Of a stretch of 64,000 nucleotides of DNA, positions 1-64,000 are shown piece by piece. The position numbers were made by a program, and so were the translations under genes. Location of the stretch: positions 18,701 through 82,700 of the forward strand of contig DULR01000075.1 in assembly GCA_012840245.1 (NCBI GenBank). Reading direction: 5' to 3'. Source of the stretch: Clostridiaceae bacterium (lineage in GTDB: Bacteria; Bacillota; Clostridia; DSM-8532). The notes under the pieces are model-generated. The model had not been told where the DNA came from, did no database searches, and was given only the letters and a program-made list of their open reading frames with translations. The first letter of the stretch is position 1. The number at the start of each line of letters is the position of its first letter.

Positions 1-450
1 TTCACATGGGATGTCATGCAGGCGTCGCAGGTTTCCTACGACAGATTCATAGAGGGAGCTCTGCAGCATAAGGAAGGGACTGCCGTCATACCAAAGGACG
101 TCCTTGATTCATTCCTGGCTGATTTTGAAGATGCGATAAATGACGATCTGAATATTCCCAAGGCATTGGGAATTGCCTGGAACATGGTCCGTTATCCCGA
201 AAAATCAAATGATATATATAACCTGCTTTTAAAGACCGATACCATATTCGGGCTGGGAATAAAGGATGCCGAAAGCAAGGCTCAGGATCAGCCCCAGCTG
301 GATGCCGAGATCGAACGCCTTATAGAAGAAAGGCAGCAGGCCCGCAAGGAAAAGAACTGGAAGCTTGCTGACGAATTACGCGACAAACTCAAGACCATGG
401 GCATCGAGCTTATGGATACGCCTCAGGGAGTCAAGTGGAAAAAGATCTAG
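1..450 (+). CDS. cysS: Cysteine--tRNA ligase, C-terminal fragment (starts upstream of the window)
   Basis: Frame 1 is open from base 1. The C-terminal motif ...ERQQARKEKNWKLADELRDKL...GIELMDTPQGVKWK is typical of the CysS anticodon-binding end. Confidence 0.8.
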   Translation, partial: FTWDVMQASQVSYDRFIEGALQHKEGTAVIPKDVLDSFLADFEDAINDDLNIPKALGIAWNMVRYPEKSNDIYNLLLKTDTIFGLGIKDAESKAQDQPQLDAEIERLIEERQQARKEKNWKLADELRDKLKTMGIELMDTPQGVKWKKI

Positions 451-473
451 AGTAACAGGAAAGAGGAAGAAAA

Positions 474-1838
474 ATGGCCAAACTTCGCAGTAAATATGTT
501 TGCAGCGAATGTGGATATGAGAGCAGCGGCTGGCTGGGAAAATGCCCTTCGTGTCAGAAATGGAACACTCTCCTGGAGGAAGTCTATGAAGAATCTTCTT
601 CGCAGACCTTTAAAACCGCCGATCAGCCTCTGCCCGAAATAATGCCTCTTTCTGAAATTGAGATCCCCGAGACTCTGAGAATAAAGACCGGAAGCATGGA
701 GCTGGATCGCGTGCTGGGAGGAGGACTCGTCCCGGCATCACTTATCCTGATAGGCGGAGAGCCGGGAATCGGCAAATCCACCCTTATACTTCAGGTATGT
801 GCCGGTATAGCCAGATCGGGCAAGGTACTATATGTTTCGGGCGAAGAATCTGTCGGTCAGATAAAGCTTCGGGCCGACAGGCTTAACGCAGTGAGCCCGT
901 CTGTTTTCATGGTTTCCGAGACATCCTTCGAACGTATCGAAAGACTTATAGAAAAGGAAAAACCCAATTTTGTCGTCATAGATTCCATTCAGACCGTTTA
1001 TTCCGAAATGCTGTCGTCAGCGCCGGGAAGCGTAAGCCAGGTCCGGGACGTCACGGCAAGGCTATTGAGGATCTCAAAGAAAAACGGCATCACTGTTTTT
1101 GTCGTGGGACATGTCACCAAAGAAGGCGCTATTGCCGGTCCCAGAGTGCTGGAGCACATGGTCGACACGGTTTTATACTTCGAGGGAGAGCGCCATCAGG
1201 ACTTCAGGATATTGAGAGCGGTAAAAAACCGCTTTGGTTCGACCAATGAAATAGGTATTTTTGAAATGAGTTCATCGGGGCTGAAGGATATATCAAATCC
1301 TTCAGGTCTTATGCTTGAGGGAAGGGCGAAGGATCAGGCCGGTTCAGCTGTGGTAGGTCTTATGGAAGGAACCCGGCCCATGCTTGTGGAGGTACAGGCA
1401 CTCGTATGTCCCACCAGCTTCGGTATGCCGAGAAGACAGGCTACCGGTATGGACTACAACCGTATGACCATGTTGATGGCAGTTCTGGAAAAAAAGGTGG
1501 GTATGCAGCTTAATGCCTTTGACGCATACCTGAATGTGGCAGGCGGATTCAAACTGGATGAGCCTGCTGCCGATCTGGGCGTAGTTGCTGCCATTGCCTC
1601 CAGCTTCAGAAATAAAGCACTTGATCCGTCAACAGTATTCTTCGGAGAAGTTGGTCTGACCGGTGAGGTCAGAGCAGTAAATCAGATGGACAAAAGAATA
1701 ACCGAATGCCTCCGCCTTGGGTTTAAAAAATGCATAGTTCCTGTCCTGGGAAAGAATACTGTGTCAGGTCTGGAAAAGGGCATAGATATAGTAATGGTGT
1801 CAACAGTCGATCAAGCCCTTTCGGAAGCTCTACCTTAA
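474..1838 (+). CDS. radA: DNA repair protein RadA/Sms
   Basis: N-terminal zinc ribbon CSECGYES...CPSCQKWNT, Walker A GGEPGIGKST, a KNRFG motif and a Lon-like C-terminal domain. RBS AGAGGAAG sits upstream. Confidence 0.95.
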   Translation: MAKLRSKYVCSECGYESSGWLGKCPSCQKWNTLLEEVYEESSSQTFKTADQPLPEIMPLSEIEIPETLRIKTGSMELDRVLGGGLVPASLILIGGEPGIGKSTLILQVCAGIARSGKVLYVSGEESVGQIKLRADRLNAVSPSVFMVSETSFERIERLIEKEKPNFVVIDSIQTVYSEMLSSAPGSVSQVRDVTARLLRISKKNGITVFVVGHVTKEGAIAGPRVLEHMVDTVLYFEGERHQDFRILRAVKNRFGSTNEIGIFEMSSSGLKDISNPSGLMLEGRAKDQAGSAVVGLMEGTRPMLVEVQALVCPTSFGMPRRQATGMDYNRMTMLMAVLEKKVGMQLNAFDAYLNVAGGFKLDEPAADLGVVAAIASSFRNKALDPSTVFFGEVGLTGEVRAVNQMDKRITECLRLGFKKCIVPVLGKNTVSGLEKGIDIVMVSTVDQALSEALP

Positions 1839-2234
1839 ACTGAATTTCCCCAGCAGCTGAAGCCGCTCATTTTCTTTTATGATTATATCGTAAAGATTCA
1901 AATCAAGGCTGTTGCACAGGGTTGTCAGATAAAACAGGTGACGCCCGATTTCCTTTTCGATTATATCCCGGCAGCTGGGGCATAGTTTTCCTTCCAGATG
2001 GGAGCTCAGTGAAGCCTTGATTTTGTCAAAATCCATATCTTCGGGAAACTCTTGCTTGCATGCATTGATCTTTATGCAGCCACAATGGGTGACAGCTTTG
2101 GAAACAGCCCTGTTTATGCGGGAATTTGTATCCGAAAGCTTGGTCATCTCATCCAGAATGCTTTTGTTTCGGACCAAAAGTTCTGACACTGCATATTGAA
2201 AGCTGTCTAATGCTGTATCTTTCATTTTGCTCAT
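1830..2234 (-). CDS. Hypothetical cysteine-rich protein (about 134 aa)
   Basis: ORF with GGAGG 5 nt upstream of the ATG at MSKMKD. Contains HCGCIKINAC and CPSC motifs. I do not recognise the family. The stop codon region overlaps the radA 3' end by 9 nt (convergent). Confidence 0.55.
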   Translation of the reverse strand: MSKMKDTALDSFQYAVSELLVRNKSILDEMTKLSDTNSRINRAVSKAVTHCGCIKINACKQEFPEDMDFDKIKASLSSHLEGKLCPSCRDIIEKEIGRHLFYLTTLCNSLDLNLYDIIIKENERLQLLGKFSLR

Positions 2235-2355
2235 ATTGACCTCCATTTTTCGGCACAATTCACCTTATGTCTGATAATGCAATCCAAGGCTGAACGCTAG
2301 AAAATATTAGGCTTAAAACAATTATATTTACACAATTGTAAGTTTGTCAACGTCC

Positions 2356-2384
2356 TTGACGTTTAAATATTTGTATGTTATGAT
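2356..2384 (+). promoter_or_regulatory. Sigma-A type promoter for the metK leader
   Basis: TTGACG (2356-2361), a 17-nt spacer, then TATGAT (2379-2384), about 25 nt upstream of the riboswitch. Confidence 0.55.
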
Positions 2385-2406
2385 TTTTTCAAAATTAATA
2401 AAAAAA

Positions 2407-2512
2407 CCTTATCAAGAGAGGTAGAGGGACTGGGCCCGATGAAACCCGGCAACCGGCCAAGAAAGGCAATGGTGCCAATTCCCGCAGGATTTATGATCCT
2501 GACAGATGAGGA
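2407..2512 (+). promoter_or_regulatory. SAM-I (S-box) riboswitch aptamer
   Basis: Hallmark S-box strings CTTATCAAGAGAGGTAGAGGGACTGGCCCGATGAAACCCGGCAACC ... GGTGCCAATTCC ... AGATGAG. P1 pairs CTTATC with GATGAG. It lies upstream of metK. Confidence 0.9.
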
Positions 2513-2523
2513 ACTATGTATTT

Positions 2524-2552
2524 AAAGTCTCTTCGTCTGAAGAGATTTTTTT
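2524..2552 (+). terminator. Riboswitch expression-platform intrinsic terminator
   Basis: Stem TCTCTTC/GAAGAGA (2528-2534 with 2539-2545), loop GTCT, followed by T7. Confidence 0.85.
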
Positions 2553-2592
2553 AGTTTTGGGGCATGCAGCCGGAAGAAAGATATTTCACTAT

Positions 2593-2654
2593 GTCATTCT
2601 GAAGGAGCGGAGCGACTGAAGAATCTTTAGATCCTTCGCTGCGCTCAGGATGAC
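2593..2654. repeat. Family A repeat pair (one direct and one inverted GTCATYCT...AGRATC unit) forming a hairpin
   Basis: gtcattctgaaggagcggagcgactgaagaatc (2593-2625) is followed by gatccttcgctgcgctcaggatgac (2630-2654), which is an inverted unit. The first 33-mer recurs with 2 mismatches at 56914-56946. Confidence 0.8.
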
Positions 2655-2699
2655 ATTGAGGTACCAGACACCAAAATATATGAAAGCGAGGTTTTTATA

Positions 2700-3890
2700 A
2701 TGCCAAGAAGACTGTTTACATCAGAGTCGGTCACTGAAGGTCATCCTGATAAGATATGCGATAACATATCCGATGCAATATTGGATGCCATCATTGAAAA
2801 GGATCCGAATGCCAGGGTCGCCTGCGAGACGGCGGTAACTACCGGAATGGTCCTGGTTATTGGTGAGATAACGACGGAGTGTTATGTTGATATACCGAAA
2901 ATTGTCAGAGAGACCATACGGGACATAGGATACGACAGGGCAAAATATGGCTTCGATTGCGATACATGCGCCGTAATAACCTCCATCGACGAGCAATCGC
3001 CTGATATAGCCATGGGAGTGAATGAAGCCCTTGAAAAGAAAAAGAGTCAGATGGACAACGGCATAGAAGCCATAGGCGCAGGTGACCAGGGCATGATGTT
3101 CGGATATGCCTGTGATGAAACTCCGGAGTTGATGCCTATGCCTGTCCTGCTGGCCCATAAGCTTACCGCAAGGCTTGCCGAAGTTAGGAAAAAGGGAATA
3201 CTCGGTTATCTCAGGCCCGATGGAAAGAGCCAGGTCACGGTCGAATACGACGGGGACAAGCCTGTACGTGTCGACACTGTTGTAATATCGTCACAGCACA
3301 GTGAAGATGCAGAGCATGACCAGATAGAAAGAGACATCATCGAGCATGTGATAAAACCTGTTATTCCTGCTGAATTCCTGGACAGCAATACAAAATACTA
3401 TATCAATCCCACCGGACGGTTTGTTGTAGGAGGACCGAAGGGAGATTCGGGATTGACCGGAAGGAAAATAATCGTGGATACCTACGGCGGTATGGGAAGA
3501 CATGGCGGTGGCGCATTTTCGGGGAAAGATCCGACAAAGGTTGACCGTTCGGCCGCCTATGCCGCAAGGTATGTTGCCAAAAACATCGTTGCTGCCGGAT
3601 TGGCATCCAGAGTCGAGGTTCAGCTGGCTTACGCCATTGGTGTCGCCCGACCCGTTTCCATCCTTATCGATACTTTCGGAACAGGAAAGATATCGGATGA
3701 GAAAATATCTGAAATCGTCTCGAAGGTGTTTGATTTAAGACCTGCAGCCATAATAAAGATGCTGGACTTAAGAAGGCCTATCTACAGAAAAACAGCCTCT
3801 TACGGCCACTTCGGAAGAAATGATCCTGATTTTACATGGGAACGCACTGACAAAGCCGATATACTGAGAAAAGAAGCGGGTCTGGCATGA
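2700..3890 (+). CDS. metK: S-adenosylmethionine synthase
   Basis: [28 protein letters not shown] and [16 protein letters not shown] motifs. 396 aa. Confidence 0.97.
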
Positions 3891-3907
3891 TGAGATGATG
3901 CTTATTG

Positions 3908-4960
3908 TCAGCTTATTATATCAACTACGAATACTGTGGGGTTGTTGCGAAGATCGATTTCATAAGGATCAAATATCGGGGGACCGTCCTTTCTGGTGAT
4001 GACCGAAACCCTGGGCCGCATCGAGGCGATCCCCTTTGACGGCAGTACCCGGGCAACTTCCCCCGTATTCAGAAGGACTATTATATCCTGCGGATACACA
4101 GCTATGTTATCTATAAAGCATTGCAATATCTTCGGATCAAACTGGCATTCATTCTGAGCCATCAGATACTCTGCGGCCTCATGGGGCATGAATCGTTTTC
4201 TGTAAACCCGGTTGGCAGTAAGAGCATCATATACGTCGGCTATGCTGATGATCCGTGCTCCCAGCTCGATGTCGTATGATTTGAGCCCCATGGGATAGCC
4301 TGAGCCATCCCATTTTTCATGATGCTGGCATATGATTTTTCCGATTTTCTGATTCAGCCCGGGGAGCTGGTTCACGATCTCAAGACCGTTTATCGTATGC
4401 CTCTTCATTATCTCGAACTCTTCGTATGTAAGTTTTCCCGGTTTATTCAGTATTGACAGCGGGATCTTGCACTTGCCCACGTCATGCAGGATAGCAGCCA
4501 AAGCCAGTTCATGGATCTCATCATAACTCATTCCCAGAGCCCTGGCCGTTATTACGGAATATATGCATACATCAACGCTGTGAAGAAATGTATAGTTATC
4601 GATATCCCTGATCCCGGTAAGTGTCATGAAGACCATGTCATCATTAAGGATATGCTGCACCATATCATTGACAGTTTCTTTCAGTGATGTGATGTCAACT
4701 TCCTGGTCGTACCTGATGCATTCCATGATTTCCTTGATGTTGGTAAAAGCGTCTTCATATACGCGTTCTTCACTGATTTCTTCCGGATCGACCATTGTGT
4801 CCTCAACACTTATATATGGTACCTTGTAGGCTTCCAGTTTTTTTATGTATCTCGGCTTTATGGTGAAGCCTTTTAATAGTAGAATACGTCCGTCATCAAG
4901 CACCACATCTTTCGCCAGTTTCATCCCTGCTTTTACTTCGCTGAGTGCAATTTTCTGCAT
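3908..4960 (-). CDS. HD-GYP domain c-di-GMP phosphodiesterase family protein
   Basis: HDVGK ... HHEKWDGSGYP motifs. N-terminal non-catalytic domain. RBS GGGGGA upstream. Confidence 0.9.
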   Translation of the reverse strand: MQKIALSEVKAGMKLAKDVVLDDGRILLLKGFTIKPRYIKKLEAYKVPYISVEDTMVDPEEISEERVYEDAFTNIKEIMECIRYDQEVDITSLKETVNDMVQHILNDDMVFMTLTGIRDIDNYTFLHSVDVCIYSVITARALGMSYDEIHELALAAILHDVGKCKIPLSILNKPGKLTYEEFEIMKRHTINGLEIVNQLPGLNQKIGKIICQHHEKWDGSGYPMGLKSYDIELGARIISIADVYDALTANRVYRKRFMPHEAAEYLMAQNECQFDPKILQCFIDNIAVYPQDIIVLLNTGEVARVLPSKGIASMRPRVSVITRKDGPPIFDPYEIDLRNNPTVFVVDIIS

Positions 4961-5064
4961 GCATATCCCCCGTGATTAACATACTGCTTGTTCTTTTCAT
5001 ATTATAAATTAAGCACTATAAAGGCATATTCGGTCACTTTGCGCTACCGGATAATCCTTCAATC

Positions 5065-5430
5065 ATGGAGCAGCCAATGGAAGTAATTTTGCTGACATTA
5101 TTGTCTGGTTTTGCTTTTGCAGGTATAGCGTTCACTGTAATATATCTGGTTAGCTCTTATAAATCCAGATTCCCAGACAATGGAATAAAACTAATATTAT
5201 ATATACCCAGTAATTCAGCGTCAAAACTTGAAGGACTGATAAGACAGATCTACTGCGAAGGGATACCTGAGAAATTCATGACAGACGGCAAGATTTATCT
5301 TATTATTTCGCCGCAGGATGAGGAAGCAATGGGAATACTGGAGAGGCTGAAAAAAATGTATCCGATAGAAGTGTTGCCTGAGCAGGTGTCCTATTGTATG
5401 ATAACAAGAGAGAAATATGTTAATGATTGA
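5065..5430 (+). CDS. Hypothetical small membrane-anchored protein
   Basis: One N-terminal TM helix (ILLTLLSGFAFAGIAFTVIYLV). The stop overlaps the recD2 start (TTGA). An alternative start at 5077 has a better GGAG. Confidence 0.5.
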   Translation: MEQPMEVILLTLLSGFAFAGIAFTVIYLVSSYKSRFPDNGIKLILYIPSNSASKLEGLIRQIYCEGIPEKFMTDGKIYLIISPQDEEAMGILERLKKMYPIEVLPEQVSYCMITREKYVND

Positions 5431-7682
5431 CAGGTGCGACAGTGGAAGAGATAAGCGGGATAGTAAGCTCAATCCGGTATTCAAATGAAAAGACCGGCTA
5501 TACGGTGTGCGATCTTAAATCCGACGATAATAAAAATATAACCCTGGTGGGGATCATGCCCCTTTTGGCTGAAGGTGAGAGCATCATTGCTGCAGGAGAA
5601 TTCGTGGTTCATCCTGATTATGGCCGTCAGTTCGCAGTACGGCGGTGTGAAAGGAAGGAACCGACCAGGGAAGATTCGATAATGAAGTATCTTTCAAGCG
5701 GATTTATAAAGGGCATGGGCGCTTCGACCGCAAAAAAGATCGTTGATCATTTCAGGGAGGAAACATTTGAGGTTCTCAAATATGAGCCATACAGACTTAC
5801 CGAAATAAAAGGCATATCTCCTGAACGGGCTCTCTATTTCGGACAAGCTTTCCTGGAACATGACAGGATGCGCAATCTGGTAATGCTTGTCCAAAGTTAC
5901 GGGATTTCTTCCGGCATTGCGGCAAGACTTTGGAATAAATATGGAACAGAGGCTGAGGAGGAGATCCGGAAAAACCCTTACCTGCTGTCTGAAAGTGACA
6001 TAGGCTTAAGTTTCCAGGCATGCGACAGGATCGCTCTTTCATCAGGGTTTGAGCCTTATTCCAAAGAGAGGCTTAAAGGTGCTGTCAAGTATGTTTTGTG
6101 GGAATCGATATCAGATGGCCACACTTATATACCCATGGAAGAACTTTTGAAAGCAGGAGTCAAACTGACCGGTGCGGCGGAAGAATACCTGCAGGATGCC
6201 ATAGACGCTTTGCGCCTGGAAGGTCTGATTGCCGCTGAAAGGCAGCATCCGGACAGAATATATGCAGAAGAACTGATGGAAGCTGAAAGATATTGTGCCC
6301 GGAAACTGTCACTGATGAACAAAAGAAGGGATGAGAGCTGGATAGAACAGGGCGAAGAGCTTGTCGAAAAATATGAGAAAGAGCTTGACATATATCTTGA
6401 CGATATCCAGAAGGAAGCTGTAATTTGTGCTTTATCGAATAATGTGTCGGTTATAACCGGAGGTCCCGGAACAGGTAAAACAACCATTATAAGAACATTG
6501 ATAAAGATCTTTGAGGAAAAGGGACTCAAGACAATGTTGACAGCGCCGACCGGAAGGGCAGCCAAGCGGATCAGCGAGACCTCCGGATATGAAGCCAGGA
6601 CCATACACAGGCTGCTGGAGGTCGGCTACAGTATAGAGAACAACGAACGCCCATATTTTATGCGCGATGAGGACAACCCTGTAGAAGCCGATGTGCTGAT
6701 CATTGATGAAGCCTCCATGATCGATATCACTATAATGAATGCATTACTCAGAGCTCTGCCCCATGATACGCGGCTGGTTCTGGTGGGAGATTCGGACCAG
6801 CTGCCGTCGGTAGGACCGGGGAAAGTCCTTTCGGACATCATCACCAGCAATGCTTTCCCGGTGGTCAGGCTCAAAACCATATTCAGGCAGACCGAGCAAA
6901 GCAGCATAATATCCAATGCTCATCTGATAAATATGGGACAGATGCCTGAGCTGAATCATGATGAGGGAGACTTTTACTTCATCACCAAGCTGGGCGGCAG
7001 GAGTGTAAATGAGTGCATAATCGAGCTTTGCTCAAATAAGATCCCCGAGCAGTTCGGGTTTGATCCTATCAGAGATATTCAGGTCCTTTCGCCCATGAAG
7101 AAGGGCGAAACCGGAGTGCGTCAGCTGAACGTGATTTTGCAGCAGGTCCTCAATCCCGAAAAGGAAGGAAAGCCTCAGAAGGCATTCGGCAATACCATAT
7201 TCCGCCTTGGTGACAGGGTCATGCAGATTCGCAACGACTATGCCATGCCCTGGACCCAATATGATGAAAAAGGTCTTTTTTCAGAGGGTCTGGGGGTATA
7301 TAACGGGGACTTGGGAATCATTGAAGACATCGACATGAAGGCTGAGCTCATAACAGTAAGGTTTGACGACAACAGGGTCGCCGAATACAGCTTCGACAAG
7401 GCCGACAGTCTTGAGCACGCTTTTGCAATCACAGTCCATAAAAGTCAGGGAACAGAGTTTCCCGTTGTCGTGATACCGCTTTCCGGCGTACCAAAAAGTC
7501 TCGTTTGCAGGAAGATCCTGTACACTGCCGTAACAAGGGCCAGAAAGCTGGTGGTTTTGGTGGGAAGCCCTGAAATCATGGAAGAAATGATCGGGAATGA
7601 AAACGAAAAGGACCGGTACTCCGGTTTAAGGGAGAGGCTGAGTGAAAACAGGATCCTGTATGAAACCCATTTCCTTGATTGA
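5427..7682 (+). CDS. recD2: RecD2-type SF1 ATP-dependent DNA helicase
   Basis: Walker A GGPGTGKTT, DEASMID, VGDSDQLPSVGPG and C-terminal TVHKSQGTEF...YTAVTRA motifs. N-terminal OB/HhH region typical of RecD2. The TTG start is uncertain. Confidence 0.9.
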   Translation: MTGATVEEISGIVSSIRYSNEKTGYTVCDLKSDDNKNITLVGIMPLLAEGESIIAAGEFVVHPDYGRQFAVRRCERKEPTREDSIMKYLSSGFIKGMGASTAKKIVDHFREETFEVLKYEPYRLTEIKGISPERALYFGQAFLEHDRMRNLVMLVQSYGISSGIAARLWNKYGTEAEEEIRKNPYLLSESDIGLSFQACDRIALSSGFEPYSKERLKGAVKYVLWESISDGHTYIPMEELLKAGVKLTGAAEEYLQDAIDALRLEGLIAAERQHPDRIYAEELMEAERYCARKLSLMNKRRDESWIEQGEELVEKYEKELDIYLDDIQKEAVICALSNNVSVITGGPGTGKTTIIRTLIKIFEEKGLKTMLTAPTGRAAKRISETSGYEARTIHRLLEVGYSIENNERPYFMRDEDNPVEADVLIIDEASMIDITIMNALLRALPHDTRLVLVGDSDQLPSVGPGKVLSDIITSNAFPVVRLKTIFRQTEQSSIISNAHLINMGQMPELNHDEGDFYFITKLGGRSVNECIIELCSNKIPEQFGFDPIRDIQVLSPMKKGETGVRQLNVILQQVLNPEKEGKPQKAFGNTIFRLGDRVMQIRNDYAMPWTQYDEKGLFSEGLGVYNGDLGIIEDIDMKAELITVRFDDNRVAEYSFDKADSLEHAFAITVHKSQGTEFPVVVIPLSGVPKSLVCRKILYTAVTRARKLVVLVGSPEIMEEMIGNENEKDRYSGLRERLSENRILYETHFLD

Positions 7683-8334
7683 GAGAATTATAAGGCTGTT
7701 ATACCCTGCAAAATGTATGGTCTGCGAAACGATACTGAAGGAGGAATCGACAGCCTTTATATGCGAAAGCTGCAAAAAAGACCTGAAACGATATGGCAGA
7801 GGATTCTTCAGGGCAGCGGAGCTTCCCTATATCGACGGTCTTTTTGCCGCTTTTAATTACATTGACGGTATAGAGACGGCCATACATGCATTCAAATTCA
7901 AAAACCAGCCCAGGTTGTCGGAGACCATAGGAGGACTTTTGTCAGAGGAGCTTAGTAAGTATGGCGTCCTTCCTGGGTTTGACTACATCGTTCCCGTTCC
8001 CATGCACCCCAGAAAAAAGCGGCAGAGGGGATATAACCAGTCCGAGCTGATCGCAAGGCAACTGGGAGAATTTTTGAATATGGAAGTCAGAACCGACATC
8101 CTAAAAAAAACACGGTATACACGTCCCCAAAGCAAGCTCAAAAGAAATGACAGATTGCATAACCTTGAAGGGGCATTTTCGGTAAGCCCGGACGTTTTTG
8201 TCGAAGGGAAAAGAATATTATTGGTAGATGACGTATTAACGACTGGTACAACTATAAACACTTGTGCTAAAATATTAAAGGATAAAGGGGTAAATATGAT
8301 TTACGGAATTGTTATCGCAATTGCCGAAAAATGA
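7642..8334 (+). CDS. comFC: ComF family protein (phosphoribosyltransferase fold)
   Basis: N-terminal CxxC...CxxC zinc finger and C-terminal PRTase loop LLVDDVLTTGTT. GTG start with GGGAGAGG upstream. Overlaps the recD2 end by 41 nt. Confidence 0.85.
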   Translation: MKTGSCMKPISLIERIIRLLYPAKCMVCETILKEESTAFICESCKKDLKRYGRGFFRAAELPYIDGLFAAFNYIDGIETAIHAFKFKNQPRLSETIGGLLSEELSKYGVLPGFDYIVPVPMHPRKKRQRGYNQSELIARQLGEFLNMEVRTDILKKTRYTRPQSKLKRNDRLHNLEGAFSVSPDVFVEGKRILLVDDVLTTGTTINTCAKILKDKGVNMIYGIVIAIAEK

Positions 8335-8378
8335 CGATATTATAGTTGAAACAGTGCATAATTTGGGGGAGGTATGTT

Positions 8379-8822
8379 ATGCCCGAAGTAATGAATTGCA
8401 GAAGATGCAGAAAAATATTTATGTACTCGGGTACGGGACCTAAAATTTGCGAGTCATGCAAAAAGCTTGAGGAGGAAGAATTTGAAAAGGTAAGAGCTTT
8501 TGTGCGTGAATTTCCCGGTGCTACCGCACAGGAGGTTTCCAGAGAGACCGGAGTACCGACTCAGCTGATTTACCGCTTCCTGAAGGAAGGACGTTTGGAG
8601 GTATCGGAATCAAGCCCCATCGCATTGCAGTGTGAAAACTGCGGAGTCAGAATAAAAAGCGGACGCTTTTGTGTACAATGCTCCAAAAAGCTGGCGACCG
8701 ATATGATCAGGATGGGTAGAACATTGAGCGAAACCGTTCAAAAATCATCCGAACAATTGACGAAGGAAACGGCAGGGTTGCGCTATCTGCATGGCGAAAG
8801 AAAAGAAACGAAAGAGAAGTAA
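8379..8822 (+). CDS. yvyF: Flagellar operon protein, YvyF-like (zinc ribbon - wHTH - zinc ribbon)
   Basis: CRRC...CESC, an HTH-like segment (ATAQEVSRETGVPTQLIYRFLKEGRL), then CENC...CVQC. It occupies the position of B. subtilis yvyF between comFC and flgM. RBS GGGGGAGG. Confidence 0.8.
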   Translation: MPEVMNCRRCRKIFMYSGTGPKICESCKKLEEEEFEKVRAFVREFPGATAQEVSRETGVPTQLIYRFLKEGRLEVSESSPIALQCENCGVRIKSGRFCVQCSKKLATDMIRMGRTLSETVQKSSEQLTKETAGLRYLHGERKETKEK

Positions 8823-8861
8823 ACATTTATAATTTTGATCCAGGGAAATAAAAAAACCTGT

Positions 8862-8888
8862 TAAGCGGCTATTGATTACTGACGATAT
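8862..8888 (+). promoter_or_regulatory. Candidate sigma-D (sigma-28) promoter upstream of flgM
   Basis: TAAG-N15-GACGATAT compared with the consensus TAAA-N15-GCCGATAT. Confidence 0.5.
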
Positions 8889-8978
8889 AAAACATATCAG
8901 AATATAAACCATCATTTCACAAAAGATTAATGTGCTGAAAAGTTCCAGCAAATGCGATAATTATAGGAGAGGTAAAAT

Positions 8979-9266
8979 ATGAAGATTTGGGGAAATATTC
9001 CCAAGGTATCGGGTGTCTACGGGAATTCCGGCAAGATCAACAGGCCTTCCAGGGTTGGAGAGGTATCATCAAAGAAGGATGAATTCTCAATATCCGGAAC
9101 AGCAAAAGATTTTACCAATGTTATGAGGATATTAAGGCAGATTCCCGATATTCGGCAGGACAGGGTGAATGAGATCAAGCAAAAAATCGAAAGCGGACAG
9201 TATTCTGTACAGGCATCGGATGTGGCAGAAAAAATCGTAGAATCACTTGAAGCAAAGAAAATATGA
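8979..9266 (+). CDS. flgM: Anti-sigma-28 factor FlgM
   Basis: 95 aa. C-terminal RQDRVNEIKQKIESGQYSVQASDVAEKI is typical of FlgM. Synteny supports the call. Confidence 0.9.
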   Translation: MKIWGNIPKVSGVYGNSGKINRPSRVGEVSSKKDEFSISGTAKDFTNVMRILRQIPDIRQDRVNEIKQKIESGQYSVQASDVAEKIVESLEAKKI

Positions 9267-9278
9267 CAGCAGAAAAAA

Positions 9279-9313
9279 ACGGAATAACCAAAAGGTTATT
9301 CCGTTTTTATTTT
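9279..9313 (+). terminator. Intrinsic terminator after flgM
   Basis: 11-bp stem ACGGAATAACC/GGTTATTCCGT with loop AAAA, followed by TTTTTATTTT. Confidence 0.8.
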
Positions 9314-9315
9314 AT

Positions 9316-9323
9316 GCCGATAT
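9316..9323 (+). promoter_or_regulatory. Perfect sigma-D -10 box (GCCGATAT) with no good -35
   Basis: Exact GCCGATAT immediately after the flgM terminator. The -35 position reads TATT/TTAT rather than TAAA. Confidence 0.35.
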
Positions 9324-9327
9324 AAAA

Positions 9328-9357
9328 GTATAGGAATTGTTTTCACAATTCCTATAC
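9328..9357 (+). other. Perfect 13-bp hairpin in the flgN leader
   Basis: GTATAGGAATTGT tttc ACAATTCCTATAC. It is followed by the 12-nt palindrome AAAGGATCCTTT (9362-9373). Confidence 0.6.
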
Positions 9358-9417
9358 TTGGAAAGGATCCTTTGGATTCTTTCGCTAATAAATTTATCAG
9401 CCAAGGAGGTGTTTGAA

Positions 9418-9924
9418 ATGCCCGGCGATTTGCTTGCAGAAAAGCTGATAAAGGCTTTGCAGTATGAATACAGAACATACCTGGAAATATTGAAGATCGC
9501 GGAAAAGAAAACTGATGCCCTGGTTAAGAATGATGCGGTGGAAGTTTCCAAAATCACTGAAGAAGAAAAAGTCATGGCAGAGCAAACAGTCAAGCTCAAT
9601 CAGGTCAGGGAACAGATCCTGAGATCCCTGGCTGAAGCATATGACCAGGATTATAAGACACTTACCATAGAAAAACTGAAACAGATCGTTGAAGAACCAT
9701 ATAAAAATCAGTTGGGTGATTTACAGAAGAAAATGTCGGACCTTCTTGGGAAGCTGAAGACGAGGAACGGTATAAACCAAAAACTTATCGAAAACGCAAT
9801 CAGGTATCTGGATTTCAATATCCAGCTGCTGGCTGGGCCTGAACCAGCGGCGCCGACATACAGTAAGAGCGGAACAGAGGTTTCAGGCAGCAGTAAAAGA
9901 AGTTTGTTGGATGTAAGGTATTAA
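9418..9924 (+). CDS. flgN: FlgN-family flagellar export chaperone (YvyG-like)
   Basis: Helical protein of about 168 aa. AAGGAGG lies 7 nt upstream of the ATG at 9418. Position between flgM and flgK matches B. subtilis. The longer ORF from 9337 has no RBS. Confidence 0.75.
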   Translation: MPGDLLAEKLIKALQYEYRTYLEILKIAEKKTDALVKNDAVEVSKITEEEKVMAEQTVKLNQVREQILRSLAEAYDQDYKTLTIEKLKQIVEEPYKNQLGDLQKKMSDLLGKLKTRNGINQKLIENAIRYLDFNIQLLAGPEPAAPTYSKSGTEVSGSSKRSLLDVRY

Positions 9925-9939
9925 AGCAGGAGGGTTAAG

Positions 9940-11994
9940 ATGTCCATAAGTTTTTTTGGAATGGACATGGCTATATCAGGCCTGTCTGCCAATCAAAAGG
10001 CTCTTGAAGTCACCGGTCATAATGTGGCTAATCTTGGCACTCCGGGTTTTTCCAGACAAAGCGCGGTCATGGTTTCTGCTGCAACAAGAAGATACGGCAA
10101 CTGGTATGTGGAGATGGGAACTGATATACAGCAGATCCGCCAGATCCGCCACACCTTCAGTGACAATATATATCGGTCCGAAAACAATAATCTGGGGTAT
10201 TGGGAAAGCAGGAGCAAGGCTATCGTCGATCTTCAGTCCATACTGGGAGAACCTATCCAGAAGGGTTTCCAGGTTGCCCTGAATAATTTCTGGGATTCCT
10301 TTCAGGAGCTGAGCAAATCTCCGGAAAGCCTGACAGTCCGCGCCCTGGTCAAGCAAAGAGCCGATTCGCTTGCAAATTATCTGAATCAGGTCGGGTCCCA
10401 GATAAACAAACTTCAGACAGATCTGAACACAGAGATAAAAGCCCGCATCGATGAGGTCAATGCAATAACAGAGAAAATTGCAGCCCTCAATGTCAAGATC
10501 ATGAGTGCCGAAGCAGCCGGAAATCTGCCCAACGATTACTATGATCAAAGGAATGAGTTGTGCGACAGGCTGTCGAAGCTCGTGTCTGTAGAAACATGGG
10601 AGACCAGAGACGGCAGTATGGATATACTGGTGGGCGGTTATTTACTTGTGAGCAAGGGAGAGCAAACAAAACTTGTTGCCGCACCCAACGATGATCTTTC
10701 ACATTTTTTCACTCCCATGCTCCAGACCCGCGCAGGAGATATCCCGATCAATGTGGGGCAGGGAATAATAAAAGGTCTGCTTGAAGCAAGAGGTGAAGTA
10801 AGCGGGGCTAAAAACAGCTACGAAAACGGACTTCCAAATACGACCAGCGATATAACCATTGCTGTGGATATTTCCAGTACCGGTGCCGACAATCTTGCAA
10901 AAATCAAAGCCAATATCGCAACATTTGTTGAAGATATAAAGAATAGAGGGCTGGACTACAATTTCAGACTGGTAACGTTCGGTGGTTCAGAGGCAGTCAC
11001 AAACACGTATTTCGGCAAGGATACTGCCGCTTTTCTCGATGCGGTCTCGCTCCTCACCACAGATGCCGGTACCGGCAATAATTTCGAGGATGTTATTGAT
11101 GCAATAGAAAGCAACAATTACCCGGCAGATGTAAACAAATATCTTCTTGTCTTTACCGACGAAAGCATTGACGGAGATGGTACCGTTGCCGACAACGACA
11201 CTGTAACCAGCTATATTAACAGGTTGAATAAAGCAGGGATCACCGTTTCTGTTGCAACCGATCCTGTTTACCACGATGAAGGGGATACCGGAGAAAGCGG
11301 CTGGAACAAGATTGCCGAAAAAACCGGTGGAAAGACATATGATATAGAAAATGCAACGGATCTGAAAGAGTTCATGGTCAAATTGTCTGCCGATATCAAT
11401 TCGGATGTGAATATGAAAATGACGACCATCTCAGAGGATCTGAACATCATCTCCACGGTAAGAAAACAATTGAACGCATTGATCAATATAATGGCGCGCG
11501 AAGTAAACTATCTGCATCTGTCGGGGAAAACATTGAGAGGAGAAGACGGCGGACTGTTCTTTGAGCCAATGGAGCCTACTTTTCCCATAAGCCTTGGCAA
11601 TATCAAGGTAAGCGATGCACTTAAGGATCTGAACAATATAGCGGCTTCAACGACAGATGCAAACGGTGACAATCAAATAGCTCTGGCAATAGCTGGCTTG
11701 AGGAACAAGAATCTCATTACCGGCAATAAAAAGGTTCTGAGCCTTGACACATACTACCAGAACATAATCCTTGAAATAGGGAACAAAGGTTATGAAGCTG
11801 CGAATCTGACAGAAAGCTACCAGCACCTGGTGAATCAGGCTGACGCCAATCGCCAGTCGGTGATGGGAGTTTCCCTCGATGAGGAAATGACCAATATGAT
11901 CAAATACAAATTTGCATATAATGCCAACGCCAGATTTATAGACGTAGTGAACCAGATGCTTGAGACCATCATGTACAGAATGGGCGTACAGTAA
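9940..11994 (+). CDS. flgK: Flagellar hook-associated protein 1 paralog with an inserted vWA domain
   Basis: N-terminus ISGLSANQKALEVTGHNVANLGTPGFSRQ and C-terminus GVSLDEEMTNMIKYKFAYNANARFI are canonical FlgK ends. Residues ~303-487 match a von Willebrand A pattern. Confidence 0.85.
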   Translation: MSISFFGMDMAISGLSANQKALEVTGHNVANLGTPGFSRQSAVMVSAATRRYGNWYVEMGTDIQQIRQIRHTFSDNIYRSENNNLGYWESRSKAIVDLQSILGEPIQKGFQVALNNFWDSFQELSKSPESLTVRALVKQRADSLANYLNQVGSQINKLQTDLNTEIKARIDEVNAITEKIAALNVKIMSAEAAGNLPNDYYDQRNELCDRLSKLVSVETWETRDGSMDILVGGYLLVSKGEQTKLVAAPNDDLSHFFTPMLQTRAGDIPINVGQGIIKGLLEARGEVSGAKNSYENGLPNTTSDITIAVDISSTGADNLAKIKANIATFVEDIKNRGLDYNFRLVTFGGSEAVTNTYFGKDTAAFLDAVSLLTTDAGTGNNFEDVIDAIESNNYPADVNKYLLVFTDESIDGDGTVADNDTVTSYINRLNKAGITVSVATDPVYHDEGDTGESGWNKIAEKTGGKTYDIENATDLKEFMVKLSADINSDVNMKMTTISEDLNIISTVRKQLNALINIMAREVNYLHLSGKTLRGEDGGLFFEPMEPTFPISLGNIKVSDALKDLNNIAASTTDANGDNQIALAIAGLRNKNLITGNKKVLSLDTYYQNIILEIGNKGYEAANLTESYQHLVNQADANRQSVMGVSLDEEMTNMIKYKFAYNANARFIDVVNQMLETIMYRMGVQ

Positions 11995-12009
11995 AGGTAG
12001 GGTGATTCG

Positions 12010-13677
12010 ATGAACAACACTACATATATGGGTATGGAAATAGCGATGCGGGGCCTTTATTCGGCGCAAAGAGGGATGGCCAATGTAGCGCATAATGTGG
12101 ACAATACGAATACCCCCGGATATTCCAGGCAGGTTATAAACCAGACTGCGGCACGCCCCCTTCTTGTAGCCAACAGCGCAGGCATGCTGGGCATGGGGTC
12201 TGATGTTGTAAGCGTGGACAGAATAAGGGATACATACCTGGATGAAAAATACCGGAGCGAAGCTATGTATCTCGGTGAGTGGAGCGTCAAGGCCACCATC
12301 ATCGAAGATATGCAGACCATATACAATGAACCCAGCAACAACGGTTACAATAAAATAATCAGCGAATTCTTCAGCGCACTGCAGACCCTGTCGACAGATC
12401 CGTCAAATCTGTCCACCCGTGCCATGGTAAAGGAGAAAGCTGTGGCTGTCGCAAAATATTTCAACAGTGTCGCCAAGCATTTCGACCTTCTGCAGGATGA
12501 TCTCAATCAGATGGTCAATGCCAAGGTCGAAGAGGTGAACAATCTCGCTGACCAGATCAGGGATCTGAATCTGCAGATCTATAATATAGAAGTCATGGGC
12601 AACAAAGCCAATGACCTGAGAGACAGAAGGGACTATCTCGTGGACAAGCTCTCCAAGCTGGTCAATGTCAGTGCCTACGAAGTCGAAACAGGGTTGAAGC
12701 TGCCGAATGGCGAAAAAGAGACCCGTTTTGTAGTCACAATCAGCGGCAAGGCGCTGGTCGATCATGCCAATGTCGTCCATTTGAAGTGTGAAAGCAGAGA
12801 GCAGAAGCTGAATGCCGAGGATATCGATAATCTTTTTGAGGTATCCTGGGCAGACGGAAACAAGCTCAATCTGAAATCCGGAGAACTCAAGGCATACATC
12901 GACATGCGCGACGGCAATGACGGCATTCCCGGACTCAATGGAGAAGAATCACCGGATTGCAAGGGTATCCCGTATTATCAGAGAAAGATGAACGAGTTCG
13001 TAAGAACCTTAGCCATGGCACTGAATGAAGGGATCATGGACAGCGACGGCGACGGCGTTCTCGATAAAGTACCGGGCCATGTGGATGGATATACCTTAAA
13101 CGGCAGCAGCCCGTCAGGCATCCGATTGTTCACGATGCTCAACGAATATGGAGAGTACATGTCCAGCTCCGATTTTATGGATATGGCTGAGACGATCGGG
13201 CTTAAGGAGGGCATCACCTATGACCCGATGACTGATGAATACGATGCACGTCTGGTGAGGGCATACCAGAACATAACAGCAAGGAACTTTTCGATAAGCT
13301 TCGATGTTGATTTTGACCCGAGCGAGAATATTGCAGCCTCTCTGGAACCAAATCAGACCGGCAATAACGAAAATATAAACAACCTGCTGAAAATGCGCCA
13401 CAATACATATATGTTCATGGAAGGCACACCGGAGGATTTCATCAAGACCGTCGTTTCTTCCATGGGCGTCGACGGCCAGCAGTACGAACAGTATCTGGAC
13501 GTTCAGGAGGGCATTGTCAATCAGTTGGATAACAGGCGGATGTCTATCTCGGGAGTTTCGCTGAATGAGGAAATGACAAATCTGGTGAAATACCAGCAGA
13601 TCTACGGAGCAGCAGCTACCATAATAAAAACCTTCGGTGAGGTGCTGGACATACTGGTCAACCAGCTGGGAGTATAA
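12010..13677 (+). CDS. flgK: Flagellar hook-associated protein 1 (second FlgK paralog, conventional length)
   Basis: N-terminus MRGLYSAQRGMANVAHNVDNTNTPGYSRQ and C-terminus GVSLNEEMTNLVKYQQIYGAAATII. 555 aa. Confidence 0.85.
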   Translation: MNNTTYMGMEIAMRGLYSAQRGMANVAHNVDNTNTPGYSRQVINQTAARPLLVANSAGMLGMGSDVVSVDRIRDTYLDEKYRSEAMYLGEWSVKATIIEDMQTIYNEPSNNGYNKIISEFFSALQTLSTDPSNLSTRAMVKEKAVAVAKYFNSVAKHFDLLQDDLNQMVNAKVEEVNNLADQIRDLNLQIYNIEVMGNKANDLRDRRDYLVDKLSKLVNVSAYEVETGLKLPNGEKETRFVVTISGKALVDHANVVHLKCESREQKLNAEDIDNLFEVSWADGNKLNLKSGELKAYIDMRDGNDGIPGLNGEESPDCKGIPYYQRKMNEFVRTLAMALNEGIMDSDGDGVLDKVPGHVDGYTLNGSSPSGIRLFTMLNEYGEYMSSSDFMDMAETIGLKEGITYDPMTDEYDARLVRAYQNITARNFSISFDVDFDPSENIAASLEPNQTGNNENINNLLKMRHNTYMFMEGTPEDFIKTVVSSMGVDGQQYEQYLDVQEGIVNQLDNRRMSISGVSLNEEMTNLVKYQQIYGAAATIIKTFGEVLDILVNQLGV

Positions 13678-13703
13678 CGAGAATAACGAAAATTACTCCT
13701 TAT

Positions 13704-13728
13704 GTCATTCTGAGCGCAGCGAAGAATC
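13704..13728 (+). repeat. Family A repeat unit
   Basis: gtcattctgagcgcagcgaagaatc in the flgK-flgL spacer. Confidence 0.75.
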
Positions 13729-13797
13729 TTATATGTTATTCACCCGCAGGGAACAGTTGCAGCGTAGTTCCCACATAATCAAAAGGAGCGTGAACAT

Positions 13798-14703
13798 ATG
13801 CGGATAACCAACAATATGCTTATCAATAACATGATGCTGAGCCTTTCGGGAAACTTAAGCAGGACTCAGAAATATCAGACCCAATTGGCTACAGGTAAGA
13901 AAATTAGTCTCCCTTCAGACGATCCTATCGTTGCGTCCAAGGCTCTGAAGCTCAGGACCGACGTTGCAGAAATAGCCCAGTACAAGCGAAATACCGATGA
14001 TGCGACAGCATGGATGGATATAACCGAAGCCACCATGAATCATATGACCGAAGTGATCCATAGGTTGAGGGAGATTACAAACCAGGCAGCCAACGGATCA
14101 AACACTCCCGAAGACATTCTGAAAATAAAAGAGGAAGCTGCCCAGCTAAGGGAACAGATGGTTAATCTTGGCAACGCAACATATGCAGGAAGGTATATCT
14201 TCTCGGGTTATAAAACAGATAAACCGCTTCTGAATGATGACGGGACCTTCAATATAGACATAACCAACAGTGAACAGATAAGATTTGAGATAGGAATCGG
14301 CGACGATATCAATATCAATGTGCCGGGAAGCGATTTGTTCGGATCCTCTCCTGCCGAAGCAGCGGGCAACAAAAGCAGGCTGGTGGATACGTTCGACAGG
14401 GTGATCGACGCGATGGAAAACAATCCGGAGCAACTTTCATCTTTGTTGGGAGATATTGACAACGAGCTCAATAATCTGTTGAGAGTAAGAGCAGGCCTTG
14501 GCGCCAGAATGAACAGGGTGGAACTGACGGCAGGCCGTCTCGATGATGACAATGTGAACTTTACCAAGCTGATGAGCAAGAATGAGGATGTAGATATAGC
14601 CGAAGCCATAATGAACCTGATGAATGAAGAAAATGTCTACAGGGCTTCCCTTGCGACAGGCTCCAGAGTTATTCAGCCGTCCCTGGTTGATTTTTTAAGA
14701 TAA
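13798..14703 (+). CDS. flgL: Flagellar hook-associated protein 3
   Basis: MRITNNML..., flagellin-like N and C termini, 301 aa. Position after flgK. Confidence 0.9.
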   Translation: MRITNNMLINNMMLSLSGNLSRTQKYQTQLATGKKISLPSDDPIVASKALKLRTDVAEIAQYKRNTDDATAWMDITEATMNHMTEVIHRLREITNQAANGSNTPEDILKIKEEAAQLREQMVNLGNATYAGRYIFSGYKTDKPLLNDDGTFNIDITNSEQIRFEIGIGDDININVPGSDLFGSSPAEAAGNKSRLVDTFDRVIDAMENNPEQLSSLLGDIDNELNNLLRVRAGLGARMNRVELTAGRLDDDNVNFTKLMSKNEDVDIAEAIMNLMNEENVYRASLATGSRVIQPSLVDFLR

Positions 14704-14729
14704 GATTAATATAACCGGAGGTTATTGTT

Positions 14730-15167
14730 ATGCAGCTTAATACAGTACATTTTGGTGAAATCGAATACAGTGAAGATGAAGTGATATATTTTCCCGAAGG
14801 TATTCCCGGGTTTGAAGATACTAAAAAATATATACTGATCGGGAATGATTCAGGTGATGCGGTTTTCTTCTGGCTTCAGAGCGTCGATGCTCCCGAGTTG
14901 TGTTTTGTAGTGACAGATCCGTTTATGATATATGACGGATACGGGGTCGATGTGGAAGACGAAGATGTTGAACTTCTTGAAATCACCGATCCCAATAAAG
15001 TCCTGACCTTGACAATCGTTATTATTCCTGAGAATATTAATGAGATAAGAGTCAATCTGAAAGCTCCCATACTTATCAACGTCGAAAAGAAGCTTGGGAA
15101 GCAGGTAATACAAAAGAATGACAACTTCCCGGTCAGGTATTATCTCAATAAAAGCAACCAGGTATAA
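14730..15167 (+). CDS. fliW: Flagellar assembly factor FliW
   Basis: FPEGIPGFED and ...NLKAPILIN motifs. 145 aa. Immediately upstream of csrA. Confidence 0.95.
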   Translation: MQLNTVHFGEIEYSEDEVIYFPEGIPGFEDTKKYILIGNDSGDAVFFWLQSVDAPELCFVVTDPFMIYDGYGVDVEDEDVELLEITDPNKVLTLTIVIIPENINEIRVNLKAPILINVEKKLGKQVIQKNDNFPVRYYLNKSNQV

Positions 15168-15201
15168 ACTCCTGCCGGTTAATTGAAAGAGGAGGGATTC
15201 A

Positions 15202-15450
15202 ATGCTCGTACTGACCAGAAAAAAAGGACAGGCTCTCATGATCGGTCATGATATAGAATTGTCGATAATTGATATACAGGGCGATCAGGTCCGTATTGGA
15301 ATAAACGCGCCCAAAAATATAACCATTCATCGTAAAGAAATATATGAGGAGATCCGGAAGGAAAACCTCTCAGCCATTGCCGGCAAAAATACAGATATCC
15401 AGGTGCTTAACGAGAAGTTTAAAAAGAAGGCAGACAGCGCTTCTTCCTGA
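15202..15450 (+). CDS. csrA: Carbon storage regulator CsrA
   Basis: [15 protein letters not shown]...[19 protein letters not shown]. Confidence 0.95.
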
Positions 15451-15519
15451 TCGAACAGTCATTCTGGAATATCTGTGCTAGACTATTTACATCGGATAAA
15501 TGTGAAAAAGCATAAACAG

Positions 15520-15550
15520 AAAGCTTCGGGAAACTGAGGCTTTTTTTATT
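15520..15550 (+). terminator. Weak intrinsic terminator after csrA
   Basis: Short stem (AAAGCTTC/GAGGCTTT with a wobble pair) followed by T7. Confidence 0.45.
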
Positions 15551-15567
15551 TGGAATAAACTACAGGT

Positions 15568-15594
15568 TAAGAAATTCGCTGAGAATACCGATAA
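15568..15594 (+). promoter_or_regulatory. Candidate sigma-D promoter in front of the modification island
   Basis: TAAG-N15-ACCGATAA, about 50 nt upstream of the first island gene. Confidence 0.6.
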
Positions 15595-15642
15595 ATATTA
15601 AAAGAGGTTTTTTCTTTTTTAATAAACCAGGAAGTGAAGACT

Positions 15643-18177
15643 ATGCGCAAATATCATAAGAAACAACTGCTGGATCTGGTACAGACAATCAAAGAAGCAA
15701 ATATCATGATAGAACGGTTTATAAGGAATGAAAACTATGAAAGCGCTACAGGGCTTTTGATAGATTGTCATGAGGCTGCAGTCAATATCGGCAAACGTAT
15801 AGAAGAACTTGAAGGAGAAGGAACTATAACTGTCACATACCTTGAAGAGTATTGTGACCTTTTATATCAGACCGGTTTGGCGGTCAACGAGAACAAAAAT
15901 CTGAAAAAAGAACTGGTTCTGCTTCATAATCAGATCATCAAAATAGAGGACAGCCTGATAAACGACATAAAAGCGGACAAGCTTGAAGTCGTATTTCTTC
16001 CCTATAAAGCATCCATGTGGGATTCTCTTGAATCGATATATCTGGTAGCAAAAAATGATCCTCAGTGTGACGTATATTGTGTGCCGATACCGTATTATGA
16101 ACTGACGCCCGACAGAAAGCTCGGCCAAATGTATTATGAGGGTGCTGATTATTACGATAGCAGTATTGAAGTAACCAACTGGAAGGAATATGACATCGAA
16201 GCACGCCATCCTGATATGATTTTCATTCATTATCCATATGATGATATGGCAGTCAATGCGACAGTTCATCCCGATTTTTACAGTAAAAAACTTAGGCAGT
16301 GCTGCGATTGTCTGGCGTATGTGCCGTACTTTGTGGTTTCCGGCAATACGGTTGCAGAGTACAATGCTTGTTTGCCCGGAGTTTTATATGCTGACTGTGT
16401 GTTTGTCCAGTCAGAGCAAATCAGGCAGTCTTATATCCAGCATTATAACAATTTCGCAAGGGAAAACAAAATGGAACAGGTATGCGGCAGGGGAGAAGAC
16501 AAATTTAAAGCGTTTGGCTCACCCAAATTTGACAAGATTATAAACGATAGAGATGCTCACTATGAATTGCCTGATAACTGGAAAAGGCTTGTTTATAGGG
16601 GCAACGGAGAAAAGAAAAAGATAGTCCTTTACAATACTCATATGTTTGCATGGATAAATGGCGGAGAACAGTATTTCCGTAAAATGCAGATCATATTTGA
16701 AACATTTAGAGACCGTGAAGACGCTGTTTTATGGTGGCGTCCCCATCCAAACACCGAACTTAATTTCCGCACGTTCCGTCCAGACTTGCTTGGGAAATAC
16801 ATGAAAACTGTTGAAAGCTATAAAAACGGAGGCTGGGGCATTTATGATGATACGCCGGACCTGCACAGAGCGATTGCTTTCAGCGATGTGTATTATGGTG
16901 ATGGATCCAGCCTGGTTGAGTTATTCAAGGCAGGGGGAAAGCCAGTATATTATCAGGACATCGATTTTCCGGAACTGCTCGATAATTTAAGGTTCTATGT
17001 AACTAACATATTTGAGACAGGCAATAGCTTATATGCTTTAACATTCAACGGGTACATGTTCAGGTTGGAAGACAATTCATTTAAGTATGAAAGTAAAATT
17101 CCGGCAAGCTATGGATATTCATCAGGCTGGAATTACTATTCGCAGGTCACCGAAGACGACAATATATTCTTTATTCCGCACAACGAGAAGCATATCGCCG
17201 TTTACAATGTAAAAACAAAAGACTGCAGAATGTATGCCCTTGATCTGGACGATGAATATCGGATAACTTTTGCAGGTGGGGACAAGAACTTTTTAGAAGG
17301 GATCCTGTATAAAAACAAGTTATTTCTTGTTCCATGGGGTTATCGCAATATAGTAGCGTTCAATACCAATACGAAAGAAACTGAGCATTGCCTGGATCTG
17401 CGACAGGTGTTTGGAGAGAAAACCAATGCCTTGAGTTATGGCTATGCCTGGCTGAATGAAAGCACAGTTTTGCTGGCAAGCATGCATTCAAACGAGGTGC
17501 TTGAGTTCAACCTCGACACTTATGAATATAAGATCCACAGGATAGGACGAGAAGACCAGTCATTCCATATGATATTCAGGTATGGCGATAATTTTTTCCT
17601 GGTAGGCAGACAGCCATTTATGCTCAGATGGAACTATGAAACCGGAGATACCCATATATACGATAAATTGCCTGCTGATTTCGAGTTAGCGAGAAAACTG
17701 GACTGGGTATTCTATGTAAGAAATATGAAACCGTATGGGAACAAGCTGGTACTGCCCGGCGGATATACAAACATGGTGCTGTTGTTTGATCTTGATACCT
17801 GCCAGTTTGAAAAACTCGATGTTTTTGACAAGCTACTGAAAAGCGTACCGGTAACCGGCAGAAATAAGGATGAACCTTTCGTTACCGGTATCCACATGTC
17901 GGGCAGTTTCATGTACTTTGTTCATAAAAATGAAATCCTGTACAGATATGATTTTGATACTCAAACTATAGAAGAGGTTTGCAGCATTATGCCATTTTTT
18001 TCAGATGAACAGCTGGATAAGCTAAATGGAAGTTTTATCAGAAATATGCTGGAAGGAGAGAACTCACAGGTTATGCCAGAACGTTTTAATAAACTGTATG
18101 ACGGCAAGGCCGGTGAAAGAATTTATAGTTATATAAAGACCAGGCTTTTTCAGAAGCCTGCAGCAGATGTGTATTGA
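15643..18177 (+). CDS. TagF-like (CDP-glycerol glycerophosphotransferase family) enzyme fused to a C-terminal 7-repeat beta-propeller-like domain
   Basis: VFLPYKASMWDSLESI, VLYNTH..., WWRPHPN and DVYYGDGSSLVELF..GGKPV resemble TagF-family GT-B motifs. The C-terminal ~330 aa contains seven ~45-aa repeats. ATG 15643 has a better RBS spacing than GTG 15634. Confidence 0.7.
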   Translation: MRKYHKKQLLDLVQTIKEANIMIERFIRNENYESATGLLIDCHEAAVNIGKRIEELEGEGTITVTYLEEYCDLLYQTGLAVNENKNLKKELVLLHNQIIKIEDSLINDIKADKLEVVFLPYKASMWDSLESIYLVAKNDPQCDVYCVPIPYYELTPDRKLGQMYYEGADYYDSSIEVTNWKEYDIEARHPDMIFIHYPYDDMAVNATVHPDFYSKKLRQCCDCLAYVPYFVVSGNTVAEYNACLPGVLYADCVFVQSEQIRQSYIQHYNNFARENKMEQVCGRGEDKFKAFGSPKFDKIINDRDAHYELPDNWKRLVYRGNGEKKKIVLYNTHMFAWINGGEQYFRKMQIIFETFRDREDAVLWWRPHPNTELNFRTFRPDLLGKYMKTVESYKNGGWGIYDDTPDLHRAIAFSDVYYGDGSSLVELFKAGGKPVYYQDIDFPELLDNLRFYVTNIFETGNSLYALTFNGYMFRLEDNSFKYESKIPASYGYSSGWNYYSQVTEDDNIFFIPHNEKHIAVYNVKTKDCRMYALDLDDEYRITFAGGDKNFLEGILYKNKLFLVPWGYRNIVAFNTNTKETEHCLDLRQVFGEKTNALSYGYAWLNESTVLLASMHSNEVLEFNLDTYEYKIHRIGREDQSFHMIFRYGDNFFLVGRQPFMLRWNYETGDTHIYDKLPADFELARKLDWVFYVRNMKPYGNKLVLPGGYTNMVLLFDLDTCQFEKLDVFDKLLKSVPVTGRNKDEPFVTGIHMSGSFMYFVHKNEILYRYDFDTQTIEEVCSIMPFFSDEQLDKLNGSFIRNMLEGENSQVMPERFNKLYDGKAGERIYSYIKTRLFQKPAADVY

Positions 18178-18240
18178 AAGATACAGTAGCATTTTTCAGG
18201 ATATGATCCTCCATATATTTGATTTGAAAGAAGGGGTAAT

Positions 18241-18966
18241 ATGAACATTGCATTGATACTGGCCGGAGGGCTCGGCCTGCGTATGAACCAGGAAAGTGAA
18301 CCACCGAAACAGTTTTTTGTCTTGGGGGATAAACCGGTGTTGATACATACGCTGGAAAGATTTGAAAGGCATCCTGAAATCGATGCAATTTGTGTCGTAT
18401 GCCTTCAAACATGGGAGAATTATCTTGAGGGCTTAGTTAACCATTTTGGTATTAAAAAGGTACGCTGGATAGTGACTGGCGGTGACTGCAGACAAGCCTC
18501 GGTCTTTAATGGCCTTTGTACCCTGGAAAAAGACTGTTCTCCGGAGGATATAATTATCGTCCATGATGGAGTAAGACCATTTATCACATCAGAAATAATA
18601 AGCCAGAATATAGAAACTGCAATCCGGTATGGAAATGCTATGACAAGCATGCAGTGTACCGATACGCTGATTACATCTCATGACAGAAAAACCGCGGAAT
18701 ATGCCATGGACCGGGATAGCAGCTACTCGGTGCAGACACCACAGACATATAGTCTCGGTTATGGGCTGAAACATTATCGCCGCGCATACGAGATGGGAAA
18801 AACAAGTATGATAAATTGCTGTGAGTTGTTTATTGCACTTGGGGAAAAAGTATACATGGTAAACGGAAGAAAAACAAATGTTAAACTTACGACACGGGAT
18901 GATATAGCTTATCTTAAATTTCTGAATTCAATTTTTCATGACGGAGATGAAGACCATATAGAATAA
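18241..18966 (+). CDS. IspD/TarI-family sugar-phosphate (alditol-phosphate) cytidylyltransferase
   Basis: MNIALILAGGLGLRM....PKQF N-terminus. 241 aa. Confidence 0.85.
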   Translation: MNIALILAGGLGLRMNQESEPPKQFFVLGDKPVLIHTLERFERHPEIDAICVVCLQTWENYLEGLVNHFGIKKVRWIVTGGDCRQASVFNGLCTLEKDCSPEDIIIVHDGVRPFITSEIISQNIETAIRYGNAMTSMQCTDTLITSHDRKTAEYAMDRDSSYSVQTPQTYSLGYGLKHYRRAYEMGKTSMINCCELFIALGEKVYMVNGRKTNVKLTTRDDIAYLKFLNSIFHDGDEDHIE

Positions 18967-18984
18967 AATTGATCGGAGCTGATT

Positions 18985-20034
18985 ATGAAAACCTGTCATA
19001 TCTTTGATGAAGATATCGAATATCTGGCCAGGCTGTCCCTATGGAAAAAACTATCCGGGAAAACGCTTATGATAACCGGAGCAACCGGTATGCTCGGTTC
19101 TTACCTGGCATTTGCTGCGAATAAAGCCAACCTCATTGGAGGCTACGGAATAAGGCTGGTATTGTCAGGCCGTAACAGCCAGAAAGCAAAACAGTTGTTT
19201 GATAATATCGAGTGCAGGATCCTGCTGCAGGACATTCGTGAGCCGCTGGACGTCGACGGGCCGCTTCACTATATAATACATACAGCAGGACCCGTAGGTC
19301 CTGCTGTTTTCGAAAAAAATCCGCTGGAAGTCATCTCAGTCAATGTTGAAGGCACGATGTCACTGCTTCGCAGTGCGATACAGCACGATTGCCTTGGTGT
19401 TGTTTTTGCTTCCACCCACGAGGTTTACGGGAAGGCCGAAGGTGAACAGAAAGAATCATCAATATTGGGTGCGGTCGATCCATATGATCCCCGCTCAAGC
19501 TATATACTGGCGAAACAGACAGCGGAGAATATTTTGGCTTGTTTTTCCAGCACATATGGCTTAAAATCAGCGTCAGCACGTCTGTCACGACTGTACGGCC
19601 CACTGATGAACATGGACAGCGGTCTGTTCATTTGCAGTTTCATTAATGATGCCTTACATAACATGCCTGTGCATGTCAGGGGAGAGCTTAACCAATTGAG
19701 ACCCCTTTGCTATATTGCAGATGCGGCCGAAGCCATGCTGCGAATCCTGCTGAATGCTGACAGAGGCGAGGCTTACAATGTGCAGGGAAAAGAGCTGCCT
19801 ACAATTGGTGACATTGCATTAATGGTCTCTGAAATTGGGAACTGCGGAGTAAAGTTCGATAAACCTGAAACAGGGAATAAACCTGCGACCGGATACTGGC
19901 TGAACACAGACAGGATTGAAAGACTTGACTGGCGGCAGCGTACCGGGCTTTTGGAAGGACTGCGGCGTACAATGAATTTTTTTGCGGGATCGGAGACAGA
20001 AAATGAAGAAAAGGAAAAGGATCAAAGAAATTGA
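18985..20034 (+). CDS. NAD(P)-dependent epimerase/dehydratase-family (extended SDR) enzyme
   Basis: ITGATGMLGSYL glycine motif and an SSYILAK catalytic YxxxK motif. Confidence 0.85.
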   Translation: MKTCHIFDEDIEYLARLSLWKKLSGKTLMITGATGMLGSYLAFAANKANLIGGYGIRLVLSGRNSQKAKQLFDNIECRILLQDIREPLDVDGPLHYIIHTAGPVGPAVFEKNPLEVISVNVEGTMSLLRSAIQHDCLGVVFASTHEVYGKAEGEQKESSILGAVDPYDPRSSYILAKQTAENILACFSSTYGLKSASARLSRLYGPLMNMDSGLFICSFINDALHNMPVHVRGELNQLRPLCYIADAAEAMLRILLNADRGEAYNVQGKELPTIGDIALMVSEIGNCGVKFDKPETGNKPATGYWLNTDRIERLDWRQRTGLLEGLRRTMNFFAGSETENEEKEKDQRN

Positions 20035-20866
20035 ATTTACGCCTGAAATGCTTAGAAGCCTGCAGCTCATCCAGCTTGAGATCCTGGAGGAGCTTAACAG
20101 GATCTGTGTTAAACACGATATCAAATATTCTCTGGACGGGGGTACGTTACTCGGTGCAGTACGCCACGGTGGATTCATACCCTGGGATGACGATATTGAC
20201 GTAATCATGCTGAGAGAAGAGTACGAGAAATTTTTCGAGGTCTGCAAAACCGAACTGGACAAGGAGCGGTTTTTTTTACAGGAACACAGAACAGATCCTT
20301 ATTACAGGGTAGGTTATACAAGGATCAGGCGGAAAAATACAGTTTATGTACGGGCTGGACAGGAGAACATGAAACATGTTACCGGTATCCTGATAGATAT
20401 TTTTGTCCTGGATAATTCTCCGACAACCTTTTTTATGAAATATATACACCGTGCGCTGTGCTTCTTTTTCCGCAAGATTTTATGGTCAGCTACCGGAAAG
20501 ATCGTTTCTGAAAGTTTATTATTACGAGGGATATATGCTGTGCTTTCATTGATACCGGCAAGATTTGCTTTCCGGGGATTTGACGCCCTGGCGAAGTATT
20601 ACAATAAAAAACCCTCTACCCTTGTCAAGCATTATGCCATGACATACCCCATGCCAAAGGTGAACGGGTTCGGAACACCGAGGGATCTGATGGATGATTA
20701 TACATGGATTGAGTTTGAAGGAAAGAGGTTTATGGCGGTGAAAGATTACCATCGCTACCTGACTTTATTGTATGGCGATTATATGAAGCTTCCGCCCAAA
20801 GAAAAGCAAAAACCGCATATTCATCTTTCAGCTTTTGAACCTATCAGGGACGGGACACTTGAATAA
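20003..20866 (+). CDS. LicD-family phosphotransferase
   Basis: LDGGTLLGAVRHGGFIPWDDDIDVIM is the LicD signature. The start at 20003 has GGAGA upstream. Overlaps the SDR gene by 32 nt. Confidence 0.85.
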   Translation: MKKRKRIKEIEFTPEMLRSLQLIQLEILEELNRICVKHDIKYSLDGGTLLGAVRHGGFIPWDDDIDVIMLREEYEKFFEVCKTELDKERFFLQEHRTDPYYRVGYTRIRRKNTVYVRAGQENMKHVTGILIDIFVLDNSPTTFFMKYIHRALCFFFRKILWSATGKIVSESLLLRGIYAVLSLIPARFAFRGFDALAKYYNKKPSTLVKHYAMTYPMPKVNGFGTPRDLMDDYTWIEFEGKRFMAVKDYHRYLTLLYGDYMKLPPKEKQKPHIHLSAFEPIRDGTLE

Positions 20867-20893
20867 AAGAAAGATCGGAGGAGATTCGACAGA

Positions 20894-22198
20894 ATGGATC
20901 TACCATGCAATTCTCTTGTAAGTGTCATAATACCGGTATACAATGTTGAAAAATATCTGCAGCGTTGCATTAATTCGGTAATTAATCAGACTTACACCAA
21001 TATTGAAATAATTCTTGTTGATGATGGTTCAACAGACGCCTGCCCCCAAATATGTGATGAGTATGCCAGAATGGATTCGAGAATAACGGTGATTCACCAC
21101 AGCCATAACCAGGGTTTGTATGCGGCTCGAAATTCAGGCATAGATGTGGCCAGGGGCGAATGGCTTTGCTTCGTTGACAGCGATGACTTTGTTCATCCCC
21201 GATTTGTTGAAGGATTGCTTAGAGCGGCCGTGCGTAATGGTTGCCTGACTGCAAGGTGCAAACGTAAATTTACATACACTGATGAGATAGATATAAATCT
21301 GCCTGAGGAAGAGTATAAGGTGTTTAACTGGTTCGAATATGCAGCATTTTTAGACAGTACCCCGGGCTATGGTATTTATAATGTCTGGTCCAGCATATAT
21401 CACAGATCACTTTTTAAAAATCTCAGGTTTCCGCCATACCGGCATACGGAGGATGCACCGGTAAGTACCCAGATAATATGGCTTGCACAAGATAAAAAGT
21501 TCGCTGTTACAAATCAGACCTTATACTATTATTATCAAAGACATATAAGCATTATGAACGGCCGTGCCAACCTGAATGTCCTTAACAGATATAAAGCTTA
21601 TGATTGGATTTTAGACTTTTGGATCAGCAAAAATGAGTTTGAAATGGCGGATATTTATTTCAAGATGTACTTTACTTATCTTGTGCTTGATTATACCAAT
21701 CTATGCAGGGATTTACCGCAGGATCATCATAAATATTCTCATTTATACAGCCTGATTGAAAAGAATGCTCATAAGGCACAGATGTTGGATTTAAAGGTAA
21801 CGAAAATACCTTCTGTATCCCGTGAAATTTGGGAGCAAATTTCAGATGGACAAGATAAGTTTATTCTCTACAGCTTCAACAACAGAGGCAGGGAGATCAT
21901 GCCATGGCTCATTTATTTTGACGTCGACTTAGTTGAGATTTGGGATAAAGATGCAGATAAGTATGTCGATGAAGGAGAGCTGCCCATTCCTTTGACAAAA
22001 CCTCATGATTCAGTTGAACCCAAGGATAATATGACTGTAATAATCGCAACTGAGGATGAAAAGCAATCTTTAATAATGAAACGGGAATTGAGACAAATGG
22101 GCTACAGCCGGTTCATTTCCTGCGAAAACATTTTTGGAGCCATAAAATATGCAAAATATAAAAAATTCTTGCCTTTTTTAATAAACGACACTATGTAA
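20894..22198 (+). CDS. Family 2 glycosyltransferase with a C-terminal Rossmann-like module
   Basis: VSVIIPVYNVEKYLQRCINS...ILVDDGSTD...FVDSDD. The C-terminal module starts at KFILYSF. Confidence 0.9.
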   Translation: MDLPCNSLVSVIIPVYNVEKYLQRCINSVINQTYTNIEIILVDDGSTDACPQICDEYARMDSRITVIHHSHNQGLYAARNSGIDVARGEWLCFVDSDDFVHPRFVEGLLRAAVRNGCLTARCKRKFTYTDEIDINLPEEEYKVFNWFEYAAFLDSTPGYGIYNVWSSIYHRSLFKNLRFPPYRHTEDAPVSTQIIWLAQDKKFAVTNQTLYYYYQRHISIMNGRANLNVLNRYKAYDWILDFWISKNEFEMADIYFKMYFTYLVLDYTNLCRDLPQDHHKYSHLYSLIEKNAHKAQMLDLKVTKIPSVSREIWEQISDGQDKFILYSFNNRGREIMPWLIYFDVDLVEIWDKDADKYVDEGELPIPLTKPHDSVEPKDNMTVIIATEDEKQSLIMKRELRQMGYSRFISCENIFGAIKYAKYKKFLPFLINDTM

Positions 22199-22223
22199 AA
22201 TATTTTATATTTCGGGAGGCAAT

Positions 22224-23402
22224 ATGATTTTACGAACATGCGGTGTGGATGAGTTTATAAAACGAATAGAAGGTAAGGAACTTGTATGCTTCGGATCAGG
22301 CAGACTGCTTACTGAATTATGTTACGAGTTTAAGGACCATTCGATAGAAAGACATATTACTTATATTGTTGACAACAACTCTACGCTGTGGGGAACCATA
22401 AAACGGATAGGCAATGTGGAAATAGCAATTGAAAAACCAGAAATGCTATATTCGACCGCTACTGAAAATACAGTCGTTTTAATTACATGCGGAGGATTAT
22501 ACGGTCTGGAAGTATTCGAAGATCTAAGCGGCAGGTTTGATTCTATGGACATTGATTGCTATTTTGCAAGATTCATAAGGGGTATTCAGTCTACTATCAC
22601 AGCATATAACGCAGCTAAACCTCCTGAAGATTTTCGGGCCAATCCTGTGCCTGTGATTCCCAAAAAGATACATTATTGCTGGGTTGGAGGCAGCCCGATT
22701 CCTGAAAAAAACATGAAATGTATTGAAAGCTGGAAACGGTTCTGCCCGGACTATGAAATAATCGAATGGAATGAGAGTAATTATGACTTTTCGAAAAACA
22801 GGTACATGAAGGAAGCATATGAAGCCGGCAAATGGGGGTTTGTACCAGATTACGCCAGGCTCGATATCATATACAACCATGGAGGTATATACCTTGATAC
22901 TGATGTTGAGCTAATAAAACCATTGGATGAACTGCTCTACAACAATGCCTACTGTGGGTTTGAGAACATACAGTTGGTCAATCTTGGACTGGGTTTCGGC
23001 GGTATTGCCGGCTTCAGTCTATTTAAGAAAATGCGTGATTCATACAATGATATTTCCTTTATTAATCAAGACGGTTCATTGAACCTGGTTCCTTCTCCGT
23101 TTCTTCAGACTGATTTCTTAACAAACTATGGATTGAAGAAAAATGGCGGTTTTCAGGTAATAGAAGGTCTGTCTGTATATCCTGTTGAGTATTTTGCACC
23201 ATTAAGCCTGAGTACAAGACAGCTTGTAAAAACTGAAAATACATATTCCATACACTGGTTCGACGGTTCATGGCTTGATAAAGCTCAGCGCGAAAGCAGT
23301 GATGTTTACGAAAGTCTGTACCGTCAAGCTCTGATCAATGAATCGGAAATATCCAAAAACACACTTACAATAACAAGAGGTGAATATTTTGTCCGTTTAT
23401 GA
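22224..23402 (+). CDS. DXD-motif sugar-binding glycosyltransferase (GT32/Gly_transf_sug-like) with an N-terminal Rossmann-like module
   Basis: IPKKIHYCWVGG...PDYARLDIIYNHGGIYLDTDVE. The N-terminal module starts at ELVCFGSGRL. Confidence 0.8.
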   Translation: MILRTCGVDEFIKRIEGKELVCFGSGRLLTELCYEFKDHSIERHITYIVDNNSTLWGTIKRIGNVEIAIEKPEMLYSTATENTVVLITCGGLYGLEVFEDLSGRFDSMDIDCYFARFIRGIQSTITAYNAAKPPEDFRANPVPVIPKKIHYCWVGGSPIPEKNMKCIESWKRFCPDYEIIEWNESNYDFSKNRYMKEAYEAGKWGFVPDYARLDIIYNHGGIYLDTDVELIKPLDELLYNNAYCGFENIQLVNLGLGFGGIAGFSLFKKMRDSYNDISFINQDGSLNLVPSPFLQTDFLTNYGLKKNGGFQVIEGLSVYPVEYFAPLSLSTRQLVKTENTYSIHWFDGSWLDKAQRESSDVYESLYRQALINESEISKNTLTITRGEYFVRL

Positions 23403-24720
23403 GGATGTATTAGTAAGTATCATCATACCGGTATATAATGTCGGGGATTATCTCGAACGCTGCATCGATTCCATAAGGCAGCAGACCCATAAAAAAATTG
23501 AGATCATTTTGGTGGATGATGGTTCCACTGATAATAGTCCACGAATTTGTGACTATTATGCTAAAGAGGATTCACGGATAATAGTGATCCACCAGGAAAA
23601 TCGTGGCGCTGGGCCTGCCAGGAATGCCGGTATCGACATTGCACATGGAGAATGGATCTGCTTTGTTGACAGCGATGATTATATAAGTCCGCTTTTTGTT
23701 GAAAGGCTTCTGAAAATAGCAGTTGATAATGATTGCCTAACTGCACAATGCCGATTCAAAAGGGTTCTGGAAGACAGTATGGATGAAAATGAAAAGCTGC
23801 AGCCTGAAATTAAAGTAATGGACTGGAGGAATTATTTTATCTACGTTTACAAAAATATGTGCAGGAATCCGATAGGAAGCTCCGGGCATACGCCATTCGG
23901 CCCTGTGATAAATATTTACCATAAATCCTTGTTCGACAGTATAAGGTTTCCATCTTTGCGGATTTCGGAAGATATAGAGATTATGCCCAGAATAATCTAT
24001 GCTGCTGGTAAAAAAAACATCGCAATAACCGATGAAATACTATATTATTACTTTCAACGACCAGGAAGTTCAACCAGGTCAGAAGCAAATCTTTCCCTTG
24101 TGGACAGGTACTACGCTATAAACTCGGCAGTAAACTTTTTGAGGGAAAAGAAAGAAAACGAAGTATGCAGGCTTTTTAATAAGACGCTTTTTGATTGCAT
24201 GGTGAGAGACTATTTGATTCTTTGTGCTGAATTGCCGGCAGAACACCACAAATATGGTTTCCTGAAAGATGAAATATACAGGTATCTGGGCACTTTCGAG
24301 GGATATTGCAGTGATCTTATTGTTCTTCGGCCTGATGCGAAAAAAATATGGGAGAATGTTTTGCTAAACATAAAGGACTGTGTCATATATGGTTATGGGG
24401 ATTGGGGTAAAGAATTCACTTATTGGTTCAGGTATTTTGAAATCAATATTATTGAGATCTGGGACCAGAAAGCCGAAACCGGCGGTTGTGCGGAAGGAAT
24501 CCCATTCAGGAAAGCCCACGACGGGCTTGAAAAAAACACATGTATCATAGTTGCCATCGCTGACAGGTATGTATCATTGGAAGTAGCCTGCAAACTTCGG
24601 GAACTGGGCTACACCAATATTTATGATTTTACCTTGATTGAATCAGGGTTGAGATATGGAAAATATTCCAGATTTATGCCGTCGATAATAGAGAATTACA
24701 GGAGGTTGTTCAATGAATAA
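23380..24720 (+). CDS. Family 2 glycosyltransferase, paralog of 20894-22198, with a C-terminal Rossmann-like module
   Basis: VSIIIPVYNVGDYLERCIDS...ILVDDGSTD...FVDSDD. The start is uncertain (GTG 23380 or TTG 23389). Overlaps the previous gene. Confidence 0.9.
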   Translation: MNILSVYEDVLVSIIIPVYNVGDYLERCIDSIRQQTHKKIEIILVDDGSTDNSPRICDYYAKEDSRIIVIHQENRGAGPARNAGIDIAHGEWICFVDSDDYISPLFVERLLKIAVDNDCLTAQCRFKRVLEDSMDENEKLQPEIKVMDWRNYFIYVYKNMCRNPIGSSGHTPFGPVINIYHKSLFDSIRFPSLRISEDIEIMPRIIYAAGKKNIAITDEILYYYFQRPGSSTRSEANLSLVDRYYAINSAVNFLREKKENEVCRLFNKTLFDCMVRDYLILCAELPAEHHKYGFLKDEIYRYLGTFEGYCSDLIVLRPDAKKIWENVLLNIKDCVIYGYGDWGKEFTYWFRYFEINIIEIWDQKAETGGCAEGIPFRKAHDGLEKNTCIIVAIADRYVSLEVACKLRELGYTNIYDFTLIESGLRYGKYSRFMPSIIENYRRLFNE

Positions 24721-27079
24721 CCCTTTGGTGTCATGGCTTATGCCAGTATATAACAGTGAGAAATTCCTGCGCAGGGCATTGGACTCTATGCTGAATCAAA
24801 CATACCAGGATTTTGAGATAATAATCGTACTGGAAAACTCCTGTACAGACAAGTCTAAGGAAATTTGCGAGGAATACGCAGCCAGAGATAACAGGATAAA
24901 AATACATTATAAAGTCGGTGGTTTGGGCATCGCCGAATCCCTGAACCAGGGACTGAAGGTTTGCGGAGGTAAATACATAGCGAGGATGGATGCGGATGAT
25001 TACAGCTATCCTGAGCGGCTTGAAAAACAGGTGTCTTATTTGGAAAGTAACCCTGAAGTGGGAATACTTGGTGCAAAAGCCCGGATTATCAATGGACAGC
25101 GTGTATATGATACCTATGAGGATGGAGTTCCTGATAGTGAGGAAATCCGTGTAAGACTATTGTTTGAGGATTGCATCCTGCATCCTACTGTGGTTTTGAG
25201 GGCTGAAATATTCAATAAAGAAGGCTTGGAGTACCCAACAGACAATAAAGCTGAGGATTATGCCCTTTGGGCCAGCTTAATTTCAAAAGTCAAATTCTCG
25301 ATATTGCCGGATGTTCTTCTGGATTACTATATTCATGGAGAAAATGTCTGTTCAGTTAATTTTGACAAAATACGCACTGACAGCGCGAAAGTATCAAGGC
25401 AAGCTATTCACAGAGAGTTGGATATTGATACCTGTAATTACCTAGATAGAGTATTCGGATGGAGAACATATGATCCCATGCCTTCGGATATAAGCGGATT
25501 TCTGTTTGAAAGTTTGGATCTTATAGATACGGTTCGTAGGGCAAACGATGCACAGAAAAAGTTTGATGTCGCGGTCATGGAAAAGGTCCTTGAGAATGAG
25601 TGGAAAAAAGCATTGAACACCATTGCATATTATGGAGAAATAGACTGTTTGAAGCAACCGGTCCGCAAGTTAAACAAAGAGAAAATAGGAAAAGTATTTT
25701 GCAAATTAGAGGAACATATATCAAGTGACAGAAAAAGGAAAGTCATATTATACGGTACAGGCAGGTACAGTAATGCTTTGGTCCAAAACATGGGGGATGA
25801 TGATTATCCATTTGAAATAATCGCAGTTTGTGACTCGGATGCTCGAAAGCAGGGAACAGTCTTTCATGGATTTCAGGTTATTGCTCCGAATCAAATATCA
25901 AGTTACGATTATGATTTTATAAGCATTGCTACTCCCTTGTACGCTGAAGAAATAAAAGATTCCTTGCTGAACAACTATAACGTAAAGCCGGATAAAATCC
26001 TTGATTTGCCTCTCTGCACAATAGCAACACATTACCGAAGAAAGCTGAGCTTAGAAAGATATAAGCATTTGTGCGGTGAGAGAAAAGCTTATCTTTTTTG
26101 TGCGCCTGATTACGGAAACCTCGGAGACCATGCTATAGCCGTTGGGGAACACTATTTTTTCCAAAAAAATTTTGGTATTGATATAGAAGAGGTGCCAATA
26201 AACCGGTTTGATGAAAATATCTCAATTGTAATGGAACATATAAAGCCAGAGGATATCGTTCTTGTCACAGGCGGTGGATTTTTAGGCTCACTATGGGAAC
26301 AAGGGGAATTTCAGGCGAGAAAAGTCGTATCACTGTTTCCTGACAACCCTGTTTTGATATTGCCTCAAACGCTTTACTGGGAGGCTTCGCATGAATGGGA
26401 TATTGAAAAAGCACGAACGCGCCAGGCGTATGAGAACCATAAAAAACTGGTGCTTTGTGCACGGGATGTTGAGACATACCGTATCATGATTGAAGCTTAC
26501 CCGAAATGCAAAGTAATTACTGCCCCAGATATGGTTCTTGCATATGGCTGGAAGGAGTTCATAAACAGGGATACTGAGCGTGAAAGTGCTTTGCTGTGCC
26601 TCAAAACGGATAAAGAATCTATACTTACCGACAGGGATTGGGAGAGACTGAAGGAAATCGCAGCGGAAGCCTGTGGTACTGCTAGCGTCTGCAGTACGAA
26701 CCTTGATGAAATGATATCCGAAAAAAGAAGGGATGTCTTTCTGAGAATGAAACTTGACGAGTTCAGCCGAGCCAGGCTGGTTATAACAGACAGGCTCCAC
26801 GGTTTGCTGTTTTCCGTCATCACGGGTACTCCCTGTGTTGCCATGAATAACTGTAACCATAAATTAAGAGCGACTTTTGAGTGGGTAAAGCATATACCGA
26901 ATCTGCGATTTGCGGATAGTATCGATAAAGTTAAGCACTTGGCGAAAGAAGTTTTATCGGTAGGTCAGGTGGAATATTGCGCATCAGATTTCAGGGATCA
27001 TTTCAAAGAGCTTGAAATGACAGTTGAATTACTAATAGACAATAAGGGTCAGGAAGCAAAAAATGTCAGGAGATACTAA
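24713..27079 (+). CDS. Fusion protein: GT2 glycosyltransferase, Rossmann-like module, polysaccharide pyruvyl transferase domain
   Basis: N-terminus VSWLMPVYNSEKFL...RMDADD (GT2). The middle has KVILYGTGRY. The C-terminus has PDYGNLGDHAI...LVTGGG...ITDRLHG...GTPCV, typical of PS pyruvyl transferases. Confidence 0.85.
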   Translation: MNNPLVSWLMPVYNSEKFLRRALDSMLNQTYQDFEIIIVLENSCTDKSKEICEEYAARDNRIKIHYKVGGLGIAESLNQGLKVCGGKYIARMDADDYSYPERLEKQVSYLESNPEVGILGAKARIINGQRVYDTYEDGVPDSEEIRVRLLFEDCILHPTVVLRAEIFNKEGLEYPTDNKAEDYALWASLISKVKFSILPDVLLDYYIHGENVCSVNFDKIRTDSAKVSRQAIHRELDIDTCNYLDRVFGWRTYDPMPSDISGFLFESLDLIDTVRRANDAQKKFDVAVMEKVLENEWKKALNTIAYYGEIDCLKQPVRKLNKEKIGKVFCKLEEHISSDRKRKVILYGTGRYSNALVQNMGDDDYPFEIIAVCDSDARKQGTVFHGFQVIAPNQISSYDYDFISIATPLYAEEIKDSLLNNYNVKPDKILDLPLCTIATHYRRKLSLERYKHLCGERKAYLFCAPDYGNLGDHAIAVGEHYFFQKNFGIDIEEVPINRFDENISIVMEHIKPEDIVLVTGGGFLGSLWEQGEFQARKVVSLFPDNPVLILPQTLYWEASHEWDIEKARTRQAYENHKKLVLCARDVETYRIMIEAYPKCKVITAPDMVLAYGWKEFINRDTERESALLCLKTDKESILTDRDWERLKEIAAEACGTASVCSTNLDEMISEKRRDVFLRMKLDEFSRARLVITDRLHGLLFSVITGTPCVAMNNCNHKLRATFEWVKHIPNLRFADSIDKVKHLAKEVLSVGQVEYCASDFRDHFKELEMTVELLIDNKGQEAKNVRRY

Positions 27080-27092
27080 TGGGGGATAATTC

Positions 27093-28454
27093 ATGACTAA
27101 ATTTTTTGAGTGTTTAGTTCCAGTTACATCGTGTAATTTGAAATGTGAATATTGTTATGTAATTCAAGAAAAGCGCAGATATAATGAAATAAAAAACCTG
27201 AAATATCCAGTGGAATGGATTGCTAAAGCATTGAGAAAAGAGCGATTAGGAGGCGTCTGCTATTTTAGTCTATGTGGTGAGGGAGAAACCTTATTGCCAG
27301 ATTATATTATTGAACTCACAGAGCAACTGTTAAAGTCAGGACATTATGTAAACATAACTACAAATGGGACTATCTCGCATAGAATCACAGAATTGATTGG
27401 GCTTAGTCCCGATTTGCATAATAGATTACATATTTCCTTTTCATATCATTATGATGAGTTAGTACGGACAAAAAATTTATATAAATTCTGGGATAATGTC
27501 CGAAGAGTAAAAGATAATAATATTTCATTCGTAGTACAGTGTAATTTATGTGATTCATATATCGAGAAAATCGATGAAATTAAATCTGATTGTATCAGTA
27601 ATATTGGTACTTTGCCGCAATTTGTCGCAACACGTGATGAATCTCAGCCGTACTATAAAATATTGACATCAGATTTAAACAAATATATTATGGTTGGTAA
27701 GTCTACAGGTTCTGATTTATTTGATTTTACCATAGACAATATAAATAAAAAGAGGTGCGATTTTTGCTATGCAGGCGCTTGGTCTTATAGACTATTGCTT
27801 GAAAGCGGAGATTTAAAGCGATGCTATGCTGAACCAGCATTCTACAATATATTTCAGGATATTAATGAGCCTATTCCTCAAGAGCCAATAGGATTCAATT
27901 GCAAAAGTGATTTCTGTGTAAACGCAAGCCACTTTTTAACACTGGGAATAATGCCTGATGTTGTCACTCCAACATATGATGAGCTCCGTAAGATGAAAAA
28001 TATAAACAATATCAGCAAAAACATGGATAGTTTTTTCAGGCATAAATTATATGAGGAGAATAAGCAAGTACATCATAAAGTTCAAAACATTTATCAAATC
28101 AGTAAACTATCGGACTATGCTAAATTACTAAGCAGACCGATTATAATTTATGGGGCAGGAAGGCTTGGCAATAATTTGGTGAAGAAGATGAATGAATGTG
28201 GTATAAAATATGAAATTATTTGTGATTCGAATAAAACCAGGCAAGTTAATGGAGTCGTCCCGGTTGAGGTTATGTTGGATAAATTATCTCAGTTTGACAG
28301 TCCTGTAATAGCTGTTGCGATAATGGATGACAAAGTAGTTTCAGAGGTGTTTTACACCCTTGAAAACACCTCTGCTGAGTTATGTACCTATTATACCATT
28401 ATGATGGCGATTAAATATACAAATGGATATGTTCACCCAAAAGCCATATCATGA
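27093..28454 (+). CDS. Radical SAM enzyme with an auxiliary Cys-rich region and a C-terminal Rossmann-like module
   Basis: CNLKCEYCY (CxxxCxxC). Later cysteines are CDFCY...RCY...FNCKSDFC. The C-terminal module starts at IIIYGAGRLG. The gene is markedly AT-rich. Confidence 0.85.
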   Translation: MTKFFECLVPVTSCNLKCEYCYVIQEKRRYNEIKNLKYPVEWIAKALRKERLGGVCYFSLCGEGETLLPDYIIELTEQLLKSGHYVNITTNGTISHRITELIGLSPDLHNRLHISFSYHYDELVRTKNLYKFWDNVRRVKDNNISFVVQCNLCDSYIEKIDEIKSDCISNIGTLPQFVATRDESQPYYKILTSDLNKYIMVGKSTGSDLFDFTIDNINKKRCDFCYAGAWSYRLLLESGDLKRCYAEPAFYNIFQDINEPIPQEPIGFNCKSDFCVNASHFLTLGIMPDVVTPTYDELRKMKNINNISKNMDSFFRHKLYEENKQVHHKVQNIYQISKLSDYAKLLSRPIIIYGAGRLGNNLVKKMNECGIKYEIICDSNKTRQVNGVVPVEVMLDKLSQFDSPVIAVAIMDDKVVSEVFYTLENTSAELCTYYTIMMAIKYTNGYVHPKAIS

Positions 28455-28501
28455 AGAAAGGAAACTAGTTGGAATTAAGAAAAATTAAATATTATTAGGT
28501 A

Positions 28502-29761
28502 TCAGTCATGGGAATTTTTCTCATACTGTTCATAGTAATAATTAGCAAGTACGCTGTTGCCCAGGTCAGCCATTGCTGTATTAAGAAAAACGAGATCAGT
28601 TTTATCTTTTTTATCATATATGCTGTTCAGGAATAATATTATTTCAACCGGCTCCTGATCCTTGATCAAGGCATAGAGTCCTTTGATGGCATCAAAATTG
28701 TGCTTGTTGATTTTCAGGGATTCAAAATAGTTTTCAAGTGCTTTTACAGAGTCTCCCGTCTTTTTGTACATCTCTGCCATATAGTAATAAACATACTCAA
28801 GCCTTGCCGGGAAGTTATTATTCAGCAGCAGCTTAAATTTTTTATTATATTCAAGAGCGTTACGATAGCTTTCAATGGCTGCGATATAGTCACCCTGCTC
28901 TCTTCTTGCGTTGCCTACTGCATACCAGATCTCAGGGTGTGTGGGATAATGGCTCACAGCTTCATTGATGTATTTCTCGATCTCATCGGACGTATATTTT
29001 TCTTTTAACTTAAGCATGTTGTCGATAATGAAAACATAAGGCTGATATGCCATGATTGTTTTATGGAAAGCGGGTTCTTTGAGGGCAAGAAGAGCGTATT
29101 CTATAGCTTCCTCAGAGTTCCCCAGATTATTGTTCATCGAGCTCATATAATAATATGTAAGGTCAGTGATGTTGTTTTTGGCGATCTCTTCCTTCATTAT
29201 CGCAAGATTACGTTTGACCTTTTCGGGCAATATAACAGATGAATATCCGGTATGGTAAATAACTAAGGGGTAATCAGTTATGTTGGCTGCATATAGCGTA
29301 TTTTCCCTATTAAGCGGTTGCTCATGTACAGCACCGTAATAGCGGATCCTGTTATGTCCTCTGAATGTTCGGATAGTCGGATTTTCCGCAATTATTCTTC
29401 CGTTTAAGCCTTCTGTATGGATTATTTTATAAAGAACAGCATCATATGACTTGTTATTTATACTGTTTAATATACGGATCAGATTCCTGGGAGTATTTTC
29501 AGCAAAATACTCATCGGCATCCAGGAATATAATCCAGTCTCCTGTCGCTTTATCCAAGGCATAATTCTTCGCGTTGCTGAAGTTATTGTCCCAATCGTAA
29601 AAATAAACTTTTGCGCCAAGGCTTTCAGCTATTTCAACTGTGTTATCGGTTGAACCGGTATCCACCACGACAATCTCATTTGTGATACTTTTTATGCTTT
29701 CCAGACATCGTCTGATATTTTCGGATTCGTTTTTGGTTATGACACATGCTGATATTTTCAT
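28502..29761 (-). CDS. GT2 glycosyltransferase fused to TPR repeats (GmaR-like architecture)
   Basis: ISACVITKNE...VVVDTGSTD...FLDADE N-terminal GT2. The C-terminal half is TPR-like (EAIEYALLAL..., GDYIAAIESYRNALEYN, GDSVKALENYFESLKIN). ATG 29761 follows AAGGAG. Lies downstream of fliC on the same strand. Confidence 0.85.
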   Translation of the reverse strand: MKISACVITKNESENIRRCLESIKSITNEIVVVDTGSTDNTVEIAESLGAKVYFYDWDNNFSNAKNYALDKATGDWIIFLDADEYFAENTPRNLIRILNSINNKSYDAVLYKIIHTEGLNGRIIAENPTIRTFRGHNRIRYYGAVHEQPLNRENTLYAANITDYPLVIYHTGYSSVILPEKVKRNLAIMKEEIAKNNITDLTYYYMSSMNNNLGNSEEAIEYALLALKEPAFHKTIMAYQPYVFIIDNMLKLKEKYTSDEIEKYINEAVSHYPTHPEIWYAVGNARREQGDYIAAIESYRNALEYNKKFKLLLNNNFPARLEYVYYYMAEMYKKTGDSVKALENYFESLKINKHNFDAIKGLYALIKDQEPVEIILFLNSIYDKKDKTDLVFLNTAMADLGNSVLANYYYEQYEKNSHD

Positions 29762-29923
29762 AGCTTTCTCCTTCACTCTTCGGATAAAAAAAGAAAAAAT
29801 GACACATTAAAAAGCGTCGAATATACAGTCCTTTTGTTTTATTTTATCATATCATATGTTGTAATTAAATAATCACAGGTTATGCTTCGTTTATGAAAAA
29901 TCAGGAGATTAAGAAAAATGGGA

Positions 29924-29959
29924 AAATTTAAGGAACAGCAGTTGCTGTTCCTTAAATTT
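29924..29959. terminator. Perfect 16-bp hairpin terminator after fliC (symmetric, potentially bidirectional)
   Basis: AAATTTAAGGAACAGC agtt GCTGTTCCTTAAATTT. Confidence 0.8.
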
Positions 29960-29977
29960 ATAAAATCTAATCTTAAA

Positions 29978-30817
29978 TTATTGGAGCAACTGTAATACTC
30001 CCTGAGGCTGCTGATTTGCCTGAGCCAACATTGCTGTTGCTGCCTGCTGCAGGATGCTGTTCTTGGTGAATTCCATCATTTCCTTGGCCATGTCAACGTC
30101 ACGGATACGGGATTCTGAAGCCGTCAGGTTCTCAGCGGTTGTACCCAGATTGTTGATGGTGTGCTCGAGCCTGTTCTGGATAGCACCAAGTTTTGCACGT
30201 TCAGACGAAACCTTAATTATAGCCTTGTCGATGGTCTCGATTGCTACGTTTGCACTTGCCTGTGTCGACAGATTGATCGGTGAAGTGCCAGAGGTGCTTA
30301 CAGCCAATGTTTCAGCATTCATATTGCCTATTGTCAGTGTTACTGCCTGATCCTTGTTAGCGCCGACCTGGAACTTCAATGCGCAAGCTGCAGTGCTGAA
30401 TTTGCCGTTCAACAGCTTCTTGGTGTTGAACTCGGTATTATCGGATATCCTGTCGATTTCCGCAGCAAGCTGCTCGATTTCCTTCTGGAGTTCACCACGA
30501 TCATCGTCTGTGTTGGTGTCAGATGCGGATTGTACGGCAAGCTCTCTCATTCTCTGCAGAATGCTGTGGGTTTCGTTGAGCGCACCTTCTGCTGTCTGGA
30601 TAAGAGAGATAGCGTCCTGAGCATTTCTTTCTGCCTGGTTCAGACCACGGATCTGTCCTCTCATTTTTTCAGAGATGGCAAGACCTGCTGCGTCGTCGCC
30701 TGCACGGTTGATTCTGTAACCTGAAGACAGCTTCTCAAGAGATTTGCTTCCTGCATTGTTGTTGATCGTCAACTGACGATAAGTGTTTAATGATGCGATG
30801 TTGTGATTAATTCTCAT
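29978..30817 (-). CDS. fliC: Flagellin (short, 279 aa)
   Basis: MRINHNIASLNTYRQL...GYRINRAGDDAAGLAISEKMRGQIRGL N-terminus and ...ILQQAATAMLAQANQQPQGVLQLLQ C-terminus. Confidence 0.95.
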   Translation of the reverse strand: MRINHNIASLNTYRQLTINNNAGSKSLEKLSSGYRINRAGDDAAGLAISEKMRGQIRGLNQAERNAQDAISLIQTAEGALNETHSILQRMRELAVQSASDTNTDDDRGELQKEIEQLAAEIDRISDNTEFNTKKLLNGKFSTAACALKFQVGANKDQAVTLTIGNMNAETLAVSTSGTSPINLSTQASANVAIETIDKAIIKVSSERAKLGAIQNRLEHTINNLGTTAENLTASESRIRDVDMAKEMMEFTKNSILQQAATAMLAQANQQPQGVLQLLQ

Positions 30818-30822
30818 AAAAA

Positions 30823-30860
30823 CATCCTCCTTGATATTTTTGGGGAGAATCCTTTCTCCC
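30823..30860 (-). promoter_or_regulatory. Putative CsrA binding sites in the fliC leader
   Basis: On the minus strand, the hairpin GGGAGA-AAGGAT-TCTCCC presents GGA in its loop. A second GGA lies in the SD region ATCAAGGAGGATG. This mirrors the B. subtilis hag BS1/BS2 arrangement. Confidence 0.5.
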
Positions 30861-30951
30861 TGATTTTAATTTTAGTTCCTCAACCGGAACCATGGTTATG
30901 AGCCATTCCAAAACCCTTTGGCGCCATAAGGGGGATAGCTTCACATCCTTT

Positions 30952-30978
30952 ATATCGGTAATATACCACCGAACTTTA
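30952..30978 (-). promoter_or_regulatory. Sigma-D promoter of fliC
   Basis: The minus strand reads TAAA-N16-CCGATAT, a near-consensus sigma-28 promoter. Confidence 0.8.
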
Positions 30979-31050
30979 CAGGTAAACACTAAAAAAGTGA
31001 AAAAAGATTCACTACACCGGGGAAGTGGTAAAAAAATATTAATTAATTAT

Positions 31051-31078
31051 TAATTATGTAACCATATTCTGTCGATAT
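31051..31078 (+). promoter_or_regulatory. Candidate sigma-D promoter upstream of flaG
   Basis: TAAT-N16-GTCGATAT. Confidence 0.45.
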
Positions 31079-31116
31079 ATTTCTTGGTAGATAAAAGATT
31101 CACGGAGGGATCTGAT

Positions 31117-31497
31117 ATGAGGATCGATAGCATGGATGCGGCTAGTAAAAAGACTATTAATATCACACAGACAATAGCAAAGGCGGAAACAGTCTCAGGT
31201 CCGGCAAAGCTTGACAGACAAGCAGGGCAGGAGCATTTAAGGGCTGAAAATTACGGAGATATAGAAAAACTCAGTGATGCTTTCATTAAGAAAGCCATTG
31301 AAAGGGCGAACCATACCTTTGAGATCGAAAACAGATCACTGAGGTTTCAGATCCACGAAAAGCTAAACGAAGTAATGGTCAAGGTCATAGACTCGGACAC
31401 TAAGGAAGTGATCAGGGAGATTCCACCGGAAAAACTGCTTGATATGTTTGCAAGCATGCTTGAACTTGCCGGGCTGCTCGTTGATGAGAAAAGATGA
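31117..31497 (+). CDS. flaG: Flagellar protein FlaG
   Basis: LRFQIHEKLNEVMVKVIDSDTKEVIREIPPEKLLDM is the FlaG signature. GGAGGG lies upstream of ATG 31117. Confidence 0.85.
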   Translation: MRIDSMDAASKKTINITQTIAKAETVSGPAKLDRQAGQEHLRAENYGDIEKLSDAFIKKAIERANHTFEIENRSLRFQIHEKLNEVMVKVIDSDTKEVIREIPPEKLLDMFASMLELAGLLVDEKR

Positions 31498-31592
31498 CAT
31501 GCTTCTTTGAGAACAGCGATGAAGTATGTTAAGGTTGTTCTCATATATTCTAACATTTTGCCCACTTATGCGGGCAGAAAGGAGTTACAGCT

Positions 31593-33569
31593 ATGAACAG
31601 TATACAGAGATTTTCGTCACAAATGAGAATAACCGGATTTTCAGGTTTTGATACAGAAGCAATAGTATCCGATTTAATGAGAGTTGAGAGGATACCATTA
31701 GATGCACTGAAGCAAAAAAGGACGATTTTGGAATGGAGGCAGGAGGCTTACCGTGGGATCACCAACCTGCTGATAGGTTTCAAAAGCAAGTATTTTGATA
31801 TAGTAAACCGCACTTCGTATATGCTGTCGACAAATTCTGTCAAGGCAATGTCTGCGTCCAGCAGCAACAGTTCATATGTTACAGCGACAGCAACAAGCGG
31901 AGCCGTTATGGGGGAACACAGCATAAAAATCACCCAGCTGGCTTCAGCAACTTCTTTGACCAATTCCTCAGGGATAAGCAAAGGAATTACCGGAAACATT
32001 GCTGCAGACGAAGACGGCAGCCTTTCAGATAAACTACAAAAACTTGCCGGTAAGAAAATTTTTGTGGAGTTGGATGGAGTCAGCAAACAGATCACATTGG
32101 GCGGAACCAATGCGGAAGAGTTCAGACAGCAGTTGGAAACAGCATTGGATGAGGCCTTTGGCAAGGTAACCATTAACGGGGTAGAGACGTCTAAATTTGA
32201 TATTTCTATTTTAGATGAAACTGAAAATGGATTCTCATTTTCCATCAATACAAAGGCAAACAGCGGAGCAACAAAAGTCAGCGTTTACGGAGTAGCTGAA
32301 ACGACCGAAGAAATGGCGGGTCTGGAAGATCTGGGATTGACTGCAGGCCAGTCTAACCGCATATCCTTAAACAGTTCACTTTTAACTCTGAAAGATGCAT
32401 TCAGTCAACCGTTGGAATTTGATGAAGAGGGAAATGCTTCGTTTGTTATCAACGGTGAAACAATTAACATAAAATCCACCTATACACTGAAACAGGTATT
32501 CGACAAAATAAACAATAACGAAAAGGCAAAAGCCAAAATCAGCTATGATGAGGTTACAGATAAAATTACCCTTGTTTCTGCTGTAACCGGTGCGGGCAGC
32601 AATCTGGAAGTTGCCGACAGTACAGGTAACTTCTTGTCTGCTTTGAATCTTGATGTCAAAACAAATGGCCAGGATGCTATCGTCACCATTGACGGGGAGC
32701 TTCTTGTCAGAAGCTCCAACAGCTTTACGGTGAACGGTGTGACCTATAACCTTCATAAAACTCATGAGGCAGACAGTGTGGGTGACACTATAACGGTGAA
32801 CCAGGATGTTGAGTCGGTAATCAATAGTATTAAGAATTTCATCGATGAGTACAACAAGCTGATCGGTACCATCAATGAAAAAATTGCAGAGCCCTATGAC
32901 AGGAATTATCTTCCTCTGACTGAAGAGCAAAAAGAGGCAATGAAAGAAAAAGACATCGAAAAATGGGAAGAGAAGGCCAAAAAGGGACTGCTGAAAAATG
33001 ACAGCATCCTTAAGCAAATCGTTCTTGATATGCGCCGGGCGTTGTATGAAAAGGTTGAAGGAGTAAGTATATCCCTTAAGGATATAGGAATAGAAAGCAA
33101 GTCCTATTCTGACAATGGAAAGCTCCATCTTGATGAGGACAAGCTGAGGAAGATGCTGACCAGCAAGCCGGATGAGGTTGCAAGGCTTCTCAACGGTGTA
33201 TCACCGGACAACCCGACATACAGCAGAACGGCAACCAAAGAGCAGAGAGCCGACAGATACAACAGATCGGGAGTTTTGCAGAGGCTGTCCGACATAATCG
33301 AAAACAACGTTTCGACCTTTAGAGATAGCGACGGAAGAAAAGGGATCCTGCTTGAAAAAGCCGGTATCGAAGGGGATCTGTCCAATACGGAAAATCTTAT
33401 CAGCGAGGAATTGGATGATTATGATGACAGGATAGCAAGTATGATCGTCAAGCTTACCAGAAAGGAAGAAGCATACTATAAGAAGTTCACTACCCTGGAG
33501 AAAATGCTTGCTCAGATGAATCAGCAAAGCGCATGGATCGCCAGCCAGTTCGGCATGATGGGACAGTAA
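31593..33569 (+). CDS. fliD: Flagellar filament capping protein FliD
   Basis: N-terminus RITGFSGFDTEAIVSDLM and C-terminus YYKKFTTLEKMLAQMNQQSAWI. 658 aa. Confidence 0.92.
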   Translation: MNSIQRFSSQMRITGFSGFDTEAIVSDLMRVERIPLDALKQKRTILEWRQEAYRGITNLLIGFKSKYFDIVNRTSYMLSTNSVKAMSASSSNSSYVTATATSGAVMGEHSIKITQLASATSLTNSSGISKGITGNIAADEDGSLSDKLQKLAGKKIFVELDGVSKQITLGGTNAEEFRQQLETALDEAFGKVTINGVETSKFDISILDETENGFSFSINTKANSGATKVSVYGVAETTEEMAGLEDLGLTAGQSNRISLNSSLLTLKDAFSQPLEFDEEGNASFVINGETINIKSTYTLKQVFDKINNNEKAKAKISYDEVTDKITLVSAVTGAGSNLEVADSTGNFLSALNLDVKTNGQDAIVTIDGELLVRSSNSFTVNGVTYNLHKTHEADSVGDTITVNQDVESVINSIKNFIDEYNKLIGTINEKIAEPYDRNYLPLTEEQKEAMKEKDIEKWEEKAKKGLLKNDSILKQIVLDMRRALYEKVEGVSISLKDIGIESKSYSDNGKLHLDEDKLRKMLTSKPDEVARLLNGVSPDNPTYSRTATKEQRADRYNRSGVLQRLSDIIENNVSTFRDSDGRKGILLEKAGIEGDLSNTENLISEELDDYDDRIASMIVKLTRKEEAYYKKFTTLEKMLAQMNQQSAWIASQFGMMGQ

Positions 33570-33610
33570 GAGAAATACAAGCTAATTAAAGATATCTTGG
33601 AGGCCTGAAT

Positions 33611-34015
33611 ATGATTGCTTATAACGCCTATAACCAGTATAAGGAGAATTCAATTTTTACCGCCAGTCCGGAAGAACTTACACTTATGCTTTACAATGGA
33701 CTTGTGAAGTTTATAATGCGCGGTATGGACAGCATTGAGAAAAGAGATATCCCCGATGCCAATACAAATATAATAAAGGCACAGAATATCATATCCGAAC
33801 TTATGAATACGCTGGACATGAAGTATGGATTGTCTTCGAGCCTGTATTCCATATATGATTATATGCTGAGAAGGCTTATTGACGCCAATATAGCCAAGGA
33901 TAAGGAAATACTTGAAGAAATCCTCGGCTTTGCAAAGATCCTCAGGGATACATGGGAGCAGGCCATGAAAATATCCAGGCAGCAGAACAGAAGACCTACG
34001 GTCACCAATGTATGA
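33611..34015 (+). CDS. fliS: Flagellin-specific chaperone FliS
   Basis: YNQYKENSIFTASPEELTLMLYNGLVKF...AQNIISEL. 134 aa. Confidence 0.92.
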   Translation: MIAYNAYNQYKENSIFTASPEELTLMLYNGLVKFIMRGMDSIEKRDIPDANTNIIKAQNIISELMNTLDMKYGLSSSLYSIYDYMLRRLIDANIAKDKEILEEILGFAKILRDTWEQAMKISRQQNRRPTVTNV

Positions 34016-34028
34016 TCAGGAGTATGAA

Positions 34029-34508
34029 ATGGAGCCAAAAGAGTATGTCCGCAAACTGAATGATATTTCACAAAAAAAATTGTTGCTGCTGAATGAGATC
34101 CTTCTGTTTGTACGCAGTCAGAATGAGGTAATAAAAGGACAGAGGTTTGAGGAGATGGAACTGCTCATAAGAGAAAAGCAAATGAGAATGGATGCAGTGG
34201 ATAAGCTTGACGTGCAGTTTGCAGCATATTCCTCAAAACTCAGGGAGATGCTCTCCATCAGTTCCTTTGAAGAGCTTCCCGGGTATGACCTCCCCGGAAC
34301 AAAGGAACTCAAGGCTGTGATCGAACGCATCCATCAAAAGCTTAAGGAAATCAAAGTACTGGATGATGAAAATATCAGCCTTGTAAAAACCGAGATGAAA
34401 GATGTCAGGGAGCAGATGAGCAGAACCAGCAACGACAAACGCATTCAGGGAGCATATTACCCTACCCTGAACAGCGGGACATCATATTTCTTTGATGAAA
34501 AAAAATAG
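34029..34508 (+). CDS. Helical protein in the fliT position (FliT/FlgN-like)
   Basis: Position after fliS, coiled-coil composition, and AGGAG 7 nt upstream of ATG 34029. Assignment rests on synteny only. Confidence 0.5.
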   Translation: MEPKEYVRKLNDISQKKLLLLNEILLFVRSQNEVIKGQRFEEMELLIREKQMRMDAVDKLDVQFAAYSSKLREMLSISSFEELPGYDLPGTKELKAVIERIHQKLKEIKVLDDENISLVKTEMKDVREQMSRTSNDKRIQGAYYPTLNSGTSYFFDEKK

Positions 34509-34544
34509 GCAAAACGAAATTTCTCCGGACCTTTAGGAGGCATA

Positions 34545-34979
34545 ATGGCTAATCACGAATGCGTCAGATGTCACAGATTTTTCGAGCGAGTTGCGTTTGA
34601 AGAGGTTTGTCCGGTATGCTTCCCCATTGAAGAGGAAGAGTTCAGAAAGATCAAGGAATATCTTACCGCACATCCCGGGGCAAGCTCCAATGAAGTAATG
34701 AGTGTTGTCGGCGTTAGTTTGAAATCTATAAGACGTTATCTTAAAGAGGAAAGACTGGAAATAGTCGGAGATAATAAAGGGTTCATTCGTTGTGAATTAT
34801 GCGGCCGCCCGTTGAACAGCGGGCGTTTCTGTGACGGATGCTATAAAGAAGGACAAGCATTGAGGGCAAAAGGACTGAGCGCTCCATACAGCGGTTCCTT
34901 CGGCAAGTATGGCGAAGAAACCTATGAAAAAAGCAAAAAGGGATTGCTGTTCCGCGAAAGCAATAATAAAAAACCATGA
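34545..34979 (+). CDS. Second YvyF-like flagellar operon protein (paralog of 8379-8822)
   Basis: Same layout as the first copy: CVRC...CPVC, then EEEFRKIKEYLTAHPGASSNEVMSVVGVSLKSIRRYLKEERLEIV, then CELC...GRFCDGC. Confidence 0.8.
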   Translation: MANHECVRCHRFFERVAFEEVCPVCFPIEEEEFRKIKEYLTAHPGASSNEVMSVVGVSLKSIRRYLKEERLEIVGDNKGFIRCELCGRPLNSGRFCDGCYKEGQALRAKGLSAPYSGSFGKYGEETYEKSKKGLLFRESNNKKP

Positions 34980-34985
34980 GATCGA

Positions 34986-35029
34986 TCGGGAGCACATTGA
35001 AACATTTTCCAAAGTGCTCCCGACTTTTT
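34986..35029 (+). terminator. Intrinsic terminator closing the flaG-fliD-fliS operon
   Basis: 10-bp stem TCGGGAGCAC/GTGCTCCCGA followed by CTTTTT. Confidence 0.75.
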
Positions 35030-35157
35030 ATTGCAATATTATGGCATAATATCAGTAGGTTTTATGATTGCCAAACTTGCGGGACCATTGACCGGAGACT
35101 ATAATATATAGCAAAGTCATTTTAGGATATCAGCAAAATGTAAAAGGCGGTCATTCT

Positions 35158-36192
35158 ATGGAGACCATTACGATAAATGGCACTAATGACGAATGTTTCA
35201 GTTCTGCGGCAAAGGCTTTGAGGGAAGGGCGGCTGGTTGCATTCCCGACTGAGACGGTTTACGGGCTGGGAGCGAACGCTCTTGATCCGCAGGCTGTCAG
35301 AAGGATCTTTGAGTCTAAAGGACGTCCGCTGGACAATCCGCTCATCGTTCATATCGCGAATATTTCTCAGTTGGAACCATTGGTAAAGGAAATTCCTGAT
35401 AGGGCAGAGGCCCTGATCAGGGCTTTCTGGCCCGGGCCACTGACTCTGGTGATGAAAAAATCGGAACTGGTGCCTGATGAGATAACTGCAGGACTGGATA
35501 CGGTCGCTGTCCGCATGCCCGACAATCCTGTCGCACTAAGGCTTATCGAAGAGGCTGGAGTTCCTGTGGCAGCACCCAGTGCCAATCTTTCCGGACGGCC
35601 AAGCCCGACCACATATCAACATGTTCTTGAAGATCTGAACGGACGCATAGAATACATTATAAACGGAGGTCCATGCAAAATCGGCGTAGAGTCAACGGTT
35701 CTGGACATTACATCAGAAACGCCCGTCATCTTAAGACCCGGCGGGGTAACTATGGAAATGTTGGAAACGGTCATCGGAAAAGTCGAAACCGATGCCGTAC
35801 TGAAGCCGGAAGACGGGAAAAAGCCGCGGTCTCCGGGAATGAAGTACCGTCATTATTCACCTAATGCTGAAATGTTTTTAGTTGAAGGGGAATCTGAAGA
35901 GGTCGTCAGAAAGATCAATCTCCTGACTTCTGAAAACAGTGCAAAAGGCCTCAGGACAGGAGTGTTGTCAAGCCTGGAGAATAAAGACAGATATACGGCC
36001 CAAGTCGTGGTGAATATCGGTTCGCTGTCCTGCCTTGAAGAGGTAGCGTCAAAACTCTATAATGCTTTAAGAAAATTTGACGAGGAGAAGGTAGACATAA
36101 TTTATTCAGAGTCATTTACGGAGAAAGGTATGGGCAGAGCTATCATGAATCGCCTGAGGAAGGCTGCTTCAGGGAAAATCAGCGTGCCGTGA
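35158..36192 (+). CDS. tsaC: L-threonylcarbamoyladenylate synthase (Sua5/YwlC type)
   Basis: VAFPTETVYGLGANA...KGRPLDNPLIVH...SANLSGRPSPT plus a Sua5 C-terminal domain. Confidence 0.92.
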   Translation: METITINGTNDECFSSAAKALREGRLVAFPTETVYGLGANALDPQAVRRIFESKGRPLDNPLIVHIANISQLEPLVKEIPDRAEALIRAFWPGPLTLVMKKSELVPDEITAGLDTVAVRMPDNPVALRLIEEAGVPVAAPSANLSGRPSPTTYQHVLEDLNGRIEYIINGGPCKIGVESTVLDITSETPVILRPGGVTMEMLETVIGKVETDAVLKPEDGKKPRSPGMKYRHYSPNAEMFLVEGESEEVVRKINLLTSENSAKGLRTGVLSSLENKDRYTAQVVVNIGSLSCLEEVASKLYNALRKFDEEKVDIIYSESFTEKGMGRAIMNRLRKAASGKISVP

Positions 36193-36199
36193 CCAAAAT

Positions 36200-36329
36200 G
36201 TCATTTAAGCTAAGTGAAGAATCGATAAAAGGACCATTTACGCTGCCCGGAAGACAAAGAAAATGCTACAGAAACTATACGCTGTCATTCTGACAAAACA
36301 ACATGCAGGGCATGTCGTTGGGAAGAATC
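36200..36329 (+). repeat. Two family A repeat units (variants)
   Basis: gtcatttaagctaagtgaagaatc (36200-36223) and gtcattctga...[hairpin acatgc/gcatgt]...gaagaatc (36284-36329). Confidence 0.6.
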
Positions 36330-36354
36330 TTAATACTGTTGAAGGAGATGAGCC

Positions 36355-36810
36355 ATGAAAAAGATTGTTTTCGTCTGCACCGGCAATACATGCAGAAGCC
36401 CCATGGCCGAAGCTTTGTTCAGGAGCATGCTTGAGGAAAAAGGGCTGGAGGATGAGATTTCAGTATCTTCAGCCGGTATTTATGCCTTTGAGGGAGATGA
36501 GGCAAGCTCCCATGCAATAGACGTTATGCAAAATGAGTATGGGATAGACCTGACCAGACACAGGGCCAGGGTATTATATGACGACGATATTAAGGAAGCA
36601 AACCTGATCCTTGTCATGACCAAACATCACAAGGAAATGATTGCCGACGTATATCCGGAAGCTGTTTCAAAAGTCCATTTGCTTAAGGAATATGTCGGTT
36701 TGGTGGATGACACTGATGTTTCGGACCCCTTCGGACAGGACTATGATACCTATAAAAGATGTGCCCGGGAGCTGGAGGATCTGCTGCTCGATGTCATAGA
36801 TAAAATCTGA
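36355..36810 (+). CDS. ywlE: Low-molecular-weight protein phosphatase (YwlE-like arginine/tyrosine phosphatase)
   Basis: VCTGNTCRSPMAE P-loop. 151 aa. ywlC-ywlE-ywlF synteny. Confidence 0.9.
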   Translation: MKKIVFVCTGNTCRSPMAEALFRSMLEEKGLEDEISVSSAGIYAFEGDEASSHAIDVMQNEYGIDLTRHRARVLYDDDIKEANLILVMTKHHKEMIADVYPEAVSKVHLLKEYVGLVDDTDVSDPFGQDYDTYKRCARELEDLLLDVIDKI

Positions 36811-36877
36811 GAACTATGAAAAACTTTTATATAGCCGGTTGTAAAACATATGAAAAGAAATATATAACATATTAACT

Positions 36878-36906
36878 TTGACATACCTCTTTGATTACTA
36901 TAGAAT
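36878..36906 (+). promoter_or_regulatory. Sigma-A type promoter upstream of rpiB
   Basis: TTGACA-N17-TAGAAT. Confidence 0.55.
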
Positions 36907-36932
36907 TTATGTAGAAAAAGGAGACGATAGAT

Positions 36933-37385
36933 TTGAAGATTGCATTAGGATGCGACCACGGTGGATTTGAGCTTAAAGAGAATATCAAGGCTTTTCTTTT
37001 GGAAAAAGGTTATGAGGTCGAGGATTTTGGAACATATGACACCAAGTCGGTGGATTATCCCACATATGCACTGAAGGCTGCTGAAGTAGTAAGCGAGGGC
37101 AGATGCGAAAAAGGGATACTTGTGTGTTCCACGGGTATAGGAATATCCATAGCGGCCAACAAGGTAAAAGGAATCAGGGCTGCACTATGCAGCGACCTTC
37201 TGTCTGCAAGGCTTACCAGAGAACACAACAATACCAATGTTCTGGCCCTGGGGGCATATATCGTTGGCAAACAGCTTGCCCTTGCCATTGTTGACACATG
37301 GCTCAGCACCCCGTTTTCAGGGGTGGACAGGCACCAAAGGCGCAATGATGCCATTACCGAGATCGAAAAGAAATATTTCAAATAG
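36933..37385 (+). CDS. rpiB: Ribose-5-phosphate isomerase B
   Basis: [15 protein letters not shown]...[20 protein letters not shown] start with AAGGAGA upstream. Confidence 0.92.
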
Positions 37386-37408
37386 ACAAAAGCTTTAGGA
37401 GGCTATAT

Positions 37409-38041
37409 ATGAATAATAATGTTTTTGTATTTGACCACCCCCTGATCCAGCACAAGGTCTCTCTTCTGCGTGACAAGAATACCAGCAGCAAGGAGTTCCG
37501 CGAATTGACTTCTGAAATATCCATGCTGATGGGTTACGAGGTCACGAGGGATATCCCCCTTAAGGAAGTTGAGATCGAAACCCCGGTCGGATTGGCAAAG
37601 ACCAAGGTCATATCGGGTAAAAAACTGGCCTTTGTTCCGATCCTGAGGGCCGGACTGGGTATGGTCGAAGGAATGCTTAAACTTGTTCCGATGGCAAGAG
37701 TAGGCCATATAGGCCTCTACCGCGATCATGAAACATTGGAACCGGTCGAGTATTACTGCAAACTTCCGCCCGATATAAGCGAGAGAGATGTGGTACTACT
37801 GGATCCGATGCTTGCAACAGCCGGTTCAGCATGTGACGCTGTTAAGTTCATAAAGCAGCACGGTGCGAAAAGCATAAAGTTCGTATGCCTCATAGCATCA
37901 AAACAAGGCATCGAGAGACTAAACCGAGAACATCACGATGTTGGCATTTATTGTGCAGCTGTGGATGAGAAGCTCAATGATATAGGATATATCGTACCCG
38001 GGCTTGGCGACGCGGGCGACAGGCTCTTCGGAACGAAATGA
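37409..38041 (+). CDS. upp: Uracil phosphoribosyltransferase
   Basis: [16 protein letters not shown]...[11 protein letters not shown]...[17 protein letters not shown]. Confidence 0.97.
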
Positions 38042-38076
38042 TCTGAATTGAATAATTGGATTTGGGGGTCATGGAT

Positions 38077-38526
38077 ATGCGGCCGTCATGGGATGAATAT
38101 TTCATGAGTATTGTTGAATTGGTCAAATCACGCTCCACATGCATGAGAAGGCAGGTAGGAGCTCTTATTGTAAAAGATAAACGTATTTTGGCCACCGGAT
38201 ACAATGGTGCGCCTGTTGGGTGCAAGCATTGTGAGGAAATAGGTTGTTTGAGGGAAGAGCTGAAAATTCCTTCGGGGCAGCGTCATGAAATCTGCAGGGC
38301 TACCCATGCCGAACAGAATGCCATAGCCCAGGCTGCTTATTCGGGAACGAGCATTAAGGATGGCATCCTCTATGTAACAGCGCAGCCTTGTGTATTATGC
38401 GCCAAGCTGGCAATAAACGCCGGCATATCGAAAATAGTATTCAAGGGTGATTATCCCGACGAACTCGCAATGGAATTGCTTAAGGAAGCCGGAGTACGAG
38501 TATTGAGATATGAAAAGTCTGATTGA
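38077..38526 (+). CDS. comEB: dCMP deaminase / ComEB-family cytidine-deoxycytidylate deaminase
   Basis: HAEQNAI and PCVLCAKL zinc motifs. ATG 38077 has the best spacing from GGGGG. Confidence 0.88.
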
Positions 38527-38564
38527 AGGCACGTACACCGCCCCCCTGACCAAGAGGTGTTTGT

Positions 38565-39800
38565 ATGATCATAATTGAGTTTCATCACATAGTAGCTTTT
38601 GCCGTAGCACTCATCGTATCTTTTTTTGCAACGCCTGTAGCAAGAAGAATTGCAGTCAGTGTCGGAGCCGTCAATATTCCGAAGGACAGCCGTCGTGTCC
38701 ATAAAAGTCCAATGCCTCTCCTGGGAGGATTAGCCATAATAATCGGCTTTGTTCTTGCAATCGTTTACAGTTTCGCTACCAAAAACGTAAAGGTTTTTCT
38801 CGGTTACCTCGCAAAGCCAAAGACGCTGGGACTTCTGCTGGGGGTCGTTATCATCATAGTACTTGGAATAGTTGATGACATAAAAGCACTGAGAGCACGG
38901 GTGAAATTTCCGATCCAGCTGCTGGCGGCCATCATCGTTGTCGCTACCGGCACAAGGATCATAGCCATCTCAAAACCTTTTCAGGCTTCCGTTGCCCTGC
39001 ACCCCAGCATGATGTACTTTCTGGGCGATATTCTGGCGTTCATCATATCTGTTTTCTGGATAGTCGGGATGACTAACGCCATCAACTTTATTGACGGCCT
39101 TGACGGTCTGGCGGCGGGTGTATCGGGGATCGCTGCCCTTACCCTGTATATCGTTGCTGTAATAAGAAGGCAGGATGATATAGCTATAATTGCAGTTTCC
39201 CTTGTTGGAGCCATATTCGGATTCCTCCCTTATAACTTCAATCCTGCCAAGATATTCATGGGAGATACAGGAGCTACCTTCTTAGGTTTTCTCCTTGCGA
39301 TAATTTCAATAGAAGGGACCATGAAATCAATAACGGCTATTGCTGTTGCAATACCCATTCTGGTTCTTGGCCTGCCGATATTTGATACTCTGTTTGCCAT
39401 AATCAGAAGGATCATGAATGGAAAACCTATAGCTCAGGCTGACAGGGGCCATCTGCATCACAGACTCCTGGATATGGGATTGAGCCATAGAATGTCAGTT
39501 ATTATACTATATGTAGTAAGCGGTGCTCTTGGACTCGTTTCGATCGCGCTGGTGGACAAAGGTCTGCTGCCGTCGATAATCCTGCTGATAATGCTTTTCA
39601 TATTCGGGCTCGGCGGAGCCAGAAACCTGAAGGAGATCAAAATGGTCCCCGAAGATAAAAGGATCTATCAGAAGGACGTAATCGAGGACGCAGGACTGGA
39701 AAGCGCACAGCTTGAAGCTGCCACCGGTGACAAGCTGCGCGACAGGGCGAACGGTCTGACAGAAGAAAAGACCGGAATCGAAGGGGAAGAGAGCCATTAA
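38565..39800 (+). CDS. tagO: Undecaprenyl-phosphate GlcNAc-1-phosphate transferase (TagO/WecA, MraY family)
   Basis: Polytopic membrane protein with NAINFIDGLDGLA and MGDTGATFLGF motifs. Confidence 0.9.
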   Translation: MIIIEFHHIVAFAVALIVSFFATPVARRIAVSVGAVNIPKDSRRVHKSPMPLLGGLAIIIGFVLAIVYSFATKNVKVFLGYLAKPKTLGLLLGVVIIIVLGIVDDIKALRARVKFPIQLLAAIIVVATGTRIIAISKPFQASVALHPSMMYFLGDILAFIISVFWIVGMTNAINFIDGLDGLAAGVSGIAALTLYIVAVIRRQDDIAIIAVSLVGAIFGFLPYNFNPAKIFMGDTGATFLGFLLAIISIEGTMKSITAIAVAIPILVLGLPIFDTLFAIIRRIMNGKPIAQADRGHLHHRLLDMGLSHRMSVIILYVVSGALGLVSIALVDKGLLPSIILLIMLFIFGLGGARNLKEIKMVPEDKRIYQKDVIEDAGLESAQLEAATGDKLRDRANGLTEEKTGIEGEESH

Positions 39801-39818
39801 TACACCAATTGGGGATAT

Positions 39819-40973
39819 GTGATGAAAAGGATCAAAATTATGACTGTGTTCGGCACAAGGCCGGAAGCGATAAAAATGGCTCCGTTGGTAAGGGAGCTTA
39901 AAACGCATGATTCGATAGACTGTACTGTTTGTGTCACGGCACAGCACAGGGAAATGCTGGATCAGGTCCTTGGGAACTTCGATATAGTGCCTGAGTATGA
40001 TCTTAATATAATGAAGGCCAGGCAGACTCTGACCGAGATCACTACCCGGGCAGCAGAAGGTCTTTATGGAGTTTTTACCGAGGCATCTCCCGATATGGTC
40101 CTGGTGCACGGAGACACAACCACGACCTTTGCGGCATCTCTGGCTGCGTTTTACGCAAAGATCCGGGTCGGCCATGTGGAAGCCGGGCTAAGGACATATG
40201 ACAAATATTCTCCTTATCCTGAGGAAATGAACAGAAAGCTCACGGGTGCGATAGCCGATCTGCATTTCGCGCCGACTGCTTCAAATAAGGAAAACCTTCT
40301 GAAAGAAAACGTTCCTGAGAAAAACATATATGTCACAGGCAATACTGTGATCGATGCGCTGTCAACAACAGTATCCCCGGGGTATGTATTCGAGGATCCT
40401 TTCCTGAATAAACTTGATTTCAGAGGAAAGAGAATCGTACTGGTTACAGCCCACAGACGGGAGAATCTTGGCAGGCCGCTGGAAAGTATCTGCACGGCCT
40501 TGCGCAGACTTGTCGATGATCTTCCCGATATTTCCCTGATTTATCCCGTCCATCTGAATCCTGTCGTCCGCGAGACAGCCGGCAGGATACTCGGGGGGCA
40601 TGAACGGATCCATCTTATAGAACCCCTGAATGTCCTGGATATGCATAACCTTATGGACAGATCCACTTTAGTCTTGACTGATTCAGGAGGACTCCAGGAG
40701 GAAGCGCCTTCTTTGGGCAAGCCTGTTCTTGTGCTCAGGAATGAGACCGAAAGACCTGAAGCCGTAAAAGCAGGAACTGTGAAGCTATTGGGAACTGATA
40801 CCGAGACTGTATATAAAGAGGCCAGATTGGTTTTGGAAGATACTGATGAATATCAAAGAATGGCAAAGGCAGTGAATCCCTATGGGGATGGCAAAGCATC
40901 AAAAAGGATCCGGGAAGCTCTCCTTTATTATTTCGGATTATCGGATGAAAGGCCCGAAGAATTCTCTGCCTGA
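39819..40973 (+). CDS. mnaA: UDP-N-acetylglucosamine 2-epimerase (non-hydrolysing)
   Basis: VFGTRPEAIKMAPL...HVEAGLRT...TDSGGLQEEAPSLGKPVLVLR. The start may be ATG 39822. Confidence 0.95.
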   Translation: MMKRIKIMTVFGTRPEAIKMAPLVRELKTHDSIDCTVCVTAQHREMLDQVLGNFDIVPEYDLNIMKARQTLTEITTRAAEGLYGVFTEASPDMVLVHGDTTTTFAASLAAFYAKIRVGHVEAGLRTYDKYSPYPEEMNRKLTGAIADLHFAPTASNKENLLKENVPEKNIYVTGNTVIDALSTTVSPGYVFEDPFLNKLDFRGKRIVLVTAHRRENLGRPLESICTALRRLVDDLPDISLIYPVHLNPVVRETAGRILGGHERIHLIEPLNVLDMHNLMDRSTLVLTDSGGLQEEAPSLGKPVLVLRNETERPEAVKAGTVKLLGTDTETVYKEARLVLEDTDEYQRMAKAVNPYGDGKASKRIREALLYYFGLSDERPEEFSA

Positions 40974-40997
40974 TATGCAGTACCTTACCGGAAAGGA

Positions 40998-41951
40998 ATG
41001 ACCATATGTATGGCCGATTTTCTGACCCATATCATTTTGGCCGACGAAGTCGTTAAAAGAATAGAAAGTCGCAGAATATACGAGGGCGTTAATAAAAAAC
41101 GCTCTCTTTATCATTTGGGTGCTCAGGGTCCGGACCCGCTGTTCTTCTATGATTGTTTCCCGGGAAGAGGGAAAGGGGCCCTGAAAGAGCTGGGAGACGT
41201 GATGCATGAGGAAAGGACCGGGGCTTTCCTTCTTAAGGGGTTCGGGAAGCTTCAGGATGTATCCTATGATAAAAGATGGATGAACATCGCAATATATATG
41301 TGCGGCTTTATTTGTCATTTTACCCTGGACAGGCTGCTTCATCCCTATGTATTCTGGGCTGCGGATCAATGGATATGGGGAGTTGACGGGACCCCAGTGA
41401 CCGTTACCCACATGCAGGTCGAAACAGCACTTGACGTTATATACTGGAGAGAAAAAAAAGGAAGGCATGCATATAAGGAAAAGACGAGCAGACTGGTATA
41501 TATAGGCAAACACTGGCCTGAAGGCGTGTCGGATTTTCTCATCGAAGCCTTCAGGGATATTTACGGTATGGAAGTGTCGGAAAAGGAGCTCAATAAAATA
41601 TTGAGGGACTTTTACAGGGGACATGACCTGCTGTATGATCCCAAAGGCTGGAAAAAAGCATTGGTCCACTGGCTTGAAAATCTTACGGGTGGAGGCATCA
41701 AACCTCCCAAGTATCCTTATCCTGTAGAACCTGACGATACTGTCGACTGGACCAACAAAAAAAAGCGGACATGGGTCAATCCCTTCGTAAAAGGAGATAC
41801 CTGGGAAAGTTCGGTCGCCGAGATACTGGAGGAAGCGGCCGATACAGCTGCTAACCACATAAATACAGTATTCAGGCGGATATTCTCAAATGAGGGTATC
41901 GACGACCTTTTCCCCAACTTAAGCTACACCACGGGTATCCAGTGCGAGTGA
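40998..41951 (+). CDS. Zinc-dependent phospholipase C-like family protein
   Basis: N-terminus FLTHIILADEV...LGAQGPDPLFF and histidine-rich motifs (HFTLDRLLHPYV). Recognition is moderate. Confidence 0.6.
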   Translation: MTICMADFLTHIILADEVVKRIESRRIYEGVNKKRSLYHLGAQGPDPLFFYDCFPGRGKGALKELGDVMHEERTGAFLLKGFGKLQDVSYDKRWMNIAIYMCGFICHFTLDRLLHPYVFWAADQWIWGVDGTPVTVTHMQVETALDVIYWREKKGRHAYKEKTSRLVYIGKHWPEGVSDFLIEAFRDIYGMEVSEKELNKILRDFYRGHDLLYDPKGWKKALVHWLENLTGGGIKPPKYPYPVEPDDTVDWTNKKKRTWVNPFVKGDTWESSVAEILEEAADTAANHINTVFRRIFSNEGIDDLFPNLSYTTGIQCE

Positions 41952-41977
41952 GTTTAGGGGACGGACACTTTGACTCA
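41949..41977 (+). repeat. Family B repeat overlapping the stop codon
   Basis: TGAGTTTAGGGGACGGACACTTTGACTCA. A near-identical copy at 56688-56716 also begins at or right after a TGA stop. Confidence 0.7.
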
Positions 41978-42056
41978 TTATGGGTGTCGGGATCATTCCA
42001 ATGCTCGTTCAGTTACAGGTCTGATCCCAGCGGAACTGCATGGCATTCTGACGAAA

Positions 42057-42316
42057 GGGACTGTCTCAAAAGTCTCTACTAGGACATGCTGTTCAGAGAT
42101 GAACTGCCTCCGCAGGAGCAGTTGAATGTTGTAATGCGAACAGTGCAGCTCGAACGAGGTAAAATCTGCCGGAAGCAGATTTTAGCCGGCACGCGCCCGG
42201 AAGGTGCGATTGCCAGCGACCTCGTGAGAGCAAACTTGAGCATTAACAACTTCCTGCGACGAGGACAGCAGGAAGATCTGAACAGCATGGCTATATTATT
42301 ATTTTGAGACAGCCCC
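42057..42316. other. 260-bp rod-forming element with terminal inverted repeats (MITE-like element or structured ncRNA candidate)
   Basis: TIRs GGGACTGTCTCAAAA (42057-42071) and TTTTGAGACAGCCCC (42302-42316). A perfect 13-bp closing stem pairs 42085-42097 with 42277-42289. Further stems lead to two apical hairpins, each with a CGGAA loop. Confidence 0.5.
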
Positions 42317-42395
42317 AAAGAACATACATCGTATGTTCTTCAGGAAGGATTTTTGCAAAATGAAATAAAATACAAAGAAAACAGGAGTGTAACTT

Positions 42396-43271
42396 ATGAA
42401 CGACTATATCGCAAAAGCCATGGCTCATAACGGACAAATACGTGTATTTGCAGCGGTAACGACCGAAACAGTGGAAAAGGCAAGAATACTCCATAATATG
42501 AACCCAACGCCGACCGTAGCCCTTGGAAGGGTCCTGACGGGAGCTGCTCTCATGAGCCAGACCCTTAAGGCCATAAATCAGACAATTACAATACAGATAA
42601 AGGGTGACGGTCCCATAGGGGGTATAGTGGCAGTTACCGACTACCAGGCAGGTGTACGGGGGTATGTGCACAACCCGAATTTTGACGTCCCTCTGAATGA
42701 CAAGGGTAAATTCGATATAAAAACCGCAGTTGGTTCAGGATATCTGAACGTCATAAAAGATCTGGGCCTGAAGGAGCCATATATAGGCAGTGTCGATCTG
42801 GTTTCGGGTGAGATAGCCGAGGATCTGACATATTATTATGCATTTTCGGAACAAACCCCGACTGCTATGAACCTGGGTGTCCTTATAGGTGCTGAAGGCA
42901 AGGTCCTTGCTGCCGGAGGCTTTTTCATACAGCTTATGCCCGATGCGGGAGAAGAGGCCATAGAAAAAGTCGAGAAGGGCATTTCCAGAATAGAATCGAT
43001 AACAGCTGTCATACATCAGGGAAAAACACCTGAGAACATCATAAGGTTACTATTCCCCGATGGTGACCTGGAAGTTTTCGACCCTGTTCCTGTAAGCTAC
43101 AAATGCTATTGCTCCAGGGAACGTATGCAAAGGAATCTGATGGCTCTCGGACGGAAGGATCTGGAAGAGATCGCCGGAGATGAAACAGGAGCGGAACTTG
43201 TATGCCACTTCTGCAATAAAAAATATCGCTTCACTCAGGATGAGATATCTGGGCTCCTGGAAAAGCAATAA
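42396..43271 (+). CDS. hslO: Redox-regulated chaperone Hsp33
   Basis: C-terminal zinc centre CYCSRER...CHFCNKKY. 291 aa. Confidence 0.95.
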   Translation: MNDYIAKAMAHNGQIRVFAAVTTETVEKARILHNMNPTPTVALGRVLTGAALMSQTLKAINQTITIQIKGDGPIGGIVAVTDYQAGVRGYVHNPNFDVPLNDKGKFDIKTAVGSGYLNVIKDLGLKEPYIGSVDLVSGEIAEDLTYYYAFSEQTPTAMNLGVLIGAEGKVLAAGGFFIQLMPDAGEEAIEKVEKGISRIESITAVIHQGKTPENIIRLLFPDGDLEVFDPVPVSYKCYCSRERMQRNLMALGRKDLEEIAGDETGAELVCHFCNKKYRFTQDEISGLLEKQ

Positions 43272-43444
43272 AAACACGATCAAATTAATATCCTTCGGGT
43301 GTTATTTTAAGATTTTGTGGCAAGAATACGTTTTGAGATTTGCATTGTATTCCCGTAAGTAAAAAAGATTCAGTGCATCAAATAATTACTGAAAAAAACG
43401 TGAATACTATGTGTGAAATCTTAATTGGGTTATGGAGGGAGACT

Positions 43445-44248
43445 ATGAAAAAACGTATTTTTGCTGCGTCGATGGTTGTTATAATGGCATTTTGCCTTAT
43501 TGCATTTTCAGGCAGTCAGTATCAGAAGGCCGAAGCGGCGCAAACATTTGAAAAGGTTGACTTTATAAGCGGCGTGGTAATAGTGAACAAACTAAATTTA
43601 AGGAACGGACCTTCTCTGGATCATGACGTGATAGGTCAGTTCAAAAAGAACAAATGGCTGAACGTCCTGGCGAAAATAGGAGACTGGTATGCTGTATTTG
43701 ACCCTGATTCAGGCAAGGTAGGGTGTGTATACGGTCCATATCTGGCCAACGCTGAAAATATCAACACCGGCAAACCCGCAGCTCCGGCGCCTGCAACCCC
43801 GGCACCGTCAAAAGCACCGCCTGCTGCCACCCCTGAACCTGAGCCGGGCAAGGAATCCACAGATCTGTCACAGCAGGAAAAACTGCTGCTCGATCTGATA
43901 AATCAGGAGAGGGCAAAGAACAACATCCCGCCTCTTGCTGCAGATCCTGAGCTTATGAAGGTGGCCAGGACCAAGGCAGATGATATGACAAAGAACAATT
44001 ATTTCTCACATTATTCACCGACATATGGTTCTCCCTTTGATATGATGAGACAGTTCGGCATCTCATTCAAAGCCGCAGCTGAGAATATTGCAGGAAACTC
44101 AACTGTTGAAGGTGCTGTAAGTTCATGGATGAAGTCGGAGGGCCATAGGAACAATATCCTGAACCCGAATTACAACTATACGGGTATTGGTATTTCCAAG
44201 AGCACAAAATACGGATATGTATTTGTTCAGATGTTCATAAGGAAATAA
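43445..44248 (+). CDS. Secreted SH3b plus CAP (SCP/YkwD-like) domain protein
   Basis: Signal peptide MKKRIFAASMVVIMAF, an SH3b-like segment, a Pro/Ala linker, and a CAP domain (...NYFSHYSPTYGSPFDMM...HRNNILNPNY). GGAGGGAG RBS. Confidence 0.8.
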   Translation: MKKRIFAASMVVIMAFCLIAFSGSQYQKAEAAQTFEKVDFISGVVIVNKLNLRNGPSLDHDVIGQFKKNKWLNVLAKIGDWYAVFDPDSGKVGCVYGPYLANAENINTGKPAAPAPATPAPSKAPPAATPEPEPGKESTDLSQQEKLLLDLINQERAKNNIPPLAADPELMKVARTKADDMTKNNYFSHYSPTYGSPFDMMRQFGISFKAAAENIAGNSTVEGAVSSWMKSEGHRNNILNPNYNYTGIGISKSTKYGYVFVQMFIRK

Positions 44249-44272
44249 TGGACAAACCGGATATCAAAGCAT

Positions 44273-44305
44273 AAAAAACGGTAGATAATATCTGCCGTTT
44301 TTTTT
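44273..44305 (+). terminator. Intrinsic terminator
   Basis: Stem CGGTAGAT/ATCTGCCG followed by T8. Confidence 0.85.
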
Positions 44306-44483
44306 ATACTCAGACTTCTCCGACGGGATTTCCACAGTATCCACAGAAATTATACACAAGAAAAACCGGCTGTTGACAAGCTTGTGATAATTTTGGGGAT
44401 AAGTTGGCTGATTTGAAACGGATTATTTTGGGTAATATCGAAATATAAATTATTGATTGCATGCACAGAGAGGGGTTGTTGTT

Positions 44484-45014
44484 ATGAAATACACCATCAG
44501 AGGAAAACAGGTAAATGTAACACAGGCTATGCATGATAAAGCTGTCAAAAAAATAGGCAAGTTCGAAAGGTTCTTCAAGCCTGACGCCGAAGCCGTGATA
44601 ACCTTCAAAGTCGAGAAGGATCGATACATCTTTGAAACGGCCATATATTCAGACGGAACCATCATCAGAGCCGAAGAGAGCAGCAACGATATGTACGCTT
44701 CAATGGATATGGTCGTTGAAAAGCTGGAAAGGCAGATAAGAAAGCATAAGACAAAGCTCGGCAAACAATTACGTCAGGAGGCGATGGTACCCGAGAACTT
44801 CAACATCAATGAAGATATCGACGAAGAAGAGGATTATGACATTGTTAAAACAAAACGCTTCCCGTTGAAGCCGATGAATACCGAAGAAGCGATCCTTCAG
44901 ATGAACCTTCTCTCACATAACTTTTATGTTTTCATAAACTCCGATACCGAGACGGTAAACGTGATATACCGGCGCAAAGACGGAAGATACGGGCTTATAG
45001 AACCTGAATTCTGA
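44484..45014 (+). CDS. hpf: Ribosome hibernation promoting factor (long HPF)
   Basis: MKYTIRGKQVNVTQAMHDKAVKKIGKFERFF plus the C-terminal dimerisation domain (KRFPLKPMNTEEAILQMNLLSHNFYVF). Confidence 0.95.
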   Translation: MKYTIRGKQVNVTQAMHDKAVKKIGKFERFFKPDAEAVITFKVEKDRYIFETAIYSDGTIIRAEESSNDMYASMDMVVEKLERQIRKHKTKLGKQLRQEAMVPENFNINEDIDEEEDYDIVKTKRFPLKPMNTEEAILQMNLLSHNFYVFINSDTETVNVIYRRKDGRYGLIEPEF

Positions 45015-45296
45015 TATATGATATGGCCGGCCGGCGTGTGCGAAAGCTGATTTTCAGCACCACGCCGGCAGTTTATGAACAAAATGTCCGAATTGAAAAA
45101 AATCAATGTTTAAATTAAAAAATAAATGGTATACATTTAAGTGATACTGATGATTCTTGTTCCTCCTTTATTATATATAGTATTATCAGTTCATATTAAT
45201 TGAGCTGGGGGCACGAGTTAGGGAATTATTTATAAAATAAATACACAGTGCCTTTTTTTTGTGGGTAGGTTTATTAAAGATAGGAAGGGATATAAA

Positions 45297-45728
45297 ATGC
45301 TTTTAAGAGATTGTGCCGGCGGCGTGATTTTCTATGGTGACAAGGTTTTTCTTATCCTGAATGAGAAAAAAGAATGGGTGATGCCCAAGGGTCTTATAAA
45401 AAACGGGGAAAAACCTGAAGACGCCGCAGTCAGGAGAGTCTTCGAAGAAGTAGGTATCAGGGGAAAGATCGTCGAGCAGGCAGGCAGGACATATTATGAG
45501 TTTTATTCCATCACAAGACAAAAGCCTGTATGCAACCGTATCGCCTGGTATATAATGCAGACTGATGATGACAGTTTCCAGATAAACGAGCCGGAAAAAT
45601 ACTCAAAGGGAGGATTTTTCAATATCTCAGACGCCCTTGACATGATAACCTACAGCCAGGACAAGTCTCTGACTATGCAATCCTACAAAAAGCTGTGCGA
45701 AAAACTGGGAAAGAATCCGGAAGTATAA
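45297..45728 (+). CDS. NUDIX hydrolase
   Basis: Nudix box GLIKNGEKPEDAAVRRVFEEVGI. The start at MLLRD follows GGAAGGGA. Confidence 0.8.
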   Translation: MLLRDCAGGVIFYGDKVFLILNEKKEWVMPKGLIKNGEKPEDAAVRRVFEEVGIRGKIVEQAGRTYYEFYSITRQKPVCNRIAWYIMQTDDDSFQINEPEKYSKGGFFNISDALDMITYSQDKSLTMQSYKKLCEKLGKNPEV

Positions 45729-45763
45729 ACGGTTGAACAGATAAATAGCAATCTGATAAAATG

Positions 45764-45812
45764 AAGGGTGGCTGCAGGTCGTTATTTGACCATATGCCAT
45801 CCTTTTTAAATG
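45764..45812 (+). terminator. Possible terminator after the NUDIX gene
   Basis: 9-bp stem AAGGGTGGC/GCCATCCTT (one G-U pair) with a large loop, then T5. Confidence 0.4.
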
Positions 45813-45823
45813 AGGTATAAAAA

Positions 45824-46495
45824 TTGAAAAGCTATAAGACCCTGATGAGAGAAGGATATTTCCTGCTTGAAGAAAAACGGTCGCGGTTTATAGCCCGGGC
45901 CAGGCCCGTACAAACCGAGTCTGAAGCTCTGGACTTCATTCAGTCAATCAAAACATCCTGTTGGGATGCAACACATAATTGCTATGCATATTCTGTAGGG
46001 ACTGATTCTTTATACCAGAGATACAGTGATGACGGAGAACCTCAGGGAACGGCAGGCTTGCCGATGCTTGAGGTTATAAAGAAAAAAGGGCTCCATAATG
46101 TGGTCGTGGTTGTGACCAGATATTTCGGCGGAATTTTACTCGGGGCCGGGGGACTGGTCAGGGCGTATGGTAAAGCCTGTGCAGGAGGGCTGGAGGACGG
46201 CGGAGAGATATGGGTAAAGTCTTGCCTTAAATTAAGATTACCCGTAGAATATCATCTGTCCGGCAAGATCCAGAATATGCTGTTAAGTGAGGATTTTATC
46301 ATTGCTGATACCGAATACACCGATGTGGTGAAATTTACCGTTTACTCGCCGGCAGAACGGAAGGAGTTCCTGGAAAGCCAGATACGGGAAATAACCGGAG
46401 GTGTGCTGCTCCTTGAGGAAGCAGGTATCGAGGATATCCGGGTCGATGACAAAGGAAATGTTTTAGAAGATAAAAATAAGGAAAAAAAAGAGTAA
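45824..46495 (+). CDS. YigZ/IMPACT-family protein
   Basis: [11 protein letters not shown]...THNCYAY...[14 protein letters not shown]...[20 protein letters not shown] start. Confidence 0.85.
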
Positions 46496-46508
46496 AGAGG
46501 GTGTTTTT

Positions 46509-47237
46509 ATGTCAGGTCATTCAAAGTGGAACAATATCAAGCGTAAAAAAGAAAAGACCGATTCCCAGAAAGGAAAACTGTTTACAAAGATTGGGCGTGA
46601 AATAGCCATTGCTGTAAGAAGCGGAGGACCTGACCCGGCGGTAAACTCTAAACTGAAGGACGTTATAGCCAAGGCGAAAGCCAACAATATGCCCAACGAA
46701 TCCATCCAGAGGAGCATAAAAAAGGCTGCAGGAGAGGGCGACGGAGCAAATTACGAGGTTATTACCTATGAAGGATACGGTCCCAGCGGTGTGGCCGTTA
46801 TTGTCGAGGCTTATACTGATAACCGCAACAGAACAGCCGGAGATATAAGGCATATATTTGACAAGTTCGGCGGAAATCTGGGCACCACCGGCTGCGTTTC
46901 ATTCCTTTTTGATCAGAAGGGCCAGATCATCATCGAGAAGGATCCCTCCATCGATGAGGATGATCTGATGATGGCCGCTTTGGATGCCGGAGCCGAGGAT
47001 TTCAACAGTGAAGACGAATATTATGAAATATTGACCGAACCTGGGGATTTCTCTGGTGTATGCGATGCTCTTGAGAAAAAAGGATTAACGTTCCTGTCAG
47101 CCGAGGTCACCATGGTTCCCAAAACCACTACCGAACTTACTGATCCTGAGGCTGTTGAAAAAATGGAGAAACTGATAGACAGACTTGAGGACCATGACGA
47201 TGTCCAGAACATATGGCATAACTGGGAGCAGGAATAG
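46509..47237 (+). CDS. yebC: YebC/PmpR-family transcriptional regulator
   Basis: [27 protein letters not shown]...[14 protein letters not shown]. Confidence 0.95.
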
Positions 47238-47247
47238 GAGGTTTTTT

Positions 47248-47724
47248 ATGCAGGAAATCAGAAAAGAATTGAATTCTTCAGATATAAGTAAAATATTGCC
47301 TCATAGATATCCCATGCTGCTTCTGGATAAACTTATACTGCTTCCCGATGAAGGTCTGACACAGATAGTGCCCGGCATGAAGGTTGCAGGAATAAAAAAT
47401 GTGACTAACAATGAGCCTTACTTTCAGGGTCATTTTCCCAATAACCCGATCATGCCCGGGGTACTTATAGTGGAAGCCCTTGCCCAATGCGCATGTGCAG
47501 GAGGGCTGCTGCTACCCGATAATAAAGGCAAGCTCGGTCTGTTTACAGGGATAGAAAGCATGAAATTCAGACGTCAGGTCGTTCCCGGTGATGTTCTTCT
47601 GCTGGAAGTCGAATTTCTGGCATTCAGGAGAGGGATGGGGAAGGTGGCGGTCAAAGCTACAGTAGACGGAGCCATTGCCGCAGAGGGTGTCATCAGCTTT
47701 GCCATGGTTGACAACCACGAATAA
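47248..47724 (+). CDS. fabZ: 3-hydroxyacyl-ACP dehydratase FabZ
   Basis: ILPHRYPMLLLDK...EPYFQGHFPNNPIMPGVLIVEALAQ. AGGAGG RBS. Confidence 0.9.
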   Translation: MQEIRKELNSSDISKILPHRYPMLLLDKLILLPDEGLTQIVPGMKVAGIKNVTNNEPYFQGHFPNNPIMPGVLIVEALAQCACAGGLLLPDNKGKLGLFTGIESMKFRRQVVPGDVLLLEVEFLAFRRGMGKVAVKATVDGAIAAEGVISFAMVDNHE

Positions 47725-47736
47725 AGGAAGTGTTGG

Positions 47737-48429
47737 ATGGCTATATTTGCTATTTCCGATTTGCATCTCTCCCTGGGGACAAACAAACCGATGGACATAT
47801 TCGGCTGGGGAGACCATACAGGGATCATAAGGAAAAACTGGACCCGCAAAATCAGAAATGACGATTATGTTCTTATCCCCGGAGATATTTCCTGGGGGAT
47901 AAACCTTGATGAAACGGATCCTGATTTCGCCTTTCTGGATGCATTGCCCGGAATAAAGATCATGACGAAAGGCAACCATGATTACTGGTGGAGTACGCGT
48001 CAGAAATTTGAAAGGTATTGCGAAGAAAGAGGTTACAAGTCGCTGAGGATGCTTCATAACAATATGTATGAGGCCGACGGCTATGTGATCTGCGGCTCGA
48101 GAGGCTGGAAACCCACAGATGATGACGACTTCAGCGAGGAAGACGGGAAAATATACCGTCGTGAACTGGAAAGGGTCAGGATTTCTCTGAAGGAAGGAAA
48201 CAAAGCAGGAAAAAAAATAATAGCCATGCTCCATTACCCCCCTTTTGACACTAAGCACAAGCCGAACGATTTTTCGTTCCTGCTGAAGGAATTTGGTGTC
48301 AGCATCTGCGTTTACGGGCATATACACAGTAAGGCGAATGATCTGTGGAAAAATGAAATCATCGATAATATGCGGTATCATCTGGTTTCGTGCAACATCA
48401 TCGGTTTCGATCCCGTGAGGATTGCATGA
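47737..48429 (+). CDS. Metallophosphoesterase family protein
   Basis: AISDLHL...IPGDISW...GNHDYWW...HYPP..GHIH motifs. Confidence 0.8.
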   Translation: MAIFAISDLHLSLGTNKPMDIFGWGDHTGIIRKNWTRKIRNDDYVLIPGDISWGINLDETDPDFAFLDALPGIKIMTKGNHDYWWSTRQKFERYCEERGYKSLRMLHNNMYEADGYVICGSRGWKPTDDDDFSEEDGKIYRRELERVRISLKEGNKAGKKIIAMLHYPPFDTKHKPNDFSFLLKEFGVSICVYGHIHSKANDLWKNEIIDNMRYHLVSCNIIGFDPVRIA

Positions 48430-48572
48430 AAAGAGACTGAAAACCGTAAGCATTAAGGACTATTGGATTGAAATAATGACTATGATATGATAATATGCAA
48501 GCATGTTTCGGAGATATGCAAGGCATGTTAAGAATGAAACCGAATTAAATAAAATCATTTGGAGGAACACAC

Positions 48573-49856
48573 ATGAGTGTAAAAATTGAAAAAATCGAAA
48601 AAAATGTAGTAAAACTCGAAATCGAAGTTGATGCCCAGGTGTTTGATCAGTGCATGGATAAAGCCTTCAGCAAAAACAGAGCGCGTTTCAACATACCCGG
48701 CTTCAGAAAGGGCAAAGCTCCCCGCAGTCTGGTCGAAAGGTATTATGGTGAACAGGTCCTTTATGAGGATGCAATAAATTATGCATGTGCCGATGCTTAC
48801 GACAAAGCTGTAGAAGAAAATGATCTCCATCCTGTTGACAGGCCGGAGATTGATATAGTTCAGATCGGAAGCGGCAAGCCTCTTATTTTCACAGCTACGG
48901 TCACCGTCAAGCCCGAGGTGGAGCTTGGCGAATACAAAGGCCTCGAAGTTGCAAAAGAGCCTGTGGTCGTAACCGAAGAGGATGTTGAGGATGAGCTGAA
49001 GAGGATCGTTGAGAGAAATTCCAAGCTCGTATCGGTAGAGGATCGTCCCGTTGCAAACGGAGACATAGTCAATATCGATTATGTCGGAAGTGTGGACGGA
49101 GTGCCTTTCAAGGGCGGAGAAGCCAAAGGATATAACCTCACAATCGGCTCCGGGACTTTTATCCCCGGTTTTGAGGATCAGCTCATAGGAGCTAATCTGA
49201 ACGATGAAGTCGAAGTGAATGTCAGATTCCCTGAAGATTATCACGCTGAGGAGCTCAAGGGTAAAGCTGCCGTATTCAAGGTAAAAATCAATGAGATCAA
49301 GTTCAAGCAGCTGCCAGAAGTAAACGATGAGTTTGCATCTGATGTAAGTGAATTCGAGACCCTGGAAGAGTTCAAGGCCGATATAAGGAAAAAGCTTACC
49401 GAGCAGGCTCAGGCAAGGGCAGACAGAAAGTATGAGGAAGAGCTGGTCAAGAAGGCAGTAGACAATGCTACGGTCGATATACCCGATGTAATGGTAGAAC
49501 GCCGCCTGGATGAAATGATGCGTCATTTTGACCTTCAGCTTCGCTATCAGGGCATGAACCTTGAGACCTATGCGAAAATGATGGGTACAGATATGGAAAA
49601 GATCAGAGCAGATTATCGCGAAAGCGCTCTTGAGGACATAAAGACCCAGCTGGTTCTTGAAAAGATCGCTGAAGCAGAAAATATCATTGCCACACCTGAA
49701 GAGTACGATGCTGAGCTTGAACAGATGGCTTCCAGGTACAATCAGCCTGTTGAGGAAATGAAGAAACATTTACATGATGACGATATAGAATATATTAAGG
49801 ATTCAATTGAGCGGAGAAAAACTATAAAACTGCTCGTTGAAAATGCGAAGGAATAA
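48573..49856 (+). CDS. tig: Trigger factor
   Basis: IPGFRKGKAPRSLVERYYG and an FKBP-type PPIase domain (GDIVNIDYVGSVDGVPFKGGEAKGYNLTIGSGTFIPGFEDQL). Confidence 0.97.
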   Translation: MSVKIEKIEKNVVKLEIEVDAQVFDQCMDKAFSKNRARFNIPGFRKGKAPRSLVERYYGEQVLYEDAINYACADAYDKAVEENDLHPVDRPEIDIVQIGSGKPLIFTATVTVKPEVELGEYKGLEVAKEPVVVTEEDVEDELKRIVERNSKLVSVEDRPVANGDIVNIDYVGSVDGVPFKGGEAKGYNLTIGSGTFIPGFEDQLIGANLNDEVEVNVRFPEDYHAEELKGKAAVFKVKINEIKFKQLPEVNDEFASDVSEFETLEEFKADIRKKLTEQAQARADRKYEEELVKKAVDNATVDIPDVMVERRLDEMMRHFDLQLRYQGMNLETYAKMMGTDMEKIRADYRESALEDIKTQLVLEKIAEAENIIATPEEYDAELEQMASRYNQPVEEMKKHLHDDDIEYIKDSIERRKTIKLLVENAKE

Positions 49857-49948
49857 AATTCTTTCCGGGAAAACTGACTAAAACACCGGTTGCTTTGGTA
49901 ACCTATATAAAGCACCGTGTTTTGGATACATAGTGAGGAGGTATGTTT

Positions 49949-50542
49949 ATGTCATTGGTACCTATAGTGATAGAGCAGAGCAGCAGAGGAGAAAGATCCT
50001 ATGATATCTACTCAAGGCTTTTAAAGGATAGAATAATAGTCTTAAGCGATGAAGTCAATGATGTCACAGCAAGTCTGGTTGTTGCACAAATGCTGTTTCT
50101 GGAAGCCGAAGACCCTGATAAGGACATTCAGCTTTACATAAATAGCCCGGGAGGATCCATTACAGCAGGAATGGCTATTTATGATACCATGCAGCATGTA
50201 AAATGCGATGTTTCGACCATTTGTGTCGGCCTGGCAGCAAGCATGGGAGCATTTCTTCTTGCCGCCGGCGCAAAAGGAAAGCGTTTTGCATTGCCCAACA
50301 GCACCATAATGATCCATCAGCCTATCGGCGGTGCGAGAGGACAGGCTACCGACATCAAGATCCATGCCGAATGGATCATAAAGATGAAACAGCGTTTAAA
50401 TGAAATATTAAGTGAAAGGACAGGTCAACCCCTTTCCAAGATTGAAATAGACGTTGAGAGAGATTATTTCATGAGCGCGACCGAAGCAAAGGATTATGGA
50501 TTGATTGACCAGGTTATGGAGCCCAGAGTAAAGGGGGGATAA
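49949..50542 (+). CDS. clpP: ATP-dependent Clp protease proteolytic subunit
   Basis: [27 protein letters not shown]...[11 protein letters not shown]...IMIHQP. Confidence 0.97.
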
Positions 50543-50543
50543 A

Positions 50544-51833
50544 ATGGCGAGATATGATGAAAAGAAGCAGGTAAAATGCTCTTTTTGCGGGAAATCTCAG
50601 GAGCAGGTCAACCGGATAGTCGCCGGTCCGGGCGTATATATTTGCAACGAATGCATAGAGCTCTGTTCCGAGATAATTGAAGAAGAATTTGAGGATGTCC
50701 ATGTCGACAAGCCTCTTGATGAGATCCCCAAGCCAAGGGAAATAAAAAGGATACTTGACGAGTATGTCATTGGTCAGGAGAAAGCCAAGCGAACCCTGTC
50801 AGTGGCAGTTTACAACCATTACAAACGTATTTACAACGAAGGATCACGCGGCGATGTCGAGCTTCAGAAAAGCAACATCCTGCTGATGGGTCCGACAGGT
50901 TGCGGTAAAACCTACCTTGCACAGACATTGGCCAAGATACTGAATGTTCCTTTCGCCATAGCAGATGCCACTTCACTTACCGAAGCGGGCTATGTGGGCG
51001 AGGACGTTGAGAACATTCTCCTGAAGCTTATACAGGCTGCAGATTATGATATCGAACGAGCTGAAAAAGGCATCATATACATCGACGAGGTAGACAAGAT
51101 CTCCCGGAAATCAGATAACCCGTCGATCACAAGGGATGTAAGCGGTGAAGGTGTCCAGCAGGCGCTTCTGAAGATACTTGAAGGAACGATGGCGTCTGTG
51201 CCTCCCCAGGGAGGAAGAAAGCATCCTCATCAGGAGTTCATCCAGATAGACACCACAAACATTTTGTTTATTTGCGGTGGTGCTTTTGAAGGTCTGGACA
51301 AGATCATAGAAAACCGTATAGGAAAGAAGACCATGGGATTCGGGGCTAAAGTGGAGAGCAGGAAAGAGAAAAATGTGGGCGAACTGTTTGCCCAGGTAAA
51401 TCCCCAGGACCTGCTGAAATACGGTTTGATTCCTGAGTTCGTAGGAAGACTGCCCATTGTGGTGACATTGAATCAACTGGACAAGGAAGCCCTCATGGAT
51501 ATCCTTACAAAGCCCAGAAATGCGCTGGTCAAGCAATACAAGAAGCTGTTCGAGCTTGACGGTGTTGCTCTGGAGGTTGAAAATGAGGCATTGGAAGCCA
51601 TTGCTGACAGGGCTATCGAAAGAAAGATAGGAGCCCGCGGGCTCAGAGCTATAATGGAGGATATCATGCTGGATGTTATGTATGATATCCCGTCTGTTGA
51701 AAATGTTGAAAAGTGTATAATAACGAAAGATACCGTAATCAACAATCAGCAGCCCGTATTGATTTACGGCGAGCAGCGCAAAGCTCTGCCGTCAGTCAAA
51801 AAGAAAAAGAGGGAAGTAGATCCGGCTTCGTGA
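50544..51833 (+). CDS. clpX: ATP-dependent Clp protease ATP-binding subunit ClpX
   Basis: Zinc finger CSFCGKSQ...CNEC, Walker [19 protein letters not shown] and IPEFVGRLP. Confidence 0.98.
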
Positions 51834-51884
51834 GACGGCACAGGTTTGCCCATCCAGAATTAAGTAAATAATACGTGATACAGG

Positions 51885-51910
51885 AGGTCTTGACATAAGA
51901 CCTCTTTATT
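51885..51910 (+). terminator. Intrinsic terminator after clpX
   Basis: 8-bp stem GAGGTCTT/AAGACCTC followed by TTTATTATTT. Confidence 0.75.
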
Positions 51911-51957
51911 ATTTATTTGCAATACAATATTGATTTGACATTACTGTATTATAACTG

Positions 51958-51999
51958 AATAAAGAAGCCGGCATGACGTGCTTTTGCATCATGCCGGCT
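51958..51999 (-). terminator. Intrinsic terminator after the minus-strand ABC operon
   Basis: 11-bp stem AGCCGGCATGA/TCATGCCGGCT. T-rich on the minus-strand 3' side. Confidence 0.75.
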
Positions 52000-52008
52000 T
52001 TGATCATG

Positions 52009-52800
52009 CTATTCCAGATTGAGTCGTTTGTTCAGGATATGATTGGTGATTATAAAGTATACCAGACCATAAACCGCCGACAAAGCGATGGCTCCCCATA
52101 TGAATCCGGCAGGAAGTTCCTGGAACCCCATGCTGTTGATATAGGAATAGGACTTCTGATTTTTAAATAATGGCAGCAGGAATATCAAGCTTGCCAAGAT
52201 CTGACCCAGTGTATAAAGCCCCAGGAATGAACCGATCGATGCCAATACCTTATGATTGTTCGAAAGGTGTCCGATAGCCATGGCAGCGTATAAAATCAGG
52301 GTGCTTGTCGCAAGTCCGACTATAATTCCTGCGACCACTTGGATGACATACATGTACAGCTTATCCCCGAATTCCTGGTACATCATTGACCAAACATTGC
52401 TTATGCCTTTGAAGATTTCTCCTAAAGTCACTTCCTGCATAGCTATTATTATTACCGATATGATAGCGGTAATAACGCTCAGGATCGTCCACATGGATGA
52501 CACCATCAGCTTGCAGACAATATGTTTCCATGGTTCTACCGGAAGCGTGAATGAAAGATAGCCTTCCTCAGACAACAGGTTTTTATAAAAGCGCTGTATC
52601 ATGACAACAAAACTTATCACGAACATTCCGACAAGTATGAGTATATAAAGAGTAAAGGTTATAAACTGGGTAGAAGTAAATTCACCAGAGCTGAATCCCA
52701 TAAAATAATTTACGATAGCAAACAGGATCAAAACCAGATAAAGCGGAAGAAAAATTCTCCCGGTGGCTTTTATCTCATACTTCAAAAGCTTTCCTAACAT
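52009..52800 (-). CDS. ABC-2-type transporter permease (polytopic membrane protein)
   Basis: Six predicted TM segments. Overlaps the upstream ATPase gene by 7 nt. Confidence 0.7.
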   Translation of the reverse strand: MLGKLLKYEIKATGRIFLPLYLVLILFAIVNYFMGFSSGEFTSTQFITFTLYILILVGMFVISFVVMIQRFYKNLLSEEGYLSFTLPVEPWKHIVCKLMVSSMWTILSVITAIISVIIIAMQEVTLGEIFKGISNVWSMMYQEFGDKLYMYVIQVVAGIIVGLATSTLILYAAMAIGHLSNNHKVLASIGSFLGLYTLGQILASLIFLLPLFKNQKSYSYINSMGFQELPAGFIWGAIALSAVYGLVYFIITNHILNKRLNLE

Positions 52801-53492
52801 TTGAACACCTCCCTGAACAGGGCATCCACCGATTTGCCCTTCTCGTCCCTGATGCTGTCTACATCAGATGACAAAACAACCGTTCCTTCTTTTATGAAAA
52901 TCACGTCATCAAGTATTTTTTCTATGTCTGCTATCAGATGGGTGGAGATGATGACTGTCGCATTGTCGCTGTAATTGCTTATTATTGTTTCAAGGATATA
53001 ATCCCTGGCTGCGGGGTCAACCCCGCCGATGGGCTCATCAAGAAGATACAGCTCTGCTTCCCGGCTCATGACAAGGATCAGCTGGACCTTCTCCTTGGTT
53101 CCCTTTGAAAGGTTCTTCAGCCTGTCTGCAGGGTCAATATTTAGCCTTTTCAGCATATCATAGGCTTTTTCGGGTCTAAAATCCTCATAAAAATCCGCAA
53201 AGAATTCTATTATCTGATGGACCTTCATCCAGTTGTTCAGATATGTTTTTTCGGGAAGGTAAGAAACTATTTTTTTAGTTTCAACTCCCGGTTTTTTTCC
53301 TCCTATGAGTATGCTGCCTTCGGTAGGAGTCAGAAGACTGTTGGCAAGCTTTATAAGCGTAGTTTTACCGCTGCCGTTGGGCCCGAGAAGACCTACGATC
53401 CTCCCACGTTCAACCTTCAAATCTATGCCGGCCAACGCCAGTTTTGTTCCGAAGCTCTTTTTCAGATTATTGCATTCCAAAATAGCATTCAT
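52794..53492 (-). CDS. ABC transporter ATP-binding protein
   Basis: Walker A GPNGSGKTT, signature LSKGTKEKV, Walker B LYLLDEP. Confidence 0.93.
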   Translation of the reverse strand: MNAILECNNLKKSFGTKLALAGIDLKVERGRIVGLLGPNGSGKTTLIKLANSLLTPTEGSILIGGKKPGVETKKIVSYLPEKTYLNNWMKVHQIIEFFADFYEDFRPEKAYDMLKRLNIDPADRLKNLSKGTKEKVQLILVMSREAELYLLDEPIGGVDPAARDYILETIISNYSDNATVIISTHLIADIEKILDDVIFIKEGTVVLSSDVDSIRDEKGKSVDALFREVFKC

Positions 53493-53860
53493 TTTTTCAT
53501 CTCCTCCAACATGTCAGATATCAGGGCGAGGGTTTCCGTTTTTTCGAATCCCATCAGCTTCATTTTTTCAAGAAATTCGGCTATCTGACGTTTTGCCAGC
53601 CGATTTTTAGCTTTCCTGATCATTTCAATATCCTCCGTTACTGATCTTCCGCTGGTGCGGTGTGTTACTACAAGTCCGTCCTCCTCAAGCTTGGCCAAAG
53701 CTCTCTGCATTGTGTTCGGATTTACCGACGCCTCCTGGGCTATGTCGCGGACCGAGGGAAGTTTGCTTCCCGGCGGGAATTCACCTGAAAATATCTTTAG
53801 CTCGATCTGTTCGATAAGCTGTGTATATATAGGTCTGTCGGGCTTGAAATCCCAAGGCAT
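53489..53860 (-). CDS. GntR-family transcriptional regulator, YtrA subfamily (short)
   Basis: PIYTQLIEQIELKIFSGEFPPGSKLPSVRDIAQEASVNPNTMQRALAKLEEDGLV. 123 aa. First gene of the ABC operon. Confidence 0.9.
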   Translation of the reverse strand: MPWDFKPDRPIYTQLIEQIELKIFSGEFPPGSKLPSVRDIAQEASVNPNTMQRALAKLEEDGLVVTHRTSGRSVTEDIEMIRKAKNRLAKRQIAEFLEKMKLMGFEKTETLALISDMLEEMKK

Positions 53861-53872
53861 TGTATCACCTCT

Positions 53873-53910
53873 TTGTACTATTGTATTAAGCGCTTAATAC
53901 AATAGTACAA
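53873..53910. promoter_or_regulatory. Perfect 38-bp palindrome, likely the YtrA-type operator
   Basis: TTGTACTATTGTATTAAGC|GCTTAATACAATAGTACAA begins 13 nt upstream of the GntR start codon. Confidence 0.7.
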
Positions 53911-54153
53911 TAGAAGGCAAGGTTTGTCAACATATTTTTTTCATATTTTATAAAGAACAAATGTTTGGTATAATTTATGGCAGAGGCAATATTACATTTT
54001 TATTTCATTAGTATAAATTGAGAATTTTCATGCAAGTTTCTTCCCTGTTTGGACATCATAATTCTGAACGAAGATCAGGGAGGATAATTGCTCGATAAGC
54101 CTCCCTCCATGATGTTTCCACTGTTAAAAACTAAAAAATGCATGGAGGTTACT

Positions 54154-54759
54154 ATGGTTAAAAAGTTTGTGGTATCATTATTAAGTGTATTGCTGTTTGC
54201 ATCATTATGCATCGCTGTGCTCAGCCCCAGTACCGTTATGGCCGGCGTAGGTCTCACTGAGGAAAGGGGAGGACTTTTTGAAAAGGTTGAGACCCGTACT
54301 TTGGAATCGATCAAAACAGGGCTCGAAGATCTGGCAATAAGTATGGGTAAACTCAAAGAGCTGAATTTTTCTTCAAGCGACAAAATAGTAACGATAAATG
54401 CTAAAAAGAACGGCGGAGAGATCAACGTCGTTATCACGGCAGACGGAAGCAAGCTGCCTGAGTTCGGATTAAAAGATGTGAACAAAGTGATCAGGCTTGC
54501 CAAGGATTATTTAAAACCGATTTTTGATGAAAAGCAATCCATGGGTCTGTGTTCGCTGTTTTTCAGCGATGCTTGCAAAGAATATAATAAAGGTGCGGAA
54601 AAAATAACGCTGACCAAAGAATATAACGGGCTTGTCATTGAATGTTCCGGAAATGCCAGTACGGGCGTCGTCAATGTGAGCCTTAAAAGTACGTTGGGAG
54701 TGAAAGAATGTCTGCCAGACATAAGAAAAACTACGGAAATGATAGTATTACCTCACTGA
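54154..54759 (+). CDS. Hypothetical secreted protein
   Basis: GGAGG RBS and signal peptide MVKKFVVSLLSVLLFASLCIAVLS. The 3' end overlaps the next gene by 52 nt. Confidence 0.5.
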   Translation: MVKKFVVSLLSVLLFASLCIAVLSPSTVMAGVGLTEERGGLFEKVETRTLESIKTGLEDLAISMGKLKELNFSSSDKIVTINAKKNGGEINVVITADGSKLPEFGLKDVNKVIRLAKDYLKPIFDEKQSMGLCSLFFSDACKEYNKGAEKITLTKEYNGLVIECSGNASTGVVNVSLKSTLGVKECLPDIRKTTEMIVLPH

Positions 54760-56687
54760 AAGGAGCCGACAGGGTCAGGCTCAGACCTGCGGTAATATTC
54801 GGATCGGATGGACTGGAAGGCTGCCAGCATTCATTCTTTGAGATCCTGTCAAATTCCATAGATGAAGCCAGAGAGGGCTATGGTAAGCTGATAAAGGTCA
54901 CCAGGCACAGGGACTGCTCCATAACCATTGAAGATCAGGGCCGCGGGATCCCGCTGGATTACAATCCGAAGGAAGGGCGCTATAACTGGGAACTGGTATT
55001 CTGTGAGCTGTATGCAGGAGGAAAATACTCCAACAATACAGGTGAAAACTATGAATACGCACTGGGATTGAACGGCCTCGGCGCATGTGCCACCCAATAC
55101 AGTTCGGAGTATATGGATGTAACTGTCTTTCGGGATGGTTACAAATATGAGCTGCATTTTGAAAAAGGCAACAATATAGGCGGGCTTAAAAAAACTCCGG
55201 CTAATTATGAGCATACAGGCTCTATTCAGACCTGGAAACCTGACCGGGAAGTTTTCACTGATATCAATATTCCCGCCGACTACTTCAGGGATGTTTTAAA
55301 AAGGCAGGCAGTTGTCAATGCCGGACTTGTTTTTGAATTTACAGACGAAGAAAGTGGTACAACAGAAACCTTCGTTTACGAAAACGGAATCATTGACTAT
55401 GTTGCTGAATTAAGTGCAGGGAAGGAGATGACAAAGCCCTGTCGCTTCGAGGGTTTCGCCCGCGGAAGAGACCGTGAGGACAAACCCGAGTACAAGGTCA
55501 AGATGGAGATCGCTTTCTGCTTTAACAATGAAGTGAACACCATACAGTATTATCATAATTCAAGCTGGCTTGAGCACGGAGGTGCGCCTGACAAAGCCGT
55601 TAAGGCAGCTTTCGTTGCAGAGCTGGACAAATATCTGAAGAACAATAACAAGTACAATAAGAACGAGAGCAGGATAACGTTCAGCGATATCGAGGACAGC
55701 CTTATTCTTATCACCAACACTTTTTCAACCATGACAAGCTATGAGAACCAGACCAAAAAAGCTATCAGCAACAAATTCATTCAGGAAGCCCTTACCGATT
55801 TCCTCAAGCAGCAGCTTGAGGTGTATCTGATCGAGAATAAGGAAGAGGCAGAGAAAATAGCCTCACAGGTTCTCATAAACAAGAGGAGCCGGGAATCGGC
55901 CGAAAGGGCAAGGATAGACGTTAAGAAGAAGCTCAGCGGAGCAATGGACATATCGAGCCGCGTCAAGAAGTTTGTGGACTGCAGAAGCAAAGATATAAGC
56001 AAAAGAGAACTTTACATCGTTGAAGGCGATTCTGCGCTGGGATCGGTCAAGATGGCCAGAGACAGTGAGTTCCAGGCTATAATGCCTGTCAGGGGAAAGA
56101 TCCTAAACTGTCTCAAGGCTGAGTATGACAGCATATTCAGAAGCGAGATCATTGTTGATCTGATAAAGGTTCTTGGCTGCGGAGTTGAGATCAGATCAAA
56201 GCACAACAAGGATCTTAGCTCTTTCGATCTCGACAATCTGAAGTGGAGCAAGATCATTATCTGTACCGATGCCGATGTTGACGGCTATCAGATCAGAACC
56301 CTGATTCTGGCCATGCTCTACCGGCTGACACCTACCCTTATAGAAAAGGGGAAGGTTTACATAGCAGAATCTCCGCTGTTCGAGATAACCGCCAAAGGGA
56401 AAAGCTATTTTGCCTATAATGAGCTGGAAAAGCAAAAGATACTGGAGAAGCTTAAGGACCAGAAAGTGACTATACAGAGATCCAAAGGCCTTGGCGAGAA
56501 CGAACCGGAAATGATGTGGGCGACTACGATGAATCCCGAGACCCGTCGTCTTATAAAAGTTGTTCCCGATGATATCGAAAATACGCAGAAATTTTTTGAC
56601 CTGCTTCTGGGTGACAACCTCCAGGGGCGCAAGGACTATATATCCGAGCACGGACATGAGTATATGGAGCTGATCGACGTGAGCTGA
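54708..56687 (+). CDS. Type IIA DNA topoisomerase subunit B (GyrB/ParE family, divergent)
   Basis: YGNDSITSLKGADRVRLRPAVIFG, GHKL ATPase motifs, Toprim EGDSA...DADVDG, and the PLRGK variant PVRGKILN. Confidence 0.9.
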   Translation: MSARHKKNYGNDSITSLKGADRVRLRPAVIFGSDGLEGCQHSFFEILSNSIDEAREGYGKLIKVTRHRDCSITIEDQGRGIPLDYNPKEGRYNWELVFCELYAGGKYSNNTGENYEYALGLNGLGACATQYSSEYMDVTVFRDGYKYELHFEKGNNIGGLKKTPANYEHTGSIQTWKPDREVFTDINIPADYFRDVLKRQAVVNAGLVFEFTDEESGTTETFVYENGIIDYVAELSAGKEMTKPCRFEGFARGRDREDKPEYKVKMEIAFCFNNEVNTIQYYHNSSWLEHGGAPDKAVKAAFVAELDKYLKNNNKYNKNESRITFSDIEDSLILITNTFSTMTSYENQTKKAISNKFIQEALTDFLKQQLEVYLIENKEEAEKIASQVLINKRSRESAERARIDVKKKLSGAMDISSRVKKFVDCRSKDISKRELYIVEGDSALGSVKMARDSEFQAIMPVRGKILNCLKAEYDSIFRSEIIVDLIKVLGCGVEIRSKHNKDLSSFDLDNLKWSKIIICTDADVDGYQIRTLILAMLYRLTPTLIEKGKVYIAESPLFEITAKGKSYFAYNELEKQKILEKLKDQKVTIQRSKGLGENEPEMMWATTMNPETRRLIKVVPDDIENTQKFFDLLLGDNLQGRKDYISEHGHEYMELIDVS

Positions 56688-56716
56688 TGAGTTTTGGGGA
56701 CGGAGGCTTTGACTCA
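56688..56716 (+). repeat. Family B repeat
   Basis: TGAGTTTTGGGGACGGAGGCTTTGACTCA directly after the stop codon. Compare 41949-41977. Confidence 0.7.
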
Positions 56717-56946
56717 CAAGATCCTTTACTGCACTTCGTTCCGTTCAGGATGACAGAGGGAAATGCTTCGAAGTATTTTCTGTGTCATTCAGGTTTGACG
56801 AAAGTCGTCTCTTTGATGTCATTCTGAGCGAAGCGAAGAATCTATACAAGATCCTTTACTGCACTTCGTTCCGTTCAGGATGACAGAGAGAAATGCTTCA
56901 AAGTATTTTCAGTGTCATTCTGAGGGAGCGGAGCGACCGAAGAATC
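56717..56946. repeat. Composite array of family A units, including a ~74-bp direct duplication with a 130-bp period
   Basis: 56717-56790 and 56847-56920 are near-identical (3 mismatches). Units lie at 56720-56754(-), 56784(+, degenerate), 56818-56842(+), 56850-56884(-) and 56914-56946(+). Confidence 0.85.
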
Positions 56947-57004
56947 TTTATGACAGACACCGCAAGCTTTATTATGTCTTAAATAAAGGAGCAATGAAAT
57001 TCTT

Positions 57005-59179
57005 ATGGACAACAAGCATATAGAGCAAAAAATAGTGGATACGCTGAAGGTCAATTACATGCCCTATGCGATGAGCGTGATCGTTTCCCGGGCAATTCCT
57101 GAGATCGACGGTTTGAAACCCTCGCACAGGAAGCTTCTTTACACCATGTACAAAATGGGGTTGCTTAAGGGGCAGAAGACCAAATCCGCAAATGTCGTGG
57201 GGCAAACCATGAAGCTGAATCCCCACGGCGATATGGCTATATATGAAACCCTGGTAAGGCTGACTACCGGAAATATGGCCCTTTTGCATCCTCTGGTCGA
57301 ATCCAAGGGTAATTTCGGTAAGGTCTTCTCACGTGATATGAAGTTCGCAGCACCCCGTTATACCGAGGTCAAGCTTGCACCCATAAGCGAAGAGTTGTTC
57401 AGGGACATTGATAAAGACACTGTGGACTTCATCGACAACTATGACGGAACCATGAAGGAACCCATGCTGCTTCCAACTGTATTTCCAAATATACTGGTCA
57501 ACCCGAATCAGGGCATAGCTGTAGGTATGGCAAGCAACATCTGCAGCTTCAATCTGAGAGAGGTCTGTGAAGCGACAATAGCTTACATAAAAGAGGACAA
57601 TATCGATCTGATGAGATATCTTAAGGCTCCGGATTTTCCCACCGGAGGCCAGCTGATACTTAATGAGCAGGAGATGCGCAGGATTTATGAAACAGGCAGG
57701 GGCTCATTCAGGGTCAGGGCAAAATACCGTTTCGATAAAAAGAACAGCTGCATAGATATCTATGAGATCCCCTATACCACTACCACAGAGGCTATCATCG
57801 AGGCGATAGCCGGGATAATAAAGGCAGGCAAGATCAAGGACATAACCGATGTTCGGGATGAAACCGATCTGGAGGGCCTTAAAATAACCATCGACATAAA
57901 GAAAAACAGCGATCCTGATGAGATCATGAACAAGCTTTTCAGACTGACTCCTCTTCAGGACAGCTTCGGCTGCAATTTCAACATACTTATCGATCAGAAG
58001 CCGATGGTTCTGGGAGTTGCGGGTATCCTTGACCACTGGATCCAGTTCCGCATGGACTGCATCAGAAGGAAGTCGGAATTCGAGATAAGAAAGAAAAGCG
58101 AAACCCTTCACCTTCTGAATGGTCTGGCCAAGATACTCCTCGATATAGACAAAGCCATTGTCATCATCCGCAATACGGAGCAGGAAGACCTTGTGGTTCC
58201 CAACCTTATGGAAGGCTTCGGAATCGACGAAGCGCAGGCTGAGTTTATCGCAGAAATCAAGCTCAGGAACCTTAACCGCGAATATATACTCAGGCATACT
58301 TCCGAGATAAACAAGCTGAAAAAGGAAATATCCGATCTGAAAGACATAGTGGCCCATGATTCCAGAGTTCTCGACATCATTTGCTCCCAGCTTGAAGAGA
58401 TCTCGAAGAAATACGGGCAGGAAAGAAGAACGGAAATCATAGGCGAGGAACATGTTGAAGAAATAACTACTGAAAACCTTATCGAGGATTATAACGTAAG
58501 GCTGTTTTTGACCGATCAGGGATATATAAAGAAGATACCCCTTGTATCATTGCGTTCGTCAGGCGAGCATAAACTCAAGGATGACGACTTTATAATCCAG
58601 GAAGAAGAGACGAAGAACAAAGCCGATCTGCTTTTATTCTCGAACAAATGCACTGTCTACAAGCTCAAGGTCCATGAGCTTCAGGACAGCAAGACAAGCC
58701 TTCTGGGCGATTACCTCAATAATATCCTCAAGCTGGAACAGGATGAAAAGATCATAAAGATGCATGCTACAGAAAATTATGAAGGATATTTCCTTTTCGC
58801 ATATGAGAACGGCAAAATGGCCAAGATCCCCTTATCCAGCTACGCTACAAAAACTAACCGAAGAAAGCTGTCAAACGCATACAATGCTGACTCGAAGCTG
58901 GTTGACATATTCTATCTGGAAGCTGATGCCGACTTTGCGGCATTCAGCAGTATCGACAAGGTTCTTGTATTCAACACATCCCAGATAAATCCCAAGACCA
59001 CCCGTGACTCGCAAGGTGTCAACGTCCTGAAATCAAAGAAAGGAAGCGTACTCAGAAGAGTGGCTCCCTTGAGTGAAGCGAAATTGAATGATCCGGAATA
59101 CTACAGGGCGAACATTCCGGCCATTGGATGCTATCTCAAAGAAGAAGACAAGGAAAATCCACAGATAGGATTGTTTTAG
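57005..59179 (+). CDS. Type IIA DNA topoisomerase subunit A (GyrA/ParC family, divergent)
   Basis: YAMSVIVSRAIPEIDGLKPSHRKLLY, NPHGDMAIYETLVRL, and a catalytic-Tyr context AAPRYTEVKL. 724 aa. Confidence 0.9.
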   Translation: MDNKHIEQKIVDTLKVNYMPYAMSVIVSRAIPEIDGLKPSHRKLLYTMYKMGLLKGQKTKSANVVGQTMKLNPHGDMAIYETLVRLTTGNMALLHPLVESKGNFGKVFSRDMKFAAPRYTEVKLAPISEELFRDIDKDTVDFIDNYDGTMKEPMLLPTVFPNILVNPNQGIAVGMASNICSFNLREVCEATIAYIKEDNIDLMRYLKAPDFPTGGQLILNEQEMRRIYETGRGSFRVRAKYRFDKKNSCIDIYEIPYTTTTEAIIEAIAGIIKAGKIKDITDVRDETDLEGLKITIDIKKNSDPDEIMNKLFRLTPLQDSFGCNFNILIDQKPMVLGVAGILDHWIQFRMDCIRRKSEFEIRKKSETLHLLNGLAKILLDIDKAIVIIRNTEQEDLVVPNLMEGFGIDEAQAEFIAEIKLRNLNREYILRHTSEINKLKKEISDLKDIVAHDSRVLDIICSQLEEISKKYGQERRTEIIGEEHVEEITTENLIEDYNVRLFLTDQGYIKKIPLVSLRSSGEHKLKDDDFIIQEEETKNKADLLLFSNKCTVYKLKVHELQDSKTSLLGDYLNNILKLEQDEKIIKMHATENYEGYFLFAYENGKMAKIPLSSYATKTNRRKLSNAYNADSKLVDIFYLEADADFAAFSSIDKVLVFNTSQINPKTTRDSQGVNVLKSKKGSVLRRVAPLSEAKLNDPEYYRANIPAIGCYLKEEDKENPQIGLF

Positions 59180-59392
59180 GCAGTGATCATCATATAGTTG
59201 AACCCTGGCATTTTGTAAATATACAGAATGGGCTTATGAAAATGCAGCATAAATATAAACCGATGAAGGAAGTTGTTTGCTTCATGGAATAGTGATAAGA
59301 TAGTAGAAAGTTATAAGGAAAATCTGGCAATCCGTTCAAGTTTTTTCTTTTGTTCTGTATTGCCGGACCGACATGATCTTAGGAGGGTCACA

Positions 59393-60649
59393 ATGAGAAA
59401 ATTCTGGATTGTTTTCGCATGTTTACTGTTATCAGCTGTTCTGCTGGGAGGAACGGCAATTGCCATAGCTGCCGGCGAAAATCCTATTGTAGGGCCAGGA
59501 GAGGTAGTGAATGACGATTTCATCACAACAGACACAACGGTATTAAACGAAGGAACGGTTCTGGGAGATTTTATTGCGTTTGCACAAACCCTTACAAATA
59601 AAGGTCAGGTGGAAGGCGATCTGATAGCGGGCGGCCTTCAGGTCAACATTGAAGGCGTCATCGGAGGAAGCCTCAGGGTGGGTGGCACCGATGTAAGAGC
59701 GAATTGCACCATCGAACGAAATGCGATGATATATGCTTCGATCGTAAACATTGGAGCGGATACTGTCGTAAAGCGCAATGCCTATTACTGGGGAGAAGCT
59801 GTCAACTCCGCAGGAAGGGTGATGGGAAATACGACCATACGTGCGCGCAGCGTTACCCTGTCAGGTGTGTATGATGGTGATGTCAATATAAATACCATGA
59901 CCGAGGATGGAAAACTTGATATACTGCCGGGAACAGTAATCAAGGGGAAGCTTACTTATGAAGGAGTCAAAGCTTATGCGGTGCCATCCGACGTCCAGGT
60001 AGGAAGCTTTTCCTATGTAAGTATCGAGCCGGTCGACACTACTGCGGCACAGTCTTCACTTTCGCTCTGGAGCCTGATCAGGAAGATCTTTACGTTATTG
60101 GCCTACTATTTGATCGCATTGCTGATATATAAGATCTTTCCGAGGTTTTTTGTCCGTTCGGGTGATTTCATCGAAGCCAAACCCTTCAGTTCAGCCGGAA
60201 TCGGCATAGCTACGCTGGGAAGCCTTGTTGCAGGCAGCCTTGCCCTTATATTGCTTATGATACTTGCGCTGTTCATATTAAAAGGCTCAGTCGTTTTATT
60301 CAGCACACTGGCAATATTGTTCGTAACCATGGTGACTGTTCTTTTCGCTGATATTCCTGTTTCAATGTGGATTGGAAATATCATCACGAACAGGAAGGCA
60401 AGCGTTCCGGCCCGTCTGGCAGCCGGCCTTGCGGCTGTTTCTGCAATAAAGATAATCCTGGAGATCCTTAAAGGACTGCAGGGAGTATCGACCATAGCGC
60501 GCATAATATTGTTCATAGTGAACATATCGATTTGGCTGCTTGGTACAGGCGCGCTCATGAAATCTGTTTATGAAATAAGCAGGTCTGCGAACAAACAGGC
60601 CGAAGCAGAAGAGGTCGAGGCCAACACTTATGAAAGCGCAGAAATATAA
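59393..60649 (+). CDS. Membrane protein with an N-terminal bactofilin-like repeat (beta-helix) region and a C-terminal polytopic domain
   Basis: Signal/TM MRKFWIVFACLLLSAVLLGG, then repeated G-x-V/I-x-G-D/N strands (VLGDFIAF..VEGDLIAGG..IGGSLRVGG...), then 4-5 TM helices. AGGAGGG RBS. Confidence 0.6.
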   Translation: MRKFWIVFACLLLSAVLLGGTAIAIAAGENPIVGPGEVVNDDFITTDTTVLNEGTVLGDFIAFAQTLTNKGQVEGDLIAGGLQVNIEGVIGGSLRVGGTDVRANCTIERNAMIYASIVNIGADTVVKRNAYYWGEAVNSAGRVMGNTTIRARSVTLSGVYDGDVNINTMTEDGKLDILPGTVIKGKLTYEGVKAYAVPSDVQVGSFSYVSIEPVDTTAAQSSLSLWSLIRKIFTLLAYYLIALLIYKIFPRFFVRSGDFIEAKPFSSAGIGIATLGSLVAGSLALILLMILALFILKGSVVLFSTLAILFVTMVTVLFADIPVSMWIGNIITNRKASVPARLAAGLAAVSAIKIILEILKGLQGVSTIARIILFIVNISIWLLGTGALMKSVYEISRSANKQAEAEEVEANTYESAEI

Positions 60650-60686
60650 AAAGCAAAGCAAAAGAACTCGATATTTGCACTCACCT

Positions 60687-60725
60687 GGGTCATCCGGGCA
60701 TATGCCGGGATGACCCTTTTCTTTT
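60687..60725 (+). terminator. Intrinsic terminator
   Basis: 13-position stem GGGTCATCCGGGC/GCCGGGATGACCC (one mismatch) followed by TTTTCTTTT. Confidence 0.8.
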
Positions 60726-60857
60726 GTTACTGTACAAAACGGTAACCATTTGATATTTTATTATAGGGATAAAAAGCATTTTTTTGGCCAGGATTGCCCA
60801 AAATCTTTACAACCCGGATCACACGTGATTTCATCGGTAATATAAAGGATGGTTGAT

Positions 60858-61454
60858 ATGGATAATCGCATAATATCCCAATTGTTGAGAGGACTTAAGG
60901 TAACTGCCAATTACATGACCGCACTTATTCTTTTTGTTGTATTCACCATGCCCATCATTACGCTTTCCAGTGACAGCGGCTTGCAGAACGCCATGACAGC
61001 ATTCTCGTTTTTGGTTTTCCTGTTTCTTTTCTACATCGTATATGTGGACATGCGTGTTATGGCATTCAAGGAGAAGAGGCCTCAGTATAACATAAATCCC
61101 CCGCCGTACAAAGGAGTATTTTATGGCATTATAGGCATGATCCCTCTGGTCTTGTTCCAGGCGGTTTTGCTGTTGCTGAAATTTCCCGAGGATCTTCAGG
61201 TGCTGAAAAGAAAGCTCTATCAGGGTTTCGCAGGGCCTCTGTACTGGCTGTCAAGGCTTCTGGGAGATGACCCGGCCCATTATGTCGTTTCATTCGCGAT
61301 ACTTATTGTTATTGCAGGACTGGGATACTATGCCGGGTATAAGGAATTTTACATTGTAAGTTTTATAAGACAGAAGCTGGGCATCAAGCCTAAGCAAAAG
61401 CCGGGCAGGGCAGGCAATCCCGCCGGCCGAAAGGATAGCCGGATGAGGAAATAA
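60858..61454 (+). CDS. Hypothetical integral membrane protein with a basic C-terminal tail
   Basis: Four hydrophobic segments. The start is ambiguous (60849 or 60858). Confidence 0.5.
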   Translation: MDNRIISQLLRGLKVTANYMTALILFVVFTMPIITLSSDSGLQNAMTAFSFLVFLFLFYIVYVDMRVMAFKEKRPQYNINPPPYKGVFYGIIGMIPLVLFQAVLLLLKFPEDLQVLKRKLYQGFAGPLYWLSRLLGDDPAHYVVSFAILIVIAGLGYYAGYKEFYIVSFIRQKLGIKPKQKPGRAGNPAGRKDSRMRK

Positions 61455-61488
61455 TTATCATTGCCTGCAATACCGCTAAGTACTTGTC

Positions 61489-61538
61489 ATCCTTCTCAGA
61501 AACATGCCCTGTATGTTATCTGAGAAGGATTTATATTT
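61489..61538 (+). terminator. Long hairpin terminator
   Basis: 12-bp stem ATCCTTCTCAGA/TCTGAGAAGGAT, extended by AACAT/ATGTT, followed by a T-rich run. Confidence 0.7.
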
Positions 61539-61555
61539 ATTTAAGCATATTCAAG

Positions 61556-61593
61556 GATTCTTCCTCGCTTCGGTTTTCTCTCTTCAGAAGAAC
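61556..61593 (-). repeat. Degenerate family A unit
   Basis: The reverse complement reads gttcttctga...ccgaagcgaggaagaatc. Confidence 0.4.
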
Positions 61594-61692
61594 AAAAAAC
61601 AGGACAAAGCAAACGTATACGTTTTTTTGTTATATGGCCAACCCTCCCCTGAATATCTTAATACAAAGATACACTTAGGGATGGGATTGTGA

Positions 61693-62409
61693 ATGATAGT
61701 TTTGGTAAAAAGAAAAAATGCCGTGCTGATACTGCTTATACTCTTTTTGTCCATAGCCATATTCAGTATTGACGGAGGGGCAAATCCCATAGCCGAAACA
61801 GTCAAGGAAAAGAGCGGACCAGTCGTGGTGCTCGATCCGGGGCACGGAGGAGAGGATCCGGGTGTGGTAAGCAATTATTCAAGTCTTGCCGAAAAGGATC
61901 TTAATCTGCGTATTGCACAACTGTTGAAAGACTTGCTTGAGCAAGACGGCTATACCGTTCTTATGACACGGACAGAGGATGTGCTCAATTATCCCGAAGG
62001 GACAAAAGAAATATATCAGAAAAGAAAGCATGATCTGACAAGAAGGAAGAAGTTTATTGACGAAAGCGGAGCCGACATAGTTGTAAGCATACACATGAAT
62101 GGTTTTTCTGATTCGAAATACTATGGCGCGCAGACTTTTTATCCGCCTTCCTCCGTAGACAGCGAAAGATTGGCCAAATGTATTCAAAATGCCCTGGTCT
62201 CTGTTGTCGATCCGACAAACAGAAGGACGGCATTGCTCAAAAAAGAACGAATCGTGATATTCAGGGATCTGAAAGTGCCTACGGCATTGGTAGAATGCGG
62301 CTTCCTTTCAAATGCTGATGAAGAGGCAAAATTCAGAACTCTGGAATATCAGCAGCTTGTTGCGAAGGGTATAAAGGAAGGTATAGACAATTTTTTCGCA
62401 AAACAGTAA
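61693..62409 (+). CDS. cwlD: N-acetylmuramoyl-L-alanine amidase, CwlD-like
   Basis: N-terminal TM, VVVLDPGHGGEDPGVV, SIHMN and ALVECGFLSN motifs. 238 aa. Confidence 0.8.
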   Translation: MIVLVKRKNAVLILLILFLSIAIFSIDGGANPIAETVKEKSGPVVVLDPGHGGEDPGVVSNYSSLAEKDLNLRIAQLLKDLLEQDGYTVLMTRTEDVLNYPEGTKEIYQKRKHDLTRRKKFIDESGADIVVSIHMNGFSDSKYYGAQTFYPPSSVDSERLAKCIQNALVSVVDPTNRRTALLKKERIVIFRDLKVPTALVECGFLSNADEEAKFRTLEYQQLVAKGIKEGIDNFFAKQ

Positions 62410-62468
62410 AATCTAATTGGAAATAACCGATATAAATATTAGTTGTTAATTCTACTAATGATGATGGA

Positions 62469-63272
62469 GTGTACTTGATTATGTATTTTCACTATTGTCT
62501 GGTTGCAGTCGGAGCAATATTAGCAATTAGTCTGGTACTGTATTTCATAATGAAAAAGAATAATCAAGTCAACAGAGAAAATATCGCAAATCTTGTCGTA
62601 TGTACAGTTCTTTCAATGATATGCGCTGTTATTGCTCCATTGACAGCAAAGCATATAGCAAGAGAACTGTATTTTTCTATACCTGCTTCGTTAGCTGTTT
62701 CGTTTGTGGTGACTTTTGGGATTGCAATAATTATTTTCTTGCTGCTTCAGCCGGCAATAAAAAAATGGGCATCGAATGCAGCCGATGAACCGGACATGGT
62801 TCGGGAAAGCCTTGTTAAACAGTTGATGGACGCTCCGCTGGAGACGGCATCTGCTATTGATACAGCTGATTCCGGGAATGAGGTGACTTATAATGAAAGT
62901 GGCCTCGCAACCGAAAATGAGGCTTCTGCAACGACAGAAACTGAAGATGCCGATATTTACCGGATCCAACCCGAAGAACCAGAACAGGTCATGAATATTC
63001 CTTATGATAATAACAATCAGGAAGATATAATGAAGCTTTTGGACAAGGCTATAGAATCGAAAAGCCAGAGGGATCTGTATGGAGCTATCTCAAACTATGA
63101 AGCGGCACTGATAATGAATCCCGATGATGAACTCAGGTATTTGATCCTTCTCGATCTGTGTTCGCTTTACAAAAAGACAAACCAGCCCGATTCTGTCAGC
63201 AGAATTCTCGAATCATCCCAGTGCCAATTGTTAGATTTAGAAAAAAAAGAAGATATTTTGCGAAATCTTTGA
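62469..63272 (+). CDS. Hypothetical membrane protein with an acidic linker and a C-terminal TPR-like segment
   Basis: Three N-terminal TM helices and a C-terminal YGAISNYEAALIMNPDDE motif. Start uncertain. Confidence 0.45.
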   Translation: MYLIMYFHYCLVAVGAILAISLVLYFIMKKNNQVNRENIANLVVCTVLSMICAVIAPLTAKHIARELYFSIPASLAVSFVVTFGIAIIIFLLLQPAIKKWASNAADEPDMVRESLVKQLMDAPLETASAIDTADSGNEVTYNESGLATENEASATTETEDADIYRIQPEEPEQVMNIPYDNNNQEDIMKLLDKAIESKSQRDLYGAISNYEAALIMNPDDELRYLILLDLCSLYKKTNQPDSVSRILESSQCQLLDLEKKEDILRNL

Positions 63273-63398
63273 ATTAATTATCGACAAATCATTGATATTA
63301 GTGATTCAAACTGATATTATTATACTAAATCTATCATTAATTCTTATTGTGAGATTTTGCTCAATAAATTCTATATCCATATAAGGGGGTAGCTGAGG

Positions 63399-64000
63399 AT
63401 GAAAACTGCTCAGCAGATTATCGGCTTGCCGGTGGTGAGCATTTTTGACGGGAATGAGATCGGAAAGGTCAAAAGCCTTATTATAAATGCCTCAAAAGGG
63501 ACGATCGATTTCTTTGTCATTGACAGCGGCATCAGATCACTTTCAGGCGGAGTGATTCCCGCCGAAAGAGTATTGGGAATCGGAGAATATGCATTAACTA
63601 TCCAACAACCTGACGATATCAGCGATATAGTTAAAATTCCAGCAGCTATTGAGCTTATGCAGAAAAATATCACTGTTCAGGGAACCCGTGTATTGACAAG
63701 AAAAGGCAGCCTTTTGGGCGAAACCGGTGATATTTTCATCAATGATCAGGATACATACAATATAACCGGCGTAGAGTTCATACCTGCCAAAAGCGGGATC
63801 AAGTCCGGAATTATTCCCAGAAGCAGCATAATCACATTCGGGAAAAATCTCCTTGTTGTTCAGGACGATTTCATTGATCAGCTTATTGAAACTCCCAGCG
63901 CTTTTAAAGAAGAGTTCCAGGACGAAAAAAAAAATATAGCCTCGATTGATTTTATCCCTGCGGTCGAAACCGGATATTCCGAACCGGAAGCACAGGAACA
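63399..64000 (+). CDS. PRC-barrel domain protein (two PRC-like repeats), 3' end beyond the window
   Basis: Not in the supplied ORF track because it has no stop in the window. The ATG at 63399 follows GGGGGTAGCTGAGG. IIGLPVVSIFDGNEIGKVKSLIIN and VQGTRVLTRKGSLLGETGDIFIN are PRC-barrel-like. Confidence 0.7.
   Translation, partial: MKTAQQIIGLPVVSIFDGNEIGKVKSLIINASKGTIDFFVIDSGIRSLSGGVIPAERVLGIGEYALTIQQPDDISDIVKIPAAIELMQKNITVQGTRVLTRKGSLLGETGDIFINDQDTYNITGVEFIPAKSGIKSGIIPRSSIITFGKNLLVVQDDFIDQLIETPSAFKEEFQDEKKNIASIDFIPAVETGYSEPEAQE

Follow-up and report, generated by a model that had tools for sequence, protein, structure and literature searches.

The first of two tandem flgK genes in the window (the whole stretch of 64,000 nucleotides that was analysed, from an uncultured Clostridium of a biogas reactor) encodes a genuine FlgK, or hook-associated protein 1, and carries a complete VWA domain of approximately 200 residues. 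The domain lies in the variable middle of the protein, where a complete vWA domain had been proposed by a first-pass annotation, and the HMM match, the fold prediction, the fold search and the comparative data agree on it. Among the Clostridia, the insertion dates far back in a Thermoclostridium-like clade. Its metal site is completely filled in the protein studied here, called FlgK1, and is incomplete in most of the aligned relatives.

The host protein and its operon

FlgK1 is encoded in a single reading frame. The gene and its parts are as follows.

9940..11994, + strand: flgK1, hook-associated protein 1 paralog carrying the VWA domain, 684 aa (FlgK HMMs, PDB match, Foldseek)
9961..10050, + strand: N-terminal rod-type D0 segment, aa 8-37 (Pfam Flg_bb_rod, E = 3.1e-7)
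10231..10824, + strand: first part of FlgK_D1, aa 98-295, profile positions 4-193 of 233 (Pfam PF22638, 164.8 bits)
10792..10842, + strand: conserved N-terminal linker GeVsGakgSy.NGtPNt, aa 285-301 (mean conservation 0.78)
10843..11424, + strand: VWA domain, aa 302-495, strands b1-b6 alternating with helices a1-a6 (Pfam VWA, AF2, Foldseek)
11443..11562, + strand: second part of FlgK_D1, aa 502-541, profile positions 194-233 of 233 (profile alignment)
11863..11970, + strand: C-terminal rod-type D0 segment, aa 642-677 (Pfam Flg_bbr_C, E = 1.6e-9)

FlgK1 is recognized as a FlgK by the equivalog HMM, the D0/D1 layout, the three-dimensional fold and the flgN-flgL gene position. It scores 308.8 bits against the model TIGR02492 (flgK_ends), whose cut-off is 170.75. 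The best PDB sequence match is Salmonella FlgK 9go6 (E = 1.4e-28). In Foldseek, the FlgK1 model matched the solved FlgKs 9u4r, 9go6, 5xbj and 2d4y with E = 2e-14 to 7e-13 and a probability of 1.0, and the target-normalised TM-scores were 0.55-0.71. The first-pass annotation had called this 684-aa protein a FlgK paralog with canonical termini. Both descriptions hold, with the two rod-type segments found at the ends and a second flgK lacking the VWA domain directly downstream (12010-13677).

The VWA domain occupies a surface loop and interrupts FlgK_D1 precisely at the step from profile position 193 to 194; the profile picks up again at aa 502. In minimal FlgKs (L016, L020 and the first copy in L025), the counterparts of residues ~1-294 are joined straight to those of ~502-683. 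Since the profile resumes at position 194 and the minimal FlgKs fuse both flanks directly, the insertion is a clean one. The linker that leads into the domain contains seven residues (G285, V287, G289, N296, G297, P299 and N300) that are invariant in a 40-sequence alignment. Its conservation of 0.78 is among the top values of the insert region, although AF2 gives low confidence at aa 287-291. The base loops reach 0.76-0.80, whereas the loop with the MIDAS threonine has only 0.35.

The gene order is flgM-flgN-flgK-flgK2-flgL-fliW-csrA, that of a late flagellar operon. Around flgK1, the following features were found.

8979..9266, + strand: flgM, anti-sigma-28 factor (Pfam FlgM, E = 1.7e-18)
9275-9308: terminator-like hairpin 3' of flgM, 15-bp stem
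9316..9323, + strand: GCCGATAT, exact sigma-D/sigma-28 -10 consensus between flgM and flgN, possible late-flagellar promoter
9337..9924, + strand: flgN, export chaperone of FlgK/FlgL (Pfam FlgN, E = 5.4e-19)
12010..13677, + strand: flgK2, second FlgK paralog, 555 aa, no VWA domain (FlgK HMMs)
13798..14703, + strand: flgL, hook-associated protein 3, 301 aa (Pfam Flagellin_N and Flagellin_C; position after flgK)
14730-15167, + strand: fliW, operon end
15202-15450, + strand: csrA, operon end
15518-15545: terminator-like hairpin past csrA

On identical contigs (locus L082), flgN is called as 168 aa, which places its start near 9418. The sequence GCCGATAT is a possible but weak candidate for a late-flagellar promoter. 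It occurs seven times in the window against 2.4 expected, and no good TAAA -35 box stands at the right spacing upstream of flgN/flgK. A TAAA-N14-17-CCGATA arrangement is found upstream of the flagellin gene and has no counterpart upstream of flgN/flgK. A full sigma-D promoter at the latter place was therefore rejected, as the -10 box stands there alone.

The identity between FlgK2 and FlgK1 is 38% in the N-terminal 224 aa and 33% in the C-terminal 79 aa. The tandem pair is kept in the loci L001-L010, L012-L014 and L081, and the VWA-less gene is the second of the two at every locus long enough to show it. An 847-aa ORF without Pfam domains that follows csrA was considered as a partner of flgK1 and dropped, since it is present in only two related loci and is thus no consistent partner.

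The VWA fold and its MIDAS

The Pfam VWA profile (PF00092) covers aa 304-478 of FlgK1 with profile positions 1-171 of 174. The score is 38.5 bits (E = 1.8e-9) in the whole protein and 43.6 bits (E = 5e-11) in the excised segment, compared with a gathering cut-off of 23.8 bits. The match is far above chance level. In the AF2 model of full-length FlgK1, the pLDDT of the VWA domain is 85-93, and the domain modelled alone has a pLDDT of 87.2 and a pTM of 0.87. The order of secondary structures is b1-a1-b2-b3-a2-a3-b4-a4-b5-a5-b6-a6, which is the canonical, Rossmann-like arrangement with a six-stranded central sheet. The best 50 matches in a Foldseek search of the PDB are all VWA folds with TM-scores of 0.6-0.72, and the vWFA domain of the LapA adhesin ranks first. 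A sequence search of the PDB with the VWA segment alone gave no match. With the profile of the VWA family, the only match was a weak one (E = 0.03) to the I domain of integrin alpha-E, and it was used solely for mapping motif positions.

All six vWA motifs quoted in the first-pass annotation were located in the ORF at 9940-11994 (+ strand).

aa 304-315 of FlgK1, + strand: DITIAVDISSTG
aa 342-353 of FlgK1, + strand: FRLVTFGGSEAV
aa 378-389 of FlgK1, + strand: TGNNFEDVIDAI
aa 400-414 of FlgK1, + strand: KYLLVFTDESIDGDG
aa 431-442 of FlgK1, + strand: KAGITVSVATDP
aa 458-482 of FlgK1, + strand: IAEKTGGKTYDIENATDLKEFMVKL

The range proposed with them, 10846-11400 (aa 303-487), has the right location, but the full fold is a little longer (aa 302-495, nt 10843-11424).

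The predicted metal site is composed of three elements.

10867..10881, + strand: MIDAS motif 1, D310-I-S312-S-T314 (DxSxT), C-terminal end of b1
11071..11073, + strand: T378, predicted MIDAS threonine, directly before helix a3
11158..11160, + strand: D407, predicted MIDAS aspartate (FTDES), after b4

The DxSxT motif had been called MIDAS-like, and its position at the end of the first strand bears this out. In the weak alignment with the I domain of integrin alpha-E, DxSxT is paired with DGSGS and FTDES with LTDGG. All five MIDAS positions are filled in FlgK1 (D310, S312, T314, T378 and D407), with T314 in place of the second serine.

Among the relatives, the site is far less constant. In alignment A1 (40 sequences), D310 is found in 40 of 40, S312 in 33 and T314 in 22, while a threonine at position 378 occurs in only 14 and an aspartate at position 407 in only 10. 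The loop around T378 (aa 371-381) is the least conserved stretch of the domain. A complete five-residue MIDAS is present in only 17 of the 122 distinct relatives, and in a neighbour-joining tree the state of the site switches at least eight times. In Thermoclostridium caenicola, a cultured relative, the DxSxS positions read D-A-N. Approximately 45 residues of the domain, including the loop with the MIDAS threonine, are missing from L004, P0042 and P0049. Judged by these alignments, a complete MIDAS is not a family-wide property of the VWA domains in FlgK. Since few relatives keep the full site and some have internal deletions, metal-dependent binding cannot be the conserved function of the family. 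For FlgK1 itself, it is plausible from the residues present.

Spread and origin of the insertion

The same insertion occurs in more than 100 protein clusters (50-100% identity) of Thermoclostridium-like Clostridia, as a survey of FlgK homologs, proposed by the first-pass annotation, revealed. The fold is kept in proteins whose scaffold identity has fallen to ~31-38% (P0130, P0136). Four core residues, N399, S437, W455 and G464, never vary in the 40-sequence alignment and are almost invariant across the wider set. The VWA-bearing FlgKs are annotated merely as 'flagellar hook-associated protein FlgK'.

VWA domains are also found in FlgKs of the Bacillaceae, namely in Peribacillus acanthi L28, Halobacillus salinus and metagenomic relatives. 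In these proteins, the domain sits after position 228 of the FlgK_D1 profile, compared with 193/194 in FlgK1. They belong to another VWA lineage and are absent from the FlgK-type nearest relatives of the FlgK1 domain. Because both the site and the lineage differ, the domain appears to have entered the Bacillaceae FlgKs independently. Their MIDAS is mostly canonical (DN[TS]GS / T / VTD; five of six members). The P. acanthi locus has no flgK besides the VWA-bearing one. Homologous VWA domains are present within the variable regions of flagellins from a Halanaerobiales MAG (L099), from Bacillus sp. RAR_GA_16 (L090) and in P0184.

The nearest relative of the FlgK1 domain outside FlgK is P0125, a protein of 1567 aa with four VWA repeats, at 28% identity. 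The further non-FlgK matches are generic VWA proteins near 30% identity, and no donor can be named among the protein representatives searched. A full-text literature search found no paper describing a VWA domain in FlgK or in flagellin. The one paper in which FlgK and VWA occur together (PMC12008871) was set aside, as it concerns unrelated genes.

Proposed role and likeness to known systems

Eleven FlgK subunits stand at the hook-filament junction, where they expose their D2 domains and act as a mechanical buffer (PMC12221982). FlgK1 would be arranged as in the Salmonella and Campylobacter junctions, with 11 subunits as the hook-proximal layer, in which D0/D1 are in the interior and the outer domain is exposed. 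Correspondingly, 11 VWA domains would stick outward and form a collar round the junction. In a VWA domain, both termini are located next to each other, on the side away from the MIDAS. Attachment to the FlgK scaffold would therefore fall to the conserved linkers and base loops, and the MIDAS would face away from the flagellar axis. We give about even chances to the reading that the domain of FlgK1 is a displayed, divalent-cation-dependent binding module, present 11 times at the junction, and that the role of the family as a whole is a metal-independent contact or that of a structural outer domain. Candidate ligands would be other components of the flagellum or the envelope, partner cells, or surfaces. 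MIDAS-dependent binding may be kept in some lineages only, that of FlgK1 among them. Incomplete sites in most relatives suggest that the family-wide role is probably metal-independent or structural. Among the roles proposed in the first-pass annotation (adhesion, sheath or glycan interaction, or a checkpoint for filament assembly), the sheath and the checkpoint gain no specific support from the results.

The recurrence of VWA domains in Bacillaceae FlgKs and in flagellins argues for a selected function at the flagellar location, and the arrangement resembles VWA tip adhesins on pili. Several observations count against a binding module. The MIDAS is complete in a minority of relatives and labile, it is D-A-N in T. 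caenicola, and deletions of ~45 residues occur. For an adhesin, 11 copies is a low number, and they would stand roughly a hook's length off the cell. Among the genes near flgK1, no candidate for a ligand or partner was found, which weighs in the same direction.

The domain could instead be purely structural. It would then be an outer mass similar to D2/D3, whose lateral contacts stiffen or protect the junction with neither ligand nor metal. We regard this as possible, though doubtful. It agrees with the 105 of 122 relatives in which the evolutionarily labile MIDAS is incomplete, with the tolerated deletion variants, and with a conservation that is best in the linkers and base and poorest in the loop of the MIDAS threonine. 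It also fits the junction as a mechanical buffer whose outer domains vary between species (PMC12221982). However, the minimal FlgKs of related Bacillota manage without such a domain, and the FlgK1 lineage retains all five MIDAS residues. A canonical MIDAS also accompanies the independent insertion in the Bacillaceae. Moreover, the loops of the MIDAS face after b4 (T.esinG.g) and b5 (gd.ge.GW) are semi-conserved, and the latter contains the invariant W455.

Rapid divergence of the domain would also suit a surface decoration that has no specific function and whose variation as an antigen or phage receptor is tolerated or favoured, comparable to the hypervariable regions of flagellin. The identity to FlgK1 is 58% in the VWA domain of P0021 against 84% in its scaffold, and 41% against 68% in P0077. 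The dN of the domain (0.107) is two to three times higher than that of the FlgK1 scaffold (0.047-0.049). However, its dN/dS of 0.10, compared with 0.04-0.05 for the scaffold, indicates clear purifying selection. The fold persists at scaffold identities as low as ~31-38% and its four core residues hardly vary, so we find a mere decoration quite improbable. Swapping of the domain as a cassette by recombination was considered as the cause of the fast divergence and dropped; there is no sign of it in the pair formed by the window and L001, where the dS of the domain (1.07) is close to that of the scaffold (0.98-1.27), and more distant pairs are saturated.

FlgK1 might also not be a junction subunit at all. 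The tandem genes and the lack of the insert in FlgK2 would allow FlgK2 to build the junction. FlgK1 would then leave the cell, as a secreted or an alternative protein, by the flagellar type III route, for which alone it borrows the termini of FlgK. This is very improbable. The scaffold of FlgK1 is conserved as well as FlgK2 (dN 0.046), its score against the equivalog model is 309 bits, and its model superposes on FlgK of the solved junction. The sole flgK of the P. acanthi operon indicates that a VWA domain is compatible with a single flgK. An assembly chimera or frame error that fused an unrelated VWA gene into flgK has practically no probability, given the single open frame, the more than 100 clusters, the identical protein on 10 independent contigs, and the orthologs found both in a cultured strain and in an NCBI genome assembly, where the contig measures 4.9 Mb.

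So far, FlgK has been regarded as an adaptor between hook and filament that serves structure only and acts as a mechanical buffer. This view would have to change if its exposed face bears a classical binding domain. The selection on the VWA domain, its apparent independent gain in the Bacillaceae and the flagellin VWAs suggest that functional payloads are not confined to flagellin among the flagellar axial proteins. Beyond the displayed binding module favoured above, the junction may be a functional binding collar with 11 metal-dependent VWA sites for a specific ligand, and the VWA domain a recurrent, exchangeable payload of Bacillota axial proteins. The presence of VWA domains at two FlgK sites and in flagellin supports the exchangeable payload, but we consider this reading unlikely. 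The ligand might then be, for example, the surface of a partner cell where the bacteria live in syntrophic or cellulolytic consortia, the envelope of the same cell, or a part of the flagellum that is glycosylated. P. acanthi L28 and H. salinus, in which the MIDAS of FlgK is near-canonical or canonical, are tractable models in which the part of the junction in adhesion, surface sensing and cell-cell contact could be addressed.

With canonical FlgK/HAP1 (Salmonella 2D4Y and 9GO6, Campylobacter 5XBJ and 9GSX, Burkholderia 4UT1), FlgK1 shares the D0 termini, the D1 helical bundle, the small beta subdomain, the flgN-flgK-flgL context and, by inference, the place in an 11-subunit hook-proximal layer. 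However, canonical FlgKs have the usual beta-rich outer domain, whereas FlgK1 has a 200-residue VWA domain instead of it or on top of it and is one of two tandem paralogs. The integrin alpha-I domain, which is inserted in a beta-propeller, offers a parallel in architecture. A VWA domain is placed in a loop of the host domain via closely spaced N and C termini, with the MIDAS face outward. The integrin is a eukaryotic receptor, and it has no evolutionary link to the FlgK1 domain beyond the superfamily.

The VWA domains of surface adhesins, such as LapA vWFA (9NO5) and the pilus tip protein SpaC (6M3Y), share the fold (TM 0.63-0.69 for LapA vWFA), the display on an extracellular appendage and the MIDAS motif that is present in FlgK1. 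RrgA and GBS104 are further surface adhesins of the same kind. SpaC- and LapA-type proteins are delivered by sortase or T1SS to a fibre tip or the cell surface, whereas the FlgK1 domain is placed at the flagellar junction. The sequences are no more than 12-19% identical, and across the FlgK family the MIDAS is labile. Domains typical of sortase-pilus or T1SS adhesins (LPXTG pilin with isopeptide domains, RTX-type giant adhesin) were not detected in FlgK1 by Pfam. The likeness to such adhesins goes no further than the fold and the position on an appendage of the cell surface.

Flagellinolysin and other enzymatic flagellins also carry a foreign functional domain in the exposed variable region of an axial protein (Eckhard et al. 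2017, PMC5595980). The activity of flagellinolysin has been demonstrated experimentally (PMC5595980), whereas the VWA domain of FlgK1 is known from sequence and models. The insert is a metallopeptidase in the former and a predicted binding domain in the latter, and the host is a flagellin with thousands of copies in contrast to the 11 copies of FlgK. Both hosts must still pass the type III export channel and polymerise. If the binding collar is true, flagella of this kind would form a new, adhesive class, as a counterpart to the enzymatic flagellinolysins.

The VWA domain of FlgK1 and its insertion site

The ORF at 9940-11994 (+) encodes a 684-aa protein, FlgK1, which the first-pass annotation had described as a FlgK with a von Willebrand A (VWA) domain in its middle. 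The host is indeed a FlgK: it scores 308.8 bits against the NCBIfam FlgK equivalog TIGR02492 (cut-off 170.75) and carries the Pfam domains Flg_bb_rod (aa 8-37), FlgK_D1 (164.8 bits) and Flg_bbr_C (aa 642-677). Its top sequence relatives among solved structures are Salmonella FlgK 9go6 (E = 1.4e-28), Burkholderia 4ut1, and Campylobacter 9gsx and 5xbj. The only cysteine of the whole protein, C208, lies outside the insert.

The six motifs quoted in that annotation were all found, at aa 304-315, 342-353, 378-389, 400-414, 431-442 and 458-482. The Pfam VWA profile (PF00092, gathering cut-off 23.8 bits) aligns positions 1-171 of its 174 to aa 304-478; it scores 38.5 bits within the whole protein and 43.6 bits (E = 5e-11) with the excised segment. 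Because this match spans nearly the full profile and lies well over the cut-off, far above chance, the VWA domain is real and had been correctly placed.

The AlphaFold2 model of full-length FlgK1, built from a 40-sequence alignment, has a mean pLDDT of 77.5; its D0 helices are poor, as expected of a monomer. Residues 300-495 are modelled at pLDDT 85-93 in the canonical VWA order b1-a1-b2-b3-a2-a3-b4-a4-b5-a5-b6-a6, and the domain modelled alone reaches pLDDT 87.2 and pTM 0.87. In Foldseek searches with the full model, FlgK structures lead (9u4r, 9go6, 5xbj and 2d4y; E = 2e-14 to 7e-13), followed by VWA structures. With the domain alone, all of the top 50 matches are VWA folds (TM-scores 0.6-0.69), including the LapA adhesin vWFA domain 9no5, BatB 3ibs, TFIIH p44, integrin I and beta-I domains, SpaC and TRAP. 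HMM search, AlphaFold2 and Foldseek thus gave a significant VWA match and a fold compatible with it.

FlgK_D1 profile positions 4-193 correspond to aa 98-295 of FlgK1, and positions 194-233 resume at aa 502-541. In minimal FlgKs of other Bacillota (for example in loci L016, L020 and L021, and in the first of the L025 copies), only 0-24 residues separate the counterparts of aa ~1-294 and ~502-683, which bounds the insert at aa ~300-501. By sequence comparison, it is a clean insertion comprising the VWA and short linkers.

The flagellar locus and its tandem flgK genes

The gene order in the window is recD2-comF-(Zn-ribbon ORF)-flgM-flgN-flgK1(VWA)-flgK2-flgL-fliW-csrA.

Features of the flagellar locus
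8346-8822: 158-aa Zn-ribbon ORF flanked by comF and flgM, located where B. subtilis has yvyF; the sole Pfam match, HypA, is sub-threshold
9940-13677: divergent flgK tandem, the pair kept across the clade
12010-13677: flgK2, 555-aa VWA-less FlgK (Pfam, sequence comparison with FlgK1)
15634-29776: glycosylation island of ~14 kb between csrA and the flagellin gene
29978-30817 (-): minimal flagellin, 279 aa, D0/D1 only, without outer domain
30953-30978 (-): sigma-D-like promoter motif TAAA-N16-CCGATA, upstream of the flagellin gene
31593-33569: large FliD cap protein, 658 aa

FlgK1 and FlgK2 share 38% identity in their N-terminal part (224 aa) and 33% in their C-terminal part (79 aa). FlgK2 is ~85 aa longer than minimal FlgKs, and a Pfam search of its middle (aa ~230-470) returned zero matches. 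The tandem and its flanking genes are kept in all loci of sufficient length. Loci L025 and L033 contain tandem flgK genes that both lack a VWA, a pattern consistent with flgK duplication before VWA insertion. The tandem may allow a three-layer junction (FlgK1, FlgK2, FlgL) or alternative junctions.

The glycosylation island, probably a flagellin-modification locus, encodes an 847-aa protein without a Pfam match, an IspD-like cytidylyltransferase, an epimerase, LicD, three stand-alone GT2 glycosyltransferases, a DXD-motif glycosyltransferase, a GT2 fused to a pyruvyl transferase, a radical SAM protein and a GT2-TPR protein. As the flagellin has only D0/D1, the filament is bare, whereas the junction protein bears a large outer domain.

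Distribution, selection and independent occurrences

A protein identical to FlgK1 occurs on contigs of a biogas-fermenter metagenome. The architecture is common to more than 100 protein clusters (50-100% identity, ~680 aa), all from Clostridia that carry the label Acetivibrionales, 'Clostridiaceae' or Thermoclostridium; every one is named just 'FlgK'. Among species-representative genomes, the family is found in about a dozen species. Members include a protein of the cultured Thermoclostridium caenicola DSM 19027 (59% identity) and one encoded on a contig of 4.9 Mb from a genome assembly at NCBI. When the VWA segment on its own was run exhaustively with HMMER against 1.84 billion representatives, only 83 matches reached E <= 1e-3, 16 of them FlgK proteins. 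Because the remainder are generic VWA proteins of ~30% identity, no donor can be named among these matches. The closest non-FlgK relative of the window's VWA, P0125 (1567 aa), has four tandem VWA repeats (VWA_4, VWA, VWA_2).

Substitution rates against the ortholog in L001, 88% identical
VWA: dN 0.107, dS 1.07, dN/dS 0.10
FlgK1 scaffold: dN 0.047-0.049, dS 0.98-1.27, dN/dS 0.04-0.05
FlgK2: dN 0.046, dS 1.51, dN/dS 0.03

Purifying selection maintains the insert, but its rate of evolution is 2-3 times that of the scaffold, the FlgK part outside it. Family-wide, identity drops to 30-45% in the insert and holds at 55-70% in the scaffold. What the data show is a FlgK that holds a folded VWA within one of its surface loops and is conserved under selection.

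A profile of the insert also matched a FlgK of 717 aa from Peribacillus acanthi L28 (L019:6001-8154), in which Pfam confirmed VWA (50 bits, aa 380-554) and VWA_2. Here FlgK_D1 is matched without a break (profile positions 2-228) and the VWA comes after it, so the insertion site differs from that of FlgK1. Relatives include a protein of Halobacillus salinus (P0267) and four metagenomic proteins (P0208, P0209, P0237 and P0268), and the insert is wholly absent from FlgKs of 72-82% identity. The metal-ion-dependent adhesion site (MIDAS) of the insert-bearing proteins reads DN[TS]GS, with the GG(G)(D)T threonine in most and VTD in five of six members. The Bacillaceae proteins are a second class, apparently independent, with a mostly canonical MIDAS. 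The VWA-bearing flgK is the only flgK in the P. acanthi locus; a VWA insert is therefore compatible with being the operon's sole flgK. In another Bacillaceae FlgK, P0255 (682 aa), the extra length is apparently an internal duplication of FlgK segments (repeated block ...GKLKGLIESYG...ELDN.AFTFA.EFNKVH...), not a VWA.

Flagellins of a Halanaerobiales MAG (L099:2569-3993) and of Bacillus sp. RAR_GA_16 (L090:2491-3963) have the order Flagellin_N, VWA, Flagellin_C, with the VWA in the variable region and ~40% identical to that of the Bacillaceae FlgKs. P0184, a flagellin with a mid-protein VWA, is among the 83 nearest relatives of the window VWA.

The metal site and a possible role at the junction

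Two lines of evidence placed the five MIDAS positions: their setting in the secondary structure, where b1 ends, immediately ahead of a3 and directly behind b4, and a profile alignment, albeit weak, with the I domain of integrin alpha-E, in which DxSxT corresponds to DGSGS and FTDES to LTDGG. The predicted positions, D310, S312, T314, T378 and D407, all hold potential ligands.

Mean weighted conservation within the insert
N-linker, GeVsGakgSy.NGtPNt: 0.78
Base loops: 0.76-0.80
Strand b1: 0.73
Loop after b4, T.esinG.g: 0.56
Loop after b5, gd.ge.GW: 0.49 (W455 invariant in the 40-sequence alignment)
MIDAS-Thr loop, aa 371-381: 0.35

By this pattern, what is constrained family-wide is the attachment of the domain and some of the MIDAS face, not the canonical MIDAS itself.

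In solved junctions, the hook-proximal layer is built of 11 FlgK subunits whose D0/D1 are buried and whose outer domain is exposed (PMC12221982). If FlgK1 is arranged likewise, it would surround the junction with an exposed collar of eleven VWA domains. The termini of the VWA fold are adjacent and on the side opposite the MIDAS, so the MIDAS face should be turned outward, like that of integrin alpha-I domains. The FlgK1 VWA is plausibly a divalent-cation-dependent binding module for some ligand, a reading on which our confidence is evenly balanced.

The main rival, that the VWA is a purely structural outer domain, is rather unlikely but gains from the lability of the MIDAS across the family. 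The D-[ST]-[ST]-[ST]-D pattern is kept by only 17 of 122 distinct sequences, the MIDAS state changes at least eight times on a neighbour-joining tree, and the first motif of T. caenicola is D-A-N. A stretch of about 45 VWA residues around b3-a2-a3, MIDAS-Thr loop included, is absent from L004 (377-2350), P0042 and P0049, and L004 and L013 have an extra 24 residues ahead of the last VWA helix. Not every member thus has an intact fold. However, the MIDAS is complete in the window lineage, and the independent acquisitions retain a canonical one. That the VWA is neutral decoration is improbable, and that FlgK1 is no component of the junction is very doubtful. An artefactual VWA in flgK is refuted.

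A full-text literature search for a VWA in FlgK or in flagellins found no description; the nearest published concept is flagellinolysin, a metallopeptidase inserted in flagellin (PMC5595980). FlgK1 is a FlgK whose outer domain is unusual and apparently undescribed, rather than a new system. A binding-type domain at the junction would be a mild surprise to the specialist; its recurrence in Bacillaceae FlgKs and in flagellins would be more surprising.

Follow-up and report, generated by a model that had tools for sequence, protein, structure and literature searches.

Background

Ribitol-phosphate wall teichoic acid and capsule pathways (TarI/TarJ, TarK/TarL, Bcs1; AbpA/AbpB for pneumococcal CDP-arabinitol) combine a TarI-like cytidylyltransferase and a reductase with TagF- and LicD-type CDP-alditol phosphotransferases. 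In the mammalian alpha-dystroglycan O-mannosyl glycan, an IspD-family CDP-ribitol synthase (ISPD) and LicD-superfamily enzymes (fukutin, FKRP) put ribitol-phosphate into a protein O-glycan. TagF, TarL, fukutin and FKRP have been grouped as motif-less CDP-alcohol phosphotransferases (bioRxiv 10.64898/2026.02.12.704994). The Type A modification of Clostridioides difficile flagellin is encoded next to fliC by the glycosyltransferase gene CD0240, whose product initiates on flagellin Ser/Thr, and FtaABCD (CD0241-CD0244), all enzymes being cytoplasmic; FtaB/CD0242 is the proposed cytidylyltransferase, and the TagF-like FtaD uses a CDP donor to add a phospho-group to O-GlcNAc-FliC, in vitro phospho-N-methylthreonine to an O-GlcNAc peptide of FliC (bioRxiv 10.64898/2026.02.12.704994; PMC10714395). 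In Clostridium, flagellar glycosylation islands or hypervariable regions within the late flagellar locus vary in content from strain to strain, and the combination of GT2 and TPR domains is the criterion for flagellin glycosyltransferases (PMC13317340).

Here we report on a block of ten genes (g1-g10; ~14 kb) between csrA and fliC of an uncultured Clostridiaceae bacterium (a metagenome-assembled genome), analysed in a window of 64,000 nucleotides. We put at roughly two in three the probability that it is a flagellar glycosylation island, the ten soluble cytoplasmic enzymes of which equip flagellin with a complex O-linked glycan before it is exported; this glycan would most likely carry teichoic-acid-like polyol-phosphate and pyruvate-derived groups.

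Organisation of the island

Nine genes (g1-g9) follow one another on the plus strand behind a sigma-D-like promoter, and g10 stands alone on the minus strand (Table 1; gene coordinates after start-codon refinement). Intergenic gaps do not exceed 63 nt and three gene pairs overlap (g3/g4, g6/g7 and g7/g8). The ORFs lie where the initial annotation had placed ten tightly packed, partly overlapping genes from csrA to fliC; g10, however, is outside the plus-strand operon and co-directional with fliC. Genes for FlgK, FlgL, FliW and CsrA precede the island, and those for flagellin (minus strand), FlaG and FliD follow it. The locus has two FlgK paralogues, the extra, unusual one carrying a VWA insert, and its FlgL is flagellin-like.

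Table 1. Positions in the window of the island genes and of neighbouring signals and genes
Feature	Position	Strand	Basis
csrA terminator-like hairpin; left island boundary and left recombination breakpoint	15518..15545	+	Terminator scan
Sigma-D (sigma-28)-like promoter 5' of g1-g9, TAAG-N15-ACCGATAA	15568..15594	+	Sequence read, motif count
g1, 844 aa, candidate alditol-phosphate phosphotransferase for flagellin glycan	15643-18177	+	Homologues, AF2 models, Foldseek
g2, TarI-like (IspD-family) cytidylyltransferase	18241-18966	+	Pfam, NCBIfam, PDB
g3, extended SDR, Epimerase family	18985-20034	+	PF01370, 136 bits
g4, LicD-family phosphotransferase, second CDP-alcohol phosphotransferase of the island	20003-20866	+	PF04991, 143 bits
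g5, GT2 glycosyltransferase, ~200-aa C-terminal extension	20894-22198	+	PF00535, 150 bits
g6, DXD (Gly_transf_sug, GT32-like) glycosyltransferase	22224-23402	+	PF04488, 65 bits
g7, GT2 glycosyltransferase	23380-24720	+	PF00535, 138 bits
g8, three-domain enzyme	24713-27079	+	PF00535, 117 bits; PF04230, 89 bits
g9, radical SAM enzyme	27093-28454	+	PF04055, 40 bits
g10, GT2 + TPR	28502-29761	-	PF00535, 94 bits; TPR families
fliC terminator-like hairpin, between fliC and g10	29924..29959	-	Terminator scan: 16-pair stem, then T run
fliC, 279-aa flagellin, proposed acceptor	29978..30817	-	Flagellin_N, 169 bits; Flagellin_C, 111 bits
Sigma-D-like fliC promoter, TAAA-N16-CCGATAT	30953..30978	-	Motif search, sequence read
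TagO-like GT4, then UDP-GlcNAc 2-epimerase (MnaA)	38565-39800		

The sigma-28-like promoter that had been noted ahead of the island is present, and the motif TAAR-N16-CCGATA occurs three times in the window (0.21 expected), one copy being in front of fliC. Sigma-D-like motifs were also found 5' of g1, TarI or SDR homologues in four other loci (L024, L046, L057 and L067) and 5' of fliC in other genomes.

The GC content of the island is ~0.40 versus ~0.45 in the flanks. Identity to another contig (L001) rises from ~80% to ~100% at ~15516, and one genome carries parts of the island at ~100% identity but with flanking genes at only ~80%, which we regard as evidence of recent recombination of the island between species. 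The low GC content and these signs of exchange would also fit a passenger cassette that was acquired recently, is poorly expressed or decaying and has no current role. We consider this very improbable: the ten ORFs are all intact and tightly coupled with a promoter motif ahead, and near-identical full copies of the island are present in at least six metagenome samples, which argues for selection.

A Kyte-Doolittle hydropathy of ≥1.6 is not reached in any 19-residue window of the ten proteins; an exporter, a flippase and a polyprenyl-phosphate priming enzyme are thus all absent from the island, in agreement with the initial annotation, and its genes include neither an ABC transporter nor a ligase (LCP). 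The TagO-like gene is likewise where it had been reported, 9 kb from the island in a upp/mnaA housekeeping context, with flaG, fliD and other genes in between. Profile searches (Pfam, NCBIfam) confirmed the family calls for nine of the ten proteins, g1 being the exception.

Candidate genes for a CDP-activated alditol and its transfer

The g2 protein scores 127 bits against PF01128 and 183 bits against NF001183 (ribitol-5-P cytidylyltransferase; cut-off 166), the IspD equivalogs of NCBIfam score under their cut-offs, and the best PDB matches are the TarI structures 4jis, 6xhp and 2vsh. We propose that it makes a CDP-activated alditol or ketose-phosphate donor. In PDB, g3 is closest to nucleotide-sugar SDRs (UDP-glucuronate decarboxylase at 1e-26), and in 24 of 84 loci (80 genome loci plus four contigs with the same island) TarI and g1 homologues have an SDR of this type next to them; the proposed role of g3 is that of an NAD(P)H-dependent reductase turning either CDP-ketose into CDP-alditol or ketose-P into alditol-P. 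Given this pairing of a TarI/IspD-type cytidylyltransferase with an SDR reductase, the donor is probably a CDP-alditol, the polyol being ribitol, arabinitol or another. The sole PDB match of g4 is fukutin-related protein (FKRP), a CDP-ribitol transferase (E 9e-7).

In the g1 protein an N-terminal four-helix bundle (1-107) is followed by a GT-B domain (~114-450), with a beta-propeller at the C-terminal end (~450-785). It had been called TagF-like, which does not hold directly, there being no sequence match in Pfam, NCBIfam or PDB, but does hold by way of its homologues, 13 of 28 sampled matching PF04464 (TagF-type Glyphos_transf; best E 2.5e-9). Foldseek searches with AF2 models (pLDDT 87 and 91) matched propellers and GT-B enzymes, the N-terminal part having the GT-B fold, and ranked UDP-GlcNAc 2-epimerases above any TagF structure. 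A WRPHP motif is invariant, and one homologue, in a non-flagellar Anaerolineaceae cluster, is propeller-less. As judged from sequence, the GT-B domain is distantly related to TagF-type CDP-alcohol phosphotransferases, through its homologues only. The propeller probably docks the glycoprotein substrate.

Glycosyltransferases, pyruvyl transferase and radical SAM enzyme

The GT2 proteins g5 and g7 are paralogues (41% identity across 437 aa); g7 starts at 23380 or 23389, gene callers giving 443 aa. The DXD enzyme g6, for which an identical 392-aa product is on record, has a ~140-aa N-terminal domain without family assignment. The domains of g8 are GT2 (1-230), a Rossmann-like C2185-like_N domain (~340-420; PF22674 at 22 bits, E 2e-4, below the cut-off of 27) and a polysaccharide pyruvyl transferase, PS_pyruv_trans (469-714), with a CsaB-like match in the NCBIfam search.

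The radical SAM protein g9 has CxxxCxxC at residues 14-21, four more conserved Cys (225, 244, 270 and 275), which are possible ligands of an auxiliary cluster, and a C2185-like Rossmann C-terminal domain. Some g9 homologues are fused to PF04230; PS_pyruv_trans lies at most 2.5 kb from g9 homologues in 22 of 31 metagenome loci, and adjoins or lies near them in L087, L088 and L089. This conserved proximity marks g9 as a partner of the pyruvyl transferase, the pair being a conserved uncharacterised module that is mostly found in non-flagellar glycan loci.

The proposed link to flagellin

The g10 gene lies directly downstream of fliC, as a GT2-TPR gene does in at least 14 other loci. It is beyond the terminator-like hairpin of fliC, and co-expression of the two is therefore assumed. 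On the SunS-like model for peptide glycosyltransferases g10 reaches 109 bits, less than the cut-off. We propose that g10 is the initiating flagellin O-glycosyltransferase; the fliC product has a short Ser/Thr-rich central segment (AVSTSGTSPINLSTQASAN). Other flagellar or sigma-D-regulon proteins (FlgL, the two FlgK paralogues, FliD) might be modified besides or instead of flagellin, as the VWA-containing FlgK and the flagellin-like FlgL at the locus could suggest, and the TPR and propeller domains might allow more than one substrate to be recognised. Since the conserved adjacency is to fliC itself and nothing points specifically to non-flagellin acceptors, this seems to us improbable.

The g1 family occurs in 588 loci of a species-representative genome collection, and the best 80 were used for neighbourhood analysis. 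A flagellar gene lies within 10 kb in 22 of these 80 (a flagellin gene in 19) and the other 58 have none, which weighs against the flagellin reading; when only loci with 9 kb or more on each side are counted, 13 of 35 have a flagellar gene that close. The order fliC, GT2-TPR, (SDR/TarI), g1 homologue recurs in Sporomusaceae, Cohnella, Paenibacillus, Clostridium, Lachnospiraceae, Oscillospiraceae and Desulfatiglans. No ORF with at least six hydrophobic segments is present in the 22 flagellum-linked loci (421 kb), as against 13 of the remaining 58 loci with one. This absence and the recurring order support cytoplasmic flagellin glycosylation and, with the soluble enzymes and the sigma-D-like motifs, lend genomic weight to the acceptor suggested earlier, flagellin before export.

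Every enzyme family of the island also serves cell-wall or capsule pathways, which speaks against flagellin: TarI, SDR, LicD, TagF-like and CsaB-like pyruvyl transferase proteins are the classical toolkit for teichoic acid, capsule and secondary cell-wall polymer. The island could thus build or decorate a cell-envelope glycopolymer (wall teichoic acid or pyruvylated secondary cell-wall polymer) on a lipid carrier, with the TagO-like GT4 and exporters encoded elsewhere, its flagellar position being incidental because the locus is a recombination hotspot. The nearby TagO-like and MnaA genes fit this, as do the Anaerolineaceae homologue of g1 and the homologues of the g9/pyruvyl transferase pair in loci with Bac_transf, ABC2_membrane/ABC_tran or Polysacc_synt flippase genes; moreover, teichoic acid synthesis also relies on soluble or peripheral TagF-like, LicD and GT2 enzymes, and missing membrane segments are therefore no proof of a cytoplasmic acceptor. 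We nevertheless hold an envelope polymer to be unlikely, since membrane protein, flippase, ABC transporter, LCP ligase and priming enzyme are lacking both here and in the 22 flagellum-linked loci, the promoter is of the sigma-D type, the TagO-like gene belongs to a housekeeping context, and the GT2-TPR gene directly follows fliC, an arrangement shared with known flagellin systems (PMC13317340).

Discussion

With the ribitol-phosphate teichoic acid pathways the island shares the cytidylyltransferase, the reductase and both types of phosphotransferase, but it lacks a lipid-carrier priming enzyme, a TagGH or Wzx exporter and an LCP ligase, its reductase is an extended SDR where TarJ is a zinc-dependent medium-chain alcohol dehydrogenase, and its acceptor would be a protein-linked glycan. 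The alpha-dystroglycan system resembles it in using an IspD-family enzyme and LicD-superfamily phosphotransferases; the analogy is one of logic only, given the Golgi lumen instead of the bacterial cytoplasm and another acceptor, and there is no sign of tandem ribitol-phosphate in the island.

The view that the island does not follow a well-described route needs qualifying, because its logic matches that of C. difficile Type A: both are fliC-adjacent and cytoplasmic, with an initiating glycosyltransferase for flagellin Ser/Thr, a cytidylyltransferase for a CDP-activated alcohol and a TagF-like phosphotransferase, FtaD giving a phosphodiester on a flagellin-linked sugar (the likeness of g1 to FtaD is by description). 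The view is partly right. In Type A the donor is CDP-N-methylthreonine, made with phosphoserine-phosphatase-like, CTP:phosphocholine-cytidylyltransferase-like and methyltransferase enzymes, whereas the TarI/IspD-type and SDR genes here imply a CDP-alditol; the island's TagF-like protein bears a beta-propeller, and a LicD-type phosphotransferase, four glycosyltransferase domains, a pyruvyl transferase and a radical SAM enzyme are added. As in the Clostridium flagellar islands, a variable cassette within the late flagellar locus includes a predicted GT2-TPR flagellin glycosyltransferase; those islands, however, encode nonulosonic acid (Pse/Leg) pathways with Maf, or dTDP-, CDP- or GDP-sugar pathways, and CDP-alditol, LicD/TagF-like, pyruvyl transferase and radical SAM genes are in none of the islands described there (PMC13317340).

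On the observed gene content, genomic association, promoter motifs and lack of membrane proteins we build a scheme in which the acceptor, the succession of steps and the polyol are inferred. Transcription would start from two late-flagellar (sigma-D-type) promoters, one at 15568 serving g1-g9 and one at 30978 serving fliC and, downstream of it, g10. Recognising flagellin by its TPR domain, g10 would place the first sugar on Ser/Thr in the short central segment, after which the chain would be extended by g6 and by the GT2 enzymes g5, g7 and g8 (N-terminal domain). CDP-ribitol or a close analogue, e.g. CDP-arabinitol, would be produced by g2 and g3, and the mutually unrelated g4 and g1 would attach alditol-phosphate via phosphodiester bonds. 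The pyruvyl transferase domain of g8 may add a PEP-derived group, which g9 may remodel by a chemistry that the scheme leaves unspecified, and the finished flagellin would be exported through the flagellar type III system. On this reading the island is an unusual version of the known flagellin glycosylation islands.

Position of the island within the late flagellar locus

The ten island ORFs are all present at the coordinates reported in the initial annotation, g1 to g9 on the plus strand (15643-28454) and g10 on the minus strand (28502-29761), and profile searches against Pfam and NCBIfam confirmed nine of the ten family assignments (g2 to g10). The description as a tightly packed ten-gene island holds for the ORFs and the dense block, but not for g10, which lies outside the plus-strand operon, is convergent with g1-g9 and is found downstream of a terminator-like hairpin of fliC, approximately 200 nt past this gene. 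An exact protein look-up matched the proteins of the window to HHW23077-HHW23106. The island is positioned between fliW-csrA and fliC-flaG-fliD, i.e. inside the late flagellar locus, where the upstream gene order is a recD2-like helicase gene, a comF-like gene, the flgM region, flgN, flgK, a second flgK, flgL, fliW and csrA, and the downstream order is fliC (minus strand), flaG, fliD and a second FlgN-like gene. The GC content is ≈0.40 in the island compared to ≈0.45 in its surroundings. No direct or inverted repeats of note and no mobile-element genes were detected at the island borders, and an Rfam scan of the island returned no element.

The predicted sigma-D-like promoter ahead of g1, TAAG-N15-ACCGATAA, was recovered immediately after the csrA terminator hairpin (Table). 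In a motif search, TAAR-N16-CCGATA occurs in three copies in the 64 kb window compared to 0.21 expected; one further copy is situated upstream of fliC with the spacing expected for a promoter, and the third is listed in the Table together with other features of the window. The FlgK paralogue of 684 aa that carries a von Willebrand factor A insert represents an unusual hook-filament junction protein.

Table. Positions of sequence features in the window (dash, minus strand)
Feature	Position	Strand	Remarks
SAM riboswitch RF00162	2406-2512	+	94.7 bits
S-adenosylmethionine synthetase gene	2700-3890		SAM riboswitch RF00162 upstream
flgN	9337-9924
First FlgK paralogue, 684 aa	9940-11994		von Willebrand factor A insert between FlgK D1 and C-terminal rod domains
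Second, normal FlgK, 555 aa	12010-13677
Sigma-D-like promoter of g1	15568-15594		after csrA terminator hairpin
g5, GT2 enzyme	20894-22198	+	paralogue of g7
g7, GT2 enzyme	23380-24720	+	paralogue of g5
C2185-like_N domain in g8	25736-25930	+	residues 342-406
C2185-like_N domain in g9	28134-28319	+	residues 348-409
fliC-leader hairpin GGGAGAA-AGGA-TTCTCCC	30840-30863	-	AGGA in loop; read by eye
Second FlgN-like chaperone gene	34008-34508		downstream of fliD
TagO-like GT4 gene	38565-39800		beside UDP-GlcNAc 2-epimerase gene
N-acetylmuramoyl-L-alanine amidase gene	61693-62409		third sigma-D-like motif directly after
Third sigma-D-like motif, TAAA-N16-CCGATA	62407-62432	+	just upstream of 267-aa ORF
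267-aa ORF	62469-63272		no Pfam match

The fliC leader contains, in addition to the hairpin with AGGA in its loop, a second GGA that by eye falls within the Shine-Dalgarno sequence AAGGAGGA. The B. subtilis hag leader has two CsrA binding sites, and the two GGA sequences look like a candidate CsrA site pair of the hag-leader kind. Such candidate sites are consistent with the neighbouring fliW-csrA pair.

Related loci and flagellin as the probable target

Judging from gene content and context, the island probably (roughly 0.7) serves flagellin (flagellar) glycosylation. The flagellin-modification reading of the initial annotation is supported as far as genomics reaches, and the feature is real. 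To begin with the suggested co-occurrence with fliC, we inspected homologues of g1, the TagF-related propeller protein, in the best 80 of at least 588 g1-family genome loci, and flagellar genes were present within 10 kb in 22 of these; the figure is 13 of 35 when only loci whose flanks each reach 9 kb or more are counted. A flagellin gene would be rare in a random 20-kb neighbourhood. The recurring order is fliC (often several copies), GT2-TPR, SDR and/or TarI, and the g1 homologue, and it was seen in Sporomusaceae (locus L008), Cohnella (L021, L029, L033), Paenibacillus (L024), a Clostridium (L059), Lachnospiraceae (L041, L055, L061, L062) and Oscillospiraceae (L010, L031), while a Desulfatiglans MAG (L052) has the same gene set in reversed order. 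Adjacency of fliC and GT2-TPR was observed in at least 14 other loci. Moreover, the related loci L024, L046, L057 (twice) and L067 have a sigma-D-like motif no more than 220 nt ahead of a g1, TarI or SDR homologue, and six additional motifs of this type precede fliC.

As had been proposed, the island encodes neither an exporter nor a priming enzyme: flippase, ABC transporter, priming transferase and ligase are all absent, and none of the ten proteins has a hydrophobic segment (maximum 19-residue hydropathy <1.6). The TagO-like GT4 gene noted earlier is real, and it is located 9 kb from the island, among the housekeeping genes of a upp block. The TagO/TagA/TagB priming enzymes, TagGH exporter and LCP ligase of a wall teichoic acid cluster are lacking in the island. 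The main alternative is a lipid-linked wall polymer pathway with its exporter encoded elsewhere; the enzyme families of the island are all common to wall polymer pathways and many teichoic-acid enzymes are soluble, but the sigma-D-like promoter and the fliC-GT2-TPR adjacency speak against it, as do membrane proteins that are consistently missing from the 22 related flagellar loci, and we consider it unlikely. Specifically, ORFs with six or more hydrophobic segments number zero in the 22 flagellum-linked loci (421 kb), and such an ORF is present in 13 of the 58 other g1-family loci. We give minor weight to two further alternatives, namely that the enzymes modify flagellar proteins other than flagellin and that the island is a silent passenger cassette.

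The reported absence of pseudaminic and legionaminic acid biosynthesis and of Maf was borne out in that none of the ten island proteins matched these families in Pfam or NCBIfam; the nearest to an exception is g3, whose SDR resemblance to LegB, PseB and FnlA is weak and stays below threshold. The enzyme set occurs outside flagellar loci as well, since the island-like locus L086 (Anaerolineaceae MAG, SHOH01000041.1), which comprises two IspD genes, Stealth, GT2 genes, C2185-like_N fusions, an SDR and a g9 homologue with 60% identity, shows no flagellar gene in its 13.7 kb.

Donor synthesis, phosphotransfer and glycosyltransferases

The g2 protein scored 183 bits against the NCBIfam TarI model NF001183 (ribitol-5-phosphate cytidylyltransferase; cut-off 166), while its scores against the IspD equivalogs were under their cut-offs, and its best solved relatives are the TarI structures 4jis, 6xhp and 2vsh (B. 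subtilis, S. aureus and S. pneumoniae). Hence, a housekeeping IspD was rejected. Pfam places g3 among the extended SDRs (epimerase/dehydratase family), which rules out a TarJ-type zinc-dependent medium-chain alcohol dehydrogenase; by inference, g3 may act in a way similar to the Bcs1 or AbpB reductases, which are SDRs. The best-matching solved structures for g3 are those of nucleotide-sugar enzymes, e.g. UDP-glucuronate decarboxylase, and given this likeness the reduction may take place on a CDP-ketose. For g4, the LicD profile PF04991 matched over positions 1-227 of 227 with 143.5 bits (cut-off 22.6), and the only solved relative in the PDB is fukutin-related protein.

Among the glycosyltransferases, g5 and g7 are full-length GT2 paralogues that are 41% identical over 437 aa, and their C-terminal halves (≈200 aa each) have no family assignment. 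Pfam classifies g6 as a DXD glycosyltransferase and g10 as GT2 plus TPR, and g8 consists of GT2, a small Rossmann-like domain and a polysaccharide pyruvyl transferase. This small Rossmann-like domain, C2185-like_N, is shared by g8 and g9 (34% identity, E = 9e-6), and in L086 (7377-9912) a GT1 enzyme and a methyltransferase carry it too; it may represent a docking or oligomerisation module common to tailoring enzymes. The N-terminus of g6 has a similar GxGxxG-type motif, seen by eye only.

The TagF-propeller protein g1

The g1 protein itself gave no match in Pfam, NCBIfam or PDB sequence searches, and none to PF04464 (Glyphos_transf, TagF family) even at E ≤10; a PDB search with the g1 family profile was likewise without a match, TagF included. 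Among the candidates scored, over 4,100 protein clusters fall within the family at E ≤0.001, and the species-representative genome collection contains at least 588 confirmed loci. PF04464 is matched by 13 of 28 aligned homologues (best E = 2.5e-9), in the region equivalent to g1 residues ≈250-430, and all five individually scanned homologues exceed its gathering score of 22.1 bits. In L086 the g1 homologue (443 aa, 41% identical) lacks the C-terminal half, i.e. the propeller, and PF04464 is present.

The AlphaFold model of g1 (pLDDT 87 for the full-length protein and 91 for residues 1-455) comprises a four-helix bundle, two Rossmann-like domains and a C-terminal beta-propeller, which in Foldseek matches WD40 and Kelch propellers with E down to 4e-14. 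Because propeller matches swamped the full-length fold search, a separate N-terminal model was made. It adopts a GT-B fold with UDP-GlcNAc 2-epimerases as top Foldseek matches (TM ≈0.5) and with TagF missing from the top 50, and since it is nearer to these epimerases than to TagF the fold alone is no proof of TagF membership. A WRPHP motif (g1 365-369) is invariant in the family, including His368, and His209 is nearly invariant. When the g1 family was compared with the PF04464 protein of locus L085 using hhalign only the C-terminal '...YYGDGSS' region aligned, with a probability of 1.6%, and no canonical TagF sequences were found in the loci compared. The earlier label 'TagF-like' is consequently upheld via the homologues, but not by any direct match of g1 to PF04464: transitive homology and the modelled GT-B fold point to a TagF-related protein, whose membership in the TagF family is not demonstrated.

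A pyruvyl transferase and radical SAM pair

Residues 469-714 of g8 constitute a full-length PF04230 domain (89 bits, cut-off 25.3), and g9 matches PF04055 with 39.9 bits (cut-off 29.5) and has the cluster motif C14-x3-C18-x2-C21. None of the NCBIfam subfamily models reaches its cut-off for g9, and its best E-value in the PDB is 0.01, without a characterised relative. The g9 family has 471 matches at E ≤0.001; in addition to the SAM-cluster cysteines it conserves Cys225, 244, 270 and 275, a pattern suggestive of an auxiliary Fe-S cluster.

At least four g9 homologues are PF04230-PF04055 fusions, and the homologues of g9 and the pyruvyl transferase overlap or lie close in L087, L088 and L089; in L036 they are direct neighbours. 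In 22 of 31 metagenome loci of the g9 family, a pyruvyl-transferase homologue lies no more than 2.5 kb from the g9-family gene (in 20 of them no more than 600 nt away), and no flagellin gene was found in any of the 31. Some g9-family loci also have flippases, ABC transporters or priming enzymes. As these are mostly non-flagellar glycan loci, the pair appears as a general glycan-tailoring module recruited into the flagellar island. Judged by gene neighbourhoods, the g9-type radical SAM enzyme and the pyruvyl transferase are an uncharacterised two-enzyme module across many glycan loci. Literature searches for a pyruvyl transferase together with a radical SAM enzyme returned nothing relevant.

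Mosaic identity and recent exchange

The flagellar genes flanking the island are ≈80% identical at the DNA level between the window and the metagenome contigs L001, L002 and L003 from other samples, while identity is ≈100% from ≈15516 (the csrA terminator) to ≈21000, which indicates that the csrA terminator is the putative left recombination breakpoint. Contig L090, which starts at 17086 and falls short of the left flank, is also ≈100% identical up to ≈21000. In L090 and its relatives (L090-L095) identity returns to ≈100% from ≈26700 through g9 and g10 into fliC (to 30470), with 60-95% identity in the central g5-g8 block. The mosaic indicates that parts of the cassette, the flagellin gene included, have very recently been exchanged between genomes that are distinct at the species level. 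Islands for surface structures that are under diversifying selection typically show such exchange.

Discussion

The island is in keeping with a type of system already known. C. difficile 630 has the glycosyltransferase gene CD0240 and ftaABCD behind fliC, where CD0242 is a predicted cytidylyltransferase and the TagF-like CD0244/FtaD transfers phospho-N-methylthreonine in vitro from CDP-N-methylthreonine onto an O-GlcNAc FliC peptide (PMC10714395; bioRxiv 10.64898/2026.02.12.704994). A 2026 survey of the Clostridium flagellar hypervariable region took proteins that combine a GT2 domain with TPR repeats to be flagellin glycosyltransferases and described islands with widely differing sugar pathways (PMC13317340). 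The CDP-alditol and phosphotransferase logic proposed for our island is akin to that of the FtaD system, and no described flagellar island has the set of TarI, SDR, LicD, TagF-like, pyruvyl transferase and radical SAM proteins. Literature searches for flagellin modified by ribitol-phosphate, LicD or teichoic-acid chemistry returned nothing, and an anionic flagellin glycan with polyol-phosphate and pyruvate is not described in the literature searched. Flagellar glycosylation islands are known; what is new is one that combines CDP-alditol and phosphotransferase genes with a pyruvyl transferase and a radical SAM enzyme.

In the mechanism that we propose, g10 would start O-glycosylation on the Ser/Thr-rich central segment (AVSTSGTSPINLSTQASAN) of the 279-aa flagellin, and g5, g6, g7 and the GT2 domain of g8 would lengthen the glycan. 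CDP-alditol would be generated by g2 and g3, and g4 (LicD) and g1 (TagF-related) would each transfer alditol-phosphate; as comparison with the TPR of g10 suggests, the g1 propeller may serve to dock the substrate. A PEP-derived substituent would be added and remodelled by the radical SAM enzyme g9 together with the pyruvyl-transferase domain of g8. We give the alditol-phosphate part of the glycan an even chance. The full scheme, i.e. a teichoic-acid-like alditol-phosphate unit or short chain put on flagellin in the cytoplasm by two non-homologous CDP-alcohol phosphotransferases, together with a new radical remodelling of a PEP-derived sugar substituent, is put forward tentatively and, taken as a whole, is less likely than not. 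If true, it would parallel in bacteria the ribitol-phosphate step that ISPD, fukutin and FKRP carry out on alpha-dystroglycan.

The module is not confined to one MAG: more than 4,000 protein clusters carry the TagF-propeller protein, which is widespread (at least 588 species-level loci) and unstudied, and the alditol-phosphate reading may cover many Bacillota that share the fliC/GT2-TPR/TarI/SDR/TagF-propeller module. Cultured Cohnella and Paenibacillus strains are among its carriers, which makes the prediction testable; Cohnella lubricantis DSM 103658 (L021), Paenibacillus sacheonensis DSM 23054 (L024) and Cohnella endophytica M2MS4P-1 (L029) share the core module. The radical SAM family coupled to pyruvyl transferases is, moreover, a lead for new carbohydrate chemistry. 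Flagellin glycans influence motility, filament stability, phage and immune recognition and surface charge. Finally, if the proposed mechanism is true, the recently established FtaD paradigm of transferring a CDP-activated group to a sugar on flagellin would be extended from an amino acid to alditols.

Follow-up and report, generated by a model that had tools for sequence, protein, structure and literature searches.

Genes and module copies of the island

The stretch of DNA that was analysed, called the window at its full length of 64,000 nucleotides, contains an island of glycan-building enzymes beside a flagellin gene. The island and its neighbours comprise the following features:

15634-20866, plus strand: island head, with a conserved 847-aa protein of no assigned family, an IspD-like cytidylyltransferase, an SDR enzyme and LicD
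20894-22198, plus strand: gene A, GT2 glycosyltransferase of 434 aa with the module at its C-terminus (Pfam Glycos_transf_2, aa 10-174)
22224-23402, plus strand: gene B, GT32-like glycosyltransferase of 392 aa with the module at its N-terminus (Pfam Gly_transf_sug, aa 160-241)
23380-24720, plus strand: gene C, GT2 glycosyltransferase of 446 aa with the module at its C-terminus (Pfam Glycos_transf_2, aa 13-139)
24713-27079, plus strand: gene D, fusion of 788 aa in the order GT2, module, polysaccharide pyruvyl transferase (Pfam Glycos_transf_2, aa 7-136; PS_pyruv_trans, aa 469-714)
27093-28454, plus strand: gene E, radical SAM enzyme of 453 aa with the module at its C-terminus (Pfam Radical_SAM, aa 10-145)
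28502-29776, minus strand: GT2+TPR protein that carries no module (Pfam GT2 and TPR; TIGR04195 SunS family, E 3e-31)
29978-30817, minus strand: flagellin gene (Flagellin_N and Flagellin_C, annotated in an identical contig)

Gene B starts with the ATG at 22224, which has a GGGAGG ribosome-binding site 7 nt upstream, and its N-terminus is conserved across more than 100 homologues. Genes A and C are full-length paralogues with 41% identity over 437 aa by BLAST. The GT2+TPR protein is likely the initiating flagellin glycosyltransferase.

The earlier note on this DNA had placed one recurring module in the proteins of genes A to E, and its positions are borne out within a few codons. All copies lie on the plus strand:

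21848-22132, plus strand: copy A, aa 319-413 (HMM boundaries)
22266-22568, plus strand: copy B, aa 15-115 (HMM boundaries), in a folded unit of aa 1-135
24367-24639, plus strand: copy C, aa 330-420, in a folded unit that runs to the C-terminus
25730-25975, plus strand: copy D, aa 340-421, in a discrete insert of about aa 337-433
28131-28403, plus strand: copy E, aa 347-437 (HMM boundaries)

The boundaries come from a profile built with all five segments, and this profile therefore fixes positions only and is not independent evidence of homology. The module folds as a unit of about 125 aa around a core of about 95 aa. Its motif is complete in copy C (YGYGDWG...EIWD) and copy E (YGAGRLG...ICDS), and the third glycine is missing from copies B and D. 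The Gly loop of copy A is degenerate (YSFNNRG), with the first two glycines gone and the Asp kept (EIWD); orthologues of copy A retain YGYGxxG in the family alignment. All five window copies have the Asp that follows strand 2. Across 221 module copies from 143 representative proteins, conservation is 98% for G11, 92% for G13, 81% for G16 and 95% for D36.

Homology of the five segments

Pairwise identity among the five segments is only 14-30%. BLAST alone links copy A to its paralogue C, D to E (E 5e-6), and B weakly to D. These low identities would fit a reading in which there is no single module, and unrelated Rossmann-like beta-alpha-beta stretches share GxGxxG...D by convergence or chance. 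Single-sequence Pfam matches also scatter among ThiF, NAD_binding_7, TrkA_N and CoA_binding at insignificant E-values, and the link from A/C to D by HMM alone, at 6.3 bits, is at the decoy level (top scores of 4-8 bits among 1380 reversed or shuffled sequences).

Family profiles were built from 30 A/C-type and 44 B-type homologues and compared by hhalign. The B profile matches D/E with a probability of 96% (E 5e-9, 94 columns), A/C matches B with 83% (E 9e-6), and A/C matches D/E with 63.5% (E 7e-5). The three subfamily links are all in the same register, over 75-94 columns, which argues against chance. The six-frame translation of the window gives 345 ORFs, and subfamily HMMs were also run against all of them. 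Here the best non-self match of the A/C HMM is the E module (26 bits, E 1.4e-7), that of the B HMM is D (20.7 bits, E 7.5e-6) followed by E (13 bits), and that of the D/E HMM is B (11.9 bits). All of these matches fall at the module coordinates and in module proteins only, and the genuine SDR Rossmann enzyme of the island (18985-20034) is not matched. The same scan finds no sixth copy in the window, none in the island-head proteins (15634-20866), and no match in the GT2+TPR protein. The intermediate sequences P0099 and P0067 match both subfamilies.

The homology of the five segments is thus confirmed: each is a copy of a single small Rossmann-like alpha/beta domain. The alignment and HMM check that the earlier note proposed yields significant profile similarity among the subfamilies, with decoys far lower. 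Convergence or chance is highly improbable and is essentially refuted by the in-register profiles, the specificity of the scan, the intermediates, the equal length and topology of two structure models, and the recurrence of the module in sister loci. The profile-profile E-values of 5e-9 to 7e-5 place one homologous module on unrelated catalytic domains (GT-A/GT2, GT32, GT2-pyruvyl transferase and radical SAM), as had been claimed. The count of five proteins stands for the copies themselves; since the paralogues A and C share one architecture, the independent fusions number four.

Fold and structural relatives

The AF2 models of the isolated B and C modules are confident, with pLDDT values of 96.3 and 94.6, and have the same length, topology and secondary-structure order. 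Structure prediction of the isolated module, another check suggested earlier, thus gives a small alpha/beta fold of the PglD_N type. The modelled unit of about 95-125 aa comprises 4-5 core strands and a beta-hairpin. Foldseek matches of the C module include PerB 4eaa (2.3 A over 88 columns), PglD 2vhe, VioB 7txp, PglB-ATD 4m99, 2g6t and Rex, and the model superposes on the N-domains of PerB, PglD, VioB and PglB-ATD at 2.2-3.5 A, with PerB, PglD and VioB at 2.2-3.0 A. Matches of the B module are Rex at the top (2vt2, E 1.2e-4), 3nkl, and Pcryo_0637 7l7y. Searched against the PDB, the superfamily profile A5 matches Rex (E 3.8e-5; 5zz5, 2vt2), 3nkl (E 3e-4) and VioB (E 6e-3), with the GAG, D and IP motifs in register with the solved structures, and more weakly the TrkA/KtrA KTN domains. 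The module belongs to the PglD_N / C2185-like_N / CoA_binding (Rex) class. A classical dehydrogenase Rossmann domain with a six-stranded double beta-alpha-beta was rejected: the unit is too small, it has no oxidoreductase partner, and the SDR is unmatched.

PglD_N: The small PglD_N (PF17836)/TIGR03570 domain resembles the module in size, in its three-layer alpha/beta build and in its place on sugar-modifying enzymes. The module has the same order of a Gly loop after strand 1, an Asp ending strand 2, "K.G...IP(V/I)" and "hhIAI". The resemblance to the N-domain of NeuD and PglD that the earlier note pointed out is corroborated by the Foldseek superpositions, the in-register VioB alignment and the TIGR03570 match of copy E to the NeuD N-terminal region (E 4e-4, 20 bits against a cut-off of 160.8). 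Single copies match PglD_N below its cut-off of 23.4 bits (E at 15.7 bits, E-value 0.022; C at 12.8 bits), and 20 of the best 80 superfamily matches do so at E 1e-4 or better. PglD-type enzymes differ in having a left-handed beta-helix acyltransferase after the domain, while proteins A-E have no Hexapep match. Where PglD has "DD", the module copies have K, Q, N or S in place of the second Asp.

C2185-like_N: The best Pfam match of copy D is PF22674 C2185-like_N (E 1.4e-5; 25.8 bits for the isolated copy and 22.0 in the full protein), which falls below the gathering cut-off of 27 bits. Precomputed annotation lists PF22674 for gene D and several sister-island proteins, and Pfam annotates it on sister-island GT2, GT4, TylF, Glyphos_transf and radical SAM proteins. 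With PF22674, the HMM search gives no match for copies A, B, C and E, and one-by-one scans of the homologues (30 of A/C type, 44 of B type) likewise give none at E below 0.01. The proposed Pfam search thus brings copy D near a known family and leaves the other copies outside it. The C-module model has a Foldseek match to 2g6t, which is CAC2185, an uncharacterised protein of Clostridium acetobutylicum (chain 2g6t_A; E 9.5e-3, probability 1.00, TMq 0.48, 105 columns); for the B-module model, 2g6t is not among the best 50 Foldseek matches. CAC2185 is probably the source of the Pfam name, as that name and the title of the PDB entry suggest. A literature search found no paper on C2185 or 2G6T in the sense of this domain. 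The module is not undescribed, and falls in a domain class catalogued by Pfam.

Rex: The Rossmann domain of Rex (CoA_binding PF02629) is the best PDB profile match, with 83 columns in register. Single copies match PF02629 below the Pfam cut-off (D at E 0.039, E at E 0.14). Rex is an NAD(H)-binding transcription factor with a winged-helix DNA-binding N-terminus, whereas the module has no HTH and is embedded in glycan enzymes.

Other domains: 3nkl, an N-domain of WbpM/PglF/CapD-type enzymes, is matched by D in phmmer (E 0.011) and by the B module in Foldseek at 3.4-3.7 A. This N-domain and the CoA_binding_3-type domain have weak sequence similarity to the module and sit on other partner enzymes. 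Both are accessory domains of polysaccharide-pathway enzymes and are not known to have an established role. Methyltransf_14, the C-terminal domain of sugar C-methyltransferases, helps hold the dTDP-sugar in TcaB9. It is matched weakly and below threshold by D (E 0.005), by 5 of the 44 B-type homologues and by 11 of 80 superfamily members, and its enzyme context differs. A Maf/MptE-like clostridial protein in sister locus L014 bears an N-terminal copy of the module (E 4e-7). The role of the "degenerated Rossmann-like" N-domain of Maf flagellin glycosyltransferases is called unclear in the literature (PMC11339370). The solved Magnetospirillum Maf structure is absent from the sequence and fold matches of the module.

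Mobility and possible roles of the module

The Pseudobutyrivibrio orthologue of D (locus L013) is collinear on both sides at 44% identity and lacks exactly aa ~337-433 of D. In locus L015, the GT2 and the pyruvyl transferase are encoded by two different genes, and neither carries the module. The nearest-neighbour modules are often on different enzyme types, and together with the L013 orthologue this upholds the view that the module was shuffled as a unit. A search of other islands, which the earlier note had called for, finds the module in seven sister loci with 5-9 module proteins each. Flagellar genes adjoin at least two of these loci, and some proteins have 2-4 copies in tandem. The partner domains, those of sister loci included, are almost all glycan-pathway enzymes: GT2, GT4, GT32, FkbM, TylF and other methyltransferases, WbsX, GT-D, LicD, cytidylyltransferase, Glyphos_transf, radical SAM, TagF-like enzymes and Maf. 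The module is a non-catalytic accessory domain of glycan-building enzymes, optional in them and mobile in evolution.

On balance, the module probably binds a nucleotide and holds it next to the attached catalytic domain. In Pcryo_0637 and PglD, the N-domain is a UDP platform, and the loop Ser (S13 in PglD) and the post-strand-2 Asp pair (D35/D36) contact ribose, phosphate and uracil (PMC8040287). The Gly-rich loop and Asp of the module would contact the ribose and phosphate of an NDP as in PglD-type sugar N-acetyltransferases. Candidate ligands are a nucleotide-activated donor, an acceptor linked to a nucleotide, and released NDP/NMP, in each case with the nucleotide moiety held beside the catalytic domain. 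We infer the binding, the nucleotide and the purpose of binding alike from these likenesses, and the conserved nucleotide-contact residues favour ligand binding.

Several observations count against nucleotide binding. GT-A and GT32 domains have their own donor-nucleotide site. Pyruvyl transferase, methyltransferases and radical SAM enzymes use PEP or SAM and no NDP donor, so that on them the ligand would have to be an NDP-linked acceptor. This conflicts with the accepted model, by which flagellin glycans grow step by step on the protein, in the cytoplasm (PMC12645811). The module-free orthologues of L013 and L015, the loss of two of three glycines in copy A, and the best PDB sequence match to Rex, a protein that also dimerises through its Rossmann domain, point the same way. 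The 2-4 tandem copies are hard to explain by one nucleotide handle alone.

Some of these observations suit a module that serves in protein-protein docking or oligomerisation, which is a possible though doubtful alternative. The enzyme copies would pair with each other in the manner of the Rex or KTN/RCK Rossmann domains, or dock on the GT2+TPR transferase, flagellin or FliS, and would gather the island enzymes into a cytoplasmic glycosylation complex in which nucleotide binding is vestigial or regulatory. Regardless of the reaction they catalyse, most tailoring enzymes of an island have one copy (5 here, 5-9 in the seven sister loci), proteins with tandem copies look like multivalent hubs, and copy A is kept despite its lost Gly loop. 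The module is dispensable in the D orthologue, and its best PDB sequence matches are Rex dimers, with weaker ones to TrkA/KtrA KTN domains. Co-localisation would help stepwise on-protein glycan assembly in the cytoplasm (PMC12645811). However, the GxGxxG loop and Asp are 92-98% conserved across very divergent copies, which is typical of ligand sites and not of interfaces, and the closest characterised domains (PglD, PerB, VioB) bind NDP and oligomerise via a different domain. The tandem arrays and the dispensability speak for a possible assembly role.

Gly-rich Rossmann loops bind phosphates, and the module could by its Gly loop bind the acceptor instead. It would then recognise something that the growing glycans have in common, such as a phosphodiester or a polyol phosphate in a chain that resembles teichoic acid, with tandem copies gripping the repetitive polymer. 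IspD and other cytidylyltransferases, LicD, Glyphos_transf, Stealth and GDPD in the islands imply phosphodiester-linked substituents, and tandem arrays do exist. This role is unlikely, as the conserved Asp binds the ribose diol and not phosphate in homologues, no precedent was found for polymer binding by this domain class, and islands L004, L005 and L016 centre on heptose and Kdo pathways instead of polyol phosphates.

Of the roles considered, nucleotide binding beside the catalytic domain thus remains the one best matched by the closest characterised relatives. The island presents one small domain fused N-terminally, internally or C-terminally to chemically unrelated glycan enzymes beside a flagellin gene.

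The flagellar glycosylation island

The genes that carry the module, a small Rossmann-like alpha/beta domain with a core of about 95 aa in a folded unit of about 125 aa, sit in a glycosylation island bounded by fliW-csrA and a flagellin gene. The five module-bearing genes are designated A to E. The window corresponds to a contig from a biogas-fermenter metagenome, as identical copies of protein D are encoded on ENA and Logan contigs.

15634-18177, + strand: 847-aa protein of unknown family, at the island head
Between the 847-aa protein and A: IspD-like cytidylyltransferase, SDR and LicD
20894-22198: A, GT2
22224-23402: B, GT32-like
23380-24720: C, GT2
24713-27079: D, GT2 fused to polysaccharide pyruvyl transferase
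27093-28454: E, radical SAM
28502-29776, - strand: GT2+TPR protein
Beyond E, - strand: flagellin
Then: flaG, fliD and fliS

The A-B and D-E gaps measure 25 and 13 nt. The end of C runs 8 nt into D, and that of B about 14-23 nt into C, according to which start codon is taken for C. This tight packing suggests that A to E form one operon with translational coupling. The NCBI version of B (P0124, 249 aa, 100% identical) begins at an internal Met and is devoid of the N-terminal module. The start at 22224, which gives the longer protein, is preceded at 7 nt by a GGGAGG ribosome-binding site, and the N-terminal 135 aa are conserved in more than 100 homologues, so the public gene call is probably truncated.

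The GT2+TPR protein adjoins the flagellin gene and is the sole glycosyltransferase of the island without the module. It matches TIGR04195 (SunS-family peptide S-glycosyltransferase) with an E-value of 3e-31, a match that falls short of the model cut-off. The 847-aa protein has no match in Pfam, NCBIfam or PDB sequences. It contains a WRPHP motif that may resemble TagF-type glycerophosphotransferases, and its C-terminal half has a repeat-like or beta-propeller-like look.

Gene neighbourhoods of homologues repeat the pattern of the window. Module-bearing ORFs were counted by HMM scans and partner domains were taken from Pfam tables.

Module-bearing ORFs in the sister loci
L004, metagenome: 5
L005, metagenome: 6
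L012, Lachnospiraceae bacterium KM106-2: 9, in 21 kb
L013, Pseudobutyrivibrio: 8
L014, Candidatus Clostridium helianthi: 5
L015, metagenome: 5
L016, metagenome: 8

Flagellin or fliD-fliS genes flank L014 and L015, and the GT2+TPR gene is present in L004 and L005. A counterpart of the 847-aa protein heads the KM106-2 island (L012 2379-4964, 32% identity, E 2e-104), and others of 866 and 883 aa head L014 and L015. Six genome loci retrieved with full-length B match in the GT32 domain only, and the module is found in none of the six.

Homology, motifs and fold of the module

The earlier note located the five segments correctly to within a few codons. Segment-to-segment identity among the copies is 14-30%. 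BLAST aligns A with C over their full length as paralogues (41% over 437 aa) and the D segment with that of E (34% identity over 65 aa, E 5e-6), and it matches B to D weakly. As two-sequence hhalign profiles were not decisive, deeper family alignments were built from homologues of full-length C and B, one with 30 sequences for the C-terminal region of the A/C type (A3) and one with 44 sequences for the N-terminal region of the B type (A4). Profile-profile comparison links B to D/E (probability 96%, E 5e-9), A/C to B (83%, E 9e-6), and A/C to D/E (63.5%, E 7e-5). The three subfamilies share one register, in which the Gly loop, the Asp, the "IP" turn and the hydrophobic strand all coincide.

Subfamily HMMs were run over the 345 six-frame ORFs of the entire window. 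Non-self matches above noise are confined to the other module proteins, at module coordinates. The A/C HMM finds E (26 bits, E 1.4e-7), the B HMM finds D (20.7 bits) and E (13 bits), and the D/E HMM finds B (11.9 bits). No sixth copy was detected among these ORFs. The island SDR, a genuine Rossmann enzyme, is not matched by the module HMMs, and 1380 reversed or shuffled sequences reach a maximum of only 4-8 bits, which rules out that the HMMs simply match any Rossmann fold. The subfamilies are bridged by P0099 and P0067, two relatives of C in which the C-terminal region lines up with the A/C type yet scores with the D/E model; one of the two has a precomputed PF22674 match. A homologue search queried with the D+E module alignment returned one fragment only, the method being too insensitive for a 130-aa query. 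The in-register profile links and the module-specific matches bear out the proposed homology of the five segments, and chance resemblance is very improbable. The count of five stands for copies; independent fusions number four, since A and C represent a single architecture that was duplicated.

Across 221 copies from 143 diverse proteins, G11 is conserved in 98%, G13 in 92%, G16 in 81%, and D36 in 95%. All five window copies retain the Asp. The third glycine is missing from copies B and D, and copy A has lost two of the motif glycines, which A orthologues retain as YGYGxxG. The possibility that A is not a module, lacking GxGxxG, is ruled out by these orthologues and by the alignment of the remaining domain. 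The A/C type (A3; window 21848-22195 and 24367-24717) has additional invariant residues that are absent from the other subfamilies, namely a Trp just ahead of the Asp (EIWD), a His some 18 residues further on (K.H), and a GY pair. It also has a conserved C-terminal tail, YAKY..FLPF, which the radical SAM copy E shares in part (AIKYTNGY).

The N-terminal unit of B (135 aa) and the C-terminal unit of C (129 aa) were modelled by AlphaFold2 with high confidence (mean pLDDT 96.3 and 94.6). The elements follow one another alike in the two models: strand, helix, strand, beta-hairpin, strand and helix, and then terminal helices. In Foldseek, the C module superposes on the N-domain of PerB (GDP-perosamine N-acetyltransferase) at 2.3 A over 88 columns with 22% identity. 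It also matches the N-terminal domains of PglD, VioB and PglB-ATD, as well as 2g6t, an uncharacterised Clostridium acetobutylicum protein, and Rex. The B module matches Rex, N-domains of aspartate-semialdehyde dehydrogenase, 3nkl (a WbpM-like enzyme represented by its N-domain alone), and the PglD-like enzyme Pcryo_0637. Its name suggests that 2g6t is the "C2185" from which Pfam C2185-like_N derives; a literature search for "C2185" or "2G6T" found nothing relevant.

Sequence models detect the module less readily. D scores 25.8 bits against PF22674, for which the cut-off is 27, and E matches TIGR03570 (NeuD/PglB/VioB) at E 4e-4 and PglD_N at E 0.022. Single sequences of A, B and C gave no match in the domain-model searches that picked up D and E. 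Scanned individually, 0 of 30 A/C-type and 0 of 44 B-type homologues match PF22674 or PglD_N at E < 0.01; a few weak Pfam matches to Methyltransf_14 and 2-Hacid_dh_C were seen. On TcaB9, the literature yielded no more than a general review. In PDB sequence searches, the separate A/C and B family profiles found nothing significant. Only A5, a merged superfamily profile of 14 sequences, reached Rex (E 3.8e-5), 3nkl (E 3e-4) and VioB (E 6e-3), all in register.

The likeness to NeuD/PglD-type N-domains that the earlier note proposed is therefore supported by models, Foldseek and profiles alike. Within the continuum of mini-Rossmann domains formed by PglD_N, C2185-like_N and CoA_binding, to which the module belongs, its closest characterised relatives are the NDP-binding N-domains of PglD, PerB and VioB, which have its fold and motifs in common; in contrast to them, the module is joined to other partner domains and the window copies score under the family thresholds. 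C2185-like_N is the closest catalogued family and has no known function, and Rex and 3nkl are more distant. As judged from sequence comparison, two divergent subfamilies (GT2 C-terminal and GT32 N-terminal) fall outside current Pfam models. The domain class itself is already known and partly annotated in databases. New are the divergent subfamilies, the promiscuous fusion to glycan enzymes, the 5-9 copies per locus, and the tandem arrays.

Spread and mobility

A5 was searched against 1.84 billion representative proteins and matches 10,520 of them at E <= 1e-3 and 381 at E <= 1e-10. In the best 80 matches, the module region is labelled by Pfam as PglD_N (20), C2185-like_N (11), Methyltransf_14 (11) or CoA_binding (8). 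The partner domains of these 80 include GT2 (20) and GT4 (9), and further FkbM, TylF, other methyltransferases, WbsX, GT-D, LicD, cytidylyltransferase and GT32. A PDB search with sister-island FkbM and TylF fusions matched the methyltransferase parts only (2py6, 4cdz) and did not reveal the packing of the module. Many top A5 matches contain 2-4 tandem copies per protein with a period of about 145 aa, the partner of such an array being a GT2, GT4, radical SAM or cytidylyltransferase domain. Examples are found among proteins P0242-P0263 from this search, of which at least P0244 (423 aa) appears to consist of three modules and nothing else.

The proposal that the module was shuffled as a unit is borne out by three results, two of which concern D. 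A Pseudobutyrivibrio orthologue of D (L013 11296-13326, 676 aa) is collinear on both sides with 44% identity and lacks exactly the residues corresponding to D aa ~337-433. In L015, the GT2 (9125-9985, 286 aa) and the pyruvyl transferase (12369-13295, 308 aa) are separate genes without a module. The architecture of D is accordingly a fusion specific to its lineage, in which the module is an insert. "Generic" modules often have their nearest relatives on different enzyme classes: the closest to that of D is on a plain GT2, and the next ones belong to a methyltransferase and to a TagF-like enzyme. Modules of the A/C and B types, in contrast, evolve together with their own GT partner.

In Candidatus Clostridium helianthi, a Maf/MptE-like flagellin glycosyltransferase (L014 14094-15431) bears the module N-terminally (superfamily HMM E 4e-7). 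The "degenerated Rossmann-like" N-terminal domain of Maf has no known function (PMC11339370). The clostridial protein offers a testable lead on this domain, and its module may be equivalent to the N-domain of the solved Magnetospirillum Maf.

Possible roles in flagellin glycan assembly

In Pcryo_0637, Ser11 (PglD Ser13) and Asp40/41 (PglD Asp35/36) contact the ribose hydroxyls, alpha-phosphate and uracil (PMC8040287). The nucleotide-contacting loop and the Asp after strand 2 of PglD-like enzymes are the conserved elements of the module. This favours an accessory nucleotide-binding domain, and by analogy with PglD it is reasonably likely that the module would grip a nucleotide moiety and keep it next to the attached catalytic domain. 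Ligand binding and purpose are what we infer here, beyond the homology, fold, motif conservation and modularity observed.

A simple donor-binding role fits less well. GT-A and GT32 domains bind the donor themselves, and pyruvyl transferase, methyltransferases and radical SAM enzymes take PEP or SAM as donor. The module is absent from an orthologue, the loop of copy A is degenerate, and one handle hardly accounts for tandem arrays. The main rival, rather unlikely on present evidence, is a docking or oligomerisation module that assembles the island enzymes for stepwise cytoplasmic flagellin glycosylation. Rex or KTN Rossmann dimers provide a precedent, and flagellin glycosylation has been described as stepwise and cytoplasmic (PMC12645811). 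Binding of an acceptor or phosphodiester is improbable.

Clostridia flagellin O-glycan islands encode many tailoring enzymes. The presence of the module on most of them (5 here, 5-9 in sister loci), together with the tandem arrays, points to a common organising principle, for which substrate-handle binding and enzyme assembly are the candidates. A more far-reaching and doubtful reading is that the module serves the enzymes as a common "handle" or docking system and in this way organises how flagellin glycans are assembled in the cytoplasm. With a nucleotide carrier, the oligosaccharide would be built and tailored while on the carrier, the module of each tailoring enzyme would grip the carrier nucleotide as PglD grips UDP, and the glycan would then be moved en bloc to flagellin. 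With docking, modules would pair mutually and multi-module proteins would act as hubs of an assembled multi-enzyme glycosylation machine, by a logic like that of cohesin-dockerin or PKS docking domains.

For annotation, the gain is two subfamilies that current Pfam models miss and one copy (B) lost from the public gene call. If the module merely binds a nucleotide, it is a useful but ordinary domain annotation. If true, either version of the shared system would overturn or substantially extend the picture of independent stepwise glycosylation on the protein.
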